Shown: positions 1 to 64,000 of the stretch, one piece after another
How positions within the stretch are numbered: the first letter of the stretch is position 1
Layout of the letters: each line of letters starts with the position of its first letter
DNA from: Candidatus Altimarinota bacterium
GTDB lineage: Bacteria > Patescibacteriota > Gracilibacteria > 1-14-2-50-48-13
Length of the DNA: 64,000 bases
NCBI GenBank assembly: GCA_046314355.1
Contig: JBKBWQ010000001.1
Span: forward strand, 1,024,001 to 1,088,000
Reading direction: 5' to 3'
Notes under the pieces: generated by a model
What the model saw: the letters and a program-made list of their open reading frames with translations, nothing else
Told to the model about the DNA's origin: nothing
Database searches by the model: none
Translations under genes and position numbers: made by a program

Positions 1-227
1 AAACCCAGTAAACTGCAGCTTAACGAAAGCAGAATAGCTATTATATCTTTCTTAAAAAGAGATATCAAAAGACAAATACTCCCAGGCACTAGGAACAAAA
101 AAGGAGGAATCACAGAAAAGATCTGTAAAACCCAAAAGTGAGAAGCTGCAAAATAGAGAATTATAAAACCCAGCTGCAAAAGCAGCAGCAGTATATAAAA
201 AGGTGATAGTGATATTTTCTTTAACAT
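1..227 (-). CDS. membrane protein, N-terminal part (runs off window)
   Basis: Hand translation from ATG at 227: MLKKISLSPFYILLLLLQLGFIILYF..., hydrophobic and open to the window edge; lies directly downstream of radA. Confidence 0.6.
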   Translation of the reverse strand, partial: MLKKISLSPFYILLLLLQLGFIILYFAASHFWVLQIFSVIPPFLFLVPGSICLLISLFKKDIIAILLSLSCSLLG

Positions 228-233
228 GTATCT

Positions 234-1628
234 CTACTGAAAGAATTTTAGTAATTCGCTCACATGCTTGATAGGTCTAATATCAACATCCTTCATCTTG
301 GGCAGGGCAGCAGAGGCTGGTACGATAAATGTTTTCATACCCAATTTATGTGCCTCTTTAATTCGTTTTTCAAGAAAAGAAAGCGTACGTACTTCTCCAG
401 TCAGCCCTACTTCTCCAAAGGCAATAATACCCTCAGGAAGAGGCTTCTGAAGTTTACTGGAGATAATTGCAAGGATAATGGCAACATCAAGTCCTGATTC
501 ACGGATGCGAAGTCCTCCGGCTACATTTATATACACATCATAACTATCTAAGTTTATATTTGTATACTTTCCCACCACAGCAAGAAGAAGTTGAAGTCTA
601 TTGAGATCAAATCCTACAGCAGCTCTTTTTGGATAGCCGAATTTTGTATACGTAGTCAAAGCTTGAACTTCTAGAAGAAATGCTCTTGTTCCCTCTACCG
701 TAGATGTAATCACGGAACCTGCCACTTCTTTCATTCGCCCTTCCAAAAATACAGAAGAAGGATTTTTTACCTCTTCAAGTCCTTTCTCCGTCATACTAAA
801 TACTCCTACTTCATCCGTAGAACCAAAACGATTCTTTACAGCGCGAAGAATTCGGAAAGAATGTGATCTTTCACCTTCCAGTAAAAGCACAGTATCTACA
901 AGATGCTCAAGTGCCTTTGGTCCTGCAAGATTTCCTTCTTTCGTCACATGACCAATCAAAAGTACGGTAATATTTCTAGTCTTGGCAAACTCAAGAAGCA
1001 GTTCTGTTACAAAACGTATCTGAGAAATACTGCCTGATGCGCCTCCAAGAGATTCTGCATACATTACCTGTACAGAATCTATAACAACAAAGGCAGGATC
1101 TTCTCTCTGAGCAGTTGCCAGTGCATCCTCGATGGAATTCATATTCGCAAGAAACACTTTATCCTGCCCCACCTCCATGCGTCTCGCTCTATCTGCTATC
1201 TGCGCCACAGACTCTTCTCCGGAAATATATAATACCTTCTCTCCATGATCTGCCAGTGCCTTACATAATCTCAATGTTAAAGTAGATTTTCCTATCCCAG
1301 GTTCACCGGCTAAAAGACTCATTGATCCCTTTACTATTCCTCCACCAAAGACACGATCTAATTCCTCCACTCCTGTTGTAAATCTATATTTAGAGTTAGT
1401 ACCTTGTTCAGTACCAGATTCGAGAATCGTTGCCACACTCTCGACGGCAATAGCTCTCCCCGCAGAAAACTCTTTTCTCTTTTGCAAACTCCCCGCTAAT
1501 GCTCCTGGTGCCTCATCCATCTCTACATATGTATTCCACTCACCGCAAGAAACACACTGCCCCTGCCACTTAGAGGAAATATTCTGACAATTAGTACATA
1601 TAAACTGATTAACCGATGCTTTTGCCAT
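234..1628 (-). CDS. radA: DNA repair protein RadA/Sms
   Basis: C4 zinc finger (CTNC..CVSC), Walker A GEPGIGKST, KNRFG motif, Lon-like C-terminal domain. Confidence 0.97.
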   Translation of the reverse strand: MAKASVNQFICTNCQNISSKWQGQCVSCGEWNTYVEMDEAPGALAGSLQKRKEFSAGRAIAVESVATILESGTEQGTNSKYRFTTGVEELDRVFGGGIVKGSMSLLAGEPGIGKSTLTLRLCKALADHGEKVLYISGEESVAQIADRARRMEVGQDKVFLANMNSIEDALATAQREDPAFVVIDSVQVMYAESLGGASGSISQIRFVTELLLEFAKTRNITVLLIGHVTKEGNLAGPKALEHLVDTVLLLEGERSHSFRILRAVKNRFGSTDEVGVFSMTEKGLEEVKNPSSVFLEGRMKEVAGSVITSTVEGTRAFLLEVQALTTYTKFGYPKRAAVGFDLNRLQLLLAVVGKYTNINLDSYDVYINVAGGLRIRESGLDVAIILAIISSKLQKPLPEGIIAFGEVGLTGEVRTLSFLEKRIKEAHKLGMKTFIVPASAALPKMKDVDIRPIKHVSELLKFFQ

Positions 1629-1717
1629 GTAGTATGAGATTGATTTGATGTACTCTCATTATACAAAAAAGCATTCCTATCAAAAGGAAAAAGAGAAGAA
1701 AACATTAAAAGATTAAA

Positions 1718-1752
1718 AAATAAGAATTAGGGAAATATCCTAATTCTTATTT
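1718..1752. repeat. 14-bp perfect inverted repeat inside 7-mer periodic tandem repeats; possible terminator
   Basis: aaataagaattagg(1718-1731) / cctaattcttattt(1739-1752); further taattcc/tatttcc units continue to ~1775. Confidence 0.6.
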
Positions 1753-1776
1753 CTTAATTCCTATTTCCTAATTCTT

Positions 1777-2592
1777 TTATCCCAAGTATCCTTTTTCCTT
1801 TAAATTCAAATAATGTACTTTTGCTTTTTCATTATATGGCTCAATATCAAGAATTCTTTCAAATACTTTTGCCGCAAGACTATTTGCATCTGTATCAAGA
1901 TAACCTTCACCTAATGCAAATAGGTATTTTGTATTCCGTGTATCAAAACGTACAGCGTGCTCAAATGCATCTATAGCTTCACCGACACTTCCCATCTGCA
2001 GCAGCAATGCTCCAAGCTGGTAGTATCTTGCTGCATTATGCGGATCTCTTTTTATAGCTTCTTTATAAGCTCTTACTGCCTGATCATAATTCTCCTGTGC
2101 TTCTAATACTTTTGCAAGATTTCCATAAATAGATGGATCCTGTACTTTCATTTCCACAAGATGAATATAGATACTCTCTGCTTTGGTATACTTTTTCCTT
2201 TTCATATACACAAACGCAAGCAGGCTATTTACTTCTTCATCGTCAGCATCAAAGGCAAGTGCCTCCACAAGCATTTTCTCTGCATTCTCAAAATCATTAT
2301 TTGAAAGTAGCATTTCCACTTTTCTCAAGATCTTTTGAATCTCCACATGATCATCAGGAGTTACCACATGCTGATCAATATACTCATCTTCTTCATCATC
2401 TATCACAGCTTCTTTTCTTTCAAGAAGCGTTAGTATTTTACTTTTAAATTCTCTAAAAATATGCCTAGAGTCTTCACGAAGTTGTCTAAATTTCCAGATC
2501 TCTTTTATTTTCCATCCTCCTACACTTAAAATTCCTAAAAAAGAAAAGAATGCAAGAATAAGATCAAGCTTAACGAGAATTCCTATACCCAT
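1777..2592 (-). CDS. membrane-anchored TPR repeat protein
   Basis: N-terminal hydrophobic helix followed by multiple TPR motifs (e.g. AYKEAIKRDPHNA, AFEHAVRFDTRNT). Confidence 0.85.
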   Translation of the reverse strand: MGIGILVKLDLILAFFSFLGILSVGGWKIKEIWKFRQLREDSRHIFREFKSKILTLLERKEAVIDDEEDEYIDQHVVTPDDHVEIQKILRKVEMLLSNNDFENAEKMLVEALAFDADDEEVNSLLAFVYMKRKKYTKAESIYIHLVEMKVQDPSIYGNLAKVLEAQENYDQAVRAYKEAIKRDPHNAARYYQLGALLLQMGSVGEAIDAFEHAVRFDTRNTKYLFALGEGYLDTDANSLAAKVFERILDIEPYNEKAKVHYLNLKEKGYLG

Positions 2593-2624
2593 GTAACAAT
2601 CGATAAGAAAACAAAATACTCTTA

Positions 2625-3944
2625 TTATTCGTCACTCTCAGACGCCTCCTCTATCATACCTTGAAAATCTTTTGTATCAAGATGTTCAGGTCCGATAAGC
2701 TCGACAAGATGCTCGACTATACTGTCTAACGGCATAATTTCCTGGGTACCTTTTTTCATATCCCGAACGATTATCTTTTTCTCATGCACCTCCATCTGTC
2801 CCATCACAAGGGCATATTTTACATCAATCTTCCCAGCACTCTCAAGCTGTGAGCGGATGCTATCCTTTCCAAGAGCTCCTACTGTTTTTATACCGGCTTT
2901 ACGGAGTTCAGATACGAGTTTTAGTGCAATACGTTTTGCATCCTCACCAAGCTGCACCATAAATACATGAGCTTTGTCCTTTGAAGGAACACGGATATGA
3001 ATCTCTTTCATAAGTTCCGTTACTCTCTCCATTCCAGCAGCAAATCCTACAGCAGGTGTATCTGCACCTCCCATATCTTTGATAAGATTATCATATCTAC
3101 CTCCTCCTCCAAGCTCTATCTCTCTATCTTCTCTTTCCACATAAAATTCAAATATCAGACCAGTATAGTAGAGAAAATCTCTAAGCATGAATGGATCTTC
3201 CTCAAAGGAAATCTCAAGCGTAGTAAGGTATTCCTTCACTTTTTCATAATGCTGTTTGGAATTCTTTGAAAGGAACTGACTCATTTTAGGTGCAAGGTTT
3301 GCAAGGATTTTACAGTCCTCTTCCGTACATTCAATAAGCATCATTGGGGATCTTTCAAAACGTTTTACACATTTTTCACAGAGAGATCTTTCTTTTCCTG
3401 CATAGAAATTTCTAAGAGCTTCCTCATAGGGGATTCTATCCTCTTTGGTTCCAACTGAATTGATACGAAGTTTTACACCTTTTAGTCCCAGATCTTCAAA
3501 TATTCTTTTACACATTTCAATAAGCTGTGCATCAAGAGCAGGGTCCTGCTCACCCAAAAGTTCAAATCCGAACTGATAGAACTGTCTTAGAGAATTATCA
3601 GCAACATCTCTTCTCCATGATGGTTCGATATAATAGTATTCTACAGGTTTTGGAAGCTCCTGCATGTTATGTTCAATATATGCTCTCGCTATTCCAGATC
3701 TCATATTAGATCTTAGGTAGAGAGTTTCAGGACCATCTATTTTAAATAAATGTTCAGCGCACTCCATTTGCAGAGTACCACATGATGAAAAAATCATGCT
3801 CTCATGCTCTAACGCAGGCACACTAATTCTTTTAAATCCTGAACGTCTTCCGTTATAACGAATGACTTTTTTGATAAACGTAAAATATTCATGATCTTCA
3901 GGTAAAAGATCATGCATTCCCGCTACTCCTTGAAAATCAGACAT
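2625..3944 (-). CDS. hisS: histidyl-tRNA synthetase-like protein (several active-site motifs divergent)
   Basis: GMHDLLP start, RQFYQFGFE, GGGRYDNL, GFAAGMERV and a C-terminal anticodon-binding domain; start taken at ATG 3944 (ORF is open to 3965). Confidence 0.85.
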   Translation of the reverse strand: MSDFQGVAGMHDLLPEDHEYFTFIKKVIRYNGRRSGFKRISVPALEHESMIFSSCGTLQMECAEHLFKIDGPETLYLRSNMRSGIARAYIEHNMQELPKPVEYYYIEPSWRRDVADNSLRQFYQFGFELLGEQDPALDAQLIEMCKRIFEDLGLKGVKLRINSVGTKEDRIPYEEALRNFYAGKERSLCEKCVKRFERSPMMLIECTEEDCKILANLAPKMSQFLSKNSKQHYEKVKEYLTTLEISFEEDPFMLRDFLYYTGLIFEFYVEREDREIELGGGGRYDNLIKDMGGADTPAVGFAAGMERVTELMKEIHIRVPSKDKAHVFMVQLGEDAKRIALKLVSELRKAGIKTVGALGKDSIRSQLESAGKIDVKYALVMGQMEVHEKKIIVRDMKKGTQEIMPLDSIVEHLVELIGPEHLDTKDFQGMIEEASESDE

Positions 3945-4159
3945 ACGTAAATTTTTATTAAGCAATGCATTCTAGGAGTAAAAATAGCTCCTGTACTCAT
4001 TATACCTTTTTTCCGCAAAAAAGCAACGCCGACAATAGTAAAAAAAGAGAAAAATGCTTATTTGCGTATGCATTCCTTATGAGTCAATTCAAAGTATACA
4101 GGAGGCGTTTTACTTCACCATAAAAATGGCTATCATACACCTGATTTATAAGAGCTTAC

Positions 4160-5089
4160 ATGTTGTCTATGATTTCAGTTAAAAACATTTCCAAGTGGTA
4201 TGGATCGACTCAAGCGCTCAAAGACATATCATTTGAAGTCAAAAAAGGAGAAATAGTAGGATTACTCGGTCCAAATGGAGCAGGAAAATCCACCACTATG
4301 AAACTTCTCACAGGATATATGTTTCCAACAGAGGGAGATATCACTATCAATGGGGAAAAAACCTCAGAAAATTCCTTGGAAACAAGAGCAATGATAGGAT
4401 ATCTGCCTGAGAACAATCCTCTTTATATGGATTTTACAGTAGAAGAGACATTACTCTTTCATGCATCCATGAGAGAATTAAAAGGAAAAAAGCTCACTCA
4501 AGCTATTCGAAAAACAGTCAGAAGATGCGGACTGGAAGATGTATTCTATAGTCCTGTCCACACTCTTTCAAAAGGATATAGACAAAGAGTGGGGCTTGCA
4601 ACGGCCATACTCCACGAACCTAAGATTTTAATTTTAGATGAACCTACATCAGGATTAGATCCAAGACAGATTATTGAAATTCGTGAATTGCTTCAGGAGC
4701 TTGGAAAGGAACACACAATTATTTTTTCTACCCATATCATGCAGGAGGTAGAGGCTGTTTGTAATAGAATCATTATTATTAACGAAGGTATGATTGTTGC
4801 AGAAGGAACCCCGGAGACATTAGGACAAAATAAAGAGGGGTTTACTACTTTGAGTCTGAAGACAACACTCTCAGCTGAGGATGCGCAGAATGAATTTGAG
4901 AAAGAATATACAGTTATTGAATCAAAGAGACTCCCTGACAAAACAACAGAAATTATTCTTCAAATAGAAAATGATATTGAGACTCGTCAGACACTTCTCA
5001 AATTTATTGTCAAAAACAAGATTCCTATGCTTGCACTAGTCCCGCAGGAAAGTAATCTTGAGAAAGTATTTCTGCAGCTTACAAAATAA
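4160..5089 (+). CDS. ABC transporter ATP-binding protein (GldA-like)
   Basis: GPNGAGKST, LSKGYRQRVG signature, LILDEPT. Confidence 0.93.
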   Translation: MLSMISVKNISKWYGSTQALKDISFEVKKGEIVGLLGPNGAGKSTTMKLLTGYMFPTEGDITINGEKTSENSLETRAMIGYLPENNPLYMDFTVEETLLFHASMRELKGKKLTQAIRKTVRRCGLEDVFYSPVHTLSKGYRQRVGLATAILHEPKILILDEPTSGLDPRQIIEIRELLQELGKEHTIIFSTHIMQEVEAVCNRIIIINEGMIVAEGTPETLGQNKEGFTTLSLKTTLSAEDAQNEFEKEYTVIESKRLPDKTTEIILQIENDIETRQTLLKFIVKNKIPMLALVPQESNLEKVFLQLTK

Positions 5090-5100
5090 TATATTCATCT

Positions 5101-5754
5101 ATGTTTACTACATTATTCATAAAAGAACTGAGGCATTACTTCAATTCTCCGATAGCATACGTATTCTTGATAGCTTTCTTTGCCATTGGAGGATGGTTTT
5201 TTGTGTATCCTCTTTTTGTCAACAATCAAGCGTCGCTATCCCAATTCTTTGAACCCCTTCCATTTCTCTTAGTTTTTTTTGCTCCAGCTCTCTCAATGAG
5301 ACTTTTCTCTGAGGAACGAAGACAAGGTACACTTGAGACACTAGTCACATTACCAGTTTCAGATAGTACGATTGTTTTAAGTAAATTTTTTGGGGCATTA
5401 GCCTTCATGGCAATTGCACTTATAGGATCTTTTCTATTTGCTGCTCTAGTCAGCATGCTGGGAAATCTTGAATGGGGAGTGGTTGTAGCAAGCTATATTG
5501 GAGCTCTCTTAATGACAGCCAGCATGCTCTCGTACGGAATGTTTATTTCGTCTCTGACTACAAACCAGATTATTGCTTTTATTATTAGCTCAATTATTTC
5601 CTTAGTGCTTGTCATGACAGGTATCTATGCAGAACATTACCAGTCTTTCATTAAAGGGATTATTGATCTGCGTGATGTAGTTTTCTTTGTATCCATCGTA
5701 ATTATGATGTGTCTTCTTACAAAGGAAAGCCTCGACTTACGCAACGTATCCTGA
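5101..5754 (+). CDS. ABC-2 type permease (GldF-like)
   Basis: KELRHYFNSPIAY, SMRLFSEERRQGTLETL, multiple TM helices. Confidence 0.9.
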   Translation: MFTTLFIKELRHYFNSPIAYVFLIAFFAIGGWFFVYPLFVNNQASLSQFFEPLPFLLVFFAPALSMRLFSEERRQGTLETLVTLPVSDSTIVLSKFFGALAFMAIALIGSFLFAALVSMLGNLEWGVVVASYIGALLMTASMLSYGMFISSLTTNQIIAFIISSIISLVLVMTGIYAEHYQSFIKGIIDLRDVVFFVSIVIMMCLLTKESLDLRNVS

Positions 5755-5780
5755 TTTTTACTACTGTTTAATTGATATTT

Positions 5781-7322
5781 ATGAAGACACGACCACGTAA
5801 AATATTCTTTGCATCCATTGGCACACTTCTTGTACTAGGAATTCTTATAGCTTTAAATATCGTACTCTCAAGCTCTCCTCTTCGGCTAGACCTCACTTCA
5901 AACAAAGTCTACACATTCTCTGCAATCACAAAAGATGCTCTTTCGGGCTTAGATGATCCTATAATTATCAAAGCATATATTACAGATAATGTACCTGATG
6001 AAAAAAAGGAGGATAAGAAATATTTAGAGAATTTACTTAAGGAATTTAAGGTCTACGGAAAAGGTAAAGTGCAGCTTGAATTCATAAATCCTAATGAGTC
6101 TACGGAGAAAGAGACCGAAGCACAGCAGGCAGGTATAACTCCTCTGCAGTTTAATAAAATCGAAAATGATTCTGTATCAATACAGCGAGGCTACTTAGGA
6201 GTAAGCATCCAGTATGGAGATAAAAAAGAACTCATACCATATATTACTAGTACGAATGGACTTGAATACGATCTTACAAGCCGTATAAGAAAAGTAACAA
6301 ACAAGAACTTACCTGTAGTCGGTATTATACAGGGGTATGGTGCACCTGAGCTATCTGGCTATACACAGGGAGCATACACGATGCAGATGCTTACCCAGGA
6401 GCTTAACAAATCCTATAAAGTACTTCCAGTTGATCTTGCTTCAGCAAACGAAATAGATCCTAGCATTGGTACTCTTATTATTGGAGGCATAAAAGAAGCA
6501 GTTCCAGCAGAAAAGATAGCACTCATTAAAAAGTTTTCAGACAATGGCGGAAACATTCTTGTCAGTCAGAGCAGTGTTGGTATTGATATTTCCCAAGGAA
6601 TTACGGCAAAAGAAATACCGCTTGAGACTCTTAACTCTTTCCTCTCTTCCGAAGGCATTACAATCTCAAAGAATCTTCTTGCGGACAGATCTGCAAAGCA
6701 AATCGGCGTAAGTACACAAAATGGAACTCTTATCATGCAGCAGCTTGTCTCATTCCCTCTCTTACCGCTTATTAAAGATATCACTCCACATCTTATTACG
6801 GAGAAACTCACAGCGGTAACATTACCATTTGCAAGTCCGCTTACTATTACAAATAATACTGGTATTACAACTCTGCTGTATTCAAGCAAAAACAGCAGTG
6901 AGTATACAAATATTAATGTCATCAATCCTATCGAACCGGATTCATTTTTCAACCAGGAATCTGCATCAGGAAGCAAATTTCCTATTGCTCTAATAAAAGA
7001 AAGCCAAAAGAATAATAAAACGGCTTCACTGATCGTAGTAGGAAGCAGCGGATGTATCATAGACCAGCTCCTTCAAGCTTCACAGGATACGACTTGTCTA
7101 AAACTGATTCTCAATGCTGTAGACACTACTCTGCAGGATGCTCGACTGATTGAGGTAAGAAACAAAGGTTTTGAAACAAGATTACTTAGAGAAACAACAT
7201 CTGAAGAGAAACTACTATTTAAAACAATTGCTCTTGGACTACCCTCCTTCCTCACTATCTTAGGAGGACTTCTATACTTAAGATTCAGATATAGTAGAAT
7301 GAAGAAAAATTATTTAAAATAA
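5781..7322 (+). CDS. GldG-family ABC transporter auxiliary protein
   Basis: N-terminal TM, RLDLTSNKVYTFS, LEYDLTS motifs, C-terminal TM; operon context. Confidence 0.88.
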   Translation: MKTRPRKIFFASIGTLLVLGILIALNIVLSSSPLRLDLTSNKVYTFSAITKDALSGLDDPIIIKAYITDNVPDEKKEDKKYLENLLKEFKVYGKGKVQLEFINPNESTEKETEAQQAGITPLQFNKIENDSVSIQRGYLGVSIQYGDKKELIPYITSTNGLEYDLTSRIRKVTNKNLPVVGIIQGYGAPELSGYTQGAYTMQMLTQELNKSYKVLPVDLASANEIDPSIGTLIIGGIKEAVPAEKIALIKKFSDNGGNILVSQSSVGIDISQGITAKEIPLETLNSFLSSEGITISKNLLADRSAKQIGVSTQNGTLIMQQLVSFPLLPLIKDITPHLITEKLTAVTLPFASPLTITNNTGITTLLYSSKNSSEYTNINVINPIEPDSFFNQESASGSKFPIALIKESQKNNKTASLIVVGSSGCIIDQLLQASQDTTCLKLILNAVDTTLQDARLIEVRNKGFETRLLRETTSEEKLLFKTIALGLPSFLTILGGLLYLRFRYSRMKKNYLK

Positions 7323-7344
7323 TATATTTAACTTAAACAATATC

Positions 7345-8247
7345 ATGTCAAAGAAACAACTGGTTGTACTCACATTACTCTTTATAGCAATAGTATCAGT
7401 CGCAGTATTTCAGAAATATGTAGATAATGCTTCTTATAGTCCAAAAAATGAAAAATTTCTATCGGTAAATACTGGTCTAGTTGATAGAGTTACACTTACA
7501 ATGCCAAGCAAGGAGATTATTACTCTGAGCAAGACCGGTACAAATTGGGATATTACTACTCCTATTAACAGCCGTGCTGATAATGAAAAGGTCAATACCA
7601 TACTAAATGAGGCAAAGAATATTGTAACAACTGGCACTATTTCAACGAATAAAGACAAGTTTGATGAATTTCAGGTAAATGAGAAAGGTACACATGTGGA
7701 ATTTTTCCAGAATAATGAAAAGAAGGCTGGATTTTACATAGGTAAAATTTCTGATGATTATGTACATACTTATGCAAGAAAAGATACTGAAGACACAACG
7801 TATCTTGCAAAAGGAATACTTCAGGGAAGTTTTCAGACTCCCCTCGTGACATTGCGAGACAAGACTGTTACAAAACTTAAGCCAGAAGAGGTCTCAGAAA
7901 TTATATTTAAATCCGATACAGATAAGCTGACTCTTTCGAATACGAATAATGTTTGGTCTAGTACACCAAAAAGTGATGTTGCAAATGAAATTATACAAAG
8001 CACTGTTATGGCTCTTCTATCAATAAATGCTGAAAATATTTTAGAAAATTCTCCTATTAAACGTGAAGATCTTCTCAGCTCAGCTGATCTGAAACTCTTT
8101 ATACGCCGCACAAACCCTGATTTAAAAAGTGTCGTACTTTATTTAAAATCTCAGGATAGCAAATTATATGCCGCAGAGGAGTCCTCACAGAATATTTTTG
8201 AACTTAATTCAATCCTTAAGGATGAAATCACAAAAGTTTTTAAATAA
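7345..8247 (+). CDS. DUF4340 family protein
   Basis: N-terminal anchor, W-x-I-x-x-P...AD motif; usual fourth gene of gldAFG-like operons. Confidence 0.7.
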   Translation: MSKKQLVVLTLLFIAIVSVAVFQKYVDNASYSPKNEKFLSVNTGLVDRVTLTMPSKEIITLSKTGTNWDITTPINSRADNEKVNTILNEAKNIVTTGTISTNKDKFDEFQVNEKGTHVEFFQNNEKKAGFYIGKISDDYVHTYARKDTEDTTYLAKGILQGSFQTPLVTLRDKTVTKLKPEEVSEIIFKSDTDKLTLSNTNNVWSSTPKSDVANEIIQSTVMALLSINAENILENSPIKREDLLSSADLKLFIRRTNPDLKSVVLYLKSQDSKLYAAEESSQNIFELNSILKDEITKVFK

Positions 8248-8400
8248 GCCCCTACCACGCTTCGTGGGCAATCTTGAGTCTTATTGCTTGAAAAAAAAGC
8301 CATATAGCATATCATGCTTCAAGAATAGCACCTTTGAGACAACATAAAAGTTCTCTCACGAAACATCTTTTCATTTGTATATCCCTTCGTACTTTCCAGT

Positions 8401-11037
8401 ATGGACAAAAAAGAACAACCACTTTCACAGATTCCTAAAGCCTATGATCCAAAGAATGTGGAGCAGCGTCTTTATACATGGTGGAAAAAAGAAGGATTAT
8501 TCGCTCCGAAACCTGGAAAAACAAATGAAAAATTTTCTATAGTTCTTCCTCCTCCAAATGTTACAGGAAATCTGCACATAGGTCACGCTACCCGTCTTGC
8601 TACACAAGATGCGCTTGTACGATATCACAGAATGAAGGGCGATGAGACAGTTTGGATACCTGGCACAGATCATGCTGGTATTTCCACACAGGTAGTAGTA
8701 GAAAAAAAGCTCGCTGAGCAAGGGAAAACACGCCATCAGTTTTCAAGAGATGAATTTGTGAAAAAAGTTTGGGATTGGGTAAAGATCTACAAAAAGAATA
8801 TTACAGAGCAGGAAGAAAGTATGGGCGCAAGCTGTGATTGGAGTAAAGAAAGATTTACTTTCGATGATGATTTTAATAAATCTGTAAATAAAGTCTTTGT
8901 AGACCTGCATAAAAAAGATCTTATCTATCAGGGAGACTATATTGTAAACTGGTGTTCACGATGTGCCACCGTCCTCTCTGATCTGGAAGTTATAAGTACT
9001 GTAGAAAAGAGTAAGCTCTACTTTATACGATATTTTCTCAAAGCTGCAGACAAGTCTGTTATTGTTGCAACAACAAGACCTGAAACTATGCTAGGAGATG
9101 TAGCGATCGCTGTACATCCAAGTGATAAGAGATACAAAGAGTTTATGGATAAAATGCTTATCCTTCCTATTCTTAATAAAGAGATCCCTGTCATTACAGA
9201 TGAGCGGGTAGATATGGAATTTGGTACTGGAGCTGTAAAAATTACTCCTGCACATGACCTCTTGGATTTTGAAATAGGAAGAGATCACAACCTTGGAATT
9301 GTTCCAGTGATCACAACTGATGGAAAGATGAATAAAAGTGCTGGCAAATTTGCAGGACTTGATGTTATCCAGGCTCGTCAAAATATAATTGAGTATCTTG
9401 ATAATATTGGAAATCTTGAGAGCATTGAGGATTATGACAGCAGTATAAAAAGATGTGAGAGATGCAATACTATTGTTGAACCTCTTATCTCTAAGCAGTG
9501 GTTTGTACGGACAAAACCAATGGCAGAGAAAGCTCTTGCAGCAGTAAAAAAAGGAAAAACAGACTTTATACCTGATAGATTTGAAAAAGAATTCGTCAAC
9601 TGGATGGAAAATATAAAAGACTGGTGTATATCGCGTCAGCTTTGGTGGGGACATCAGATTCCAGTATATTATGGATCCAATGGAGAGATGCAGGTATCAG
9701 AGACTGCGCCTGAGAATACTGATAAAGTTACATGGAAAAGAGACGAGGATGTGCTAGACACATGGTTCTCTTCTTCACTTTGGCCCTTTGTGGTTTTTGG
9801 ATGGCCTGAAAAAACTGAAGATTTCAAAAAATTCTATCCAACCTCTGTACTTGAGACTGGTAGAGATATACTTTTCTTCTGGGTATGCCGCATGATGATG
9901 ATGGGTACTGAGCTCACAGGTCAGAGTCCTTTCTCACATGTCTTCCTTGGAGGACTCGTAAGAGATCAGCATAACCAGAAAATGAGTAAAAGTAAGGGTA
10001 ATGGTGTAGAGCCAAAGATCATGCAGGAACAATATGGTACAGATGCACTACGACTCATGCTTACTATCGGGACAACCCCTGGAAATGACTTCCCTATTTC
10101 AGAATCAAAGGCTGAAAATTATAGAAACTTTGTAAATAAGCTTTGGAATGCTTCACGTTTTATACGGATGAATATGTCTGAGACAAAGGACTATGCAACC
10201 ATACAAAAAGAATTAGAAAAGAATTATAAAAAGCTCTCTCTGGCTGAGAGATGGATACTTTCCCGTCTTTCCTCCCATATTACAGATGTCTCAAATGCCT
10301 TTGAAAACTTTATGTTCGGTGAGTCTCTTATGAAGCTCTATGAATTCAGCTGGCATGAATTCTGCGACTGGTATATAGAGATTTCAAAAATTGATAAAAA
10401 TGAATATACAGACATGATTCTCCAATATGGAATCATGACAATACTCAAGCTCTGGCATCCTGTTGCACCATTTGTTACAGAAGAGATCTGGTCCAATTTC
10501 GGACAAAAGGATCCTCTTATCATTTCTGAATGGCCGGAAGCAATCCCTGAATTTAAAGCTTTAGACATCGAAGCAGATTTTGAGATACTGATCAATATCG
10601 TAAAAGGTATCAGAAATATCCGTCAGGAAAAAGGTGTACTCCCTGGAAAACTTATCACAGCCCACTTTGTAGCAGATAAAAAGGAAGAGATCTTACAGGA
10701 ATTTTCTGAAATTATCTGTAAACTTGCTAGACTTCAGGAGTTAAAGATACATAAAGGACGACCAATACTTTCAAAAAAAGTAACATTAATTATTGTACCG
10801 TTTGAAATATATCTTCCATTGGAAGAAATGCTGGATATCGGAAAAGAGAGAGCACGCCTGAAGCTCTGTGTTGCTGATAGCGAAAAAGCTTTAAGAATTC
10901 TCAATGAGAAGCTTTCAAATCAGGCTTTCGTAGATAATGCACCAGAAGAAATTGTTGAGGCTCAGCAGGAAAAAAAGAGATCTCAAGAGGAGGTTCTAGC
11001 TACCTTGAGAATACAATTAGCAGAACTTGAAGAATAA
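8401..11037 (+). CDS. valS: valyl-tRNA synthetase
   Basis: PPPNVTGNLHIGH, DWCISRQLWWGH, KMSKS, C-terminal coiled coil. Confidence 0.98.
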   Translation: MDKKEQPLSQIPKAYDPKNVEQRLYTWWKKEGLFAPKPGKTNEKFSIVLPPPNVTGNLHIGHATRLATQDALVRYHRMKGDETVWIPGTDHAGISTQVVVEKKLAEQGKTRHQFSRDEFVKKVWDWVKIYKKNITEQEESMGASCDWSKERFTFDDDFNKSVNKVFVDLHKKDLIYQGDYIVNWCSRCATVLSDLEVISTVEKSKLYFIRYFLKAADKSVIVATTRPETMLGDVAIAVHPSDKRYKEFMDKMLILPILNKEIPVITDERVDMEFGTGAVKITPAHDLLDFEIGRDHNLGIVPVITTDGKMNKSAGKFAGLDVIQARQNIIEYLDNIGNLESIEDYDSSIKRCERCNTIVEPLISKQWFVRTKPMAEKALAAVKKGKTDFIPDRFEKEFVNWMENIKDWCISRQLWWGHQIPVYYGSNGEMQVSETAPENTDKVTWKRDEDVLDTWFSSSLWPFVVFGWPEKTEDFKKFYPTSVLETGRDILFFWVCRMMMMGTELTGQSPFSHVFLGGLVRDQHNQKMSKSKGNGVEPKIMQEQYGTDALRLMLTIGTTPGNDFPISESKAENYRNFVNKLWNASRFIRMNMSETKDYATIQKELEKNYKKLSLAERWILSRLSSHITDVSNAFENFMFGESLMKLYEFSWHEFCDWYIEISKIDKNEYTDMILQYGIMTILKLWHPVAPFVTEEIWSNFGQKDPLIISEWPEAIPEFKALDIEADFEILINIVKGIRNIRQEKGVLPGKLITAHFVADKKEEILQEFSEIICKLARLQELKIHKGRPILSKKVTLIIVPFEIYLPLEEMLDIGKERARLKLCVADSEKALRILNEKLSNQAFVDNAPEEIVEAQQEKKRSQEEVLATLRIQLAELEE

Positions 11038-11050
11038 TTTACTCTCTTCT

Positions 11051-12064
11051 ATGAATATTCTCGTTACAGGCGGAGCCGGTTTTATTGGGTCAAACTTCAT
11101 TGAATATTGGCTCACTCATCATAAACAAGATACCATTATTAATTTGGATCTTATGACATATGCAGCTAATCCGAGGACTGTACATGCTCACAAAGAACAA
11201 TTTGGTGCACGGTATGTCTTTGTTGAAGGTGATATTACAAATATCCAGACAGTAGATACATTAGTAGAAAGAGTAGATCTCGTTGTACACTTTGCAGCAG
11301 AGAGTCATGTAGACAGAAGTATAGTAACACCAAGAATATTTTTGGAGACAAATGTACTTGGTACACATACTCTGCTTGAAGCTTGTAGAAAATTTGGAAA
11401 AAAAAGATATCATCATATTTCTACAGATGAAGTCTATGGCACACTTCCTCTCAATTCGGATGAGAAATTTAGTGAACTAACACCTCACTCTCCTAGATCA
11501 CCATATTCTGCTTCAAAATCAGCAGGTGATAATCTGGCGCTTGCTTATTATCATACCTACGGCTTGCCTGTAACAATTACTAACTGCAGTAATAACTACG
11601 GACCATATCACTTTCCTGAAAAAGTGATTCCCCTTTATATTACAAGAATTATGCAGAATAAGCCTATCCCTGTATATGGTGAAGGAAAAGCTGTTCGTGA
11701 TTACCTTTATGTTGAAGACCACTGCCGAGCTATTGAAGACGTTATTACAAAAGGTAAAATTGGTGAGACTTATTGTGTAGGTGGTAATTCAGAAAGAAAT
11801 ACCATAGAAATTGCGGAGACTATTCTCTTTAGCTTGGAAGGAAATAAAAACCTCATACGTTTTACAAAAGATAGACCGGGACATGATCCAAGGTATGCTA
11901 TCGATTATTCCAAGATCAAAAATGAACTTGGTTGGGAGCCAAAATATACATTTGAAGAAGGTATCAAGAAAACAATCCAGTGGTATCAGGACAATGAAGA
12001 CTGGTGGAGACCAATTTCGCAGGAAGCAGAGGCTATTGCTGAGAAGTATTTGGCGAATACGTAA
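11051..12064 (+). CDS. rfbB: dTDP-glucose 4,6-dehydratase
   Basis: GGAGFIGSN, HFAAESHVDRS, STDEVYG, YSASK. Confidence 0.96.
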   Translation: MNILVTGGAGFIGSNFIEYWLTHHKQDTIINLDLMTYAANPRTVHAHKEQFGARYVFVEGDITNIQTVDTLVERVDLVVHFAAESHVDRSIVTPRIFLETNVLGTHTLLEACRKFGKKRYHHISTDEVYGTLPLNSDEKFSELTPHSPRSPYSASKSAGDNLALAYYHTYGLPVTITNCSNNYGPYHFPEKVIPLYITRIMQNKPIPVYGEGKAVRDYLYVEDHCRAIEDVITKGKIGETYCVGGNSERNTIEIAETILFSLEGNKNLIRFTKDRPGHDPRYAIDYSKIKNELGWEPKYTFEEGIKKTIQWYQDNEDWWRPISQEAEAIAEKYLANT

Positions 12065-12073
12065 AATAATTTT

Positions 12074-12607
12074 ATGAAACAGGCTGAAGCCTATACATTT
12101 TGTCCTCTTTGTAGAGCAGACTTCATATATAAATCCGAATCACTACTTACATGCTCTACATGTAAGTTTAATTTGTATATAAGCCCAAAACCTGCTTCCT
12201 GCTGCATTATTGTTCTGCCGGATGAGAGAATACTACTTACTAGAAGAAATGTAGATCCATACAAGGGAAGCCTTGAACTTCCAGGAGGTTTTTTAGATAT
12301 TGGTGAAAACTTAAGGGATGGGATAAAAAGAGAAGTAAAAGAGGAAACAGGTATAGATATCAGCAGCTCTAGACTTGATTATTTTGATTCTTACCCAGTT
12401 CCCTATCCTTTTAAGGGAATTGAGTATGATGTTATAGTTACAGTATTTATAGCCCGTTTAAACAGCATACCTGACATAACTCATTATGACCCAAAAGAGA
12501 TTCAGGAAATTCTTTTAGTAAAACCTGAAGATATGAATCCTTCCGAAATAATTCTTGCTGCTGATAGAAAAGCTGTAGAAGATTATCTAAAACAATATCT
12601 CACTTAA
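12074..12607 (+). CDS. NUDIX hydrolase with N-terminal zinc ribbon
   Basis: FCPLC..CSTC; Nudix box GGFLDIGENLRDGIKREVKEETG. Confidence 0.9.
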   Translation: MKQAEAYTFCPLCRADFIYKSESLLTCSTCKFNLYISPKPASCCIIVLPDERILLTRRNVDPYKGSLELPGGFLDIGENLRDGIKREVKEETGIDISSSRLDYFDSYPVPYPFKGIEYDVIVTVFIARLNSIPDITHYDPKEIQEILLVKPEDMNPSEIILAADRKAVEDYLKQYLT

Positions 12608-12619
12608 AAATAATCTCAA

Positions 12620-13162
12620 ATGTACATACCTGAGAACAACGCTTTTTCTTACTGTCCTAAATGCGGGAGTACTCTAAGAAAAAAAGAAGAAAACTTACTT
12701 ATCTGTGCTGCATGTAGCTTTAAGTTCTACCTTTCCCCAAAACCGGGAGTAAAGGGAATCGTAATTAGTGAAGACGGGCGAATCCTCATGACTAGACGTA
12801 ATATTCCTCCGTATTTAGGAATGCTTGATCTGCCAGGAGGTTTTATAGAGCAGCTGGAAAATTTTGAAGAAGGTTTAGAAAGAGAACTATATGAAGAACT
12901 TGGGTCAACGCTAGATATAAAATCTATCTCCTATCTGGCGTCTTTTGGACGTCCTTATGGATATCAGAATATTCTCTACTCTGTAGTAGTACCAGTATTC
13001 ATTATCCACTTAAACGACAATCCAGTCTTTGATCTTTTTGATAAAAAAGAACTTCAGGAGGTTATTTTAATCAAACCAGAAGATATAGATATGGATGAAA
13101 TAGGAACTGAAGATTATAAAAATATTCTGCGGAAGTTTATAAAAAATAATACGGGGATCTGA
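12620..13162 (+). CDS. NUDIX hydrolase with N-terminal zinc ribbon (paralog of the preceding gene)
   Basis: YCPKC..CAAC; GGFIEQLENFEEGLERELYEELG. Confidence 0.9.
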   Translation: MYIPENNAFSYCPKCGSTLRKKEENLLICAACSFKFYLSPKPGVKGIVISEDGRILMTRRNIPPYLGMLDLPGGFIEQLENFEEGLERELYEELGSTLDIKSISYLASFGRPYGYQNILYSVVVPVFIIHLNDNPVFDLFDKKELQEVILIKPEDIDMDEIGTEDYKNILRKFIKNNTGI

Positions 13163-13188
13163 AAATTCTCTCTCTCCTAGTTTCCCTA

Positions 13189-13217
13189 TTGAAATTTGAA
13201 GCCTAGCTCTGTATAGT
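13189..13217 (+). promoter_or_regulatory. sigma70-type promoter for thrS
   Basis: TTGAAA-N17-TATAGT. Confidence 0.6.
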
Positions 13218-13395
13218 ACACATACAGTTTTTGAAACTGCTACTTTTTACCTTTATCTATGAATCAAGTACTCCACCCTGCATCCTGCGGTGAGGTTCAG
13301 GAAATATTCTGCATCTACAGACTGCACACGTGATTGGGCTATTGCCCCAAACATCAATGTGTATATTTTTCCTTACTTGAATATTAAATCTTACA

Positions 13396-15147
13396 ATGGA
13401 CGATAAATTATTTAAAAAACGGCATTCTTACTCTCATGTACTTGCTCAGGCAGTACTGCAGATGTTTCCAGAAGCAAAATTTGGTGTAGGACCCGCTATT
13501 GAGAACGGCTTCTACTATGACATGGAGCTTCCACGTACTCTCATACCTGAAGATCTTCCTCTGATTGAAGAAAAAATGCGTGAGATCATGAAAGCAAAGC
13601 AGGTTTTCGAATATTATGAAGAACCTGCAAATAAAGCTATCGAGTTCTTGAGAGCTGCAAATCAGCCTTATAAAGTAGAGTTAGTAGAAGATCTTGTAAA
13701 GAATGAAGGAATTGAAAAAGTTTCTTTTTATAAAAACGGAGAACATTTTGTCGATCTCTGTGAGGGACCTCATGTAGAAGATACTGGTAAACTTGATCTT
13801 TATGCTTTTAAGCTAGATAAGATTGCAGGAGCATACTGGAGAGGTGATGAAAAAAGACCAATGCTTCAGCGTATTTACGGACTTGCTTTTAATAACAGAA
13901 AGGATCTCGATGCTCATCTCAAAATGATCGAGGAAGCAAAAAAGCGGGATCATAGAAAGCTTGGTAAAGAGCTCGGTCTCTTTACTTTCTCTGAGCTCGT
14001 AGGATCAGGTCTGCCGCTTTGGACTCCCAAAGGAACTATCCTCCGTGAACTTCTCAATGACTTTGTCTGGGAACTTCGAAAGGTACGAGGCTATCAGAAA
14101 GTAGCAATTCCTCATATTACAAAGAAGGATCTTTATGAGACTAGCGGTCACTGGGCTAAGTATGCTGAAGATCTTTTCAAAATAGAGACTCGTGAGAACA
14201 ATCTCTACGCAATGAAGCCAATGAACTGTCCTCATCATACTCAGATTTTTGATTGTGAGCCAAGATCATATCGGGATATGCCGCAGAGATTCTGTGAGAC
14301 TACTATGGTATATCGTGATGAGCAGAGCGGAGAGCTCTCAGGTCTTTCCCGTGTACTTTCTATTACTCAGGATGATGCTCATGTATTCTGCCGAAGAAGT
14401 CAGATAGAGGAAGAGGCCATGAAAATTTGGGATATCATCGATACATTCTATGGTGCCTTTGGATTTGAGCTCAAACCAAGACTTTCACGTCATGATCCTG
14501 AAAAGTTTGAGAAATACAGCGGAACAAAAGAGACATGGAAAATGGCAGAAGATCAGCTTATTAGCATCATCGAGAAAAGAGGTGCAGAATATGTGGATGG
14601 TATCGGAGAAGCTGCTTTCTATGGTCCAAAGATCGACTTTATGTCTAAGGACTCTTTAGGGCGTGAACATCAAGTGGCCACTATTCAGCTCGACTTTAGT
14701 CAGCCTGAGAGTTTCAATCTTTACTGTATCAATGAGCAGGGAGAGAAGGAAAGAGTCACTATGATTCACTGTGCCATCATGGGATCAATAGAACGCTTCC
14801 TGAGCGTATTTATAGAGCATTGTGCTGGTGCATTCCCTGTATGGCTTGCGCCGGTTCAGGTGGCAATATTACCAGTTGCTGAAGTACACACTACTTACGC
14901 GCGAGAAATAAGAGAAATGCTTGAGTCAAATGATATCAGAGTACAGTGGCTTGAGGAGGATAGTCTCGGAAAGCGTATCCGTGACGCAGAGATGGCAAAG
15001 ATACCTTATATGCTCGTTATCGGAGATAAGGAGATAGAAGGCAATACTCTTGCAGTACGAGATTATAAGACTAAGAAGCAGGATGTAATGGAAAAAGACG
15101 CATTTGTAAAAATGCTGCTTGAAAAGGTAAAGACAAGAGCACTTTAA
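13396..15147 (+). CDS. thrS: threonyl-tRNA synthetase (lacks N-terminal TGS domain)
   Basis: RHSYSH, DLCEGPH, KPMNCPHH, GEAAFYGPKIDF, MIHCAIMGSIERF. Confidence 0.98.
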   Translation: MDDKLFKKRHSYSHVLAQAVLQMFPEAKFGVGPAIENGFYYDMELPRTLIPEDLPLIEEKMREIMKAKQVFEYYEEPANKAIEFLRAANQPYKVELVEDLVKNEGIEKVSFYKNGEHFVDLCEGPHVEDTGKLDLYAFKLDKIAGAYWRGDEKRPMLQRIYGLAFNNRKDLDAHLKMIEEAKKRDHRKLGKELGLFTFSELVGSGLPLWTPKGTILRELLNDFVWELRKVRGYQKVAIPHITKKDLYETSGHWAKYAEDLFKIETRENNLYAMKPMNCPHHTQIFDCEPRSYRDMPQRFCETTMVYRDEQSGELSGLSRVLSITQDDAHVFCRRSQIEEEAMKIWDIIDTFYGAFGFELKPRLSRHDPEKFEKYSGTKETWKMAEDQLISIIEKRGAEYVDGIGEAAFYGPKIDFMSKDSLGREHQVATIQLDFSQPESFNLYCINEQGEKERVTMIHCAIMGSIERFLSVFIEHCAGAFPVWLAPVQVAILPVAEVHTTYAREIREMLESNDIRVQWLEEDSLGKRIRDAEMAKIPYMLVIGDKEIEGNTLAVRDYKTKKQDVMEKDAFVKMLLEKVKTRAL

Positions 15148-16541
15148 AGTTCATCAAAGAGCTTTCGTTGAGTACTTTGAGAAAGGCGGGTCTGAGACCC
15201 GTCTTTCTTTTTTTCGTAATAAGTAACCATATCTATATCTTGATCATAATAAATATGCTTTCCGCTGCCGTCCTCAGCTAGAGAATACAAGGGCAAACTT
15301 TGTTTTTTATGCTTTTTCATTCTATATGCCTTCGACATAGCAATGCGAGTTTTTACCTTTTTGGTTGTATGATATGTAGGAGATTTTGGGAAAGATACAA
15401 CTTTTTCTTCAGTCTGTTCACGTAATTCTCCTAAAGAGCATATATATTTATATAGAAGCAGCCTTACACTTTCTGAATAATCCTGTGGATGCTGGAGTAG
15501 AATACAAATCATTTTCTTTGTTTCAAAGACATGCTTTTGAAGCATAGAAAGCAATTCATTTACAGAAGGTTCAATATCCCACAAAATCTCAGCAAGCACT
15601 AAGCAGTATTGATCTAATACATCATTGATATCAAGATAAGTTCTCCTAACTTTACGATTTCTATTCTCATCACGCAGTCTTTTTTCCTTCACCTTACTTT
15701 CATGATATGCAAGATCATATACCCATTGAGGCTTTTTCTCTTTACGGATCAATTCCCCTAAGCGGGTCTGCACATGCGAAGTATCAAGCATATGAGTATG
15801 TTTATTCATTTCTAGTTCTTTCATCTGAGTCATTATATCCAGTAGTTTTCCTTTATGCTCAAACATTTTCTCTATGCCGTCTATCCGTTGGATTTGAGTT
15901 TGATCATAAAGATCAAATAGCTGGCGTTTAATATCGTTTTCTCTCAAGAACTCATCAGTCATTTTATGAATAAACTCATGAAACCAGCGCTGGAGATAAA
16001 GAGTATTATCATATCCATGTGCTCCGCCCAATCCCTGTTTTAAGTGATGATGCAAATCTACAAAGGAAGAGATTTGAATATCTTCTACAATAAAAGATTT
16101 TCTCTCCCTCTTATTAGGTACATTTGTAGTAGAGTTAGGCTTTTTCTTCAGACGCTGATCTTTTATATATTCTTCAAATATTTTAGGAGTCTGCGGAATT
16201 GAATTATTTAGATAATGACTGAGATATCTTGATGTAAGCTGGATATTCTCCCCCATATGCATGAGCTCTATCAAAAGAGCACGGTTCTGGAAACGTGCTT
16301 CATTCCATGTCAATCTCAATCCTTTTAATATACTTCTAATTTCTTCTGTAAAAAATTGTGTATAGTTATTAATCTCTTCTCTATCTATACAATCATTCTC
16401 AAGAGCATTTTTATCACTCACTTGATTGAATACTCTTTTAAAAAATTCACTTTTGAGATCATGAAGAGTGTGAATAATTTCATCTGAGCTCTTGGAAAAA
16501 GATTCAGACGGACCATTACTTGAATAAGTATGAATGGACAC
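15144..16541 (-). CDS. hypothetical protein (helical, Lys-rich)
   Basis: 465-aa ORF with GTG start; no recognisable motif. Confidence 0.6.
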   Translation of the reverse strand: MSIHTYSSNGPSESFSKSSDEIIHTLHDLKSEFFKRVFNQVSDKNALENDCIDREEINNYTQFFTEEIRSILKGLRLTWNEARFQNRALLIELMHMGENIQLTSRYLSHYLNNSIPQTPKIFEEYIKDQRLKKKPNSTTNVPNKRERKSFIVEDIQISSFVDLHHHLKQGLGGAHGYDNTLYLQRWFHEFIHKMTDEFLRENDIKRQLFDLYDQTQIQRIDGIEKMFEHKGKLLDIMTQMKELEMNKHTHMLDTSHVQTRLGELIRKEKKPQWVYDLAYHESKVKEKRLRDENRNRKVRRTYLDINDVLDQYCLVLAEILWDIEPSVNELLSMLQKHVFETKKMICILLQHPQDYSESVRLLLYKYICSLGELREQTEEKVVSFPKSPTYHTTKKVKTRIAMSKAYRMKKHKKQSLPLYSLAEDGSGKHIYYDQDIDMVTYYEKKKDGSQTRLSQSTQRKLFDEL

Positions 16542-16616
16542 TTTTATAAAATCAAAAATATGTTGAAGTACTTTTACTCCAACATGCGGTGAATGTCAAA
16601 GGAGAGTGAAAATATT

Positions 16617-19600
16617 CTATGTATCTCCATTCACTTTCTTTGCCTTTTCAATAAGAGTTGGATCAATACTTACAGTACGTTCGGATTCATATACAGCATT
16701 TACAGTAAGGGGTCCTAAGAGTGCAGTCGTCATTCCAAGTCCCATTGCGCCGTATCCACCTGCTTTTATAGCAGCTTTATTCCCATTTGCAAAGGCATAC
16801 AATTCTTCTGCTACTCTCTTCCACCCCACACGCTCAGCAACCTTAGCGATTCTTGGCCATTCATGCTGCAACTTTAATGCAAGTTTACCCATTACCCCCT
16901 CAGTCTTTGCAATTTTTTGTATTTTTGCGTACATATTTAATCCTAAACTTGCTCCACCTGTCACCGGTGCACCAACTAGAGAAACTGTATCAAGCGCAAA
17001 TCCGGCTGTTGCCCACAGTCCGCTGGCTACCTGCTCCATTCCTGTCATTTCTCTCCCTGTCACAAGCTGTTTTCCACTAACAGCGCTATAAAGACTAGAG
17101 AGTGCTCCAACATACAGCGGACAAATATCTACAGCAAACTGTGCGATATCCCATCTTGAAACTCCTGAGAATACTTCTGTAAATATTTGCTGAGGAGTTT
17201 CTTCTATCTGTCCTTTTTCAGGACTTGCAAAAGTATTATATGCAATCTTTCCTGTAGCTTCTAAGCTCTTCATTCCTACAAACAACATAGTTGCTTTCAC
17301 TCCTGAGAGAGCGATTGAATGCGGTCCAACAAGAGAAATCTTTGTCGCAAATTTCTTTCGATTATCTAATATCTTTCCAAACTCTTCAGCTAGTTCTGAT
17401 GTTTTTAGGTCTTTAGGGAGATTTTTATGCTGTTCAAATAGGAGAGCAAGAAGAGGATTTTTCTTCTGCTGCACTTTTTTGACTTCTTCTTCCACCATGG
17501 TAGAGATCTTCTTTCTCACCTCATAGCTATCCTTTACACCTCCCTCCTGTTGATGTAGTCGTACAAACTCAGCAGTTTTCTCCTGGATTATCTTTTCAGC
17601 AGCTCTTTCAAATGTATCTAACTCCTGGATAGTACTTTTCATGAGAGTAACTTTCTCAGTATGATTTGGTAGTGCATCAAACTGTTGTTTCGTTACATTT
17701 AGCTTTTGATTGTCATACGCAGTTGAAGAAGTATCGATTTTCCCCATATTTTTTGCAGTCTCTACATTTTTTGTATTCAGTTCCACTTGTTTTGCTTCTA
17801 AAGCTGTAACATCGATATTTGCTTTTTTATTTTTTCCAATTTCTTTTTGCAGCTTATGTTGTTTTGCAAGCTGGTTAATATAGTTCCGTTCTTTTTGAAT
17901 TTGCTCTTCTAATGCCGTGATGATTCTTTCCCTATTTTCAGGTGTGACATCTTTAAGATTAAGTTTTTCTAGCATTTCTTTCGCATGAGGAACAGTCTCT
18001 AGAGATTCACGAGCTGCATCATAAAAAGTGCTACTAAATAGTATCTTCATTTCAGCTTGTCGTAAGTACTGAATAGATTCGTACATTTTCGTAATATTAT
18101 TTCTGCTACTCGCAATCTTTGGATCAGTCATATTCATTTTTGATCCAGCTCTTGATGCTATTTCTCTTACTGTTTCTACATGTTTTTTACTCCAGACGCT
18201 CAGTCTATCACGAGGATTTTTTAGAATACGGTCAAATTCTCTATTCATAAGCGGTGCTAGCATATGTCGGCGCATAATTTCTTCTACTTCTATAAATCCA
18301 GTAATAGGATATGTTGCCATCTGCGTTAGTATTTTTGCTTTTGTTGCAAATTTTACCCCAGAAGGTTTACCGCCTAGAAGTCCAACAGTTACAGATTTGG
18401 CTGCTACCAATGTTGTAGTTCCTAACGCAAATACAGCAACTGGTACAGCACCATTTGCAAGATCTATAAAATACTGGGTATAGTTTGCATCTTGTCCTTT
18501 CATATAATTCCCAAAGGCTTTGAAAGCACCTAAAGTAAGATTTAAAGGACCAAAAAAGTATGTCTGGCTTGCTCCTTCAAACATCCACTCGGTTCCTATT
18601 AGAATTACTCGCCCAGTTCCACTCTTTAACTTTTCAAAGATAGTCTTTCCAAGCTCTTCTTCTGCTTCCTTAGGGCCTCTCATTGCTTTTTGCACATCTC
18701 CACCCATTTCTTTTACACGCTGCGTCATAAGGCCAAATATTTGAGTTTTTTCAATAGCTCCATACCCTGTGATGAAGTTTCTGGCTTTTTCATGTGCAGC
18801 AACCGCATCTAGAGTTGGATCCACACATATATTATACGGTCCTTCTGTCCATATCCCCTTAGCATCCTTTTTTCTAAAACGTACATATCCTTGCTCTGTA
18901 GTAATAGTACTCAAGGCATCAGCTTGCTCCAAAAGATCATGAAGATTTTCTACATCCTCTTTTTTAATTTTCTGTCCAAGTTTTTGAGTTTTTTCAACTT
19001 TCTCTAAAGCAGCTATGACAATTGCATACTTTGTATCTTCCAATAAATCCTGCTGATGTTTAAGATAATCTTTAAAGTTTCTTAAACCTAAAAGATTCTT
19101 TTCTTTCACTAGCTGCTCGGGAGAGTTAATAAGCAGATTTTCTGCAAGAATTTTTGCGAAATTTTTAGTTATGCTTTCAGGCTTTCCTAAATATTCTTCA
19201 AGTTTTTTATCTCTTGTTAAGATAGCAGTAATATCCTTCCACTCGTCCTCATCTGGAATATTATATCCTTGTTCCTGCATCCATTTTATGACATTTCCTT
19301 TCTCCTGATCAATTACTTTTTTTAGCTCTTTACTATCTTTTGGTAATAGAATTTCTTTAGAAAGAAAATATCCTGTCACACCAAATAAAGAGGTAAGACT
19401 GAGCTTATTGATAGTCAGCCAATCAAGTTTAGCTAGTTTTAATACAGGACCTGCAGAAAAGTCTAGACTGTTTTTACCTGCTGAAAAGGCTAATGCACGC
19501 AAAGAAGGAAAAACGATAAAAGCAGCAGCAGCAGTATCTGTATTTACTTTTAACCATGATCCAATAGGCGAGAGGGCCTTAGTAAGATCCTGTCCATAAT

Positions 19601-20837
19601 GTTTCAGAGCTTCAGCTGCTGGTACCTTTTCAATAGTATTATTAGAAATATTTACTGCACTTTGAGTATTTTTTGTTTCAGCAGTTGGGTTATTTACCAC
19701 TTCAGTTGTAGTGCTTTGTGTAGTTGGTAATAGTTTCATAATTGCCTCAGGTAAGCCAAATTTCTCAGCTATCTCTTTCTTTTCATCCTCAGTAAAATCA
19801 ATCTTTTTCTCCGCAAGTAACTGTGCAATACCTTTTCCTCCATCCTTTTTATATGCATTTGTAAATTCCTCTGGAGATACTTTTCCATCAAGTTTTTTGA
19901 TAAAAGTATCTGTAAGCTTATCTCCAAGCAAAGGCTTGAGTGTATTTTCCAGCACTACTTTCAAGGCTTTATCTCCAAAGAAGGAAGTCATCATTTCAAG
20001 AGGATTTTTCCCTGAAAGCATTGTAAGTCCTACAGCTCCGAGTACAGCACCTCCACCGATAAGCCATTTCCAAAATCCTCCATGTTCACTCTTCTCTTCT
20101 TTCTTGCTGCCAAAGAGTGAGGAGATGAATTTTACTGCACCATATACACCTAATCCTACTGCTGCCGTAGTCATAAGTGTACTTTTATTTTCAACTATTT
20201 TATCCCAGATACTTTTTTCAGCAGGAGGTAGCTCCACTTTCTTTTTTTGTAGAAGTGTATCATTATCTGCAATCTTTGCTTTTATGCTCACTGCTACTGC
20301 TACTCCTTTCTGTATCTGATCAATCAAAGGATTCCAATGATCAAATATAAGGCGTGCATTCTGTTTTTGTGCCTCAGTACCGCTAAGTAGATATCCATAT
20401 AGTGTCTGAAGTTTTCCATGAAGTCCTTTAGCTTTTTCAGAAAGTATATAATGCTCTTGAAGTGCAGGATCAAAGAAAAGTCCCCCAGCCTTTAGCTTGA
20501 GATCTTCAGGAGCTATAACATTGTCATTTATTGCTACAAGCTGATGAAGCAAAATAAACGTTTCCTTTTGAAATAATTCAAACTTCTTTTTTTCTTCTGG
20601 AAGTACGGGCACTTTATCAAAGGAAAGATCATCAAAATTAGATTCGATATCAACCTTTTGCTTCGTATCATTCTCTATTTCTTTACTCAGGATATCCATC
20701 TCTACTTTACTTCCAAGCGGTGCAAGCTCAGATTTTGTAGTAAGTTCCACTTGTCTCTGCGCGCTTTCCGCTTTTTGCGAAAGATCCTGATTTGGCACTT
20801 CTGCCTTATTGATATTTTTGTCCTGTTGGGAAGCCAT
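16617..20837 (-). CDS. large membrane-associated protein with C-terminal pre-toxin TG-like motif
   Basis: 1406 aa; Gly-rich hydrophobic helices and coiled coils; DICP..G..SLYSAVSGKQLVTGREMTGMEQ near the C-terminus. Confidence 0.65.
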   Translation of the reverse strand: MASQQDKNINKAEVPNQDLSQKAESAQRQVELTTKSELAPLGSKVEMDILSKEIENDTKQKVDIESNFDDLSFDKVPVLPEEKKKFELFQKETFILLHQLVAINDNVIAPEDLKLKAGGLFFDPALQEHYILSEKAKGLHGKLQTLYGYLLSGTEAQKQNARLIFDHWNPLIDQIQKGVAVAVSIKAKIADNDTLLQKKKVELPPAEKSIWDKIVENKSTLMTTAAVGLGVYGAVKFISSLFGSKKEEKSEHGGFWKWLIGGGAVLGAVGLTMLSGKNPLEMMTSFFGDKALKVVLENTLKPLLGDKLTDTFIKKLDGKVSPEEFTNAYKKDGGKGIAQLLAEKKIDFTEDEKKEIAEKFGLPEAIMKLLPTTQSTTTEVVNNPTAETKNTQSAVNISNNTIEKVPAAEALKHYGQDLTKALSPIGSWLKVNTDTAAAAFIVFPSLRALAFSAGKNSLDFSAGPVLKLAKLDWLTINKLSLTSLFGVTGYFLSKEILLPKDSKELKKVIDQEKGNVIKWMQEQGYNIPDEDEWKDITAILTRDKKLEEYLGKPESITKNFAKILAENLLINSPEQLVKEKNLLGLRNFKDYLKHQQDLLEDTKYAIVIAALEKVEKTQKLGQKIKKEDVENLHDLLEQADALSTITTEQGYVRFRKKDAKGIWTEGPYNICVDPTLDAVAAHEKARNFITGYGAIEKTQIFGLMTQRVKEMGGDVQKAMRGPKEAEEELGKTIFEKLKSGTGRVILIGTEWMFEGASQTYFFGPLNLTLGAFKAFGNYMKGQDANYTQYFIDLANGAVPVAVFALGTTTLVAAKSVTVGLLGGKPSGVKFATKAKILTQMATYPITGFIEVEEIMRRHMLAPLMNREFDRILKNPRDRLSVWSKKHVETVREIASRAGSKMNMTDPKIASSRNNITKMYESIQYLRQAEMKILFSSTFYDAARESLETVPHAKEMLEKLNLKDVTPENRERIITALEEQIQKERNYINQLAKQHKLQKEIGKNKKANIDVTALEAKQVELNTKNVETAKNMGKIDTSSTAYDNQKLNVTKQQFDALPNHTEKVTLMKSTIQELDTFERAAEKIIQEKTAEFVRLHQQEGGVKDSYEVRKKISTMVEEEVKKVQQKKNPLLALLFEQHKNLPKDLKTSELAEEFGKILDNRKKFATKISLVGPHSIALSGVKATMLFVGMKSLEATGKIAYNTFASPEKGQIEETPQQIFTEVFSGVSRWDIAQFAVDICPLYVGALSSLYSAVSGKQLVTGREMTGMEQVASGLWATAGFALDTVSLVGAPVTGGASLGLNMYAKIQKIAKTEGVMGKLALKLQHEWPRIAKVAERVGWKRVAEELYAFANGNKAAIKAGGYGAMGLGMTTALLGPLTVNAVYESERTVSIDPTLIEKAKKVNGDT

Positions 20838-21030
20838 GAAAAGAAAAGAGAAATTATCATAGTATTATAGCACAGAAAGCCTGCTTTTCACAACTGTCCA
20901 ACTTATACATTCATACTGTCTGAAGCTTTATAAAAGACTGTTTATATCTATGTACAACACTTCCGTGTCTACTCCTTTTGCAAAAATACTCAACTACTTG
21001 CAGAATATGCATAGATATTAACCACCACTT

Positions 21031-22569
21031 ATGCCTGCTCGTATTCATTCAGTCGCTGTTGTAGGGCTTCATTCAGAAGGAGTCGAGGTAGAAGTAGACG
21101 TGTCCAGACAAATGCCGGCATTCTCTATCGTCGGACTTCCAGACACAGCTGTGCAGGAATCCAGAGAACGCGTCCGAAGTGCTACAAAAAATTCAGGAAA
21201 TGCTTTTCCAAATAAACGCATTGTTGTAAATCTTGCCCCTGCAGATGTCAGAAAGCAAGGTCCATCCTTTGATCTCCCTATTGCCATAGGTATATTGGTC
21301 GCATCAGAACAGATAGTTCAAGAAGAAGTAAATAATATTCTTTTTGCGGGAGAGTTAGCTCTCAATGGAGAGCTAAGACATATCAATGGTGCTTTATCTA
21401 TAGCGCTCTATGGAAAAAGAAAAGGGTTTAAAGCAGTAATACTGCCTATGATGAATACAAAAGAAGCAGCCCTTATAGAAGGTATTACTATCCTGGGAGC
21501 AAATAACTTAGGAGAAGTAATACAGTATCTTACAGGAGATTCTGAAGCACTCCGTCCGGTAACTTACGATTTAGAAGAACTTAAAAAAGAAGCGCTGCCT
21601 TACGTTTACCAGACAGATATGAAGGATATCCATGGTCAGCAGCAAGCAAAAAGAGCATTAGAGATAGCCGCAGCTGGAGGACATAATATTCTTTTCAACG
21701 GTCCCCCCGGATCAGGAAAGACACTGCTTGCAAAAGCACTACAGTCTATCCTCCCGCCCATGACATTAGAAGAATCTATCGACTTAACATGTATATATTC
21801 CAATGCAGGACTACTTCAAAAAAATATATCCTTAGTTTTCGAAAGACCATTTAGAAGTGTCCACCATACAGCTTCAGGTATATCCATCATTGGCGGAGGT
21901 AAATTCCCTAAACCAGGAGAGATCTCGCTTGCCCATAAAGGAGTACTATTTATGGATGAACTCGCTGAATTTCCAAAGGAAGTACTTGAACTCCTCAGAC
22001 AACCGCTGGAAGATAGAGTAATATCGGTATCCCGAGTACAAGGATCACATACCTTCCCTGCGAGCTTTATGCTCGTCGCAGCTATGAATCCATGTCCCTG
22101 CGGCTACGCCACAGATCCGGAAAAAGAATGTACCTGCAGCGAAATGCAGATAATGAAATATCAGAAGAAAATATCAGGACCTTTTATGGACCGAATTGAT
22201 ATGTTCCTGGAAGTACCCAGATTATCTTTTCAGGATCTACAGAACAAAGAATATGTGCCGGAATCCTCTGAGGCAGTACGAAAGAGAGTAGAAGCAGCTC
22301 GGATAGCACAGCAAAAGCGCTTAAAAAAACATACTCTTAAATCTTATACTACCAACGCAGAGATGAACAACGAGGCAGTACGAAAATACTGCACTCTCTC
22401 AAGTGAAGGAACAAAGCTCATAAAGAAAGCAGTTACCGAGCTCAGGCTATCCACAAGATCCTACTTCCGCTTATTAAAACTTGCGAGAACTATAGCTGAT
22501 CTTGAAGGAAATGATGTCATCGAAGTACAGCATATCGCTGAAGCACTACAGTATAGGAGAAGAGAGTAA
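21031..22569 (+). CDS. comM: YifB/ComM family Mg-chelatase-like AAA+ ATPase
   Basis: VGLPDTAVQESRERV, NLAPAD, GPPGSGKT, PGEISLAHKGVLFMDE, MNPCPCG. Confidence 0.93.
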   Translation: MPARIHSVAVVGLHSEGVEVEVDVSRQMPAFSIVGLPDTAVQESRERVRSATKNSGNAFPNKRIVVNLAPADVRKQGPSFDLPIAIGILVASEQIVQEEVNNILFAGELALNGELRHINGALSIALYGKRKGFKAVILPMMNTKEAALIEGITILGANNLGEVIQYLTGDSEALRPVTYDLEELKKEALPYVYQTDMKDIHGQQQAKRALEIAAAGGHNILFNGPPGSGKTLLAKALQSILPPMTLEESIDLTCIYSNAGLLQKNISLVFERPFRSVHHTASGISIIGGGKFPKPGEISLAHKGVLFMDELAEFPKEVLELLRQPLEDRVISVSRVQGSHTFPASFMLVAAMNPCPCGYATDPEKECTCSEMQIMKYQKKISGPFMDRIDMFLEVPRLSFQDLQNKEYVPESSEAVRKRVEAARIAQQKRLKKHTLKSYTTNAEMNNEAVRKYCTLSSEGTKLIKKAVTELRLSTRSYFRLLKLARTIADLEGNDVIEVQHIAEALQYRRRE

Positions 22570-24387
22570 CTACTTATAGTCTACTTCATTCAAAAACCAG
22601 ATAGCATCAACTGGAGAATGTAACTTTATTCTAAATTCAGTAAGATTCCCTTCACACTCAAAAGTAATCTTATGATCAGGATCCAAATACTTATCAAATG
22701 CTTTCTCAAGAGGTCGAATAATCTTGGTCATAAAATCACTCTTACTAACGGAGTAGGCTGAAAGAGGCAGCTCTTTACTCTCTATCTGATGAGCCGGTGC
22801 TTTCATAAGAAGGGTAAGAACTTGTATTGCATATACTTGGCTAGGGAGATCGTTGGAGTTAAGTTTGTTACCATTAAGAATAATTTTCTCAGTCACCGTG
22901 TTGATAAGTACTTTTACTTTCTCTAACTCAGCTTTGTCTTCCACTAGCTTTTTCTCATGGTAGTTACTAATCCATGTGTGATTGGAATAATTTTTAAGCC
23001 AATCACTGTAATGCTTCTTCTCACGGTACATTTCTAGTTTTGCTCCTTCGGTACCAATGCCGTCGAGGAGGGAGTCGTAGTCAAGAGATACATTATGGTG
23101 TTTATGAAAATCAGCGTTTATAAAATCCTCATAAAAATAAGGGAAAGAGCTCTTTGAAATAGCGTATAATAGTTTTGCATCACCGGTAATTCCTTTTTCC
23201 TGTAAAAAATATATATTGTCCTCACTAGACAAATCTTCAAAAAATTTATTAAATGTTTTTTCAAACTTACTAAATTTATATGACAAATCATCATCGTATA
23301 TCACATTAAACATATCTCTTAGCTGTTTAAGAGCAATAATTAACTCTTTAATATTATTTGCATCAAAGTTTTCAACAAACCTTTTAATAATATTTGTTGA
23401 ATAGAAATTGATGATGGATAACTTTGATTCTAATATCTCATTTGGTTTATCAACTGAAGAGAAAAATTTATTATTTTCAAATAGTGAAGCATTATCGATA
23501 ATAAACTCATTTATGTATTTTACTTTTTTTTGAACACTGAATCCATATTCTTCATAGTGAACTTGTTTTTTAAATCCCGGATATACGATACCAAATCTAA
23601 TTAACCACTTGGCTTTTTCATTTAAGGCAGTATCGAAAGTATTTCCCCAATATTGTATTTTATCAATTAAATTATACTGTTCTTTATTTAAATAATGCGG
23701 AAACTTAGTATAAGTATCATATTCATTTATACCTATTCGTTTTTCAGTCATATACATAACAGGAAAATTTGATGACACTAAACAATTAAATACTTCACCT
23801 CCACACGCAGGCAGGGAAGTAGAATATTCTAGTAAAAGAAATATCTTCCATAATAATCTAAACACTAAATTAAATAGTGTTTCATTTTTATACGAATCAT
23901 ATTTATTAGATATTAAATCAAAAAATGATTTATCTATAATACTGAATGCCAAAAGAATACAAAGTCCTAATGATGTATATATAGGACATACATCTAACCA
24001 TTCATTTTCTGATAGAATATAGATATCAAGTCCTTCATTATTAAAGTTATCTGAGTAATTCTCTTTCAGAAAATTCGTTAATCGTTTTAATCCTTCTGGA
24101 TCTAAAAATGCATCAATCGGAGTTTCGATGATCTTTCCTCTATGCTGAGAATATGTTTTAAAAGACTTATATCTTATTTCATTAAGTCCATTTTTTCTTA
24201 CACCTACATATGTTCTTAATGGTAGTTTTTGTATTAAAGAAATACCTCCAAAATGAACAGAGAATCCTCCTGCCCAAGCAAAAAGAATTGGTGCTGAAAC
24301 TACAATATCGCATTGTGCAAAAAATTCTTCAAATTCTAATAAAAATTCTTTCTTTATCGATTCAGAATTATTTTTCAGTCGTTCCAT
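22570..24387 (-). CDS. hypothetical protein with GHMP-kinase-like N-terminus
   Basis: VVSAPILFAWAGGFSVHFGG..LPLRTYVG resembles GHMP motif I; very AT-rich. Confidence 0.5.
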   Translation of the reverse strand: MERLKNNSESIKKEFLLEFEEFFAQCDIVVSAPILFAWAGGFSVHFGGISLIQKLPLRTYVGVRKNGLNEIRYKSFKTYSQHRGKIIETPIDAFLDPEGLKRLTNFLKENYSDNFNNEGLDIYILSENEWLDVCPIYTSLGLCILLAFSIIDKSFFDLISNKYDSYKNETLFNLVFRLLWKIFLLLEYSTSLPACGGEVFNCLVSSNFPVMYMTEKRIGINEYDTYTKFPHYLNKEQYNLIDKIQYWGNTFDTALNEKAKWLIRFGIVYPGFKKQVHYEEYGFSVQKKVKYINEFIIDNASLFENNKFFSSVDKPNEILESKLSIINFYSTNIIKRFVENFDANNIKELIIALKQLRDMFNVIYDDDLSYKFSKFEKTFNKFFEDLSSEDNIYFLQEKGITGDAKLLYAISKSSFPYFYEDFINADFHKHHNVSLDYDSLLDGIGTEGAKLEMYREKKHYSDWLKNYSNHTWISNYHEKKLVEDKAELEKVKVLINTVTEKIILNGNKLNSNDLPSQVYAIQVLTLLMKAPAHQIESKELPLSAYSVSKSDFMTKIIRPLEKAFDKYLDPDHKITFECEGNLTEFRIKLHSPVDAIWFLNEVDYK

Positions 24388-24536
24388 TATTTATAAGAAG
24401 CATCTATTTAATCAAAATCATACAACAAAAAACAATATTTGCAATACTATGATTATATGTAAATATATTAAATAACTTCTTTAATATACTCTGCATCAGA
24501 ATGCTAATTCAAGCTTGTTGTAAAATAATTACAACA

Positions 24537-25256
24537 CTAAAGAGTATTAACTAATTCAAAAATATATCTTTTTTGATTATTTTGAGCATGATAATCAATA
24601 AATTCTTGAGGAATAAAAGATTGTTTTTCACAAATCTCTTTTAATTGATTTTTATTTGGCAAATAAAGTAAATGTTTATTATCTTTACCCCATATAAATT
24701 CTAATACACCTAAATTATCTAATTCGATTCGAAATTTACTAGCATAATCAAGTATGGCATCCATATATTCTTCTTGAAAAGGCAAATCACCAATAATAAT
24801 TTTCTTTTTATCAAATTTATTTATTTCTGTTAATAGATACTCTAAGCCTTCTTTAGAACCTACCTCTGACAATACAGTCCAGTTCATAAAAACAAATAAT
24901 TGTTCTCCTACAAATTTATGAAAATCCGTATTAAAAAAACTTTCATGTTTTATCTCAATACTTGAATTTAATTTAAACTCATTTTTTAATTTCTCAAAAT
25001 AGCCATCTGCAATATCAATAGCTACTGAACCTTTTGGCTTAAAAAGTTTATCTAATTCGTTCACAAAACGTCCTGTTCCAGCTCCTAAGTGTAAAAAAAT
25101 ACTATTTTCAATATTATTATACTTTTTAATTTTTTCACTCATTATTTTTAATTCTTCAGAGCTATTTGTGACATTTTCTATTCTCTCTGCTAAAGCTGCT
25201 TTGTCATAAAACTCCTTCGCTCTCCTAGCCTGTTCTTCAAATCTCTCTTTCTCCAT
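24537..25256 (-). CDS. class I SAM-dependent methyltransferase
   Basis: Motif I FLHLGAGTGR, post-I VAIDIA. Confidence 0.7.
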   Translation of the reverse strand: MEKERFEEQARRAKEFYDKAALAERIENVTNSSEELKIMSEKIKKYNNIENSIFLHLGAGTGRFVNELDKLFKPKGSVAIDIADGYFEKLKNEFKLNSSIEIKHESFFNTDFHKFVGEQLFVFMNWTVLSEVGSKEGLEYLLTEINKFDKKKIIIGDLPFQEEYMDAILDYASKFRIELDNLGVLEFIWGKDNKHLLYLPNKNQLKEICEKQSFIPQEFIDYHAQNNQKRYIFELVNTL

Positions 25257-25338
25257 ACATCACAAAAAAATTAGTTTGATATTGTTTATACCTATTCTCT
25301 ATAAACATCAATAGAAAATGATTTTTTATTTATTCAAG

Positions 25339-26301
25339 TTATCCAATTTCTCTCAAAACTCTCACTCTGTCTTCTACTGCTGGATGGGTAGAGAAGAGAT
25401 TCTGGAATATACTAGTCCTGCTCCCATGATCGCCTAATGGATTCTCGATACACATCTGTGCCACACTTCTATTTTCTATTACTTCTATTCTCGCATCTCC
25501 AGATATCTTCTGTAATGCCGTTATAAGATGTTCACCGGTCTTTGTAAGTTCTACGGATCCTGCGTCAGCAAGGTACTCTCTCTTACGTGATATAGCGAGC
25601 TGTACGATGGTTGTGAATAAGAATCCAAGAATAAATACTACTAACTTAATAGCTAAGATAATAAGCATGGCATTTCCTCCATTTTTATTATCTGAAGAGA
25701 TATTGATATGTGAACGTAAGAATACTTCAGAAACTGTCTGAATTATGCCTACAAATATAATAGCTACTACCATTAACCTAATATCTCTATTCATAATGTG
25801 TGTCAGCTCATGAGCAGCGACTGCTTCTAATTCATCTTTGTTTAATGCATTTAATATTCCTCTTGAAAAGGATATGAGAGCATTTTTTGGGGAGAGTCCT
25901 GATGCAAAGGCATTCATGGATTCATCTTCAATAATATAGAGCTTAGGCATAGGTAGCCCTCTGGAAATACAGAGTCTCTCAACAATATCGTAAATCATCG
26001 GATTATCTTTTCTATCTAGCGGCTTCGACTGAGTCATGGCAAGTATCATTTTCTGATGAAACAGCCATGCTATGAGAAACCATACGGCAACACCGCTGAA
26101 GATATATCCTATAAATGAATACAGCATCTCCCATGCACTCATGGGTGCGGACTCAAGCGGTACTCCTTCTGCACTGACAATTCCAGTAAAGATGAGAAAT
26201 ACCAGCAAACATAAAATACATGGAAATAATGCCAGTAGAATAAGAGAGCGGATATTATTACTCCAGATAAAAGACTGGAGACCAAGTATTTTTTGAGCCA
26301 T
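25339..26301 (-). CDS. htpX: M48 family zinc metalloprotease HtpX
   Basis: MNAFASG, AHELTH, SRKREYLADAG, LFSTHP. Confidence 0.93.
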   Translation of the reverse strand: MAQKILGLQSFIWSNNIRSLILLALFPCILCLLVFLIFTGIVSAEGVPLESAPMSAWEMLYSFIGYIFSGVAVWFLIAWLFHQKMILAMTQSKPLDRKDNPMIYDIVERLCISRGLPMPKLYIIEDESMNAFASGLSPKNALISFSRGILNALNKDELEAVAAHELTHIMNRDIRLMVVAIIFVGIIQTVSEVFLRSHINISSDNKNGGNAMLIILAIKLVVFILGFLFTTIVQLAISRKREYLADAGSVELTKTGEHLITALQKISGDARIEVIENRSVAQMCIENPLGDHGSRTSIFQNLFSTHPAVEDRVRVLREIG

Positions 26302-26305
26302 ATAA

Positions 26306-26857
26306 CTAGATTTTGATATCTACAGGTTGATCTATCACACTTTTTTCATCACCTACATCAAAGAATTTTTCCTCATGAAATCCAAATACTTTGCATAAAA
26401 GATTATTTGGAAAACTGCCAATAGTAGAATTATACTCTTTCGTAGCATTATTAAAAAATCTTCTTGCTGCCGCTATTTTATTTTCAATATCAGAGAGTTC
26501 CTGCTGAAGAGAGAGAAAATTCTGATTAGCTTTCAGATCAGGATACTGTTCAGCTACTGCAAAAAGTCCATGCAGACTTCCTACTAAAGCACTTTCTTTA
26601 GCAGCTTTCTCTGAGAGACTGCCTGCCTTCATTGCATCCGCTCTCAAAGAAGTGATCTTATCCAATGTATCTTTTTCATGTGCAGCATATCCTTTTACAG
26701 TCTCAACAAGATTAGGGATAAGATCATACCTCAGCTTCATCTGAACATCAATATCCGAGAACGCCTGTTTCCTATTATTTATGAGAGTAATAATACGGTT
26801 GTAAATCACTACAAATAATCCCGCGATCACTACTAGTACAACAATCAATGCATTCAT
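26306..26857 (-). CDS. lemA: LemA family protein
   Basis: RYDLIPNLVETVKGYAAHE, AEQYPDLKANQNF, ARRFFN; start at ATG 26857. Confidence 0.95.
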   Translation of the reverse strand: MNALIVVLVVIAGLFVVIYNRIITLINNRKQAFSDIDVQMKLRYDLIPNLVETVKGYAAHEKDTLDKITSLRADAMKAGSLSEKAAKESALVGSLHGLFAVAEQYPDLKANQNFLSLQQELSDIENKIAAARRFFNNATKEYNSTIGSFPNNLLCKVFGFHEEKFFDVGDEKSVIDQPVDIKI

Positions 26858-26915
26858 ATTATTCAGCAAGAAAATGATACCATCATTGTAGGCAAGAAGA
26901 GTTTCAAATGCAATC

Positions 26916-27722
26916 TTATGCAAGAAAGAAGGCATTCTGATACCAATCAAGAATACCTGGTGCAAAGAAGTATGCAACTAAAGCTCCAAAACACAAGAAA
27001 GGAGCAAATGGTATAGTAGCTTTAGGTTTATCCTTTAGTAAAACTATATATAGACTATAAAGTGCTCCACTAAATATAGCTGCGTACAGCGCAACAATAC
27101 TATGACCTAGACCAAGGAAACTTCCAAGGAACATTCCAAGATAGATATCTCCTTCTCCAAATGCTTCTTTTTTAAATAAAAGTTTTCCTCCGACTCTAAA
27201 TAAAATAAAGACAGACAGAAAAAATATTATTCCAGAAAGGCTTTCCATAAATGACAGTGGCATTCCCAGAACTGCTGAACTCACTATATAAAATCCAGTG
27301 GCAATGAGTAGCCCTCCAATAGGAAATGCCTGAATATAAATATCAACAATACTAATGTAGACAAGTATAGACACAAATATTAAAACAAGAACAAGCTTAA
27401 TAATGGCCGTTATCTCAAAGGTAAGCAACACGTCCGTAAGAAGAGAAGTTCCAGCAATAACAAAGAGTAGAGCTGTTACACTTTCTACAAAAATATAGAG
27501 AAGAGAAATATTTTCACCGCAGGTTCGGCATTTTCCTTTATAGAAAATAAAACTAAGAATTGGCACCAAATCTACTGCTTCCAGTGTACGTCTGCAGCTC
27601 ATGCATGCGGACCTTCCCCATGCATCTATCTCATGTTCATTGATCACCCGGAAAGCACGGGCAGCCATATAGCTTCCAATACATGCTCCAAGAAGTGCTA
27701 AAAAGATAATTGTAATAATCAT
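26916..27722 (-). CDS. pilD: prepilin peptidase (A24)
   Basis: RSACMSC..DLVPILSF..GKCRTC, FGEGD, IPFAPFL. Confidence 0.9.
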   Translation of the reverse strand: MIITIIFLALLGACIGSYMAARAFRVINEHEIDAWGRSACMSCRRTLEAVDLVPILSFIFYKGKCRTCGENISLLYIFVESVTALLFVIAGTSLLTDVLLTFEITAIIKLVLVLIFVSILVYISIVDIYIQAFPIGGLLIATGFYIVSSAVLGMPLSFMESLSGIIFFLSVFILFRVGGKLLFKKEAFGEGDIYLGMFLGSFLGLGHSIVALYAAIFSGALYSLYIVLLKDKPKATIPFAPFLCFGALVAYFFAPGILDWYQNAFFLA

Positions 27723-29206
27723 AATGATACTTGTTGAGTCGATAAATCATTATAGAGTTTCACAGCGTTATCTCCAATGCTTGTACCCTTACCTTTTTCA
27801 TACGCAGCATAGTAATGCACCTTTGCTTCGTCAGTTTTTCCTTCTATCTGATCAAGCTTACCAAGGTTGAGATACAGAGCAGCCATGCTTGGATCTCGTT
27901 TGATACCTCTTTCAAGAGCGGTGCGAGCCTCTTTTACCTTCCCAGCAGCCGTATATGCCCAGCCAAGGAGATTATCTGTCACTGCATTATTTGGAAACTG
28001 TTTCTCTGCAGTTAAAGCAAGTTCTAGCGCCTTTGAGGGCTGCTTTGTAGTCTCAATATAGATCCAGATTGGTTTTACATACGCATCTGGAGAAGCAGGC
28101 TTAGTTTTTGTAAATACTGTAGTGTACTGCTCTAAAGCTAAATCATAATTTTTATTATCAACATACAGATCTGCAAGACGGGATCTGACCTCTATTTCTT
28201 TTTCAAATTGATTACCCACAGCAAGCACATAGAAAGAAATAGCTTTTTCACGGTTTCCACGCCGGTCATGGGCAAGACCAAGTAAATACTGGATATATGC
28301 TTTTGTAGTATCAAGTGTATAAGCAGATTCCAAGGAGGCAAGACCTAGCGAATTCTTCCCAATAAGTAGATAATTGTAGCCTAAAAGTGTCCATGCATCT
28401 CTATAGGATTTATCCGCCAAAAGAATCTGCCGGAGGAGTGGAATAGCGAGTTCTGAATAACCTGCTTCAGTTATAGACTTGGCGTGGAGGGCTTTTAGAT
28501 ATCCATCAGAACCATCTTTAAAAGTTGAAAATACGAGATAGTGGTCTACTAATGCGTGAGCTATACTAGCTTCTTTACTTCCTGGTGCTTTTTCTTTTAC
28601 TTGATTACAATAATTCTCTGTCTCTTCCCGCGAATTTTTGTAAGCACTCAAGATACACTGCATATATAATTTCTGAACATTTGCCTCTGAAATACTAGAT
28701 AAACTCTCAGAGATATCATTTACCGCTTGTTCAGCATTTTTTTCATTCATCATGTGCATTTTTACATCGAGAGTTTTTATGCGCATTGATACATTTTGAG
28801 GATTTTTCTGAAGTAAGGCTGTATAAATTTCTACAGCTTTTTCATAATTTTTCATTTTCATAAAAATATTTGCTCTTTTTTGATCAACAAGTGCAATATC
28901 TGTAGTCTTTTCAGAGGCGCGAGTTAGAGCTGTGAGCGCCTTATCATAGATACCCTGAGCCTCATAGGCATCTGCTGCCTGTATAAGATCAGTAAATGAG
29001 CTTGAGCTTGTAGTAGGTTTGACTGGGGCACTATTCTGATTTGTAGAAAGAGTTACACCCGAATTAGTAAGTGGTAGCGCATTTATCGGTAATTCAATAA
29101 TAGGCTTTCCTATTTTCTGCGGAAAAAAAAGTACTAATACAGCTATAGCAACGATAGCTCCTGAGAGAATATAAAGAATAATATAAACGGAAACAGACTT
29201 ATTCAT
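27719..29206 (-). CDS. membrane-anchored TPR repeat protein
   Basis: N-terminal TM followed by many TPR-like repeats. Confidence 0.85.
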   Translation of the reverse strand: MNKSVSVYIILYILSGAIVAIAVLVLFFPQKIGKPIIELPINALPLTNSGVTLSTNQNSAPVKPTTSSSSFTDLIQAADAYEAQGIYDKALTALTRASEKTTDIALVDQKRANIFMKMKNYEKAVEIYTALLQKNPQNVSMRIKTLDVKMHMMNEKNAEQAVNDISESLSSISEANVQKLYMQCILSAYKNSREETENYCNQVKEKAPGSKEASIAHALVDHYLVFSTFKDGSDGYLKALHAKSITEAGYSELAIPLLRQILLADKSYRDAWTLLGYNYLLIGKNSLGLASLESAYTLDTTKAYIQYLLGLAHDRRGNREKAISFYVLAVGNQFEKEIEVRSRLADLYVDNKNYDLALEQYTTVFTKTKPASPDAYVKPIWIYIETTKQPSKALELALTAEKQFPNNAVTDNLLGWAYTAAGKVKEARTALERGIKRDPSMAALYLNLGKLDQIEGKTDEAKVHYYAAYEKGKGTSIGDNAVKLYNDLSTQQVSL

Positions 29207-30134
29207 AAACAGAAGGTAAGAAGCTCGATATGAAAAAATGTTCTACGGCGAGCTTTTTATTAATAAAAGAGGCAAAATCTTTCTTTAGCTGCAGCAGGTT
29301 CTTATGAACTCTTGTGAGCTCAGAGATAGTATCTTTATCTATTGTACTCATCTTGAACCGTTCTTCAATAGCCATCTCCATTTGGAAGAAAAAAATGTTT
29401 TTTCTAGAGAATACATTATCATCCTTTTCACTATCCTTTGCAGATAAATAAAGAAAATCCAGCATGATTATCCGCTCTGTAAGTGATTTCTTTTTATTAA
29501 ATACTTCCTTTGTATATTCACCTATCTGCTGCCAGACTTTATAAAAATCTTGATCCTGCAGTTTTGCAGCAAGTTCTATCTTTGATCCTATATTTTCCGT
29601 ATCAGGTATAAATGAAGAATACAGATCTTCAGTCATAGTACATGGTACCACTTGTACTCTAGAGATAATAGTAGGTAAAACTTCATAGACAGAACTTGTA
29701 GTGAGTAGAAAAAGGGTTTCCACCGGAGGTTCTTCGAGTATCTTTAAAAGAGCATTTGCAGCCTCATTATTGGCATTATGACTATTGAGACGTTCAATAT
29801 TTTCAATAATAACAATATGCCTTCTCCCTCGAGCAGACTGAGTAAGTTTTGTACGAAGTGTCTTTGACTCATCAATACTGATCCTCTCACCTGTATCAGG
29901 GAGAATATGCATATCAAAATTCTGCTGCAGAGATATTATCTGCGCATCATCAAGCTGAGCTGCTTTCATAGCAAAATACTTTGCCCAATAAATCTGACCT
30001 TCCCATAATCCGCCGGAGATCAAAAAAGCATGAGATCTTAAGTTATCCTGAGTGATTGCCTTTTCAAGCAATGATAGCGGATGCAATGGAGGAAGTTTTC
30101 TTAAGACATCTCCAATTATTGTTTCATATTCCAT
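29199..30134 (-). CDS. holB: DNA polymerase III delta-prime subunit
   Basis: SHAFLISG, AANALLKILEEPP, LPTIISR. Confidence 0.85.
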   Translation of the reverse strand: MEYETIIGDVLRKLPPLHPLSLLEKAITQDNLRSHAFLISGGLWEGQIYWAKYFAMKAAQLDDAQIISLQQNFDMHILPDTGERISIDESKTLRTKLTQSARGRRHIVIIENIERLNSHNANNEAANALLKILEEPPVETLFLLTTSSVYEVLPTIISRVQVVPCTMTEDLYSSFIPDTENIGSKIELAAKLQDQDFYKVWQQIGEYTKEVFNKKKSLTERIIMLDFLYLSAKDSEKDDNVFSRKNIFFFQMEMAIEERFKMSTIDKDTISELTRVHKNLLQLKKDFASFINKKLAVEHFFISSFLPSVYE

Positions 30135-31399
30135 TCCTCAGATTGACGTACTAAAAGTGCAGAAGCATCTGCAGGGTTTTTCATAATAGCTTTAATAAAT
30201 CTTTCAAGACGCACTTTATTCTGAGATCCTTTCACCAGGATGATGTCCCCCTGTTCTCTCTGCTTTGCATAAAAAGATGCCGCCTGCAGAGCATCATCAA
30301 AAGCAAAGAACTGATCCTCTGGAAAACCTTGTTTTATTGCTTCTTTGGCAGCGATCTGAGGTCCAGGTCCTACCGTAATAAGCATATCTACATTTTCCGG
30401 TATAAATTTTCCTATTTGAGCATGGAGTTTATTACTCTGATCTCCTAACTCATTCATATTCCCAAACACAAATACTCTTCTCCCGCTTGTCATATTTCCC
30501 AAGAGACCTAATGCTTTTTCAACAGCAAGAGGAGAAGCATTATATGAACTATCTATAATAGTTGTAGCACCTTTTCCAGGTATAAGATTCATCCGTCCTG
30601 CAGGAAGACGGTAATCTAAAAGAGCTTTCTGTATCTTATCAGTAGTCATGCCAAGTCTATACGCAAGCATAATAGCAGGAAGCAGTACTTCCACATGCCA
30701 TGTGCCCAGGATAGGACAAGAAAACATTATCTTTTCTCCATTTATATCGCAGGTAAAAGAGAGACCTTGAATAGAGGATTCAATAGCGTCTTCTTCACCT
30801 ACTTGATGTGATACAGAATACAGTCCTAGCTCCGCAGGATTTTTATACTTTTTTATAAACTGCTGCTGATACGGATCATCTGCATTCATTAATATAAAAT
30901 TATCCTTCTTATGCGATACAGCTCTCTGCAGAATAACGTCTTCTTCAAACATAGCTTCAAGAGAAGGAAACTGTCCCTCAGAAAGATGATTCTCAGAAAT
31001 ACGGGTCATGACTGCAATATCCGGCACTACGATATCTAAAAGCACTTTCATATCCCCCGGCTGATCAGTACCCATTTCAAGGATAAGGAAATCTACCGGT
31101 TTTACATTTAAAAATGTCTTTTTAAATGCTCTAAACAATACTTTCAGCCAGGATTTTGCTGATCCTAGTCCGCTTTTTTCTTCTAAGATAGTAAGATATA
31201 TGCCAAAATCAGTATTATAACTTGAACTACTTTTTAACACTGTAAAATTTTTCCCTAAGATATGAGCAATAGCCTCTTTTGTAGAAGTTTTTCCTACAGA
31301 TCCAGAGATACCTATAATCATCGGAGAAAGCTTTTTAAGCCTCCTGCGTGCCACTACTCCTAAAAGTGAGAGAACTGCTTTGCGAAATATATCTTTCAT
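30116..31399 (-). CDS. murF: UDP-N-acetylmuramoyl-tripeptide--D-Ala-D-Ala ligase
   Basis: GISGSVGKTSTKE, IIDSSYNASP, GNMNELG, LVKGS. Confidence 0.92.
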   Translation of the reverse strand: MKDIFRKAVLSLLGVVARRRLKKLSPMIIGISGSVGKTSTKEAIAHILGKNFTVLKSSSSYNTDFGIYLTILEEKSGLGSAKSWLKVLFRAFKKTFLNVKPVDFLILEMGTDQPGDMKVLLDIVVPDIAVMTRISENHLSEGQFPSLEAMFEEDVILQRAVSHKKDNFILMNADDPYQQQFIKKYKNPAELGLYSVSHQVGEEDAIESSIQGLSFTCDINGEKIMFSCPILGTWHVEVLLPAIMLAYRLGMTTDKIQKALLDYRLPAGRMNLIPGKGATTIIDSSYNASPLAVEKALGLLGNMTSGRRVFVFGNMNELGDQSNKLHAQIGKFIPENVDMLITVGPGPQIAAKEAIKQGFPEDQFFAFDDALQAASFYAKQREQGDIILVKGSQNKVRLERFIKAIMKNPADASALLVRQSEEWNMKQ

Positions 31400-31493
31400 G
31401 AATAATGAGAAAAAACGTGAGTACTTTCATGTTTACCTGAACACATGGAAATGTCTAGGAAAACTAGCCAATAAACTAAAGATAAATATTATT

Positions 31494-31521
31494 TTGCTCT
31501 CCCAATATACTCTGATACAAT
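31494..31521 (+). promoter_or_regulatory. promoter for smpB
   Basis: TTGCTC-N16-TACAAT with extended -10 TGn. Confidence 0.5.
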
Positions 31522-31543
31522 ATTAGTACATTATTTTCTCCAC

Positions 31544-32008
31544 ATGAGCGCAAAAAAAGCACACGAAGCAATCGTGAACAAAAAGGCATATTTTGATTAT
31601 GAAGTTCTACATGAATTCGAAGCAGGAATTGTATTAGAAGGATCAGAAGTAAAATCTATACGAATCGGTAACGTAAATCTGAAGGGTAATTTTGTGCATT
31701 TCTGGAAAAACAGTTTCCATATAGAAAATATGCACATATCGCCATATAAGTATGCGGCTCAAGAAGTCATCAATCCTTTGAGACAGCGGCGTTTGCTTTT
31801 GAATAAAAAAGAAATTGATAAAATATTAGCTGAAATAAAGCAAAAAGGTATCTCTGCAGTAGTACTTGAGATTTATTTTAAAAAACGGCTTGTGAAGGCA
31901 AAGATCGGAGTAGTTCGTGGTAAGAAACTCTTTGATAAACGTGAAACTCTTAAGAAAAAAGAAGAGCAGCGTTCAACAGAACGTGCTCTAAAGTCTTTTC
32001 TAAAATAA
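31544..32008 (+). CDS. smpB: SsrA-binding protein
   Basis: NKKAYFDY, EAGIVLEGSEVKS, GKKLFDKRE. Confidence 0.97.
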   Translation: MSAKKAHEAIVNKKAYFDYEVLHEFEAGIVLEGSEVKSIRIGNVNLKGNFVHFWKNSFHIENMHISPYKYAAQEVINPLRQRRLLLNKKEIDKILAEIKQKGISAVVLEIYFKKRLVKAKIGVVRGKKLFDKRETLKKKEEQRSTERALKSFLK

Positions 32009-32009
32009 A

Positions 32010-33293
32010 TTAGATAAAGAAAAGTGTTGCTGCTCCTACTCCAAGAATAAAGAAGAAAGCAATCAAAATAGCATTACCAAATACTTTTCCTCCAAAAATC
32101 TTAGCAATCATCATTTTGGTAAATGTATTTGTAATCATCGCAAGCACGATGGCTTTTGCTGCTACAGATGAAGAGATCGTTCCATTAAGTGCCTGCTGTG
32201 AAGCCTTGACGGCTACAGGATCCATATCTGCGAGACCTGAGAGAAAACTTACAATATATGTTCCATTTTCGCTAAAATATCTTACTGCTACTTCTGATAT
32301 AAAAGATACGAAAAGGAAAAATAATGCAAACTTAAGTGCAGGTAGAATCTGAAAAGGACTCACAAGAGTAGGTTCTTTGGCGAGCACCTTATGGCTATCC
32401 ATATACTTTTTATTGTATAGAACAAACCCTCCAATAATCAGGATACTTGTGAGCATCATTGCTCCAATCGGAAGCAGTATCGTCGGGAGGAGATCAATAT
32501 TAAAGGATGCTACCCAAAATACTACTCGAAGAAACATCATAGTTGATGCAACTATCGTTGCTATGACAAATGGAAATATTACATGAGTATTCTTTTTACT
32601 CTGTTCTGCCATAGATGATGTGGTCGCAGTGGATGATGCGATTCCTCCAAGAGCTCCCATAAGGATTATACCTTGGCTCGATCCTATTGTTTTGCTCAGA
32701 ATATACCCTACATAACTGATACCTGAAATAAGCACTACAACCTTCCAGATATCATAGAGATTTATGACATTCCATGGATCCAATGCCTGATTTGGCAGGA
32801 TCGGTAAGATTACAAATAAGATAACGGCAAATTTAAGTGTATTATAGAGTTCCTTTCTCTCAATATTATTAAAGATATTTGAAAGATAGCTTTTGGAAGA
32901 AAGGATAATTGTAGTACCAATACCCACGATTACTGCAAGTCCTGCATGATTGGTAAGACAAAGCACTCCGAGCAGAAAAGTAAGAAGTCCTGAAAGCTCT
33001 GATGTAATACCAGCATGCTTTTCTACATACAGACCATAGACATAGTAGGCAAATATAAAAAGTGCAAGTATAGAGATCCCTCCGATAATTAATGCTGGGA
33101 AATTAAATTCCATAGTCAAAAATCCAATAATTGCTCCAAAAAGAGCAAGAAGAATATGAGTTCTGACTCCACCGTAGAGTTTTCTAGGTATATGATCTTT
33201 TTCATATCCTCTCTGAACTATCTCTCGTTCAGTCCCGATAAGTCCTGCAAGAGCAGCTGCTGTAAAAAAATGAAGAAGTACCTGAAGATCCAT
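32010..33293 (-). CDS. MgtC/SapB-like membrane protein with DUF4010 domain
   Basis: GLIGTERE, GGVRTH, GITSE, LPILPN, GGIASSTATT, SGLADMD. Confidence 0.88.
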   Translation of the reverse strand: MDLQVLLHFFTAAALAGLIGTEREIVQRGYEKDHIPRKLYGGVRTHILLALFGAIIGFLTMEFNFPALIIGGISILALFIFAYYVYGLYVEKHAGITSELSGLLTFLLGVLCLTNHAGLAVIVGIGTTIILSSKSYLSNIFNNIERKELYNTLKFAVILFVILPILPNQALDPWNVINLYDIWKVVVLISGISYVGYILSKTIGSSQGIILMGALGGIASSTATTSSMAEQSKKNTHVIFPFVIATIVASTMMFLRVVFWVASFNIDLLPTILLPIGAMMLTSILIIGGFVLYNKKYMDSHKVLAKEPTLVSPFQILPALKFALFFLFVSFISEVAVRYFSENGTYIVSFLSGLADMDPVAVKASQQALNGTISSSVAAKAIVLAMITNTFTKMMIAKIFGGKVFGNAILIAFFFILGVGAATLFFI

Positions 33294-33356
33294 GAAAACA
33301 AAGAAAAAAACTATTCATCTCATTGTACCATAAAGTACTCTATAAAATCCTCTCTT

Positions 33357-34451
33357 TTATAAAAATTCTGCATACAATACTCCTTTCTTTTCTCCATGAA
33401 ATTCTTTCACAATTAATTGGAAATCTTCAAATCCTATTTCCATTGCTAGTTTTTCATATTCTATATAATCATCTTCTCTAAATTTATTTTTCACCTCAAA
33501 TGCCTGAGTTTTATTGAGTATAAAATCAATCTCTTTCCAATTTGTATGCATTGCGTACTCTAAGTGTCCATATTGCCGGAGCTGCAGAAATACCGCATTT
33601 TCAAATAGTGCTCCCTCATCTGGATGAGCAAACATCTTTAGAAGTCCTGTATCAAAAAAATATAGTTTTACCTGATCTGACTCTAGTCCTTGGTGTCTTC
33701 TTACAAGAAAAAACAGACCAGAGGCTTCAAGAAAATAGAGTATGGCTTCAAATTCTTCTTTCGTCATGTCTAGACTTAAAGATGCAAGTCCTATATCAAG
33801 AGGTTTTCCTACCCAGCGCAGTAAAAGAATAATAATACTTTTGATCTGCAAAGGAGAAATACCCGCTGTCTCCGCAAGTGTCCTTATTATTTTTCCTTCA
33901 ATCTCTTTTAAGCACATATCTTTTTCTTCGGGATTTTGTGATACTACTTCAGGCATACCTCCAAAAGTCATGTACTGCGTAAATAAAGCCTCAGCTGAAT
34001 ACATACTCTGCTTATTCAATATTTTGTTCCCATTAAGTAATTCTCGGAAGGAAAAAGGATGAAGCGTAAGAGATTCTACATTCAGAATATTCTCTGATAA
34101 TGGTGCTCTCGTAGCTGCAATGAAAGTCAAATTCTCCTTTTTATTTAAGAGAGTGTAGATCGAAGAAACATCTGCAAAATTATGAATATCATCTAACAAC
34201 ACAAGAAAATGGCGCGAACTTTGAAAGCCCACTTCTGATATTCTTTCAAGAAACAACAGTAATACCTCCCTGTCTTGTCTAGTCTTTAAAGAAAAGAACA
34301 CAACTTCCACTTTTTCTCGGTATAAGTCCATTATTATTTTCAGCAAAGTCGTTTTACCCACTCCCGGAAGACCATGAATAACTACAGACTTATTTGAAGA
34401 GAGGGATTTTTCAAGATATTTGAGAATATTCCGTTGAATGAAGGTCTGCAG
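33357..34451 (-). CDS. AAA_14/DUF4143 family ATP-binding protein
   Basis: Walker A HGLPGVGKTT (begins upstream of the called GTG), LLDDIH, YMTFGGMPE, KLYFFDTGL, GALFENAVF, EIDF; start proposed at CTG 34451. Confidence 0.8.
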   Translation of the reverse strand: MQTFIQRNILKYLEKSLSSNKSVVIHGLPGVGKTTLLKIIMDLYREKVEVVFFSLKTRQDREVLLLFLERISEVGFQSSRHFLVLLDDIHNFADVSSIYTLLNKKENLTFIAATRAPLSENILNVESLTLHPFSFRELLNGNKILNKQSMYSAEALFTQYMTFGGMPEVVSQNPEEKDMCLKEIEGKIIRTLAETAGISPLQIKSIIILLLRWVGKPLDIGLASLSLDMTKEEFEAILYFLEASGLFFLVRRHQGLESDQVKLYFFDTGLLKMFAHPDEGALFENAVFLQLRQYGHLEYAMHTNWKEIDFILNKTQAFEVKNKFREDDYIEYEKLAMEIGFEDFQLIVKEFHGEKKGVLYAEFL

Positions 34452-34617
34452 ATCATTACGAAAAAGAAATAATATAGATCATTGTACTTGATATAACAAA
34501 AATGAAAAGCTCTCTCATCCTTGAGTATATGAAGTGACAAATGTATAAGCTGTCATGAGTAAATTCTCGCTTATTGTAGGATTTTACATATAATTCACTA
34601 AAAATTAACCCTCCGGC

Positions 34618-35721
34618 ATGTTCAAAGTTAGGTATCCAGCATCTTTTCTACTGATGATAGTTCTATGTTGTTTTTCCTTTACATATATTCCTCATGCAAA
34701 TGCTATAATCATATTCTCAAATGATGTATTTAAGAACGATTCGGATACATTTATAATAGATGGTGATGGAAGCTCCTCCACTTCTGTAACTTTACAGTTT
34801 GGAAGCAATACGGATAACTATCTCTCATGGCAAATACCTGCAGATCAATTTTATCTCAGTAATGACCTCGCAGTAGCGGGTAATATTCATCTTGAAGGAA
34901 ATAGCGTCGTTTTAAACTCTACGAATGCAAATACTATTCCTGCTCATATTGTAGCATATCAAGATGGTACTAATAATGGAGAAATACGCTATAATACCGT
35001 CACCAACCAATGGGAAATTAGTAATAATGGAGGGAAATTTAACCCGATTTCAAATACCCGTTTATTATCTTATGTAGACGAAGAGTTTTCACGGGACCGA
35101 GCTAATATTACCTCAGATGGAAATCAGGTATGGGGAGACATGCAGTCCTTTGGGCTTGATGAAGCAAATAACTGCACGTTTAGTGTTCTAGATGATGAGG
35201 TAGGTGGTATCGGAAGAATTGCGACCTCTAATAATGCTATAAATAATTGTCTTGCCTATCATTCTAATGCAACAGGAAATGCCCAGCTTATATTTCAAAT
35301 AGATACTCTCTACAGTATCATTGCAAAAGTGCGACCATCGGAAGCGAATGCTAATACTAACTTTTTTGTAGGTATCAGTGATACTGCATCTGCTGCAAAT
35401 ATCCCAAATAATGGTATTTATTTCACAAATAGTGAAGGAAATTGGATAGGAGTTACTCGTGCAAACGGTATTTCTACTGAGATTGCATGTAATAAATCAA
35501 TTTCCACTTCAGAATTTTCTCTTGTTCGTATCAAAATTGATGCTTCAAATAGCATATCCTTCTATATAGACAGTGATCTTTCAGATACTGAAAATATGGA
35601 GCTTTGCGGTACTTCATCTACAAATATTCCTACAGAAAAACTCAGCTCTTTCCTTAAACTAGGATCTAACGCAACTAATAGATTTTTTGACATAGATTTC
35701 TACAGAGTATGGGCATATTAA
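34618..35721 (+). CDS. secreted beta-rich protein (possible lectin/LamG-like C-terminus)
   Basis: Signal peptide ending ANA; N/S/T-rich; ends DIDFYRVW. Confidence 0.55.
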   Translation: MFKVRYPASFLLMIVLCCFSFTYIPHANAIIIFSNDVFKNDSDTFIIDGDGSSSTSVTLQFGSNTDNYLSWQIPADQFYLSNDLAVAGNIHLEGNSVVLNSTNANTIPAHIVAYQDGTNNGEIRYNTVTNQWEISNNGGKFNPISNTRLLSYVDEEFSRDRANITSDGNQVWGDMQSFGLDEANNCTFSVLDDEVGGIGRIATSNNAINNCLAYHSNATGNAQLIFQIDTLYSIIAKVRPSEANANTNFFVGISDTASAANIPNNGIYFTNSEGNWIGVTRANGISTEIACNKSISTSEFSLVRIKIDASNSISFYIDSDLSDTENMELCGTSSTNIPTEKLSSFLKLGSNATNRFFDIDFYRVWAY

Positions 35722-35723
35722 TT

Positions 35724-35969
35724 TTATTCATGCCACTTCATCTTCATATAGACATTGCCAGCTTTCAGCTCTGAGAGCATTTGATCAAGACGCTTTTGCT
35801 TCGTCTCCTCACGTACTCCACGCGTTATCCAGCTTATATAATCATTTTGCTGATATGAAGGGCGTGCTTTGTAAAGATCTACTACTTTATGTTCAATAAG
35901 TGCTTTTTCAATGTATACAGGCACTTCATTAGGTTCTCTTTTGAGATTTTTCGAGACAGTAATTTTCAT
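35724..35969 (-). CDS. YdeI/OmpD-associated family protein
   Basis: YKARPSYQQNDYISWITRGVREETKQKRLDQMLSELKAG. Confidence 0.8.
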   Translation of the reverse strand: MKITVSKNLKREPNEVPVYIEKALIEHKVVDLYKARPSYQQNDYISWITRGVREETKQKRLDQMLSELKAGNVYMKMKWHE

Positions 35970-35973
35970 ATGT

Positions 35974-36870
35974 CTATGATGTAAGAATAGAAATAATCTC
36001 TTTTCTTGCCTTTTTTGATTCAGGAAAGAAGAGAAGCGGCCAGTTATGAACCATATAATGATATTCATGATAACCGATATTTACCTTCGCTACCTTACAT
36101 TTCTCAACAAATTTCCTGCAGTCTGGTAAACAGAGTTCATGGGTCCCTACAAAAAGATCAATCTGCGGGAGTCCTTTCATATTGCCATAAAGAGGACTCA
36201 CTAAGTAGTAAGATGCTTCTACATCACCAGCATACACTGATCCTATCTCTCTTGTACCAGGGATAGCAAGTATTGGATCCAAAGATTCTATTGGATACAT
36301 ATCAGGATTACTGACAGTCATATCCACAGATGGAGAAAGGGCAACAATTCTTGCAGGCTGGGCGATACTTCTTTCAGTGAGTAGCTGTGAAAGAGCAAGA
36401 GCAATAGAAGCTCCTGATGAATCTCCCATCAAAATCAGATTATTTTTATCGGATTCATGAAGGGTTTTTTCATATAACGGCACCAGTATTTCAAATACAT
36501 CCTTGTAAGAGTAGTCAGGAGCGAGAGGATACATGGGAAGAATAATCCTATATCCAGTATGGTTTATCAAGTATTTCAAAAATCTCCAGTGCAATTGGGA
36601 TATTTCCGCGACATAGCCTCCTCCATAGAGATAAAAGATCGTTTTAGAATATTTTTTATTCTTTGGTTCTAAAACAAAGTAAGTATGATTCTTTATTGTT
36701 TCTTTCTTCCATTGGATTGACCAGCTCACATCCAAGGGTGGCTCACATTTATGTATATCTTGAATAGCCTCAATACAATTCCACAGCTCAGATCCTGTCA
36801 ATTGATAGAGTCTATTATAGTGAATGAATTTTAGAAATGATTTTGTAAGACGGCTTTGGATACTTTCCAT
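35974..36870 (-). CDS. alpha/beta hydrolase (HSL-like esterase)
   Basis: YGGG oxyanion motif, YPLAP, GDSSG nucleophile, catalytic His in MVHNW. Confidence 0.9.
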   Translation of the reverse strand: MESIQSRLTKSFLKFIHYNRLYQLTGSELWNCIEAIQDIHKCEPPLDVSWSIQWKKETIKNHTYFVLEPKNKKYSKTIFYLYGGGYVAEISQLHWRFLKYLINHTGYRIILPMYPLAPDYSYKDVFEILVPLYEKTLHESDKNNLILMGDSSGASIALALSQLLTERSIAQPARIVALSPSVDMTVSNPDMYPIESLDPILAIPGTREIGSVYAGDVEASYYLVSPLYGNMKGLPQIDLFVGTHELCLPDCRKFVEKCKVAKVNIGYHEYHYMVHNWPLLFFPESKKARKEIISILTS

Positions 36871-36949
36871 AATATGAGGTTATTCTCAGATACATTAGTC
36901 TACTAATAAAAAGACTTCATGGCAAGAATGCCTCAAATATTGATTTAGA

Positions 36950-36986
36950 ATGGCTTGCCATTCGTAGCTCCGTCGAGGAACGAAGA
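36950..36986 (-). repeat. REP-like hairpin downstream of the tRNA 3' end
   Basis: Minus strand cttcgttcctcgacggagctacgaatggcaagcc follows the CCA end; resembles CTTCG..GCTACG..GGCAAGCC tRNA-associated repeats. Confidence 0.4.
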
Positions 36987-36987
36987 C

Positions 36988-37033
36988 TGGAGCCGCCACG
37001 GAGGATTGAACTCCGGGCCTCGTCCTTACCAAG
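36988..37033 (-). pseudogene. 3' half of host tRNA-Thr(GGT), displaced by integration (att junction)
   Basis: Minus strand CTTGGTAAGGACGAGGCCCGGAGTTCAATCCTCCGTGGCGGCTCCA: intact T-arm, acceptor 3' strand and CCA. Confidence 0.9.
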
Positions 37034-37299
37034 TATAGAAGATAAAGAGAGAGTATAGATAGTGGCTCTGAAAGATACTAAGGATTAACTGAACATCAAA
37101 ATGTGTCATCGTGCTGGAGGACCACATCCAAGAATGAATGCATAGATGTTATCTTTTATGCAAAAATACTCAAGTTTTATTAAGAAGTGTTAGAATCAAG
37201 GGTAGTATTAATAACTACCATAATTGAATAGAGGAGCTACTTTTATGTTGTATCCTTCCTTTTTTCTTGCTACTATTCAACATATTTTTTATTCACTTT

Positions 37300-37491
37300 A
37301 TGGAATTTCTGCAAAACTTATTAAATGGTAACGAAGGAGTAATTGCCTTTTGCGGCATAATAATAACATTATTAGCTGGTGCTGGAGTTGTATGGTACTT
37401 GAAAAATAAACAAACTATAAAAAGTGGTAAAAAAAGTATAAATCAGCAAACCAATGTAGGAAATAATATAAATTCAGGAAATATTAAGTAA
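37300..37491 (+). CDS. 63-aa single-TM protein with C-terminal Q/N/S/G (amyloid-like) motif; putative effector
   Basis: TM VIAFCGIIITLLAGAGVVWYL followed by KQTIKSGKKSINQQTNVGNNIN; its stop overlaps the next start (TAATG). Confidence 0.75.
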   Translation: MEFLQNLLNGNEGVIAFCGIIITLLAGAGVVWYLKNKQTIKSGKKSINQQTNVGNNINSGNIK

Positions 37492-38054
37492 TGATATTCT
37501 CAAAACAATCCTCAGTATCAGGCGAAGGTTCCTTGACTCAACAAACTCAACAAGGGGACAATTATAGTTATAATAATTGTACCTTTTCTGGCGATGTAAA
37601 ACACGAACAAGAGGATTATGGAATAATTCAAGAAATTTTAGTTTATGCTTTAAGCAATATATCTGAAGGAGAAAATCCAATTGATGGTTACCTAAAGCTT
37701 AGAGATAAGATACAGCTAAATTTTCCTTCAGAAGATGAGCAAAAAATAGTAAATCAATATTTGACATGTGCATATATAAAATATCCGGCAATACAAGAGC
37801 AAATCAAATTGGCAGGTCCAGAAGTTGAGATACAGCTTCAAACACATATCTTTAGATTATATAGAAAATTATTTAAGGAAGGAAAAAATAATATTGATAT
37901 ACTTGAAGAGCTTTTTGACAATTTTGTATTGGTTGGAAAAAAACAGAACCCTGCTTATACTCAGATTGCTCAAGCATTTGTATTATTCTTCTTTGATGAC
38001 TGTACAATTTTTGAAAAAACTCCTCAGGATCAGCAATTAACTTTAAGTATGTAG
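37491..38054 (+). CDS. ABC-three-component (Lamassu LmuA-like) C-terminal-domain protein without an enzymatic effector
   Basis: KIQLNF and C-terminal FFFDDCTIFEK typical of ABC-3C CTDs; the N-terminus is only the ~30-aa motif KQSSVSGEGSLTQQTQQGDNY. Confidence 0.7.
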   Translation: MIFSKQSSVSGEGSLTQQTQQGDNYSYNNCTFSGDVKHEQEDYGIIQEILVYALSNISEGENPIDGYLKLRDKIQLNFPSEDEQKIVNQYLTCAYIKYPAIQEQIKLAGPEVEIQLQTHIFRLYRKLFKEGKNNIDILEELFDNFVLVGKKQNPAYTQIAQAFVLFFFDDCTIFEKTPQDQQLTLSM

Positions 38055-38055
38055 T

Positions 38056-38292
38056 ATGCTTATTCCATCAAAACATGAAGCACTTTCAAATAATACTTTA
38101 GTACTAGGCGCTCTAGTACTAAAAAAGATTAAAAAAGATACTTTTAATATTGAAGATCTATTTCAAAATCTCATCAAGTCAAATCTCATTTCACTTGATG
38201 ATTATTACGATACCCTTTCTTTTTTATGGTGTGCTGATTTGATTGAAGTTAAAAAATTACAAATAATCTTAAAAGAGAATGTTATTGCATAA
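38056..38292 (+). CDS. ABC-three-component middle component (LmuC-like)
   Basis: 78 aa, MLIPSKH..LVLGALVLK..IEDLF..DTLSFLW..DLIE pattern; lies between the CTD and ABC genes. Confidence 0.75.
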   Translation: MLIPSKHEALSNNTLVLGALVLKKIKKDTFNIEDLFQNLIKSNLISLDDYYDTLSFLWCADLIEVKKLQIILKENVIA

Positions 38293-40057
38293 ATTATATT
38301 TAGAACCACAAAGTTATTTTGAACCAATTGAGTTTAAATTGGGGTTTAATTTTATATATGCAAAGAAAGATCAAGCATCTGATAAAAAGAAATCACTAAA
38401 CGGAGTAGGAAAATCGTTATTATTAAACTTAATTGATTTTTGTCTACTTTCTTCAGAGACTGAGCATATTAAATCAGCAAAAAAGAATAATAACTTAGTA
38501 GGACACTATGTGGTACTAGAGTTTAGTGTTAATGGTGAGAATTATATTATTAAACGACCTTTCTATAAACCTAATCAATCTATTTTCTTTGGAAAGATTA
38601 ATGAAGAGTTATTAGAATATAAACACTCAGATGTACACAGAAACCTATCTCAGATGCTCTGTGATTTGATTTTTAAAACACCATATACAGGAAAATACTC
38701 AAATACATGGCTTAGAAAGTTGATGCCATTTTTCATGAAAATTCAATCAGGAAAAAATAAAGTTAACTTTAAGGATCCTATTAACTATCTGAGCTCAACA
38801 AAGGAAATGGAGCTTATTTCCTATCACTTATTTTTGTTAGGTATCGATAATAGCCTTTTTTTTAAGAACTTTGAAGTTATGTCCTTGCTTAAAGAAAAAA
38901 TACCCGCACTAGGGCAGGTAAAATCTTTGGTAACTGAATCATATGAGTTAGATGTTGATCAAGCTGAAAATGAAATCACAAAACTTAGGGGACAAATAAA
39001 AAAATTTGAAGATCAAATTGAAAAATTTAAACTAGCTAAACAGTATGAGAATGTTGAACAAGAAAGTAATGCTCTTACTGGGGAAATAAAGAAGTTACTT
39101 TTTGAGAACTATCAAACAAAGAAAAAAATTGAATCATATGAAGCAAGCTTTACTATTGATAACCATATCAATGTTACGAAAATTGCAAATGCATATAAGG
39201 ATTTAAATAAGCTATTAGCGGAAAATATTAAGAAGACACTAAATGAAGCAATTGCATTTCGTAAAAGCCTTGCTGAATCTAGAAAAGAATTTTTACGAGC
39301 AGAAATTAATGCTCTATTATTAGAATTGAAAGATAGAGAAGATCGTATGACAAAATTAGAGGAAGAAAGAGCTAGATTATTTCGTTTTCTTGATGCAGAC
39401 AAAGCAATTAATGAGTTGTCAGAAGCTTATTTAAATTTAGGTGAAAAGAAAACATACTTAGGAAAGATGGAAGGCACAATGAGAATTTATAGAGATCTCA
39501 AACGTGAAATTGCTGACCTAAATGCAAATGCTAATCAAATTTATGCAGAGATAGAAAGCCTCATGGATACTATTCAAATAACTTTAGATAGTTTTCGTTC
39601 ATTGTTCTTTGAAGTTCATGATGCTATATATACCGAAAACCCAGATCAGGCACAATTTATATTTAATACAAATCCTAAAAAAGACTCTAAATTAAATATT
39701 AACGTAGAATTACCCTCTGAGTTAGCATACGGAAAAAATAGAGGACGAACCTTAGTATATGATATCACCGTATTACTTCATCTAGTACAACAAAATATTA
39801 ATGCCCCTCATTTCTTAGTACATGACGGGATCTTTGATGGTATAGATAGATCACATTTTATTGCGCTCTATAATTATTTATCTACTAAGACCAAGGATTC
39901 TCAATTTCAATACATAATCACCTTTAATCAAGAAGGTACCGTAAAGGATCTAGATTTTGGTGAAGGTGCTGAAGAACTCACTACAAGACGCATTGAACAT
40001 GAAGCAATTATTACTTTGTCATCATCTAAACCTTTATTTGGGCATAAATGGAAGTAA
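38279..40057 (+). CDS. SMC-like ABC ATPase, DUF2326 family (Lamassu LmuB-like)
   Basis: Walker A NGVGKS, long coiled coil, degenerate signature YGKNRGR..YD, Walker B FLVHDG, QYIIT. Confidence 0.85.
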   Translation: MLLHKLYLEPQSYFEPIEFKLGFNFIYAKKDQASDKKKSLNGVGKSLLLNLIDFCLLSSETEHIKSAKKNNNLVGHYVVLEFSVNGENYIIKRPFYKPNQSIFFGKINEELLEYKHSDVHRNLSQMLCDLIFKTPYTGKYSNTWLRKLMPFFMKIQSGKNKVNFKDPINYLSSTKEMELISYHLFLLGIDNSLFFKNFEVMSLLKEKIPALGQVKSLVTESYELDVDQAENEITKLRGQIKKFEDQIEKFKLAKQYENVEQESNALTGEIKKLLFENYQTKKKIESYEASFTIDNHINVTKIANAYKDLNKLLAENIKKTLNEAIAFRKSLAESRKEFLRAEINALLLELKDREDRMTKLEEERARLFRFLDADKAINELSEAYLNLGEKKTYLGKMEGTMRIYRDLKREIADLNANANQIYAEIESLMDTIQITLDSFRSLFFEVHDAIYTENPDQAQFIFNTNPKKDSKLNINVELPSELAYGKNRGRTLVYDITVLLHLVQQNINAPHFLVHDGIFDGIDRSHFIALYNYLSTKTKDSQFQYIITFNQEGTVKDLDFGEGAEELTTRRIEHEAIITLSSSKPLFGHKWK

Positions 40058-40147
40058 CAACATACTCTATGGATAGATTTCAGTATATTCCTTAATATAC
40101 AAGTTGAGATATTAATATTCAGTCATGTAAGAGAACAGTATATGAAA

Positions 40148-40897
40148 TTATTGTGTTATGATGCAGGCTCGTGTTGAACCGTAGACACACTCTTGCTTAA
40201 GGTAGTCATAATACATAGGGCGAACTACAAGTGCGTAGAGAATACTCAATGTGATAATGACGCCGCAAATAAATACCCATAATGGTACAACTCGTTTTTT
40301 GTTAATGACAGATATCTTCTTAATTAAATCCTGAGACTTTGCTTTTAATTGAGGTAGTAAAGGAGGTTGACTCTTCTCTTCAGCAATAGGAATATTATTT
40401 TTTGCATAGTATGGATGTCGTAGACAGAAAATACTTCCTATAACTATCGCTATGTTAATTGCTCCTATGGGTCCACCGCCAGTGATAACAGTCCGAATAC
40501 ATTGATAGGCTATACTTAGCTTTAGAAATATTCTACTTCTCTTTCTGGTTATAAAAACTCCAACAATATCTAAAACAAAGAATGCTGTAGTAATCACAAT
40601 AAAGGTTGTCTTTGAACTTTCAGATATTCCTTTAAGATTTTGAAAAAAGTAAAGTCCTACAGCAAGTGTTAATATTCCAGAAATAAGGTAGGCAATACTC
40701 GTAAAAGTAGCTATACCCGGTAGAGTATTTTCATCTATGATTTTCTCCTCTTCTTTCTTTTTCTGAAATTCTTGGTTAATTTTCGATGCTGTTTCTTGAT
40801 TATATTCTTCACCTTTCATTTCTTCTCCACATTTCTGGCAGTATTGGTACTCATAGCTCTGTACATTGCCGCAGTGTAAGCATTTTTCTTCTTTCAT
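40148..40897 (-). CDS. membrane protein with N-terminal zinc ribbon
   Basis: CLHC..CQKC followed by about 5 TM helices. Confidence 0.7.
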   Translation of the reverse strand: MKEEKCLHCGNVQSYEYQYCQKCGEEMKGEEYNQETASKINQEFQKKKEEEKIIDENTLPGIATFTSIAYLISGILTLAVGLYFFQNLKGISESSKTTFIVITTAFFVLDIVGVFITRKRSRIFLKLSIAYQCIRTVITGGGPIGAINIAIVIGSIFCLRHPYYAKNNIPIAEEKSQPPLLPQLKAKSQDLIKKISVINKKRVVPLWVFICGVIITLSILYALVVRPMYYDYLKQECVYGSTRACIITQ

Positions 40898-40937
40898 AAA
40901 GTAGTTGATAAATAAGTAATTCAGCTAACCTATATTC

Positions 40938-41519
40938 CTAAAATAATTTCTGTGAATCATTTAAATTTGCTTCAAGAGCATCAGGTGACATATTGGCACG
41001 GAAATTCTCATCTTGCTTACACTTATGAGACGCATAGAGAAGATAAGCTCCTCCAAGTAAAAGAGTAATCAGTAGACCTATAGATTCTGTAATTCTTTGA
41101 TTTTCAAAAGAATCATTAAACTCTGAGTATGTACGTATGAGACCAAATATTCCTATCACGCACAGTACACACCATATAGCCTGAAGAACGAATGAAACAT
41201 TAGCCCATACATATCTTGTTCTGAAAAAACCTCGTGCTAATAATCCAAACACTACTGTAGCCGATAATGTTCCAATCATGTTCCAAACGTAAACTTCAAG
41301 TTTTGTGAGTATTCTCGAGGAAAGATCTACATTTTTAGGAAGAAAATTCCATTCTATTTGAACCTCTTTTCCTATATTAAAAAATATCCAAAGAAGGGAG
41401 AGAAAACTTATGATAGCAATTATCATATATACTATTCCCACTATTTTTGCCTCAATAGGAAGGGTCTTGAACTGTCTTCTCGCTGTTTTCGTTTCTGATG
41501 CTTTGAGGGTACTTGTCAT
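40938..41519 (-). CDS. hypothetical membrane protein (4 TM)
   Basis: Four hydrophobic helices; ATG at 41519. Confidence 0.7.
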   Translation of the reverse strand: MTSTLKASETKTARRQFKTLPIEAKIVGIVYMIIAIISFLSLLWIFFNIGKEVQIEWNFLPKNVDLSSRILTKLEVYVWNMIGTLSATVVFGLLARGFFRTRYVWANVSFVLQAIWCVLCVIGIFGLIRTYSEFNDSFENQRITESIGLLITLLLGGAYLLYASHKCKQDENFRANMSPDALEANLNDSQKLF

Positions 41520-41566
41520 AAAAAAACCTGTAAGAAATAATATACAGGATTGGTAGGATAGCAAAA

Positions 41567-41716
41567 GCGGGACTACCTCGCCTGGCTACCCGTTCTTACT
41601 TTGCATTACACAAAGCAGTTTACGGCAGGGAGATAGCCCCACCTGTGGTGTAAACTGTTGTGTATGCACGGACGAATAATCGTCGTGAATGCGATTTGTA
41701 AGTAAAAACGGGTAGC
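41567..41716 (-). ncRNA. structured leader RNA / riboregulator candidate
   Basis: Nested inverted repeats (41585-41600 with 41701-41716, plus inner stems); starts ~7 nt after a promoter. Confidence 0.55.
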
Positions 41717-41722
41717 ACAAAC

Positions 41723-41751
41723 ATAATACCGTCTAAGATGTATATCATCAA
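41723..41751 (-). promoter_or_regulatory. promoter driving the structured leader and membrane genes
   Basis: Minus strand TTGATG-N17-TATTAT. Confidence 0.55.
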
Positions 41752-41834
41752 GTCTAATATCAGAGTTGTTTTTTTACGGGGCTATACTAGTATCTATAAA
41801 GAAGTCACCGGCATGATTTTTAACGCCACTGAAT

Positions 41835-42191
41835 ATGTGTATTGCTCTAAAGAAAGATGATACGAAATGCAAAGGTAGCTCAATGCTGGGATCGGAATAT
41901 TGTTTCTTCCACAATCCGGATATTAGTAAGAAGGAAAGAAAGCAAGCTCAAGCCAAAGGAGGTAGAAATAGACGAAGTAAAGTAACATCGCCTCTGAAAC
42001 CTATGTCACTACATTCCTCAAAGGATGTAGCTCACCTACTCTCAGATACCATTAATCAAGTGCGAATAGGACAAATGGATGTCAAAGTGGCAAATTGCCT
42101 GGGAATATTAAGCAATCATCTTCTGAGAGCCTTCGAAGGAGTAGAGTTAGAAAGAAGAGTTCAAGCGTTGGAGAATTTACATACTTCATAA
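41835..42191 (+). CDS. small protein with C-x10-C-x10-C-x2-H zinc knuckle and helical C-terminus
   Basis: CIALKKDDTKC..YCFFH, KGG motif, ELERRVQALE; pattern common in phage/satellite small proteins. Confidence 0.65.
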   Translation: MCIALKKDDTKCKGSSMLGSEYCFFHNPDISKKERKQAQAKGGRNRRSKVTSPLKPMSLHSSKDVAHLLSDTINQVRIGQMDVKVANCLGILSNHLLRAFEGVELERRVQALENLHTS

Positions 42192-42196
42192 TCACT

Positions 42197-42412
42197 ATGT
42201 CTACAATCAGCACTCGTATTAAAAAACTTGAAAAAATAGTGGCAGACCAGTCCAAGAATAGGGTAGAAATCATCGAATATTACGCCTATAAGGTGCCTAT
42301 ATATTATGTTCACAAGAATATAGCTTACTCTTCTCTTGAAGAGTGTAGAGAGCAAAATAAAGCTGTTCTTCAGGGAGCCTCAGAGATCCTACTTATTAAT
42401 TTTGCCGATTAA
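42197..42412 (+). CDS. hypothetical protein
   Basis: 71-aa ORF MSTISTRIKKLEK in a tightly packed operon. Confidence 0.55.
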   Translation: MSTISTRIKKLEKIVADQSKNRVEIIEYYAYKVPIYYVHKNIAYSSLEECREQNKAVLQGASEILLINFAD

Positions 42413-42415
42413 AGT

Positions 42416-43456
42416 ATGAGTACCCCCACACCCCCATTACTAAGTAAGCCTCTGCATTATTATGAAGCAGAACACAAGACACTCATGGTTGCTTGGCATT
42501 TATTGAGAAATGGTATCGAAGATGAGTTCTATCAAGAAAGTTTTGTTCATCTTGAAAATCATACCTTTATGAGTGCCTCAGATATTGCTGAAGCTATCAG
42601 TAATCTTACCTCATACGGAGGAATTGAAGAGTTCAAGTACCAACTTTTTCCTGTAGGAGATAGGCAAACTCATTACCCTGAGGAGCATCTGGACCATACA
42701 AAACTCTATGAGCTCATAACTAATGAAAAGAACCCACAGCTGAATATATGGGAATCCTTCATCAAGGTAGATCATATAACCTTGTATACTATCAAAATTA
42801 ATAAGGAAGGACTTATTAATTATATGGAGCGTTATGTAGACCTATGGAGAGCAAATCGTTATAGGATCCATGGCAAGAATACTCTTTCTGCTGATATCCA
42901 ATTACGTTCTGTCTTAAAAGACATCTTTGTATATATAGACAGAAATAAGGCACAATACTATTTACCCATTGATGAAGAGATGCTCATTGATACCTTTGCG
43001 GTCCTTATTTTTCTTGAATATGAAGGAGCTATCACTATTCATACACTCCTCCAGAATCCTCAAGGAAAGCTCACAGCGCATATATCACGACGAGGGAATT
43101 TTTCTAAAAAAACATCTATTCACAATGGAAAAATCTACCATGGCTTTTCCATAGATACTCCAGGGCAAGAAAAAATACGTCTAACTTCACCATATAGGCT
43201 AATATATAAGGGCATTATTCGTTCACTTTTTAAGGATAAGCGCAGTACAGCACTAATTCACAATACGCTATCTAACGAATTATTCAGTATAGACATAGAA
43301 ACATTTATTAAATTATCAGGAGAGAATCCTTTAAATCTACGCAAGGATATTGATAAGTTTCAACATGACGTTAGAGAAAAGTTTAAAATCGCCGAACCAC
43401 TGATAAAAGTATCTCAAACTAACATTACCCTGAATAATAAATACTGGGGGTTTTAA
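42416..43456 (+). CDS. hypothetical protein
   Basis: 346-aa ORF, no clear motif. Confidence 0.65.
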   Translation: MSTPTPPLLSKPLHYYEAEHKTLMVAWHLLRNGIEDEFYQESFVHLENHTFMSASDIAEAISNLTSYGGIEEFKYQLFPVGDRQTHYPEEHLDHTKLYELITNEKNPQLNIWESFIKVDHITLYTIKINKEGLINYMERYVDLWRANRYRIHGKNTLSADIQLRSVLKDIFVYIDRNKAQYYLPIDEEMLIDTFAVLIFLEYEGAITIHTLLQNPQGKLTAHISRRGNFSKKTSIHNGKIYHGFSIDTPGQEKIRLTSPYRLIYKGIIRSLFKDKRSTALIHNTLSNELFSIDIETFIKLSGENPLNLRKDIDKFQHDVREKFKIAEPLIKVSQTNITLNNKYWGF

Positions 43457-43529
43457 AAAGGGGATATATTAGGGGATATTTAGTTTTTTTGAATGGAGTA
43501 TATTCCGCACAAGAAATAATATCACCTCT

Positions 43530-44570
43530 ATGAAACTGAATACTCTTATACAGCTTTTCCCTCAAGATGAGTGGGATAAATACCATGTAATGGTCACTCA
43601 GGGACAAACTCCTCTTTGGAAATACTGGGAAGAGTATGTTACGAGACAACTAGACTTGGGAGGTTCTATGCAAACACTTCAGAACGTCCGCAGTACAATG
43701 CAATTTATTGTAAGACACATGAATATATATAGCATTGAAGAATGTAATAATCAAAATACATTTGAAGATCGATTAATTGATGTGAAGAAGGAAAGAAGAC
43801 ACTCAGGAAGTACTACTAATACAATCTTGAAAAATATAAAAACATACTTTATATGGTTACGCAGAAGAGAATACATACTTGAAAATAAATTGGATTTAGT
43901 CCAGAAGTCTAAAACTGTGAAAAATGCACAAGTAGCCTTCTCAAAAGAACAAGTATTGTATATTCAAGAAGCGATATTGAATCAAACGCATACACCTTTA
44001 ATAACAATGCGTAATTTCCTATTTATAAAACTTCTTGCTCTAACAGGTGCACGCCCAAGTGAACTCCTTAACCTGAAAGCTTCATCACTAGAGAAAACGT
44101 CTATAGGAGATTACGTCTTAAAAATCACTGGAGTAAAACAGATTACAAAACCAAGAGTATATCATATCAAAGATCTTATCTTTGCCCAAATATTTGAAAG
44201 CTATATGAGTCATCGTGCCAAAATAGGTCGTAGTGATGAGGCATTATTTATATCGTCCTCTATGAAAGGACCGTGGACATATCAAGGATTACGAAAACTC
44301 TTTGCTAGTATTGCAAAAAAAGTAGGTTTTCAGGTGACTGCTTACGGTTTCAGAAGATATGTGGCAACAAATCTTCATACCCAAAGACTTCCAATTGAAA
44401 AAATTGCTCAGCACCTAGGACACACTCGTTTATCTACTACGATGCTGTATATCCAAAATAGTACTGAGCATACTTTAGAAGCAATGACTATGTTAGAATC
44501 GAATTTAATGAGTGCATCTCCACTGACTTTGCCATCTGCATATTCGAACAAGAAAGATAAATGGTTGTAG
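43530..44570 (+). CDS. tyrosine recombinase/integrase (variant YxxR)
   Basis: TGARPSE, YGFRR, LGH, TTMLY. Confidence 0.88.
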   Translation: MKLNTLIQLFPQDEWDKYHVMVTQGQTPLWKYWEEYVTRQLDLGGSMQTLQNVRSTMQFIVRHMNIYSIEECNNQNTFEDRLIDVKKERRHSGSTTNTILKNIKTYFIWLRRREYILENKLDLVQKSKTVKNAQVAFSKEQVLYIQEAILNQTHTPLITMRNFLFIKLLALTGARPSELLNLKASSLEKTSIGDYVLKITGVKQITKPRVYHIKDLIFAQIFESYMSHRAKIGRSDEALFISSSMKGPWTYQGLRKLFASIAKKVGFQVTAYGFRRYVATNLHTQRLPIEKIAQHLGHTRLSTTMLYIQNSTEHTLEAMTMLESNLMSASPLTLPSAYSNKKDKWL

Positions 44571-45402
44571 TAGTGATCCTCGCATGCCCCATAAGTTTTG
44601 AAAGAGTATAAATATCACATCCTCCTTCCAGCATAAGTCTGGCAAAAGCATGGCGTAGTGTGTGAGCTGAGAAAGGTATCTTCAATCGTTCACGAATAAC
44701 TTTAATGTTATTTGTAATCGCTCTTTTCGTTATTCCTAGGTCTTTCTGTACCGCTGTAAAAAAGAAAATGGAACTCTTCTTCAGACGATTCCTGTCCTTT
44801 AGATATTCTTCTAGAATGCTACATAGCTTCATATTCATAGGTATCATTCGATCCTTTGATCCCTTCCCCTGATGAATAAAGATAGTTCTGCTTTCAAATG
44901 ATACATCATGCAGCTTCAAGTGAACCACTTCAGAGATTCGGAGACCTGCTAAAAGCATCAATGCAAGCATCGCCCTGTTCCTGAATTTCTCAAACTTATA
45001 CGGGTACTTCATATGATAAGACATATCAAGAATAAGTGTACTCTCCTCCTTCGTAAGAGTCTTTGGCAACCTCTGTTCCATCTTTGGGAGCTCTATATCC
45101 GCAAGGATATTTTTCTCTACGATACTCTCTTTCACTAGCCACTTAAAAAAGGCATTAAATCGCTTGTGGTAGTGTCGGAAGGTTGCGGAGGTCCATTTAC
45201 GCTCTAGTCGTCCATGAAAGAACCATGCCTCAAATAAAGGCTTTGTAAGTTCTTCAAGATAAACTACCTTTGTTGAGCTCACAAAGTAGCGAAAGATTTC
45301 TCTGTAGCTTTTAATTGTTTCAGGTGCATAATTCCGAATACATACGCAATACTGCAAGTAGCGCTCAAGCAGGTTTTTAAGATCTGTTTTTTGTCCGTAC
45401 AT
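44488..45402 (-). CDS. tyrosine recombinase/integrase (XerC/D-like)
   Basis: AGLRISE, GKGSKDR, HTLRH, LMGH, TTTIY; ATG at 45402. Confidence 0.93.
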   Translation of the reverse strand: MYGQKTDLKNLLERYLQYCVCIRNYAPETIKSYREIFRYFVSSTKVVYLEELTKPLFEAWFFHGRLERKWTSATFRHYHKRFNAFFKWLVKESIVEKNILADIELPKMEQRLPKTLTKEESTLILDMSYHMKYPYKFEKFRNRAMLALMLLAGLRISEVVHLKLHDVSFESRTIFIHQGKGSKDRMIPMNMKLCSILEEYLKDRNRLKKSSIFFFTAVQKDLGITKRAITNNIKVIRERLKIPFSAHTLRHAFARLMLEGGCDIYTLSKLMGHARITTTTIYLSCSNMQMAKSVEMHSLNSILT

Positions 45403-45445
45403 TAAAAAGAAGAGAAGAAATATAATCTTCACTCTTGAATAGACC

Positions 45446-45520
45446 TGGAGCCACCGGAGGGACTTGAACCCTCGACCTACCCCTTACCATGGGGTTGCTC
45501 TACCACTGAGCTACGACGGC
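45446..45520 (-). tRNA. tRNA-Thr(GGT), complete, inside the element
   Basis: GCCGTCG-TA-GCTC AGTGGTA GAGC-A-ACCCC ATGGTAA GGGGT-AGGTC-GAGGG TTCAAGT CCCTC-CGGTGGC-T-CCA. Confidence 0.95.
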
Positions 45521-45552
45521 ATTTGATGCTTTCATGACTACTTACACAGGAG

Positions 45553-45581
45553 AGGATACTCTGGACTTAGTAAAAAGTCTA
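45553..45581 (-). promoter_or_regulatory. element-internal promoter for the replacement tRNA (and downstream integrase)
   Basis: Minus strand TAGACT-N17-TATCCT. Confidence 0.55.
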
Positions 45582-45631
45582 TGTTATCCTTTACCGCTAG
45601 CCATTATCCGAGAAATCAGCAGAGGACCACA

Positions 45632-45671
45632 TCCTTACCAAGGACGCGCTCTACCACTGAGCTATGACGGC
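45632..45671 (-). pseudogene. 5' half of host tRNA-Thr(GGT) (att junction)
   Basis: GCCGTCATAGCTCAGTGGTAGAGCGCGTCCTTGGTAAGGA; its stems pair with the 3' half at 36988-37033. Confidence 0.9.
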
Positions 45672-45751
45672 AGACTATTTATAACAAAGTTATGAGCCAT
45701 ACACTTTGCCAAAATTACAAAGCAATTATACATGAATATATCCTTACTCTT

Positions 45752-46093
45752 CTATACAATTTTCCAAGAATGTAGTAGTTTTTCCCAGTATTTGACTATT
45801 ATCTCTCTATCTTGTTCAGGCAGCAGGCGAAAATCTTCCACTTCTTCAGGATGGATTTCCACTACAAGCGGGATGCGTCCCCAGTCACTTGCACTACTAG
45901 TCCATATAAAATCAGATGGAATAACACGATCTACAAGCAGAACTTCATAATTTTCTTCTAATAAAATTTTATGAGGATGGAATTCTTTAATGAATACTTC
46001 ATCTACCTCCTCATCAGTAGGAAGCCATACAGTATCGTAATCTCTGAAAGCAAAGATCGAAGGATCTGACATATCAATAAGAATATATTTCAT
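45752..46093 (-). CDS. hypothetical protein
   Basis: 113-aa acidic ORF overlapping the upstream stop (ATGA). Confidence 0.6.
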   Translation of the reverse strand: MKYILIDMSDPSIFAFRDYDTVWLPTDEEVDEVFIKEFHPHKILLEENYEVLLVDRVIPSDFIWTSSASDWGRIPLVVEIHPEEVEDFRLLPEQDREIIVKYWEKLLHSWKIV

Positions 46094-46635
46094 ACATTTT
46101 TTCGTAAAAATATTTTTAATTTCTCTAAAGCAAGTCGCTTCATAGAATACTTTCCCTTTTCCTCCAGGTCCATTTCTGCCCAGGTTTTATCAGCACCTTT
46201 AGGTATAAATATCGCATCCCAGCCAAATTCAGGAATACCTCTAGGTTCTTCTGCGATACGTCCCTGTCTCTCACCAATAAAAATTTCAAGTCTCTCTCCA
46301 TCATACAAACCAAAAATAGTCTGAGCTACTGCAGAGCGGTCATCAAAACTATGCAAAATCTTGCATAATCCGTCATTTCCCAAGTCCTGAAGGAATAACT
46401 TAATACTTGGACCTGGAAGTCTTCCTAATGCCTTAAATCGTAACCAGACGTCTTCTACAAGCACAGGAGACTGTACCTTCTCATAAGCCTGTTTTGCCTT
46501 ATAAAGAATACTCTCTTCAATAGACCAGGATTGTAACTCTTGAAGATCCATTTTGTAATGAGAGACTGGTATATCCAAAAATCTACTCAGAGTTTCTGCT
46601 TTTTTCTGATTGCCTGTAACGTAGGTGATATTCAT
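46090..46635 (-). CDS. non-canonical purine NTP pyrophosphatase (Ham1/ITPase family)
   Basis: YVTGNQKK, ELQ, VED, LPGP, FGWDAIF. Confidence 0.92.
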   Translation of the reverse strand: MNITYVTGNQKKAETLSRFLDIPVSHYKMDLQELQSWSIEESILYKAKQAYEKVQSPVLVEDVWLRFKALGRLPGPSIKLFLQDLGNDGLCKILHSFDDRSAVAQTIFGLYDGERLEIFIGERQGRIAEEPRGIPEFGWDAIFIPKGADKTWAEMDLEEKGKYSMKRLALEKLKIFLRKNV

Positions 46636-46767
46636 AGATATGATAATTTGAAATTACTTTAAGCTGTATTTATTTAAATAACAATTTTTACATATAAAAT
46701 TTACTCTAAATCTTTGCTATATGATATAATTTTATAAGATTTATTCCCATTATTCTGACCAATTATA

Positions 46768-47940
46768 ATGAATTTTAACAATGCTGATGGTGACAAAGAA
46801 GATTTTTTAAAGAGCAAAAATATCCTAACTAATGAAAATTTAAACTCATCTAATCAACCAATAGATTTAACAATAGAAACTTTATCTAAATTATCAGATA
46901 TAGAACTTTCAAAGTTCTATTCAAATAATATGATCGTAGATCTTTTTAAGCATAATAATGCATTAGAAAATGATACAATGAAAGGAATAGATAGTACTTA
47001 TGTACTTGAAGAAGATATAAAATTACTTATTGAAAATGCTTATCATATATTTTTATACAATACGGAAAGTCTGGTAAGAACTTCTTTGCCGATCATAAAG
47101 CTGCATATACAAAATAATGAAAGTCGCGATCTCATATTTAGTGAACTAGAAATGCTTTATTACAATTTAAGTACAAGCTTATCTAATGTTTATAGTTTAT
47201 TTACAACTTTAAAAAATAGAGGAGTCATAAAAACGGAAGCTAGTGTAGGGGAAATGAATGGATATGATGATAAAATAAGAGAACACCTTAAACTTATTAA
47301 AAACAATGTAACCTTCATTGGAGAAGGATACTTACCAGGTTTATGGAAAAAATTACCATCTGAGATTGAAAAAGAGATTAGTGAAAAAGATCACGCAACC
47401 GTCACTGAATTGAAAAATCCAAAAAACCTAAGAATCGATAGCATATGGGGATTAGAAAAAAACTTCCCGAATCCATCTAAAAAAATTTTTGAGAAAGTTT
47501 TGTCATTTCGGGAAATTTCAAATGAGCAAAAGCAAGAATTAGTACTCCAGCTTATAAAGCAAAAAGAGAATGATACTTTGATAAGTGAAAACGATAAGGA
47601 TTTGGTATACTCTACTATTGAAAAAATTATCAATACACATGAAATACTCCCCTCAGAGGTAGATATAAATATTCGTCAAAGTGATGATGAATACTTCATT
47701 TTTTATCTGCATACGGGAGAATCACCCGATGAACTTTATGTTTTACAAAAAAATGGTATCTTCGAAAAAAATGATAGCTTTGATAATCAAAAGGGACAAC
47801 ATGGAAGAAGCAGCTGGAGTGAATCATGGACACATAAGGGAGAATATTTCAGTATGTCCGGTGATACTTCTCATGGCAATAAACCAAATCCTAATTACGC
47901 AAAAATTAAACCTTTAAGTAAATTCACCTTAAAAAATTAA
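46768..47940 (+). CDS. hypothetical protein
   Basis: 390-aa AT-rich ORF, no motif. Confidence 0.6.
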   Translation: MNFNNADGDKEDFLKSKNILTNENLNSSNQPIDLTIETLSKLSDIELSKFYSNNMIVDLFKHNNALENDTMKGIDSTYVLEEDIKLLIENAYHIFLYNTESLVRTSLPIIKLHIQNNESRDLIFSELEMLYYNLSTSLSNVYSLFTTLKNRGVIKTEASVGEMNGYDDKIREHLKLIKNNVTFIGEGYLPGLWKKLPSEIEKEISEKDHATVTELKNPKNLRIDSIWGLEKNFPNPSKKIFEKVLSFREISNEQKQELVLQLIKQKENDTLISENDKDLVYSTIEKIINTHEILPSEVDINIRQSDDEYFIFYLHTGESPDELYVLQKNGIFEKNDSFDNQKGQHGRSSWSESWTHKGEYFSMSGDTSHGNKPNPNYAKIKPLSKFTLKN

Positions 47941-47952
47941 CTCTCAAGTAAT

Positions 47953-47982
47953 AAAAAAGAGCTCATTTCTGAGCTCTTTTTT
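47953..47982. terminator. bidirectional intrinsic terminator
   Basis: aaaaaagagctca-tttc-tgagctctttttt between convergent genes. Confidence 0.85.
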
Positions 47983-47983
47983 A

Positions 47984-50209
47984 TTACTCCTCATTCACTT
48001 CTTCACTCTCTCCACAACTATCACACTTCACCATACCTTTCTTCTGCCATAGAGTCATACCTCCGCACTTTGTGCAAGGCTTCTCATAAGGCTTATTCCA
48101 TACTGCTTTCTTACAATCAGGATATCTTGAGCATGAGTAGAATAATTTACCTCGTTTGCTTTTTCTCTCCACCATATCTCCCTCCTTACATTCAGGACAT
48201 TTTACACCCGTTGCATTGACGATCGGTGCCGTAAAAGAACAGTCGGGATAATTGGAACATGCAAGGAACTCACCAAAGCGACCTTTCTTGACTATCAATG
48301 GAGATTCGCATTTCTCACATTTTTTATCCGCAAACTTCTGCTCAAGTTCTTTCTTTCTATCTTCCTCTTCTTTCATCGGCTTAATATTCTTACATTCAGG
48401 GTAATTGGAACATGCCATAAATTTTCCAAATCTTCCAAATTTTATAACCATATCATGTTCACATTTGTCACATTTTTCTCCTGTTTTTTCTTCAACTTTC
48501 TGTACTTCCTTTGTCTTTTCTTCCAAAGTCTTTGCAAAAGGCTTATAGAAGTCGTCTATAATAGTCTGCCATTTTACTTCTCCTTCAGAGATACGGTCAA
48601 AGTCTTCTTCAAGTTTTGCAGTAAACTTATAATCCACCTCCTGAGCAAAGTGCTCTACAAGAAGATCATTTACTACAAAGGCTATATCCGTTGGCCAAAG
48701 ATGTTTTTCTTTCTTTTCTACATAACCCTTATCAATAATCGTAGAGATTGTCGGAGCATACGTACTCGGTCTACCGATGCCTTCAGATTCTAGTTTCTTA
48801 ACAAGTGTTGCCTCAGTGTATCGTGCAGGTGGTTTTGTAAAACTTTGAATAGTATCAAACTTGTTCTTTGTACAGATCTCACCCTTATTCATTTTTGGAA
48901 GCAACCCTTCCTCTTCGTCATCTGTATCAGTACCTTCTATATATAGCTTCATAAAACCTGCAAAAAGGATTGCTGTTCCTTTTGCGATAAAAGCATGCTT
49001 TGGATGTCCCTGCGGGTTGAGAGTCACCGTTGTGTTCTCAAGCTCAGCAAGAGCCATCTGAGTAGCAAGAGTACGCTTCCAGATAAGAGAGTAGAGCTTG
49101 TACTGCTGAGGTTCGAGAAAGTCTTTTAACTGCTCTGGTGTCATTGCCAAATTTGTAGGTCGGATAGCTTCATGCGCTTCCTGTGCTCCTTTTGCTTTTG
49201 TCTTATATTTTCGTGGAGCTGAAAGGGCATACTCTTTGCCGTATATTTCAGTGATTACTTCCTTTGCCTGTGTAAGTGCTGTTTCGGCAAGGTTCACACT
49301 ATCCGTTCTCATATACGTAATAAGACCTTGTACTCCTGAACCAATATCAATACCTTCGTAGAGCTGCTGGGCGAGACGCATAGTCTGCTTTACACCAAAT
49401 CCATGTTTTCGGGATGCTTCCTGCTGAAGAGTAGAAGTAGTAAATGGAGCAGCAGGTGTTCTGCTTGCTGCTTTTGTTTTAACGTCAGCAACCTCATATT
49501 CTCCAACACCTGATAATAAATCAGAAATTGCTTTTGCTTCTTCCGCATTTCCTACCTTGATTTTCTTTCCATTCACAGTTTCAAGTTTTGCCTTAAACAT
49601 GTGACCATCCTTTGAAGAGAGTTCCACAATGATATTCCAGAATTCTTCAGGAACAAAGGCAAGTACCTCTCTTTCTTTTTCTACTATAAATCGTACTGCC
49701 ACACTCTGTACACGTCCTGCAGAGAGTCCTTTTCGTACTTTTTTCCAAAGAAAAGGGGAGAGTTTATAACCTACAAGTCTATCCAAGATACGTCTTGCCT
49801 GCTGTGCATCTACAAGGTGATCATTCAGTTTTCTAGGAGTTTTAATAGCATGCATGATTGCATCCTTTGTAATCTCATGGAATACAATTCTCTCATAATT
49901 ATCCTTTGATATCTTCAAAGCACCCATGAGATGCCATGCAATAGCTTCTCCTTCGCGGTCCTCATCGGTTGCGAGCAGGACTGTGTCAGAGTTCTTCATA
50001 GCTTCTTTGAGCTCCTTTACGGTTTTACTCTTTTCCTTACTCACCACATATTCAGGTTCATAATTTTTATCTACATCTACTCCAAGATTTTTTTCAGGCA
50101 AATCCCGTATATGCCCCATGGAGGCTTTCACAATATAAGAACTACCTAAAAATCTACTAATAGTTTTAGCTTTTGTAGGAGACTCAACGATTACAAGTGT
50201 TTTCTTCAC
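47984..50209 (-). CDS. topA: DNA topoisomerase I
   Basis: IVESPTKAKTI, ATDEDREGE, SAGRVQS, ITYMRTD, C-terminal zinc ribbons. Confidence 0.98.
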   Translation of the reverse strand: MKKTLVIVESPTKAKTISRFLGSSYIVKASMGHIRDLPEKNLGVDVDKNYEPEYVVSKEKSKTVKELKEAMKNSDTVLLATDEDREGEAIAWHLMGALKISKDNYERIVFHEITKDAIMHAIKTPRKLNDHLVDAQQARRILDRLVGYKLSPFLWKKVRKGLSAGRVQSVAVRFIVEKEREVLAFVPEEFWNIIVELSSKDGHMFKAKLETVNGKKIKVGNAEEAKAISDLLSGVGEYEVADVKTKAASRTPAAPFTTSTLQQEASRKHGFGVKQTMRLAQQLYEGIDIGSGVQGLITYMRTDSVNLAETALTQAKEVITEIYGKEYALSAPRKYKTKAKGAQEAHEAIRPTNLAMTPEQLKDFLEPQQYKLYSLIWKRTLATQMALAELENTTVTLNPQGHPKHAFIAKGTAILFAGFMKLYIEGTDTDDEEEGLLPKMNKGEICTKNKFDTIQSFTKPPARYTEATLVKKLESEGIGRPSTYAPTISTIIDKGYVEKKEKHLWPTDIAFVVNDLLVEHFAQEVDYKFTAKLEEDFDRISEGEVKWQTIIDDFYKPFAKTLEEKTKEVQKVEEKTGEKCDKCEHDMVIKFGRFGKFMACSNYPECKNIKPMKEEEDRKKELEQKFADKKCEKCESPLIVKKGRFGEFLACSNYPDCSFTAPIVNATGVKCPECKEGDMVERKSKRGKLFYSCSRYPDCKKAVWNKPYEKPCTKCGGMTLWQKKGMVKCDSCGESEEVNEE

Positions 50210-50233
50210 GAGACAAAAATGTTATTAAAGTGT

Positions 50234-50857
50234 CTAGACAATACGTATTGCTCCGAAGTAAAGGAGTATTCCTATAGATCCAAAAAGTATGGCTGCAAGC
50301 ACAAATACTAAATAGACAGATTTGATTTTCCTTTCAATCCGAAGACTTTGAAAAGCTTCTGAGAGTTCTTTTTCTTTTACCTCCATGAGACTTTTGAGTT
50401 CAGCATTTTGATCCTCAAGAGTATCTTTTTCCTTTGAATATTCCAGGAGTGGAACGGTATTTTTAATTTCAAACTCAATTTTTCCAAGTCTGTAGTTCAG
50501 TATTTCTACTTCTCTCTGCTTTTTATCAAGCTCCTGCTTTGTATTATCATAGAGATTCTTAAATATCTGATTTTCAATATCTTTATAACTAGCAGAGCTC
50601 AGATCAATAGGAGCAACTGCTTTTTGTTCATGAGCTTTGCTCTCTGATACAATAGAAACCTGCTCTACATTCTGAACAAGAGTATTCTTAAGTGATTCCA
50701 GCTCATCCTTAGATAAGTAGACATGATGTCCTACTTTCTTAAAAGTAAGTTTTCCGGCACGTATATAACGGTCAACGGTACGCTCAGAGACCTGTAGAAA
50801 GTCAGATGCTTCTTTTCTGTCTACATTGTAGAGCGCTCTATCCTCAGTTCTAACCAT
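50234..50857 (-). CDS. HTH (MerR/excisionase-like) + coiled coil + C-terminal TM protein
   Basis: EASDFLQVSERTVDRYIRAGKL; heptad repeats; C-terminal hydrophobic helix. Confidence 0.75.
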   Translation of the reverse strand: MVRTEDRALYNVDRKEASDFLQVSERTVDRYIRAGKLTFKKVGHHVYLSKDELESLKNTLVQNVEQVSIVSESKAHEQKAVAPIDLSSASYKDIENQIFKNLYDNTKQELDKKQREVEILNYRLGKIEFEIKNTVPLLEYSKEKDTLEDQNAELKSLMEVKEKELSEAFQSLRIERKIKSVYLVFVLAAILFGSIGILLYFGAIRIV

Positions 50858-50962
50858 AGCAAAGATTATAGGGTACAGTCTCCCCCTACGGTAAAGATTT
50901 TTAAAGTAAAATCAAGCTGATTGTTCTGGACAAAACAAATAAGTGCTATATCTGTCTACTTT

Positions 50963-51826
50963 CTATCGTCGTGTTAGCAGCCATGATACAAGGTATCCGC
51001 CGAATACTAGGAATGGAAGTACAAGAAAAGAGTAGACATGTCCATTAATAGGGACAGTCAGAAGTACGTTATAAATACCATGAAACAACACTGCAGCTAA
51101 AGCACCTTCTATTACAAGCTCTCTTGCATTTGCCCCTTTCCAGCCTTTGAGAGCTTCTGGACCTTTTAAAGTCCGGATCTGTGCACGAGTAACAGCAAAG
51201 ATAAAGTTTCTTGGGCGTATCCTTTTTATTAAGTCCCATATTCCCAAAGATATAGCACTACTAGTTATCACTAGAGGATTTGGAGCAATATAAGCTCTCG
51301 CATAGAGAAAACCAAATACTCCGGAGAAAAATGTATGTCCAAACATAGTTACTGCATTTCTGACCACGTAGAGTTCAAGTAAGTCTTTGCCTAGTCCATA
51401 CTGCTGAAAGCAAAGCCAGGAGTAAAAAATATTTTCTACAAAGGAGAATCCCAGCGCTGCGACGACTGCATAAATCACACCATCAGATAAATCATTTGTA
51501 CACTCTTTGCTTCTTTTCATGACTGCAAGTGCTCCGATATGTTTACACATTTCCTCCAAAAAAGCTGCCCAGAAGAGAGAAATAATAATACTTACTAAAG
51601 AACTGCCGAATAATGCATGCCAGCCAATTTGGGGTATCCATCCTGATAGAGACCTAAGTAAGAAGAAAGGAAGAGTCGCAGCACCTCCAGCTATAAAGGC
51701 CCAAAAGATGAGATTGTGCGGTTCTTCAGTACTATCTTTTCTCAGATAAAAAGCCATCCAGAGCATGGCGGGGAAAATATTGAGAAAAATACCTAAAAGA
51801 AGAAATATGAGGGAATACGTACTCAT
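50963..51826 (-). CDS. PrsW family glutamic intramembrane protease
   Basis: EP, EEMCK, ALGFSFVEN, GHTFFSG, HGIYN. Confidence 0.9.
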   Translation of the reverse strand: MSTYSLIFLLLGIFLNIFPAMLWMAFYLRKDSTEEPHNLIFWAFIAGGAATLPFFLLRSLSGWIPQIGWHALFGSSLVSIIISLFWAAFLEEMCKHIGALAVMKRSKECTNDLSDGVIYAVVAALGFSFVENIFYSWLCFQQYGLGKDLLELYVVRNAVTMFGHTFFSGVFGFLYARAYIAPNPLVITSSAISLGIWDLIKRIRPRNFIFAVTRAQIRTLKGPEALKGWKGANARELVIEGALAAVLFHGIYNVLLTVPINGHVYSFLVLPFLVFGGYLVSWLLTRR

Positions 51827-52152
51827 AGAACAGTATGCTCGAGAAACTCATAACTATTCTCAAGAGATGTGTCTGAGGAGGAAGTAAAATCCTTAAGACG
51901 TTTAATAAATATTTTATAAATCCTTCTCTCAGTAAAAAGACTTCCGTAAAGTGCCTGACGGCATACAAGAAGGTCAAGATTGATCTGATTTTTTTCCTTA
52001 TCACGTACGTAGAATAAAGTCCGTACGTATATATTCCGGGCATGTAACGCTACCTGATCCCTTTCTAACCAAAGGAAGCCAAGCCGTACTACCAAGAGGA
52101 TTACCCCAATGATACACGGAAAGATGATAAGTAGTACAGTCTGGAAAGACAT
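51823..52152 (-). CDS. hypothetical protein with N-terminal TM
   Basis: 109-aa ORF in operon between mfd and the prsW-like gene. Confidence 0.5.
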   Translation of the reverse strand: MSFQTVLLIIFPCIIGVILLVVRLGFLWLERDQVALHARNIYVRTLFYVRDKEKNQINLDLLVCRQALYGSLFTERRIYKIFIKRLKDFTSSSDTSLENSYEFLEHTVL

Positions 52153-52164
52153 ATACGGTTTTGT

Positions 52165-55100
52165 TTATTTTTTGATAAGTTTTTTAGGGATTTCTCCTAA
52201 AGCCTGGAGACTATCCTTCAAAGCATTATACCACTCTTTTCCTAGATCATCAAGACTTACCTTAAGCCGGTCCCCTGAGATAAACCATTTGTTGTTAAAG
52301 TTCAGCAGACTAAATATATTTTCAGGCTTCATCTGTTTGTTCATAAGAAGATTTACTTCTCGAAGTCCGTGCGGCTGGTTAAATACGCGTACAGCATCCA
52401 CATTACCTCTTCGGGCATAGATCTTGAGATGTATTGCCTTAAAGAGATTCTGAACCTCCACAGGCATATTACCATAGTCTTCCTTGAGCTGTTCTTCCTG
52501 TGCTTCTAGTTCCTCAACGGTTTTGATCGAAGATAATCTCTGATAGACACTTATCTTTTCTTCATATTCATGGATATATGAGTCTGGAATATATGCAGTA
52601 AGCGGAAGCTCCACTGCGATATCCTTTTGTTCCTCCTGTTCTTCTTCATTCTCATTTGTGTTTCCGCCATTAGCTCTAAGTTCATCAAGCATTTGGTTGA
52701 GGAGCCGCACAAAGTGGCTCACACCTACACTATTCATCATTCCATGCTGGGATGAACCAAGTATCTCTCCAGCACCTCGTATCTCAAGATCCTTCATAGC
52801 AATCTGGAAGCCGCTTCCAAGTTCTGATGCCTCTACGATGGCACGAAGTCTTTTCTTTGCATCCATACTCAACGTACGGGATGAATAAAGAAGATATGTA
52901 TATGCCTGAGTTCTAGATCTTCCTACTCGTCCGCGCAGCTGGTAGAGCTGAGAGAGCCCAAAGTTATCTGCATTATTTACAATAAGTGTATTTGCATTCG
53001 GCAGGTCTATTCCATTTTCAATAATGGTCGAACTGATTAGCACATCGTATTCTTTTTCTTTAAAAGAAACGATACGTTTCTCAAGCATATGAGGCTCCAT
53101 CTGTCCGTGAGCGACTAAAAACCTTGCTTCCGGTATAAGAAGAGCAAGTTTTGCTGCAATCGCTTCAATGGTTCGAACCTTATTATGGAGGAAATAGACC
53201 TGACCTCCTCTTTTGATTTCTTTTAAAATCGCATCCCGTATAAGCCCATCCGAGAATTTACGAACCTCAGTAATAATCGGTAGTCTTCCAGGAGGAGGAG
53301 TCGTGATAGTCGTAATATCCCGAAGATTATTAAGACTCATATGAAGTGTACGCGGGATAGGAGTAGCAGTAAGTGTCAGTACGTCCACATTACATCTAAA
53401 CTCCTTCAGTCTTTCTTTTTGCTTTACTCCAAATCTCTGTTCCTCATCTACGATTACAAGCCCTAGATCCTTAAATTTTACATCTGACTGAATAAGACGG
53501 TGAGTACCGATCAGGATATCAATATTGCCTTTTTCTAGTTCTCGGAGAACTTCCTTTTGTTCGGCAGGGCTTCTAAATCGGCTAAGTAATTCAACACGAA
53601 TATTAAATCCGCTTAAACGTTTCACAAATGATTTGTAATGCTGATCTGCAAGGATAGTAATAGGAGAAATAAATGCTACCTGTTTTTTATTCTCTGCTGC
53701 CTTAAAAGCAGCTCTCAACGCTACCTCAGTCTTTCCAAAACCTACATCTCCACATACGAGACGATCCATTGGACGCTCCTTTTCCATATCACTTTTGACA
53801 TCATTGATAGCTTTAATCTGTCCAGGAGTCTCATCATAGGGGAAAGTACTTTCAAATTTTTCTTGCGCGACTGTATCCATACTAAAAGCAAATCCTTTTG
53901 CCATTTCACGCTTTGCGTATAATACCAGTAATTCCTTAGCTATTTTTTTCGCTTCTTTTTTTACTTTTTTTGTAAGAGTTTGCCATTCAGTAGAGTCTAG
54001 TCTTGTGAGTTTTGGCGGTTTTTCATCATTGGATATAAATTTGCTAATCTTATCCGCTTGATCTGTAGGAACAAATAGTTTGTCATTATCTGCATACTGA
54101 ATTTCAAGATATTCTTTAATGAGACCTCCTATTTCTTTTTTCTGAATACCAGTAAATCTTCCTATACCATGCTCAAGATGAACAATATAATCTCCAGGTT
54201 TCAGCGATGAGAGAAACTCAAATACCACATTGTGATTAGCATTGATTTTTTTCTTCTGCTTACTTGTAAATATTTCCCTATCTGTGAGCACTGAAAGCAT
54301 CTGCTCAGAATTCTGAAATGATCTTGGGATACTTTCATCGGGCAGAGCATCCCGAAAAAGAATTACTCCTTTACCGCGTTTGTATTGTTTAAAAAAATCC
54401 TTCCACTCTTCCACATACAAAATATCATTATCAAGAAAGAGTCTCTTGAGTTCCTCCTTATGCTTTGTATAAAGCACCATGCGCCAGTTGCGGATATAGC
54501 GCTCCTTAAGATCATTGAGGAAATCTGCAATAGAATAATATTTCAAAAGCGACAGATAGCGCAGATGCACAAAGTCTTCCTCTTCTTCTGGAAAAGAAGT
54601 GAGGGAAATTGTATGACTTCTAGATTTGAGTTTTTCAAGGCGCTCTTCGGCATTCAGTCCTGTCTCCTGAATACTGAACTGACTCATCTCAACTTCATCC
54701 GCCACAAGATATGTCTTTTCACCAATACAGTCCATTAAAAATGCATCAGCATTCTTAAACTGCATCGGAAAGATTTCATAAGTTTTCTTTTGATCAAGAA
54801 TCTTCTGTGATTCCTGTGAAAAAGTATATATCTCCTCAATACTTTCTCCAAAAAAAGATACCTTTATCGGATGTTCACTGTTGATTGGAAAAATACTTAA
54901 CACATCTCCAATATTACGGTACTGTCCCGGCTCCAAGAACTTATCTTCCACCTGCCTATATCCAGCTCTCACAAGCTGATCAAAAAAACGGTACTGAGAA
55001 ATCCCGTCACCAATCTTAAATCTTACAAGCTCTTCATCAATATGAGATTTACGAGGTACTTTTAAAAACAAAAACTCCGGAACTATGAGTGCAATACCTT

Positions 55101-55428
55101 CTTTTTTTCCTGCAATAAAATCTAGAAAACTAACAATTTCCTTTTGTACTGAAAAAGTATTCTCACTGATCCCGAAAACAAAAATCTCTTCAGAAAAGAA
55201 AAATTTAAGTGTCGTTAGTAATTCAGAAATTTCGTTTCTAGAATTAGCTATCCATAAAAGACGCTTTTCTTTAAGCTGCTCAAAGAGACTAGCAATAAAA
55301 AAAGCCTTCGAAAAAGGATTACCTGAACCAGCCACCTCTAAATGGCTACTCTTATGAAGTTGCTGAAGAACCTCTGCATGTAGGCCGAGAGATACAAGAT
55401 CCTTAAGAGGAGCGTGGGAAGATGACAT
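52165..55428 (-). CDS. mfd: transcription-repair coupling factor
   Basis: [12 protein letters not shown] (RID), [40 protein letters not shown]. Confidence 0.97.
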
Positions 55429-55539
55429 GGATACTTTAAAAAACAAACAACTGACGCAAAAAAGGCGCCCACGTGCTTAACATACTTAGCCTACAGTATG
55501 TATAAACGAATTGCAAGAAATTATGAGGAATAAAATCAG

Positions 55540-55645
55540 TAAAGTAATTGAGTAAATAGTAATTAAGTCATTAAGGGTGTAGATGAAGACTTCGTTATGA
55601 GTCTTCACTTAATTACTAAGTGTCTCAATTACTTATTTACTCAAC
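55540..55645. repeat. periodic 8-mer inverted-repeat hairpin with central stem (terminator-like)
   Basis: agtaatt/agtaaat units on the left, aattact units on the right, central tgaagact..agtcttca. Confidence 0.55.
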
Positions 55646-55654
55646 CACTTGATC

Positions 55655-56794
55655 TTAGTTTCTAAGCGGCATAATCAAATGAAGATAACTACTGTCTACT
55701 TGTCCTTTTTCTGTGCAAGGAGCAAATACTGCAGCGCTTAGAGGCTGAACGCATGCAAGTTCTAGAGTATCGGTCCCGATATGATTGAGAAATTCAATTA
55801 CATACTGAGAATTAAGGGCAATCTTCATTCCTTCCCCCTGTACTTCCAGTAGAGGAATCGTCGTCTGCTCCTCACCAATCTCTGAAGCATCTGAATAAAT
55901 AGCAAGGATCTTTTCCTCAGGTTTAATATCAAATTTTACATTAAAATTATTTTCTTTCGCAAAAAGACTTACTCGTTTTAAACCTAGAAGAAATTCAGAT
56001 GAAGCAACTACCAAAGTTGTACGTTTTTCAGCTGGAATAATCTGCTTATAATCAGGGAATTCGCCTTCAATCAGACGGGAAGTCAGCTTTGTACCTCCGC
56101 ATTCAAAAAGCACCTGATTACGTGCCACATGCACTATAAGCTGCTGATTCTTAAGATCATCCTTTGTAAATACACGCATTACCTCGCCCAATGTCTTGGA
56201 AGGCACTATCATCTTCATAGATTCAAGATCATCAGATGTATGTACTAGCATCTTTTTCTGAGAAAGTCTAAAACTATCAGTGGATGCCAGAATAAGTTCT
56301 TTTTCTTTTACTGAAAAAAATACTCCTGCTAAAATAGGTCTTGTCGTGTTACTGCTTGCTGAGAAAAGCGTCTTTCCAAGAGAATCTATAAAATCTTTCC
56401 GATCAATTTGGAAGACAAAGTACTCCTCAACCTTTGGAATAATCGGAAATTCTTCAGCCGCAATTCCCTTAATCTTCGTATTTGAAGTTGGGGAAGTAAT
56501 AGACATCGCACTGCCTGCTGTGGTTTCTACATTGATCGTTGTATGTGCAGGCAAGAGTGTTACGTACTGCACAAGCAGCTTAGCTGGAATTGTAATCGTG
56601 CCTTCTTCCTGAATGTCTACATCGATGTACGTTTCAATGGAAATTTCCAGATCCGTTGCTGTCAAATACAAAACGCTCCCTTCCGCCTTGAGTAAAATAT
56701 TATCAAGTACGGGAAGAGTTGTGTGTGATGCTATTGCCTTTGAAACTGTCTGCAGTCCTTCAGCAAAAATTTCCTGTGTACATGAAAATTTCAT
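55655..56794 (-). CDS. dnaN: DNA polymerase III beta clamp
   Basis: LTATDLE, ASTDSFRL, SRLIEGEFPDY, LIMPLR. Confidence 0.97.
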   Translation of the reverse strand: MKFSCTQEIFAEGLQTVSKAIASHTTLPVLDNILLKAEGSVLYLTATDLEISIETYIDVDIQEEGTITIPAKLLVQYVTLLPAHTTINVETTAGSAMSITSPTSNTKIKGIAAEEFPIIPKVEEYFVFQIDRKDFIDSLGKTLFSASSNTTRPILAGVFFSVKEKELILASTDSFRLSQKKMLVHTSDDLESMKMIVPSKTLGEVMRVFTKDDLKNQQLIVHVARNQVLFECGGTKLTSRLIEGEFPDYKQIIPAEKRTTLVVASSEFLLGLKRVSLFAKENNFNVKFDIKPEEKILAIYSDASEIGEEQTTIPLLEVQGEGMKIALNSQYVIEFLNHIGTDTLELACVQPLSAAVFAPCTEKGQVDSSYLHLIMPLRN

Positions 56795-56799
56795 ACCTT

Positions 56800-57338
56800 T
56801 ATCGAAAATGTTAATATCAAGTAACCCTTAGTCTACACATGTTTTTTATTATGTAAATTTAATAAATATAAAGAACTCGTAGTACTCGTAGCCATTGCGA
56901 ACATATAAAGAATAGTGTCATAATAGTACTATTTGTAAGTTGGCTCTAGTAAATACTTTATATAAATAAATAGCTCCTAGTCTAGACATTGAAAAACAGC
57001 AAAAAACATAGTGTTTGTATCAGAGAGTTTTTTTTGTATGCAGTTCTAATCTGCTCTCACACAAAGAAATCAGAGTCCGTTCATAACGATGTGCAGAGGA
57101 TGTGTATAACTTGTGTAGAAAAGAATGTCGATGTAGACAACAAAGGATTGAGCCTTGTCTATGCCTCATATCCAAAGAATTCGTTTATAGTGCTAGTCTA
57201 GATATAATGTAAAGCCGTTTTTTTGTGAATTGCTTTACATAAGTATACTACTATCAATGGTTACCTATGTGCATGTCAAGTTTTAGAGTTTTTAACAGAA
57301 AAGTGTACAGAGCAGAGTTATTGACAAATAGTCATTAT
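56800..57338. other. candidate replication origin region
   Basis: Long non-coding gap upstream of dnaN with AT-rich tracts; DnaA box tgtgtataa (57101-57109) and near-boxes at 57112 and 57132. Confidence 0.45.
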
Positions 57339-57367
57339 AAAAAAAATCCCTGCTCGGGAGCAAGGAT
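57339..57367 (-). terminator. intrinsic terminator
   Basis: Minus strand ATCCTTGCT-CCCG-AGCAGGGAT followed by a T-run. Confidence 0.8.
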
Positions 57368-57394
57368 ACGAAGATGATATTTTAAGAAAGCTAC

Positions 57395-57739
57395 CTATGC
57401 TTCTTCAAATTCTTCATCTTCAGTTTTGTCTGGATCATCAGTATTTACTGAATCATCATCCTGTTGTGTGTTAGTATTATCTTCTGTATTTGATTCATCA
57501 GACTCTGCTGAATCCTCTTGTTGTGTGTCTAGTTCGTCTGTAGAAATAGAAGACTGCGAGTCCTCATCACTTCCATCGTTTAGAGATGGAGGCTCATCAG
57601 CGGATTTATCATCTGCTTCAGAAGCTCCCTCTTGATCTTCAGTGATAGGTTGTTCTTCCACAACATCTGAAGAATCATTTGTTGATTCTTCTTTAATTAC
57701 TTCAGATTCTACTAAGTCTTTGTTTTCATTTTCAGCCAT
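57395..57739 (-). CDS. highly acidic low-complexity protein
   Basis: D/E/S/T-rich, 114 aa; perfect AGGAGG SD; followed by a terminator. Confidence 0.7.
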   Translation of the reverse strand: MAENENKDLVESEVIKEESTNDSSDVVEEQPITEDQEGASEADDKSADEPPSLNDGSDEDSQSSISTDELDTQQEDSAESDESNTEDNTNTQQDDDSVNTDDPDKTEDEEFEEA

Positions 57740-57908
57740 TTATGGCCTCCTTTTTATAACAATAACGAACAAACAAAGTTATATTCTTTAGGATAAAACT
57801 TACAAGAGAATATGTATTTGTACATATATAAAGATGCAGAAGCAGTTAATACTAAGTATGATAGTATTGTGTTCTGTACAGTATTAACATGATAAAAATT
57901 AGTTTTAT

Positions 57909-58844
57909 CTATACTGCAAATTCAACTAACACAATCTCCGGTGGTACTCCAAGTCTCATAGGCAGTACGACTTCCCCAAGCCCAGATGTAACGAATATAG
58001 GATTATTATGTACTTTATACCATCCTCTATTAAATCCATATTTTGAAGGAATAATCTTATGATAGAGAAGGGGTACTCTTACCTGCCCGCCATGGGTATG
58101 ACCAGCAACTACTAGGTCTGCACAAGCATCAGGGAGCATATAAGATCCGTCTGGATTATGGATGAGTATAATCGTTGGGAGAACGCTTTTTTCTTTTGGC
58201 ACAATAGTAAAATCAGTCTCCCCCTCCCAAATATCACTAAGACCAATAAGGAGATATTGAGAACCTTGAATCTCTATTATTTGTTTTTTATTATCAATAA
58301 CATGGATATATTTAGACAGAGCTGCTCTGACAAGAGTGCTTGAAATAAAACCAGGCTCCTCTGCATCATGGTTGCCTGTGACTGCATAAATGGGGACTGT
58401 AATGTCTTTAAAAGGTACAAATAGCTTCGGAAGGTCTGCTTCCGTTGGTTCATAGATAAAATCTCCCGGTATAAGAACTAGATCTGGATTTAGTGCGTTA
58501 ATTTCTTTTACAATTCTTGTTAAAAACTTATCTCCTTTATACATACCTAAATGCATATCAGCACAGACTACTATGCGTAATAATGTGGTTTTTTTTGATC
58601 TCTTGGTACCAAGTGTCGTTTTTACTATTTTAATTCTGTATGGCTCTATAAAACGAGAATAAATACATAGAACTATCAGAAATAACGCACAAAATAGATA
58701 CAGCCAAGTGCAGTCAGATGTGAAGAAAAACACTACATTCAAAAATAGTATTGGAAATAGAAGATAGCTTCCGTAAAACACTATTCTAAGAATAATATGA
58801 AGATCTCTTTGTGGAAGCATCTGATAAAGCTTATGTCTTTTCAA
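57909..58844 (-). CDS. membrane-anchored metallophosphoesterase
   Basis: DMH, GD, GNHD, HNPD, GHTHGGQ. Confidence 0.92.
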   Translation of the reverse strand: MKRHKLYQMLPQRDLHIILRIVFYGSYLLFPILFLNVVFFFTSDCTWLYLFCALFLIVLCIYSRFIEPYRIKIVKTTLGTKRSKKTTLLRIVVCADMHLGMYKGDKFLTRIVKEINALNPDLVLIPGDFIYEPTEADLPKLFVPFKDITVPIYAVTGNHDAEEPGFISSTLVRAALSKYIHVIDNKKQIIEIQGSQYLLIGLSDIWEGETDFTIVPKEKSVLPTIILIHNPDGSYMLPDACADLVVAGHTHGGQVRVPLLYHKIIPSKYGFNRGWYKVHNNPIFVTSGLGEVVLPMRLGVPPEIVLVEFAV

Positions 58845-58860
58845 TGCCGTAGGTTAAATG

Positions 58861-59559
58861 TTACTTTCCGAAGTTTCGCTTTGTACCATCATAATATTCA
58901 AGTGCTCTCTGAAATTCTTCTGCGGTAAGTCCAGGCCAGAATGTATCAGTGAAGTAAAGCTCTGAGTAGACACTCTGCCAAGGCATAAAACCTGATAATC
59001 TTTGTGCACCTCCAGTCCTAATTATAAGATCTACATCAGGCACATCTTTTGTAAAAAGATGCTGAGAAAAGACTTCTTCCGTAATTTTTTCAGGTGGATT
59101 CGCTAAAATATCTTCAATTGCATGAAGAATCTCATCACGACCACCATAGTTTATAGCTAAATAGACAGTATGCTTGGGATTGTCTAAATGCATAAGCTTC
59201 TCTGCTTTCTCAAGAGAATTTTGGACAGATTCAGGAAGTCCTCTTCTTCTGCCTAAGAATTTTAATGTTACTCCATATTTTTTCATTTTCTCAGCTCTAG
59301 TTGGAATACTCTCTATAAGTTTGAAAAGTATTGTCAGTTCCGTTGCGCTTCTTTTCTGCCAATTATCTGTAGATAGTGCCCACAAAGTAACATAGGGAAT
59401 ATTTTCTTTTACACACCAGCTAATTGCTTCTTCGGCAATCAATGCACCTTCTTTGTGTCCCGTAGTTGCAAACTTTCCCTGGCTCTTTGCCCAACGTCTA
59501 TTTCCATCCATGATAAATGCAATATGCGTAGGTTTTTTTGTTATCTGCGGCTGATCCAT
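58861..59559 (-). CDS. uppS: undecaprenyl diphosphate synthase
   Basis: HIAFIMDGNRRWA, STDNWQR, NYGGRDE, DLIIRTGG..RLSGF. Confidence 0.96.
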   Translation of the reverse strand: MDQPQITKKPTHIAFIMDGNRRWAKSQGKFATTGHKEGALIAEEAISWCVKENIPYVTLWALSTDNWQKRSATELTILFKLIESIPTRAEKMKKYGVTLKFLGRRRGLPESVQNSLEKAEKLMHLDNPKHTVYLAINYGGRDEILHAIEDILANPPEKITEEVFSQHLFTKDVPDVDLIIRTGGAQRLSGFMPWQSVYSELYFTDTFWPGLTAEEFQRALEYYDGTKRNFGK

Positions 59560-59660
59560 GGAATATCTAATAAACGAAACAAGATAATTACTTAAGGCTT
59601 TAGTGGAGAGATTTTATAATTCTAAAACAGTATTGTCAAATGAAGACGGAGTTAGGGGCA

Positions 59661-59797
59661 AATTAAGTAATTAGTATAGTAATTTGGCTCATATTATTGG
59701 ACTCTTATCATTGGGCTGCAATAATTGAGCTCAATGATGTGCGCCCAATTATTGAGTCCAATTACTTAATTACCATTTACTCTCTTACTCTCTTACT
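59661..59797. repeat. array of ~13-bp quasi-palindromic units (AATNATTGRGCYC) with 8-mer flanks, copy 1
   Basis: Units attattggactc, aataattgagctc, aattattgagtcc; inverted copy at 61704-61830. Confidence 0.7.
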
Positions 59798-59831
59798 CGA
59801 GCCCTTTACTTTCCTCTCTGTACTTATATAA

Positions 59832-59858
59832 TTATCACGAACAGTACGAGAGTGCTAA
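59832..59858 (+). promoter_or_regulatory. CIRCE-like HrcA operator upstream of dnaJ
   Basis: TTATCACGA-N9-GAGTGCTAA (right arm perfect, left arm 6/9), directly after the -10 TATAAT at 59827-59832. Confidence 0.7.
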
Positions 59859-59872
59859 TTTTAATTATATAG

Positions 59873-60991
59873 ATGTCTATGGCTGGAAAAGATTATTATG
59901 CAATTTTAGGAGTAGCAAAAGATAGTTCGGTAGATGATATAAAAAAAGCATATAGAAAACTTGCAATGAAATATCATCCTGATCAAGGAGGTGATCAAGA
60001 AAAATTTAAGGAAGTAAATGAAGCATATCAGGTTTTGGGGGATGATCAGAAAAGACGCCAGTATGACCAGTTTGGAAGTGCAGGAGCTCAGGGAGGATAT
60101 GGAGGTGGAGGTTTTGATTTTTCCGGATTTCAGAGCGGCGGATTCTCAGATATGGGAGATATTTTTGAAACTTTCTTTGGTGGAGGCTTTAGCACAGGCG
60201 GGAGAAGTCAGCAGAAAGCAGGACCTAGAAGAGGAGAAGATCTGCAAATGGAAATTGTCATTGATTTCATGAAGGCAGCTTTTGGTTCGGAAGAGACTGT
60301 AGATGTAGATAGAATGGAGGTTTGTGAGACATGTCAGGGTAAAGGGTATCCAAAGGATGCTAAGGTGGTCAATTGTACAAAGTGTCACGGCACAGGAGAA
60401 ATTCAGGTTTCTCAGCAGAGTTTCTTTGGAAATATTACTTCCACTAGAGCATGTGATGTCTGTCATGGAGAAGGAAAGATACCTGAGAAGAAGTGTGATA
60501 CATGTCATGCTGAAGGTAGAGTCAGGGTTACTCAGAAGTTAAAAGTAAAGATCCCTGCAGGTGTCAATGAAGGAACAACTATTAAGCTTGCTGGTAAAGG
60601 AGCTGCAGGAGTCAAAGGAGGACCAGCTGGAGATCTTTATATAGTTATTCATGTGAGGGAAAGTAGAAAGTTTGAACGGAACGGATATGATACTCATACA
60701 ACTGAAAGAATCCACATGCTTCAGGCTGTTCTCGGTGATGAGATAGAAATAGAGACAATCCATGGAGATAAGAAAGTGGTCATCCCAGCAGGTGTAGAAA
60801 CAGGAAAAACAATTAAACTCAAACGCCTCGGAGTACCTATGCTGAATTCCTCTGAAATAGGAGATCATTATATTCATATCGAAGTAGAGGTACCTAAAAA
60901 GCTCTCTAAAAAAGAACAAGAGCTCTATGAACAGTTAGCAGAGCTTGCAGGTAAAAAGATAAGTGTACAGAAGAGGAAGGGGTTTTTTTAG
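59873..60991 (+). CDS. dnaJ: chaperone DnaJ
   Basis: J domain with HPD, G/F-rich region, four CxxCxGxG-type repeats. Confidence 0.97.
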   Translation: MSMAGKDYYAILGVAKDSSVDDIKKAYRKLAMKYHPDQGGDQEKFKEVNEAYQVLGDDQKRRQYDQFGSAGAQGGYGGGGFDFSGFQSGGFSDMGDIFETFFGGGFSTGGRSQQKAGPRRGEDLQMEIVIDFMKAAFGSEETVDVDRMEVCETCQGKGYPKDAKVVNCTKCHGTGEIQVSQQSFFGNITSTRACDVCHGEGKIPEKKCDTCHAEGRVRVTQKLKVKIPAGVNEGTTIKLAGKGAAGVKGGPAGDLYIVIHVRESRKFERNGYDTHTTERIHMLQAVLGDEIEIETIHGDKKVVIPAGVETGKTIKLKRLGVPMLNSSEIGDHYIHIEVEVPKKLSKKEQELYEQLAELAGKKISVQKRKGFF

Positions 60992-60996
60992 GCTCA

Positions 60997-61078
60997 AGTA
61001 AGTGAGTAAGTGGTAAGTAAGTAATTAGGCTTATTTATTGGCTCTATAATTACTTACTTACTCAATTACTAAATACTT
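60997..61078. repeat. periodic inverted-repeat hairpin after dnaJ
   Basis: agtaagt units on the left, ttactta units on the right. Confidence 0.5.
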
Positions 61079-61142
61079 CCTTTTCCTTGTCTTTGTTTTC
61101 ACCCATGCTATAGTTTGCCTATCATTTGTTTCTGGTATCTAT

Positions 61143-61694
61143 ATGGACATTCGCCTTTCTTGGGACCTCTTTGTTATCGTCTTTCTTTCCATTGTTCTTG
61201 CATATAGCTTTATCGTAGGACGTAAGCAGACAATAAAGATAATTATTGCTATTCATCTAGCATTTCTTGCTGTGGATAGTTTTTCATATTTTCTAAGTAG
61301 TTTTGGAATATACGGAGTGATGGCGAAGATGTTTAGTACTGATCTGCTTCTCACTGCTATTATCTTTAAATGTATTCTGTTCATAATACTCATTGTACTT
61401 CTGGCGAGACATCATGCTTTTGATGTAAATATAGATAACGATTCACAAATGTTTGGCGGATATTTTCTTTCCACAGCACTTATTGGTGCATTCACAGCAG
61501 CGCTCATGCTTGTGGTAATATTCTATTTTACCTCTGGATACACACTGTCGTTTTTGAATACCAACACAACTTCCAGCAGCTTGGTTGTAATACGAAACCA
61601 GTCATACCTGGCCAGATTCATTATAGACAATGCTCATATTTGGTTCTTCCTGCCTACGATGGCTCTATTGGCGCTTATGTTTAATAAGGAGTAG
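61143..61694 (+). CDS. hypothetical membrane protein (CvpA-like topology)
   Basis: Five hydrophobic helices. Confidence 0.65.
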   Translation: MDIRLSWDLFVIVFLSIVLAYSFIVGRKQTIKIIIAIHLAFLAVDSFSYFLSSFGIYGVMAKMFSTDLLLTAIIFKCILFIILIVLLARHHAFDVNIDNDSQMFGGYFLSTALIGAFTAALMLVVIFYFTSGYTLSFLNTNTTSSSLVVIRNQSYLARFIIDNAHIWFFLPTMALLALMFNKE

Positions 61695-61703
61695 AGGGGC
61701 TCC

Positions 61704-61830
61704 AGTAAGAGAGTAAATGGTAATTAAGTAATTAGGACTTAGTAATTGGACTCAATAATTGAGCTCAATTATTCGAGCCTTAATTATGTGTGCCCAGTTA
61801 TCGAGCCCAATTACTTAATCACTCCCTTAC
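61704..61830. repeat. array of ~13-bp quasi-palindromic units, copy 2 (inverted relative to copy 1)
   Basis: 61704-61733 is the exact reverse complement of 59760-59789; perfect 20-bp palindrome at 61754-61773. Confidence 0.75.
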
Positions 61831-61916
61831 TTTCCTCCTTCAATCCTCACTTTTCCTTGACTATCCACATCATTTTTTATAAGGTGTACACGCTTTCATT
61901 TTTGAAAGATGCTCTT

Positions 61917-61992
61917 GGGTCGGTAGCTCAGCCGGTAGAGCAGCGGCCTTTTAAGCCGATGGTCGCGGGTTCGAGCCCCGCCCGACCCACCA
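61917..61992 (+). tRNA. tRNA-Lys(TTT)
   Basis: GGGTCGG..CTTTTAA..TTCGAGC..CCGACCC-A-CCA cloverleaf. Confidence 0.97.
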
Positions 61993-62134
61993 GAATTTTC
62001 TAGGAAAATTCAAGTAATTAGTAGGTAGTACTTAGTCTTTAGGAGGCTCTTTTTGTAATAATACACCGTAAGAAAATTCTCCTAAGTACTCAATACTCTC
62101 ACTATCACTCACACTCTACGCCCACAGAGCTTTT

Positions 62135-62478
62135 TTATAGCACTTCCAATTCAATCCCCACCACTCCATACTTCCGCTCATCCTTCACTGAGTAGTACTT
62201 TCTCATATCTTGTTCTACTTGTTCACCTGTAGTTCCTTTTTCCCACCCGGCCTTCTCTATTGGAAATAATTCAGGGAGTTTTTGAAAACTTACCGCAAAG
62301 ATGAGATTAATTATTTTCGTTCTGCAGTGATCCTGGTGCTCAGTGTGATTAGTGAAGATAATAATATCTTCTTTGTCCAGCAATGATCTTTTCTCATCAT
62401 TCAAACGTACTTCAATTGTTTTTATACCTTTATTTGAATAAAGGGGTCATTATGTAAAAACATCTCAATAGTCTTCAT
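62135..62478 (-). pseudogene. ASCH domain protein, frameshifted
   Basis: MKTIEMFLHNDPFIQIK in one frame, GIKTIEVRLNDEKR.. in another; shift near 62430. Confidence 0.75.
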
Positions 62479-62502
62479 AGATCTTACTGCTGTAAAGTTT
62501 TA

Positions 62503-62528
62503 AGATTCCGGGGCAGGTCCGGAATGAC
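62503..62528. repeat. REP-like palindrome (AGATTCCGG..CCGGAATGAC)
   Basis: attccgg-ggcaggt-ccggaat directly after a stop codon. Confidence 0.55.
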
Positions 62529-62530
62529 AG

Positions 62531-64000
62531 TTAAGACTGATTTCTCCTCTTAGCAGCCTCAATCATCTCGGCAACCTTATCTGGATCAATAGAACTCTTT
62601 GGAGCTGTCTCAGGGGATTTTGACGCCATTGGGGTACCTCCTGGTGCATAAGGTGATCCGCCTCCTCCGCCTTTTTTATCCTTCTTCTTCTTTTTCTCCT
62701 GCAGTTCTCTATCCTGAATAGCTTTAATTTCCAAATTGCGCTCCTCATAAGCTTTATGATCATCCGCACTCCACGAATACTGTTTCTTTGAAACTGCCAT
62801 CATGCTTGATATCTCTTCTTCTGTAAGTGTCTGGTACCTCTGTTCTACTGGTGCAAAGGCACGGATTTTTACTACACCCGTGACCCGGTTATTTTTGATT
62901 GATCGTGTATATAAAGTGTAAGGTTCAAGAGAGGTAAGCTGATGCTCTGTTACTTCTCCACCAAACTGTTTGGATATAATAGGAGAGTCTTCAAGTCCAA
63001 TACGCAAGGACATGATAGTACCTACGTTACCGAAGATAGCTGCCTTTAACTCTTCAGGAAGCTGTTTGATGTACTGGTGAGCAATAGTAAGACTTAGGCG
63101 GTATTTACGTGCTTCAGAAAGGATACTCTCAAATGTGGTAACGGATGATACAAAGTTCTGGAACTCGTCTATATAGAGACAAAAATCTTTTCGCTCTGCT
63201 TCAGGGATCTCTACACGCTTCATTGCGTCTACGAGAAGACGGCTTACAATCATACTACCTATAAGCTCTGAATTCTGTGGAGAAATACGTCCCTTTGAAA
63301 GATTTACGAGTAGTATTTTTTGCTTATTCATGATGAAATCAAAATTGAACCGGTTTCTCTTTGAAGCAAATACATATCTAATAATTGGATTATTAAAGAA
63401 TTTTTCTACTTTATTGAGTACGGCGACCACTGATTCATTCTGCATCTTTGGATCAAGGACATCAAACTGATTATGCCAAAAAGATATAACATGCTGATCT
63501 GTACAATGCGAAAGACACTTATCTCTGTATGCTTTAGATGTGATTAAAGCAGGGATTTCTACGAGGGTAGCTCCGGGTGTTTCTATGAGTGCTGCTAATG
63601 CATTATAAAGAATCTGTTCCATACGAGGTCCCCAAGAATTTGCAAACATCTTATGAAAAATTCCCAGGATTTCTGTGGCAAGGAGGTCTTTTCCTTTTTT
63701 ATCTACACTCAAGATGTTGAATGCAGGAGGATTTGCGAGGTCGCTTGGATCAAAATATGCCAGATCATTCTTCCGGGATTTTGGAATGAATCTCAGCACT
63801 TTCTCCACGAGATCTCCATGCGGATCAATCACAGCCACTCCTCTTCCCTTCAGGATATCTGCTACGATCATACTTTCCTGCAAAGTTGATTTTCCTGTAC
63901 CAGTCTGACCTATGACGTAGATATGTCTTCGTCTGTCATTATCATCAATAGTAAAAATCTGCTGTTTGCCATAGGATTCTGTTACTCCTATAGCTGATTT
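62531..64000 (-). CDS. TraD/VirD4-like coupling ATPase (5' end outside window)
   Basis: Frame is open to the window end: DRRRHIYVIGQTGTGKST, IDPHGD, YIDEFQNF, ILSEARKY, AHQY. Confidence 0.88.
   Translation of the reverse strand, partial: KSAIGVTESYGKQQIFTIDDNDRRRHIYVIGQTGTGKSTLQESMIVADILKGRGVAVIDPHGDLVEKVLRFIPKSRKNDLAYFDPSDLANPPAFNILSVDKKGKDLLATEILGIFHKMFANSWGPRMEQILYNALAALIETPGATLVEIPALITSKAYRDKCLSHCTDQHVISFWHNQFDVLDPKMQNESVVAVLNKVEKFFNNPIIRYVFASKRNRFNFDFIMNKQKILLVNLSKGRISPQNSELIGSMIVSRLLVDAMKRVEIPEAERKDFCLYIDEFQNFVSSVTTFESILSEARKYRLSLTIAHQYIKQLPEELKAAIFGNVGTIMSLRIGLEDSPIISKQFGGEVTEHQLTSLEPYTLYTRSIKNNRVTGVVKIRAFAPVEQRYQTLTEEEISSMMAVSKKQYSWSADDHKAYEERNLEIKAIQDRELQEKKKKKDKKGGGGGSPYAPGGTPMASKSPETAPKSSIDPDKVAEMIEAAKRRNQS

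What the first reader, a model, noticed from the sequence alone, without database searches (positions are those of the whole stretch)
36988..45671. Element splits host tRNA-Thr at the anticodon and supplies a different full-length replacement tRNA
Seen: the 5' half (45671-45632) and 3' half (37033-36988) rejoin through the 11-bp core CTTGGTAAGGA into a perfect tRNA-Thr(GGT), with anticodon stem CGTCC/GGACG and acceptor GCCGTCA/TGGCGGC. The element does not restore a working 3' half at the junction. About 110 nt inside, it carries a complete tRNA-Thr(GGT) with different stems (ACCCC/GGGGT; GAGGG/CCCTC) and its own TAGACT-N17-TATCCT promoter. Established: tRNA-targeting integrases normally rebuild the target by duplicating its 3' part. 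Inference: this is whole-gene replacement, which makes the element's end needed unless excision is precise.
Basis: partly seen in the sequence, partly recalled or inferred. Interest (0 to 1): 0.75.

Follow-up and report, generated by a model that had tools for sequence, protein, structure and literature searches.

The report
Island splits tRNA-Thr, brings its own
An 8.6-kb mobile island has cut the threonine tRNA gene of an ultra-small (Peregrinibacteria/CPR) bacterium in two without repairing it and carries a complete spare copy instead, a trick already proven for some phages of actinobacteria but seen here in a non-phage island family with two recombinases.

Summary
The two tRNA-Thr(GGT) halves (45671-45632 and 37033-36988, minus strand) share an 11-bp core found only twice in the window. 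Joined in a script, they give a canonical tRNA. Between them lies an 8.6-kb low-GC island carrying a different complete tRNA-Thr(GGT), which is the only one in the 1.69-Mb genome. It also carries two convergent Xer-like tyrosine recombinases and a PDC-M68/ABC-3C defence candidate.

The layout is a family trait. Of 39 related genome loci, 25 show 5' half, ~110-nt spacer, full tRNA-Thr(GGT), then int1; 9 more metagenome loci do too. Distal 3' halves pair with their own 5' halves (14 of 17 pairs at 12/12, against 6% for non-cognate pairs). Junctions confine the crossover to TGGTAAG (U33-G39).

Eleven island-free relatives carry one intact gene, not a tandem pair. The integrase is patchy (17 of 201 class genomes) and has no close relative in viral contigs.

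The mechanism matches "tRNA-dependent lysogeny" (Guerrero-Bustamante and Hatfull 2024), so the principle is known. New here are the host phylum, the non-phage island, the attP-adjacent tRNA and the recombinase pair.

This scan has already noted the same family on other genomes.

The parts
45632..45671 (-). 5' half of the interrupted host tRNA-Thr(GGT): acceptor 5' strand, D arm, anticodon-stem 5' strand and anticodon loop. Includes the left core copy at 45632-45642.
   Evidence: Sequence. nhmmer with a tRNA-Thr(GGT) profile matches model positions 1-72, E 1e-11. It pairs 12 of 12 with the distal 3' half.
36988..37033 (-). 3' half of the interrupted host tRNA-Thr(GGT), from the anticodon loop to CCA. 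Includes the right core copy at 37023-37033.
   Evidence: Sequence. nhmmer matches model positions 30-76, E 1.6e-7. The joined gene is accepted by ARAGORN.
37034..45631 (.). Integrated island, about 8.6 kb, bounded by the two 11-bp core copies. GC is 0.29-0.33 over 37500-41000, against 0.38 for the contig.
45446..45520 (-). Island-borne complete tRNA-Thr(GGT) with encoded CCA. It is the only tRNA-Thr(GGT) in the genome.
   Evidence: ARAGORN; RF00005 67.1 bits; genome-wide nhmmer.
45521..45631 (-). Right arm of attP plus spacer (111 nt). It starts with the conserved motif and then has a GGCTA block in the register of a tRNA 3' end. It may be a decayed tRNA 3' half. No terminator-like site lies between the host 5' half and the island tRNA.
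   Evidence: Alignment of 26 arms; RF00005 34.4 bits over 45599-45671 with the T arm missing; PWM test mean z 1.1, 5 of 26 with z>2.
45622..45634 (-). 13-nt motif GGATGTGGTCCTC, copy B, directly after the anticodon loop at the left junction. Probably a recombinase-binding site (inferred).
   Evidence: The motif occurs exactly twice in the 1.69-Mb genome.
37117..37129 (-). 13-nt motif GGATGTGGTCCTC, copy A, 98 nt upstream of TGGTAA in the other attP arm.
   Evidence: The same placement (-97 to -99) is seen in 11 of 14 loci.
44488..45432 (-). int1: Xer-like tyrosine recombinase with an intact catalytic R..K..HxxR..H..Y set. The database form is 304 aa, so the start is probably at the ATG 30 nt inside this ORF.
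   Evidence: Pfam Phage_integrase 2.9e-34. NCBIfam XerD model 182.9 bits, below its 329.6 cut-off. Invariant residues.
43530..44570 (+). int2: second tyrosine recombinase, convergent with int1 and overlapping it by 83 nt.
   Evidence: Pfam Phage_integrase 2.7e-20. A homologue lies on the opposite strand downstream of int1 in 30 of 39 loci. R, K, R, H and Y are invariant in 12 sequences.
37491..40057 (+). Cargo: candidate defence system PDC-M68 / ABC-3C. ORF 37491-38054 is PDC-M68A-like, 38056-38292 is MC6-like (below cut-off), and 38279-40057 is an ABC ATPase with DUF2326 (PDC-M68B).
40148..43456 (.). Cargo ORFs with no family assignment: 40148-40897 (-), 40938-41564 (-), 41835-42191 (+), 42416-43456 (+).
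   Evidence: No Pfam, PADLOC, PHROGs or NCBIfam assignment above cut-offs. None is found in the 39 related loci.

Best explanation
An 8.6-kb integrative island (37034-45631) entered the host's single tRNA-Thr(GGU) gene by tyrosine-recombinase site-specific recombination. Its attP shares only the anticodon-loop segment with the target. In this copy the shared core is 11 bp; across the family only TGGTAAG (U33-G39) is shared by every core. Because attP has no usable tRNA 3' half, the host gene stays split into two dead halves. The island makes up for this with its own complete tRNA-Thr(GGU), which lies 111 nt inside the left junction in the same orientation as the interrupted gene and directly upstream of int1. 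The conserved backbone is tRNA, int1 and a convergent int2; the rest is variable conflict or defence cargo, here PDC-M68/ABC-3C. The likely consequences are inferred. First, the island can enter any host whose tRNA-Thr(GGU) has the invariant loop, with no need for matching stems. Second, any loss of the island other than precise excision removes the only decoder of ACY codons. Shown by sequence: the split, the cores, the replacement gene, the family-wide architecture and the patchy distribution. Inferred: that int1 and/or int2 catalyse the event, that the island tRNA is expressed and needed, and that this copy can still move.
For: The split and core are. The island tRNA is the only Thr(GGT) gene among 39 tRNAs, and genome-wide nhmmer finds no other. 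ACC plus ACT make up 49.6% of Thr codons in 568 long ORFs. Family architecture: a tRNA-Thr(ggt) ends 14-138 nt upstream of the int1 homologue in 27 of 39 loci. A 5' half lies about 150 nt upstream of that tRNA in 25 of 39 loci, and in 9 of 19 new metagenome loci that have at least 300 nt upstream. Fourteen of 17 cognate 5'/3' half pairs are fully complementary (12/12), against 6.2% of 643 non-cognate pairs. In 0 of 17 does the host 5' half pair fully with the island tRNA's 3' strands. Cores are 9-13 bp in 18 loci, and their intersection is TGGTAAG. The conserved 13-nt motif has a second copy at -98. int2 is present in 30 of 39 loci, and no other window cargo is shared. int1 is patchy: 17 of 201 class genomes, 0 of 3 same-family genomes. 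Eleven of 11 island-free relatives have a single intact gene. Phage involvement was not found: apart from integrase families, PHROGs gave only function-unknown matches (3 further ORFs) and no phage structural genes, and the best viral-contig relatives are 22-25% identical over most of the protein. An experimental precedent for the mechanism exists (PMC10865867; abstract and sections 5, 6, 10, 11 read).
Against: There is no direct evidence of mobility for this copy. The only run holding the region is kept as contigs, is probably the source of the assembly, and shows no joint across the island. No close island-free relative with the same flanks exists in the collections: the same-family genomes do not even match the flanking Ham1 protein. 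The empty site is therefore inferred, not seen. Expression and need of the island tRNA are untested, and a tRNA-Thr(UGU) is present that might read ACY codons if its U34 is suitably modified or unmodified. No convincing promoter was found. Two loci have imperfect half pairing (L029 and L034, 11/12), and one (L099) has a non-cognate, decayed 3' half.
Confidence: 0.85

Rival explanations
1. Same origin, but this copy is now a fixed, immobile relic. The island tRNA has simply become the host's tRNA-Thr(GGU) gene and the recombinases no longer move the element.
For: No excision or empty-site evidence was found. Some related loci show decay, namely a truncated 5' half in L100 and a degenerate 3' half in L099, so fixation does occur in the family.
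Against: Both recombinase ORFs are intact with catalytic residues. The two 11-bp cores and the two 13-nt motif copies are identical. The halves are still 12/12 complementary. All of this points to a recent insertion or a maintained one.
Confidence: 0.2
2. The complete tRNA is a host gene. The host had two tandem tRNA-Thr(GGT) genes and the element inserted into the upstream one.
For: The two genes lie only 151 nt apart start to start, and their 5' 40 nt are 85% identical.
Against: The complete tRNA lies between the two core copies, so it is inside the insert. The same tRNA-int1 linkage recurs in 27 of 39 loci with unrelated flanks. Eleven of 11 island-free relatives have one gene.
Confidence: 0.04
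3. The junction still yields a working tRNA: the host 5' half plus the island arm forms an unusual T-armless tRNA, and the island tRNA is merely an extra copy.
For: RF00005 scores 45599-45671 at 34.4 bits, above its gathering score, with 6 of 7 acceptor pairs.
Against: The T arm is entirely absent: 18 model positions are replaced by 20 unaligned nt. ARAGORN rejects the sequence. The arm sequence belongs to the element and is conserved across hosts with different acceptor stems.
Confidence: 0.02
4. Assembly artefact: repeated tRNA sequence caused a chimeric join.
For: This is a metagenome-derived genome with 28 contigs. The only spanning contig in public runs may come from the same data.
Against: The region lies inside a 1.62-Mb contig. 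The repeat is only 11 bp. The same architecture appears in dozens of independent assemblies, including complete chromosomes.
Confidence: 0.02

Closest known systems
tRNA-dependent lysogeny of actinobacteriophages (Fionnbharth K4, LeBron and other Cluster L, Cain K6, Gaia X, Gordonia CQ2/DL phages; Guerrero-Bustamante & Hatfull, mBio 2024, PMC10865867; abstract and sections 5, 6, 10, 11 read)
   Same: A tyrosine recombinase targets a host tRNA gene. The common core is only 8-17 bp (11 bp here), so the tRNA is not rebuilt. The element carries a tRNA of the same anticodon. The host has a single gene of that anticodon. Close relatives of the same integrase family use the classical tRNA-rebuilding mode: Boilgate and Ximenita there; L036 and L101 here.
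   Different: The element here is not a phage. PHROGs found no phage structural genes, only integrase and function-unknown families, and viral contigs hold no close integrase relatives. It is a 5-11 kb island with defence-type cargo. The host is a CPR bacterium and the target is tRNA-Thr(GGU). The recombinases are short and Xer-like, without a lambda-type arm-binding domain (the paper describes its integrases as lambda-like), and they come as a conserved convergent pair. The replacement tRNA sits between the attP core and int1, co-oriented with the broken gene, whereas in Fionnbharth it lies elsewhere, overlapping gene 37. Nothing has been tested experimentally here.
Classical tRNA/tmRNA-targeting genomic islands, anticodon-loop sublocation (Islander database paper PMC4383910, abstract seen in a search listing; Williams 2002 recalled, not read)
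   Same: The integrase gene lies next to a tRNA gene, the crossover is in the anticodon loop, a displaced 3' fragment marks the far end, and the cargo is variable.
   Different: The defining restoration of the target by island sequence does not occur. An extra dead 5' half remains upstream, and the tRNA next to the integrase is wholly island-derived.
Prophage Lj965 of Lactobacillus johnsonii and actinophage RP3 of Streptomyces rimosus
   Same: Both are reported not to rebuild the target tRNA while carrying a cognate tRNA. For Lj965 this is as cited in the discussion of PMC10865867. For RP3 only the title was seen, in a reference list; its content is recalled and the paper is not held.
   Different: Both are phages, each is a single case, and the hosts and tRNAs differ.
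Earlier notes of this scan on other genomes
   Same: Islands that split tRNA-Thr(GGT) in the anticodon loop, carry a replacement tRNA and have two recombinases, in Patescibacteria genomes.
   Different: They lie on other DNA. They are unchecked AI notes and do not count as independent evidence.

Membership tests
tRNA-dependent lysogeny / integration (Guerrero-Bustamante & Hatfull 2024) | The attB site overlaps a host tRNA gene, and a tyrosine integrase is encoded by the element. | tested here: met
   A split tRNA-Thr(GGT) flanks the island. Two Phage_integrase-family genes lie inside it. Catalysis itself is not testable here.
tRNA-dependent lysogeny / integration (Guerrero-Bustamante & Hatfull 2024) | The common core is short (about 10 bp), so no functional tRNA is rebuilt at a junction. 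| tested here: met
   The core is 11 bp. ARAGORN finds no tRNA at either junction. The junction lacks the T arm. Family cores are 9-13 bp.
tRNA-dependent lysogeny / integration (Guerrero-Bustamante & Hatfull 2024) | [quoted passage not shown] | tested here: met
   tRNA-Thr(ggt) at 45446-45520.
tRNA-dependent lysogeny / integration (Guerrero-Bustamante & Hatfull 2024) | The disrupted host tRNA is single-copy and essential, so the element tRNA is required for survival. | tested here: inconclusive
   Single copy is shown, and ACY codons are 49.6% of Thr codons. Essentiality and complementation cannot be tested with these tools.
tRNA-dependent lysogeny / integration (Guerrero-Bustamante & Hatfull 2024) | The element is a temperate phage (lysogeny). 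| tested here: not met
   Apart from integrase families, PHROGs gave only function-unknown matches (3 further ORFs) and no phage structural genes. The element is 8.6 kb. In viral contigs, the 21 relatives found are at best 22-25% identical over most of the protein.
Classical tRNA-targeting genomic island (anticodon-loop class) | Island sequence restores the disrupted tRNA gene. | tested here: not met
   By contrast, relatives L036 and L101 have 45-46-bp identical 3'-half repeats and no dead 5' half.
Classical tRNA-targeting genomic island (anticodon-loop class) | The crossover is within the anticodon loop, flanked by the anticodon stem. | tested here: met
   Junction comparison limits the exchange to TGGTAAG, U33-G39.
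XerC/XerD chromosome-dimer resolvases | Equivalog-level match and near-universal single-copy presence in related genomes. | tested here: not met
   int1 scores 182.9 bits against a cut-off of 329.6 for XerD, and int2 scores 66.9. int1 relatives are in 17 of 201 class genomes.
ABC-3C / PDC-M68 candidate defence system (cargo) | An ABC-type ATPase with DUF2326, plus a middle component and a third gene. | tested here: inconclusive
   PDC-M68B 2.5e-68 and DUF2326 8.8e-21 are clear. MC6 scores 24.0 bits, below its 27.2 cut-off. PDC-M68A is weak at 5.2e-6.

The most novel reading that the evidence does not exclude
The tRNA-int1-int2 cassette is a self-propagating gene-replacement module that keeps overwriting the tRNA-Thr(GGU) gene of Peregrinibacteria and Gracilibacteria. 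Each arrival kills the resident copy, whether native or from an earlier island, and makes itself indispensable, so the lineage's tRNA-Thr(GGU) is inherited horizontally together with defence cargo. Three observations fit this. The attP arm looks like the fossil of a tRNA 3' half, which would fit an origin by capture of a whole tRNA through aberrant excision. Elements pile up at the site, as in the G019 chromosome. Some island tRNAs also carry a structured ~210-nt insertion exactly within the crossover segment TGGT|AAG; this could shield them from the next invader while still allowing a mature tRNA after splicing.
Probability: 0.2. Interest if true: 0.7.

Novelty: new variant of a known kind. 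Interest (0 to 1): 0.5.

Why it matters
The finding extends "break the tRNA and bring your own" from a handful of actinobacteriophages to a widespread family of non-viral defence islands in the candidate phyla radiation. These organisms have minimal tRNA sets, so the loss of one gene cannot be buffered.

The layout suggests two pay-offs. The island depends only on an invariant 7-nt loop segment rather than on the host's tRNA stems, which should broaden its host range. It is also protected against deletion. Both ideas can be tested with an attP-int1-int2 plasmid carrying or lacking the tRNA.

The finding matters for annotation as well. Island finders that expect a rebuilt tRNA plus a 3' fragment will set the boundary of these islands about 150 nt too far in. 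They will also take the island's tRNA for the host's.

Tried and rejected
1. Excision or empty-site evidence. One public run holds the region. It is kept as contigs and may be the source of the assembly. One contig spans 36500-46200 with no differences and no joints. Other pieces are tRNA fragments of other organisms. This says nothing either way.

2. Synteny with close relatives. The three same-family genomes gave no match to the flanking Ham1 protein. DNA of the left flank matched relatives only over the tRNA part. The tRNA list of those genomes was not followed up.

3. Close copies of this particular island. A single-protein scan of metagenome contigs found none.

4. Int1-Int2 complex prediction gave no verdict (score 0.00, controls not run). 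It is not used as evidence.

5. A -35-like box is only partly conserved.

6. Fossil 3'-half test. The PWM score was higher than the shuffle mean for 21 of 26 arms, but the signal is weak (mean z 1.1) and the rows are related. The random-genome control of that script crashed on an N and was not repeated.

7. Rfam found no family for the insertion in the tRNAs of L025 and L119, so "group I intron" remains my recollection of sequence motifs, not a result.

8. Archaeal origin, suspected from the absence of tmRNA, was rejected: the bacterial SSU model scores 1451.7 bits against 985.2 for the archaeal model.

9. A housekeeping Xer role for int1, suspected from its many 55-60% identical homologues, was rejected by its patchy distribution and sub-cut-off scores.

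10. Literature. No paper in the held library was found that describes this family in CPR bacteria. The RP3 paper is not held. Supplements of PMC10865867 were not consulted.


Full report
OBSERVATION. On the minus strand the window reads as follows: a tRNA 5' half (45671-45632), an island, then a tRNA 3' half (37033-36988). The two pieces overlap in CTTGGTAAGGA, which occurs only at these two places in 64 kb. Chance expectation is 0.04, and 0 of 100 shuffles gave two copies. I joined the pieces by coordinates in a script, and ARAGORN called the product a 75-nt tRNA-Thr(ggt) with a 7-bp acceptor stem and a 5-bp anticodon stem. On the window as it stands, ARAGORN finds no tRNA at either junction. 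It finds one complete tRNA-Thr(ggt) at 45446-45520, 111 nt inside the left junction, with different stems. Infernal gives that gene 67.1 bits. It still gives the left junction (45599-45671) 34.4 bits, but only by skipping the whole T arm. The junction is a tRNA-like remnant, not a tRNA.

THE ORGANISM. The window lies in a 1.62-Mb contig of a 1.69-Mb, 38% GC genome. The SSU rRNA fits the bacterial model better than the archaeal one, 1451.7 against 985.2 bits. Homologues and related loci are named Peregrinibacteria, Gracilibacteria or Patescibacteria by their depositors.

THE TARGET GENE. ARAGORN finds 39 tRNA genes. Only one is Thr(ggt), the island's. There is one Thr(tgt) and no Thr(cgt). A tRNA-Thr(GGT) profile run over the whole genome finds nothing further apart from the two halves. 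ACC and ACT make up 49.6% of threonine codons in 568 ORFs of at least 300 aa.

THE ISLAND (37034-45631). GC drops to 0.29-0.33 over 37500-41000. From the left junction, the parts are these.
- A 111-nt arm and spacer, then the tRNA.
- int1 (44488-45432, minus strand; Phage_integrase 2.9e-34).
- int2 (43530-44570, plus strand; 2.7e-20), convergent with int1 and overlapping it.
- Four ORFs with no family assignment.
- A three-gene candidate defence system: PDC-M68B/DUF2326 ATPase (2.5e-68), an MC6-like small gene below its cut-off, and a weak PDC-M68A match.

PHROGs gives integrase families for int1 and int2, and function-unknown families for three other ORFs. Both recombinases are short and Xer-like, and both fall far below the XerC/XerD equivalog cut-offs. 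The flanks are ordinary genes: Ham1 and topoisomerase I on one side, an alpha/beta hydrolase on the other.

IT IS A FAMILY TRAIT. A search with int1 returned 796 homologues. One is 81% identical and the rest are at most 64%.

An alignment-based scan of one genome per species gave 80 loci. I analysed 39 of them, L015-L050, L052, L053 and L056. I left out three fragments (L051, L054, L055) and the distant rows L057-L094.
- A tRNA-Thr(ggt) ends 14-138 nt upstream of the int1 homologue in 27 of the 39.
- A profile search for tRNA pieces shows a 5' half (model positions 1 to about 43) roughly 150 nt upstream of that tRNA in 25 of the 39. A 3' half (positions about 30-76) lies 5-11 kb downstream wherever the 10-kb flank reaches it.
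- The other 14 are as follows. L025 has a 5' half plus a tRNA carrying an insertion. L053 has a 5' half and int1, with the tRNA 3.8 kb inside. L036 is classical. L021 and L027 have a 3' half followed by int1. L038 has a truncated tRNA. L039, L041 and L042 are other or truncated cases. L044 and L046-L049 are the Bacteroidota and proteobacterial outgroup, which lie next to other tRNAs or none.

A second scan, of metagenome contigs, gave 80 loci. I examined 36 of them (L095-L129 and L168). Five duplicate earlier loci. Of the 31 new ones, 19 have at least 300 nt upstream of int1, and 9 of those show the 5' half plus full tRNA. A tenth, L100, has a truncated 5' half that I saw by eye. Some rows are near-duplicates of one another: L026/L110, L024/L103, L052/L056 and L101/L102.

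THE HALVES BELONG TOGETHER. In 14 loci including the window there are 17 5'/3' half pairs. Fourteen of them pair at all 12 stem positions (acceptor 7 plus anticodon 5), although the stem sequences differ from locus to locus. Among 643 non-cognate combinations, 6.2% do so. In none of the 17 does the host 5' half pair fully with the 3' strands of the island's tRNA. The exceptions are L029 and L034 (11/12), the inner 3' half of L023, which belongs to another tRNA, and, among four further loci, L099, whose 3' half is decayed. The island tRNA is therefore a different gene from the one it replaces. A classical host-5'/island-3' chimera would have mismatched stems.

WHERE THE STRANDS CROSS. The identity blocks between the two junctions are 9-13 bp in 18 loci. 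Their intersection is TGGTAAG, U33 to G39. L016 and L031 fix the left limit and L017 fixes the right limit. This heptamer is present in all 33 aligned tRNA-Thr(GGT) genes.

OTHER attP FEATURES. Directly after the loop, every island arm carries GG(A/G)TGT(A/G)C(C/T)CCTC. A second direct copy of each island's own version lies 97-99 nt upstream of TGGTAA in the other arm in 11 of 14 loci. It has 0 mismatches in 5 of them, including the window. An alignment of 22 such arms shows the block in every row that reaches it, together with a GGCT-N6-AGCC palindrome at about -45. In this genome the 13-mer occurs only at these two places. I take these to be recombinase-binding sites, which is an inference.

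BACKBONE AND CARGO. A homologue of int2 lies on the opposite strand downstream of int1 in 30 of 39 loci, and one more has a fragment at a contig end. Of the 8 without one, 4 are outgroup rows and 3 end just after int1. None of the window's other nine island ORFs, and none of three flanking proteins, is found in any of the 39 loci. I scanned ten large cargo proteins from nine related islands. They include an Eco57I/MmeI-type restriction-modification enzyme, a KAP NTPase, a PLD nuclease, an SF1 helicase, an SMC-like ATPase, an AAA_14/DUF4143 protein and a secreted nuclease; three had no match. The conserved module is thus tRNA-int1-int2, and the rest is variable conflict-type cargo.

IS IT MOBILE, AND IS THE tRNA THE HOST'S? 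Relatives of int1 at E <= 1e-40 occur in 17 of 201 genomes sampled across the class. They occur in none of the three same-family genomes. This is a patchy distribution, unlike that of a housekeeping Xer. In 11 of 11 class relatives fetched through the tRNA match, there is one intact tRNA-Thr(GGT), no 5' half, and no int1 or int2 within 1.5 kb. The caveat is that these genomes belong to other families and share no synteny. No evidence of excision could be obtained.

WHAT IS KNOWN. Guerrero-Bustamante and Hatfull (mBio 2024, PMC10865867; I read the abstract and sections 5, 6, 10 and 11) showed experimentally that several actinobacteriophage groups integrate into a tRNA gene through an 8-17-bp core. 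These phages do not rebuild the tRNA, and they need a phage-encoded tRNA of the same anticodon for lysogens to survive. Close relatives use the classical tRNA-rebuilding mode. The authors cite prophage Lj965 as a possible case outside the actinobacteria.

The window shows the same logic, including the coexistence of both modes in one integrase family. L036 and L101 have 45-46-bp identical 3'-half repeats and no dead 5' half. In a 54-row int1 tree they fall in two different well-supported places inside a 49-row CPR clade that is otherwise dominated by the replacing layout. The tree is rooted at the midpoint only, so the order of events is open.

The window differs from the phage systems in five respects.
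- There are no phage structural genes and no close relatives in viral contigs.
- The host is a CPR bacterium.
- The recombinases are a conserved convergent pair of short Xer-like enzymes.
- The replacement tRNA lies between the attP core and int1, co-oriented with the broken gene. In Fionnbharth it lies elsewhere.
- No terminator-like site separates the host 5' half from the island tRNA, so read-through from the host tRNA promoter is possible. That is an inference.

My searches of the held library found no description of this family in CPR bacteria. This scan has noted the same kind of island on at least eight other genomes. Those are unchecked notes and I do not count them as evidence.

ORIGIN HINT (WEAK). 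The island arm after the core has the length of a tRNA 3' half and ends in GGCTA where a tRNA has GGCTCCA. Infernal pairs it 6 of 7 with the host acceptor strand. A position-weight test scores 21 of 26 arms above the mean of their shuffles, but only modestly (mean z 1.1; 5 of 26 above 2), and the rows are related. This would fit an ancestor that rebuilt the tRNA and later captured a whole gene, but it is not established.

VERDICT. The promoter detail is not supported. The principle is already known from phages. The element type, the host phylum, the module layout and the recombinase pair make this a new variant of that kind.

Noticed in passing
L025:9724-9930 and L119:9681-9894: In two related loci the island-borne tRNA-Thr(GGT) carries a 207/214-nt insertion in the anticodon loop, after GGT and before AA. 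It begins after a T and ends in G. It folds well (z -3.5 against shuffles), and the two copies show 7 compensatory double changes among 54 predicted pairs. Rfam gives no match even at E<=1. It interrupts TGGT|AAG, the family's crossover segment. It may be a self-splicing intron that also blocks further integration.
   Followed up: partly
L025:9538-9579 with L027:9936-9985 (one complete 1.93-Mb chromosome, G019): A 5' half pairs by eye (acceptor GCCGCCT/AGGCGGC, anticodon stem CTCCC/GGGAG) with a 3' half about 20 kb away. That 3' half is followed directly by a second int1/int2 pair, so two family members sit in tandem at one tRNA. The two int1 genes are sister rows in the tree.
   Followed up: partly
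L036:3779-3853 with 12687-12731; L101:2380-2455 with 7737-7783: Members of the same integrase family use the classical mode. They have a full tRNA next to int1, a 45-46-bp identical 3'-half repeat at the far end, and no dead 5' half.
   Followed up: yes
L039 (Wenzhouxiangellaceae MAG, 3.6-Mb chromosome) and L047 (Rhodospirillales MAG): int1/int2 pairs 50% and 39% identical to the window's int1 occur in records labelled Pseudomonadota. L039 lies near a tRNA-Thr(GGT) with a 93% identical 3'-half repeat. L047 lies next to tRNA-Val(GAC). This is either cross-phylum spread or mis-binned contigs.
   Followed up: no
L023:9678-9725 and 10715-10774; L024:17070-17117 and 19705-19752; L037:18664-18710 and 19228-19274: Several loci have two 3' halves in series at the far end. 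In L023 only the outer one matches the 5' half. This looks like remnants of earlier or tandem insertions.
   Followed up: partly
window 33357-34361 (-): An AAA_14/DUF4143 ATPase gene lies about 2.6 kb outside the island. The same domain pair appears as cargo inside the related island of L015 (11037-12476).
   Followed up: no
whole genome G000: ARAGORN finds no tmRNA gene and no tRNA-Thr(CGT) among 39 tRNAs in a genome rated 98% complete. Introns and unusual forms were not searched for.
   Followed up: no

Follow-up and report, generated by a model that had tools for sequence, protein, structure and literature searches.

An operon in the genome of a Candidatus Altimarinota bacterium raises the question of how a Lamassu-like defence system could act on the cell when its LmuA-like protein carries no effector domain. 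The window, the whole stretch of 64,000 nucleotides that was analysed, contains four forward-strand genes at positions 37300–40057, encoding a membrane peptide of 63 residues, an LmuA-like protein of 187 residues, an LmuC-like protein and an LmuB-like ABC ATPase of 592 residues. The SMC-like ATPase (38279–40057) matches the PADLOC profiles PDC-M68B (2.5e-68) and LmuB (1.1e-16 over residues 3–550) as well as Pfam DUF2326 (74.5 bits against a cut-off of 28.7), and carries a Walker A motif, NGVGKS, at residues 41–46. It has no PDB sequence match at E ≤ 0.01, and so it is far from the solved LmuB structures by sequence. The middle component of 78 residues (38056–38292) is LmuC-like and MC6-like by its position, its size and a match to Pfam MC6 (E 3.8e-5, 24 bits) that lies under the cut-off of 27.2. 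An ORF of 73–85 residues beginning with M[LI]IP[ST]KH occupies this position in nearly all related loci, and an ATPase-sized ORF of about 580–600 residues comes next. None of the four proteins falls in an NCBIfam family, the sole match, TrlF, being at chance level. The PDC-M68B, LmuB and DUF2326 matches, together with the CTD10 and CTD11 matches of relatives described below, support the assignment of the operon to the ABC-3C/short-Lamassu type, as the first-pass annotation had claimed from the letters and ORFs. Both proteins A and B of PDC-M68 are matched at the locus; PDC-M68 is a candidate system in PADLOC, and the defence role of this subfamily is putative.

The LmuA-like protein (37491–38054), hereafter the CTD protein, consists of an N-terminal motif and an ABC-3C C-terminal domain (CTD) of the CTD10/CTD11 type. 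It matches PDC-M68A (5.2e-6), but only the C-terminal 116 positions of the 253-position profile are aligned, and the N-terminal part of the profile is absent from the protein. Pfam gives nothing for the protein at E ≤ 1; five of seven family members tested match CTD10, and a relative found with the family profile (P0068, 3.8e-21) exceeds the CTD11 cut-off (33.2 against 27.7 bits). A profile search with the CTD protein retrieved 184 relatives, and the same profile produced only chance-level matches in the PDB (E ≥ 0.26). Just 43 residues lie ahead of the conserved CTD core, and a search for a Pfam domain in them found none, in agreement with the earlier claim that no effector domain precedes the CTD. 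The operon without such a domain departs here from canonical short Lamassu. In fused relatives, an HNH, SMEK, SIR2 or trypsin domain occupies the same position ahead of the CTD. In the representative library, almost every short-form relative has a comparable G/N/Q/D-rich stretch at the N-terminus, and a TM helix is found in none of these short-form CTD proteins. One natural fusion, P0185 (219 residues), consists of a TM helix, one motif copy and a full CTD.

The gene immediately upstream (37300–37491) encodes the proposed effector, a single-pass peptide whose start ATG at 37300 is backed by alignment to 28 homologous small ORFs (the A2 set). The predicted TM helix spans about residues 13–34 (37336–37401), with a maximum Kyte-Doolittle 19-mer of 2.45. 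No Lys or Arg residue is found ahead of the helix, and five are found within 15 residues behind it. Each of the 36 peptides scored shows this asymmetry of charge, which places the tail in the cytoplasm in a predicted N-out/C-in topology. Peptides of this family are 51–79 residues long, with 0–16 residues ahead of the single TM helix. Pfam has no match for the peptide, and no Bell/HeLo-type domain was found in it. The pN/pS ratio of the small ORF is 0.11–0.40 in 34 pairs of clade-A orthologues, showing that the ORF is under purifying selection. A search for near relatives of the peptide returned 28 small peptides; where the sources give a name, it is 'hypothetical protein' or, for two from JGI, 'uncharacterized membrane protein YfcA'. 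When the A2 profile was used to look for larger proteins that include the small peptide, none of 8000 candidates reached E ≤ 0.01; this is weak evidence, and the P0185 fusion exists.

The peptide and the CTD protein, whose genes overlap by one base (TAATG) as first reported, carry a common motif. The G/N/Q-rich C-terminal motif of the peptide covers residues 37–63 (37408–37488), and that at the N-terminus of the CTD protein covers residues 5–37 (37503–37601). The best ungapped 20-mer aligns residues 37–56 of the peptide with residues 5–24 of the CTD protein at 10/20 identities, recovering the alignment of the first-pass annotation. None of 2000 shuffles of the whole proteins and none of 2000 shuffles of only the two low-complexity ends reaches this match, the maximum being 9 in both. 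The gapped BLOSUM62 local score is 54 against 20.9 ± 4.2 for shuffles (maximum 47; 0/5000), and with gaps allowed the alignment reaches the peptide's final residues (SGNIK/SGDVK), placing an insertion of 6 residues in the CTD protein. Chance likeness between two protein ends that are both of low complexity and rich in Q/N, in an AT-rich genome and with an unrelated and spurious small ORF, would be in keeping with the biased composition of both segments and the 36% G+C of the window. The composition-preserving shuffles (0/2000 and 0/5000), the purifying selection on the small ORF and its recurrence with the motif in other loci leave this explanation a negligible probability. Recent DNA duplication is ruled out in the window, because the two motif copies agree at only 31/60 nucleotides and only four of the ten identical residues use the same codon.

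The recurrence was established by comparing the window with 54 related loci of archaeal, CPR and Bacteroidota origin. Upstream DNA is available for 38 short-form loci, namely the window and 37 others, and all 38 have a small ORF on the same strand that encodes a TM helix, a basic linker and a C-terminal motif like the N-terminus of the neighbouring protein; these include L042, whose CTD gene has a non-ATG start. Of 37 loci measured, 36 have a gap of −23 to +17 nt between the small ORF and the next gene, and L032 has one of +126 nt. By contrast, none of the ten fused-form loci tested for a small upstream ORF has one. The hosts are Bacteroidota, CPR bacteria and three archaeal lineages (Methanobacteriaceae, Nanoarchaeota and Pacearchaeota). 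About seven motif classes can be distinguished, each matching within its own pairs. When true and permuted pairings were compared over 17 non-redundant pairs (clusters below 70% identity), the summed true-pair score was 107.4 against 60.4 ± 7.0, and with BLOSUM62 932 against 530 ± 47; in both cases 0 of 100000 permutations scored as high. The per-pair z ranges from 2.4 to 12.1, and for 14 of the 17 pairs none of 1000 shuffles reaches the true score. A tail (the motif of a peptide) finds its own partner as best match in 8–9 of 17 cases, and a head (the motif of a CTD protein) in 7–10 of 17, which points to co-variation at the clade level only. The link of a small TM ORF to the LmuA-like protein by a common motif, proposed from the window, is thus borne out by its conservation and by the co-variation of the motif classes; neither of the refuting outcomes that the first-pass annotation had named for the comparison, homologous operons without the ORF or a motif that fails to co-vary, was observed. 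Chance resemblance is refuted by these comparative data and the shuffles.

In some lineages selection on the protein keeps the motif copies alike; in others gene conversion does. In the window, L002, L029, L032 and L018, the same codon is used at 4/10, 5/15, 4/13, 5/13 and 4/10 of the identical residues, respectively, and the motif z is 8–12 in the four of these loci that were scored (L029 was unscored), so that retention of the motif with few shared codons indicates selection at the protein level. The copies are nearly identical at the DNA level in L004 (57/60), L033 (58/60), L021 (56/63) and L026 (51/57). The L033 copies match at 51/51 nt, whereas orthologues share only 47% of their third codon positions. 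Gene conversion therefore explains part of the co-variation, and likeness of this kind can arise without selection for matching. These near-identical copies raise the alternative that the pair is a relic of an ancestral TM-motif-CTD gene split by tandem duplication of the motif-coding segment, in which both copies have lasted and gene conversion makes them uniform with no functional motif–motif interaction, the peptide and the CTD protein cooperating by other means or not at all. Deletion between the repeats would yield exactly P0185. This history is very improbable, since several lineages retain the residues while synonymous sites are randomised, the arrangement lasts in 17 clusters below 70% identity across Bacteroidota, CPR bacteria and three archaeal lineages, and unselected direct repeats 43–97 nt apart should vanish by deletion or drift. 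Uniform recoding by frameshift or readthrough joining both ORFs was rejected, because the offset between the motif copies occurs in all three phases (0, 1 and 2 modulo 3).

The linkers of fused relatives bear on whether the motif needs a partner peptide. Compared with the motif, they have a median score of 30 against 30 for shuffled sequences, and one of 50 lies above the shuffle maximum. Their composition (N 9.9%, G 4.8%, L 10.1%) differs from that of the heads (N 16.4%, G 9.3%, L 3.4%). The motif is mostly absent from fused relatives and therefore goes with the split architecture and not with the LmuB/LmuC core common to both forms. About 10 of the 50 fused relatives nevertheless have a motif-like linker in cis with no partner peptide, and so the motif may have a partner-independent role. 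Such linkers would suit an explanation in which both motifs bind one pocket on the LmuB-like ATPase, on the LmuC-like protein or on some factor of host or phage, so that tail and head compete or are handed over and resemble each other through their common receptor. A clade-specific third partner would also be expected to give co-variation at the level of clades and not of pairs. No candidate pocket has been identified and most fused relatives are without the motif, making a common receptor improbable, although less so than a relic.

The best-fitting explanation, to which we give somewhat better than even credence, is that a short-Lamassu/ABC-3C operon signals to a membrane peptide by templating of an amyloid-like motif. 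In this operon, the N-terminal effector domain of LmuA would be replaced by a motif of about 20–30 residues rich in G, N and Q, and the effector would be encoded by a separate gene as the 63-residue peptide, with its N-terminus outward and a basic cytoplasmic tail ending in the same motif. The CTD protein would be held in check by the LmuB-like ATPase and the LmuC-like protein, and sensing of foreign DNA would release it to oligomerise through its CTD. The oligomer would gather several N-terminal motifs, which would nucleate a homotypic, amyloid-like β-sheet assembly. This assembly would recruit the motifs of identical type on the peptide tails and thereby cluster the TM helices, leading to membrane permeabilisation and abortive infection. 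The binding of motif to motif, its cross-β nature, the membrane damage and the defence function are inferred from the genes. According to two structural studies, the C-terminal oligomerisation domain of canonical LmuA is what sequesters it, and the protein forms tetramers once released (10.1101/2025.03.14.643221; 10.1101/2025.04.02.646746), which supplies the clustering step of this proposal. It is hard to see how a cross-β stack would arrange single TM helices, and the absence of a Bell/HeLo-type domain also speaks against the proposal, as do the K-rich tails, the 50% identity of the window pair and the clade-level co-variation.

It is also conceivable, though rather unlikely, that the motifs form a stable, non-amyloid heteromeric β-zipper that anchors the CTD protein, and by way of it the Lamassu-like complex, at the membrane constitutively and without templating, in which case activation would cluster pre-bound peptides or membrane localisation would itself be the function. 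The same comparative data fit this arrangement, namely pairing in 38 of 38 loci, the predicted cytoplasmic tail and the P0185 fusion, in which the parts are covalently joined at all times, showing that function tolerates a lasting connection. In addition, the K-rich tails and the window pair, which is only 50% identical and in which KK faces EG, suit in-register self-stacking poorly. However, a sequence common to both partners is the signature of a homotypic interaction, and an ordinary heterodimer interface needs none, yet such a sequence is present in every clade and is even homogenised by gene conversion. In the solved Lamassu complexes, the CTD of LmuA is sequestered and its N-terminal part makes no visible contacts (10.1101/2025.03.14.643221), which argues against a constitutive anchor. 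Moreover, in an operon without an enzymatic effector the peptide must still be activated somehow.

Templating by the motif is preferred to such an anchor, and it has close counterparts among known systems. The closest precedent, Bab/Agp of E. coli ECOR25, is described as amyloid signalling in antiphage defence through a BASS11 motif, in which a motif of 20 residues that Bab shares with Agp can activate a membrane effector (10.1101/2024.11.07.622273). As in the present family, one of two adjacent genes encodes a small effector that bears a hydrophobic helix at its N-terminus and a motif of about 20 residues at its C-terminus, and the other a sensor-side protein with the same motif at its N-terminus. 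Bab/Agp kills via the membrane by abortive infection, and the same is proposed here from the genes. In contrast, the Bab/Agp sensor has a TPR-GreA/B-C-PIN architecture, the effector is of the Bell type, and no Lamassu sensor is described in the paper (10.1101/2024.11.07.622273), where ABC, SMC and Lamassu have no occurrence. Bab has a folded Bell-type helical domain (109 residues), whereas the present peptide is essentially one TM helix with a tail, in 51–79 residues; the motif carrier here is the adaptor (the LmuA CTD) and in Bab/Agp the sensor itself. Since Bab/Agp signals in this way, the requirement of an NLR for motif signalling is not universal. The first-pass annotation regarded the coupling as undescribed for Lamassu, and no report of it was found in the Lamassu, BASS and Bab/Agp papers compared here, but amyloid signalling in antiphage defence is already known from Bab/Agp.

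BASS motifs are described by Dyrka et al. as about 20–25 residues long, with an excess of N, Q, G, V and I and a deficit of K, P and L, and as specific to multicellular Actinobacteria and Cyanobacteria (10.1101/2020.01.06.895854). The tails of the present family (N 17.6%, G 11.1%, Q 8.9%, L 1.1%, P 0.9%) and its heads are both enriched in N, G, Q and I and depleted in L and P; K makes up 12.9% of the tails, while the BASS motifs are reported to be K-depleted. As in BASS1-10 Bell/NLR and HET-S/NWD2 pairs, the motif lies at the effector C-terminus and the receptor N-terminus, and receptor oligomerisation is the proposed trigger. Bell/NLR pairs also have collinear adjacent or overlapping genes and N, Q, G-rich motifs (10.1101/2020.01.06.895854). 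The 'all-in-one' fusions of BASS systems correspond here to the HNH-, SMEK-, SIR2- and trypsin-CTD proteins and to the TM-motif-CTD protein P0185. The receptors of BASS and HET-S systems are NACHT/NB-ARC NLRs and their effectors Bell/HeLo domains, whereas here an ABC-3C CTD protein is paired with a single-helix peptide, and the hosts are Bacteroidota, CPR bacteria, a methanogen and DPANN archaea instead of multicellular bacteria. Small membrane-spanning effectors that oligomerisation activates also occur in CBASS and Pycsar, where killing is attributed to their clustering in the membrane in response to an activating signal. Those effectors are triggered by nucleotide second messengers that bind the sensor domain of the effector, whereas here the link would be a peptide motif.

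Short Lamassu resembles the present operon in its LmuA-CTD, LmuC, LmuB gene order and in an LmuB of about 600 residues, and its specific effectors HNH and SMEK also occur in fused members of the present family. The short-Lamassu study noted an effector-less LmuA clade, Clade O, with which we would equate this family; its text describes no membrane or small upstream gene, and 'membrane' and 'transmembrane' have no occurrence in it. We hold as a tentative extension, somewhat short of even credence, that 'effector-less' short Lamassu is a widespread class in which released LmuA-CTD oligomers act as a prion-like seed that converts the tails of one-helix peptides and so kills the cell. If so, the peptide would be the smallest known amyloid-controlled death effector, and amyloid signalling would for the first time be placed downstream of an SMC-family DNA sensor, in a form tied neither to NLRs nor to multicellular microbes. 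It would explain the function of a whole Lamassu clade seemingly without an effector, and would add an SMC/Rad50-type DNA sensor to the receptors of motif signalling, so far NLRs and the TGP protein Agp. Contrary to the reported restriction of BASS to multicellular bacteria, signalling by such motifs, probably of the amyloid kind, would then extend to archaea and to unicellular bacteria whose genomes are very small. With a peptide of 51–79 residues and a motif of about 20, the operon would be an attractive model for the path from sensor oligomerisation to membrane damage, with the natural motif classes as ready specificity swaps and the natural fused form as a control. A further lesson is that small ORFs beside defence operons can be the component that is missing.

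The locus probably lies within an integrated island. An exact tRNA-Thr attachment-site repeat was not found, the longest exact match being 12 nt, and a diverged tRNA-like 3' half is seen instead. The island setting and the rarity of the family in the phylum fit an accessory defence gene, without being proof of one. A scan of viral contigs found no relative. The CTD family is present in two of 401 genomes sampled from the phylum and in three of 401 sampled from a flavobacterial family, where the two new members are distant longer forms.

The operon in the window consists of four collinear genes, all on the + strand. The ORF of a 63-aa membrane peptide (37300-37491) overlaps by one base, in TAATG, with that of a 187-aa LmuA-like protein (37491-38054), and these are followed by a 78-aa ORF resembling ABC-3C middle component 6 (38056-38292) and by the ORF of a 592-aa SMC-like ABC ATPase (38279-40057). 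PADLOC, proposed as a check in the first-pass annotation, assigns the ATPase to PDC-M68B (2.5e-68) and LmuB (1.1e-16), and the C-terminal 118 residues of the 187-aa protein to PDC-M68A. In Pfam, the ATPase exceeds the cut-off for DUF2326 with 74.5 bits, the 78-aa protein matches middle component 6 under the cut-off (E 3.8e-5), and the 187-aa protein itself has no match. Five of seven relatives of the 187-aa protein match ABC-3C CTD10, and the relative P0068 exceeds the CTD11 cut-off. Since the conserved CTD core is preceded by just 43 residues, the 187-aa protein (hereafter the CTD protein) is LmuA-like and without an effector domain, as had been claimed. A single segment of the 63-aa peptide is strongly hydrophobic, its highest Kyte-Doolittle 19-mer value being 2.45. 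Because Lys and Arg residues are absent ahead of this segment and five are present in the 15 residues past it, an N-out, C-in topology with a cytoplasmic tail is predicted.

Aligned without gaps, residues 37-56 in the C-terminal tail of the peptide and residues 5-24 in the N-terminal head of the CTD protein agree at 10 of 20 positions, a match reached in 0/2000 shuffles of the whole proteins and in 0/2000 shuffles of both biased ends. A gapped BLOSUM62 alignment, which extends to the final residues of the peptide, scores 54 vs 20.9±4.2 for shuffled sequences (0/5000). The tail–head identity and the TAATG overlap described in the first-pass annotation are thus borne out by ORFs, alignment and shuffles. 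The two DNA copies are identical at 31 of 60 nucleotides and use the same codon at 4 of the 10 identical residues, so the likeness lies at the protein level, and a fresh duplication is ruled out as its source.

The related loci number 55 (18 from species genomes, 36 from metagenome contigs and the window) and comprise 38 short forms with upstream DNA, in which the CTD protein lacks an effector domain, 14 long or fused forms, in which an effector domain is joined to the CTD, and three uninformative loci. The short forms include L042, in which the CTD gene starts with a non-ATG codon. L052 and L053 are cut by contig edges, and L055 is excluded from every count because of a short tandem duplication in all frames (L055:1-170) and a broken CTD frame. 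A same-strand small ORF ends beside the CTD-gene start in all 38 short-form loci; all 10 fused-form loci tested lack such a motif ORF upstream, and two of them (L034, with 262 nt of upstream DNA, and L054) are without any upstream same-strand ORF. The earlier proposal that homologous operons keep an upstream TM ORF therefore holds for the short forms. Of 37 loci, L032 has a gap of +126 nt to the CTD gene and the other 36 have gaps of -23 to +17 nt. The encoded peptides begin with a short N-terminus, followed by a single hydrophobic helix, a basic segment and, at the C-terminus, a motif like the neighbour's head. The 36 scored peptides are 51-79 aa long, and their maximum Kyte-Doolittle value is at least 1.75 in 35 and 1.39 in L018; the L004 peptide is cut by a contig edge. 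A middle component and then a ~590-aa ATPase follow downstream in nearly every locus. Purifying selection acts on the small ORF, as 34 orthologue pairs give pN/pS values of 0.11-0.40.

The hosts include Bacteroidota (Flavobacterium, Winogradskyella, Kordia, Flagellimonas, Hymenobacter, Solirubrum and Mucilaginibacter), CPR bacteria (Staskawiczbacteria and Saccharibacteria) and archaea (a Methanobacteriaceae archaeon, Nanoarchaeota and Pacearchaeota). Nearly the same operon of clade A, one group of related operons, is present in Methanobacteriaceae archaeon, Staskawiczbacteria and Saccharibacteria MAGs (L002, L003/L028, L004/L033), reflecting either inter-domain transfer or a binning error.

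About seven motif classes are distinguished, and both partners carry the motif of their own class; among the classes are QKQKGGDNSTNIQAGRD, GDDNITSGRDT, NTQVGxGNQNVQ, the window's KQxxxSGxxSxxQQTxxGxN and three singletons. Clustering at 70% CTD-domain identity leaves 17 non-redundant tail/head pairs, whose true-pair score sum is 107.4 vs 60.4±7.0 when permuted, and whose BLOSUM62 sum is 932 vs 530±47; 0/100000 permutations reach either value, and since permutations ignore relatedness, the ~7 independent classes are the safer measure. Co-variation of the motif between partners, proposed as a check in the first-pass annotation, is a clade-level signal. Own partners rank first for 8-9 of the 17 tails and for 7-10 of the 17 heads, and are the best match for the window, L011, L018, L019 and L050.

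The DNA copies of the motif are nearly identical in L033 (58/60; core 51/51), L004 (57/60), L021 (56/63) and L026 (51/57), and the third codon positions of the orthologous motif copies of L003 and L033 agree at 47%. Gene conversion visibly keeps the motif copies alike in these four loci. The peptide copy seems to be the donor and the CTD copy the recipient, with STNIQ replacing SVNLQ. Compared with L003, the two motif-coding segments of each locus show concerted evolution in L033 (686-1424), L004, L021 and L026. Third-position identity is at random level in L002 (0.41), L029 (0.35) and L032 (0.29), and the motif residues are kept with z of 8-12 in the window, L002, L032 and L018, a pattern in which protein-level selection visibly keeps the copies alike.

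A word-indexed search yielded six relatives of the CTD protein, and a profile run against 1.84 billion representatives yielded 184 at E<=1e-3. Among the 149 matches listed, the window protein left out, 65 are 150-224 aa long, 61 are 275-349 aa long, 13 are fragments and 10 are others; in the short forms among them the N-termini are G/N/Q/D-rich in nearly all, and no TM helix is found. The long forms bear an N-terminal effector domain: HNH_2 in three of the first seven relatives, SMEK_N (1.7e-31), SIR2_2 (4.7e-25) or trypsin (8.6e-7). The fused loci L007/L035, L038, L039, L045/L046 and L057 share an N-terminal domain of ~150 aa with a conserved (M/K/S)(G/S)NDGY-type signature, which has no Pfam match in L007 and L039, the two scanned, and is presumably a further effector type of the same Lamassu subfamily. 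A motif-like G/N/Q-rich linker joins the effector domain to the CTD in ~10 of 50 fused relatives, mostly of HNH type (P0036, P0033, P0075, P0009, P0041, P0078, P0068, P0106 and P0011; also loci L005, L006 and L054). Such linkers may mean that the motif acts in cis too, or that the fusions descend from split ancestors. That the shared motif is an evolutionary relic of a gene split is very improbable; the near-identical DNA copies in some loci speak for this explanation, and the motif residues retained at random third-position identity speak against it.

In the short form, the CTD protein has the motif instead of an N-terminal effector, and the peptide gene takes the place expected of the effector domain, the predicted cytoplasmic tail bearing the same motif. 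In the simplest reading, clustered heads would nucleate a homotypic beta assembly that would capture peptide tails and so cluster their TM helices; the assembly would be amyloid in nature, held by motif–motif binding, and would damage the membrane. Homotypic stacking is characteristically marked by partners that share their sequence. Against a beta assembly count the K-rich tails, the mere 50% identity of the window pair, the motif-like linkers of fused relatives and the share of co-variation owed to gene conversion. A docking site shared by both motifs is improbable.

P0185 (219 aa, on a 1352-nt contig) contains a TM helix, a basic linker, a single motif copy and a full CTD in one chain. A deletion between two direct repeats should yield just such a protein, and P0185 shows that the peptide and the CTD protein belong to one functional unit. 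P0147 (128 aa) is its truncated cluster mate. A constitutive tether, in which the motifs stably link peptide and CTD protein, would join the two as P0185 does, and is unlikely, if less so than a docking site, beside the partner identity typical of stacking. For the preferred beta assembly, clustering of heads may be compared with canonical LmuA, whose CTD mediates oligomerisation and is retained by LmuB2-LmuC until sensing sets LmuA free; its tetramerisation then activates the N-terminal effector (10.1101/2025.03.14.643221; 10.1101/2025.04.02.646746). The layout and, apart from the K-rich tails, the composition of the tail/head pairs match the description of bacterial amyloid signalling (BASS) motifs (10.1101/2020.01.06.895854), and the principle of motif-coupled activation is proven in phage defence for the E. 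coli pair Bab/Agp (10.1101/2024.11.07.622273).

Motif-coupled, amyloid-type effector activation is already known; new here are the sensor of Lamassu type, the effector of a single helix and the range of hosts. Judged by title and abstract, the papers found report no Lamassu–amyloid coupling like the present one and no amyloid or TM-peptide link for ABC-3C, whose defining paper (Krishnan et al. 2020) may mention one, and among the LmuA and Lamassu matches listed a membrane effector is described nowhere. We infer that the CTD-protein family corresponds to 'Clade O' of Haudiquet et al., whose text is without the words 'membrane' and 'transmembrane'.

The operon is bracketed by a diverged 3' half resembling tRNA-Thr, from anticodon loop to CCA (36988-37031, -), and an intact tRNA-Thr(GGT) (45446-45520, -), ~8.4 kb apart. 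These features at both ends and two tyrosine recombinases adjoining the intact tRNA (43530-44570, +; 44488-45432, -) suggest an integrated island of ~8.4 kb, at whose ends no exact attachment-site repeat beyond 12 nt is found. Inside the putative island, two multi-pass membrane proteins outside any known family (40148-40897 and 40938-41564, both -) are convergent to the operon; one has an N-terminal zinc-ribbon-like CxxC...CxxC, and neither is conserved beside related operons. In samples of 401 genomes each, the CTD family occurs in 2 from the window's phylum (its own genome included) and in 3 from a flavobacterial family, so the operon is a sporadic accessory system.
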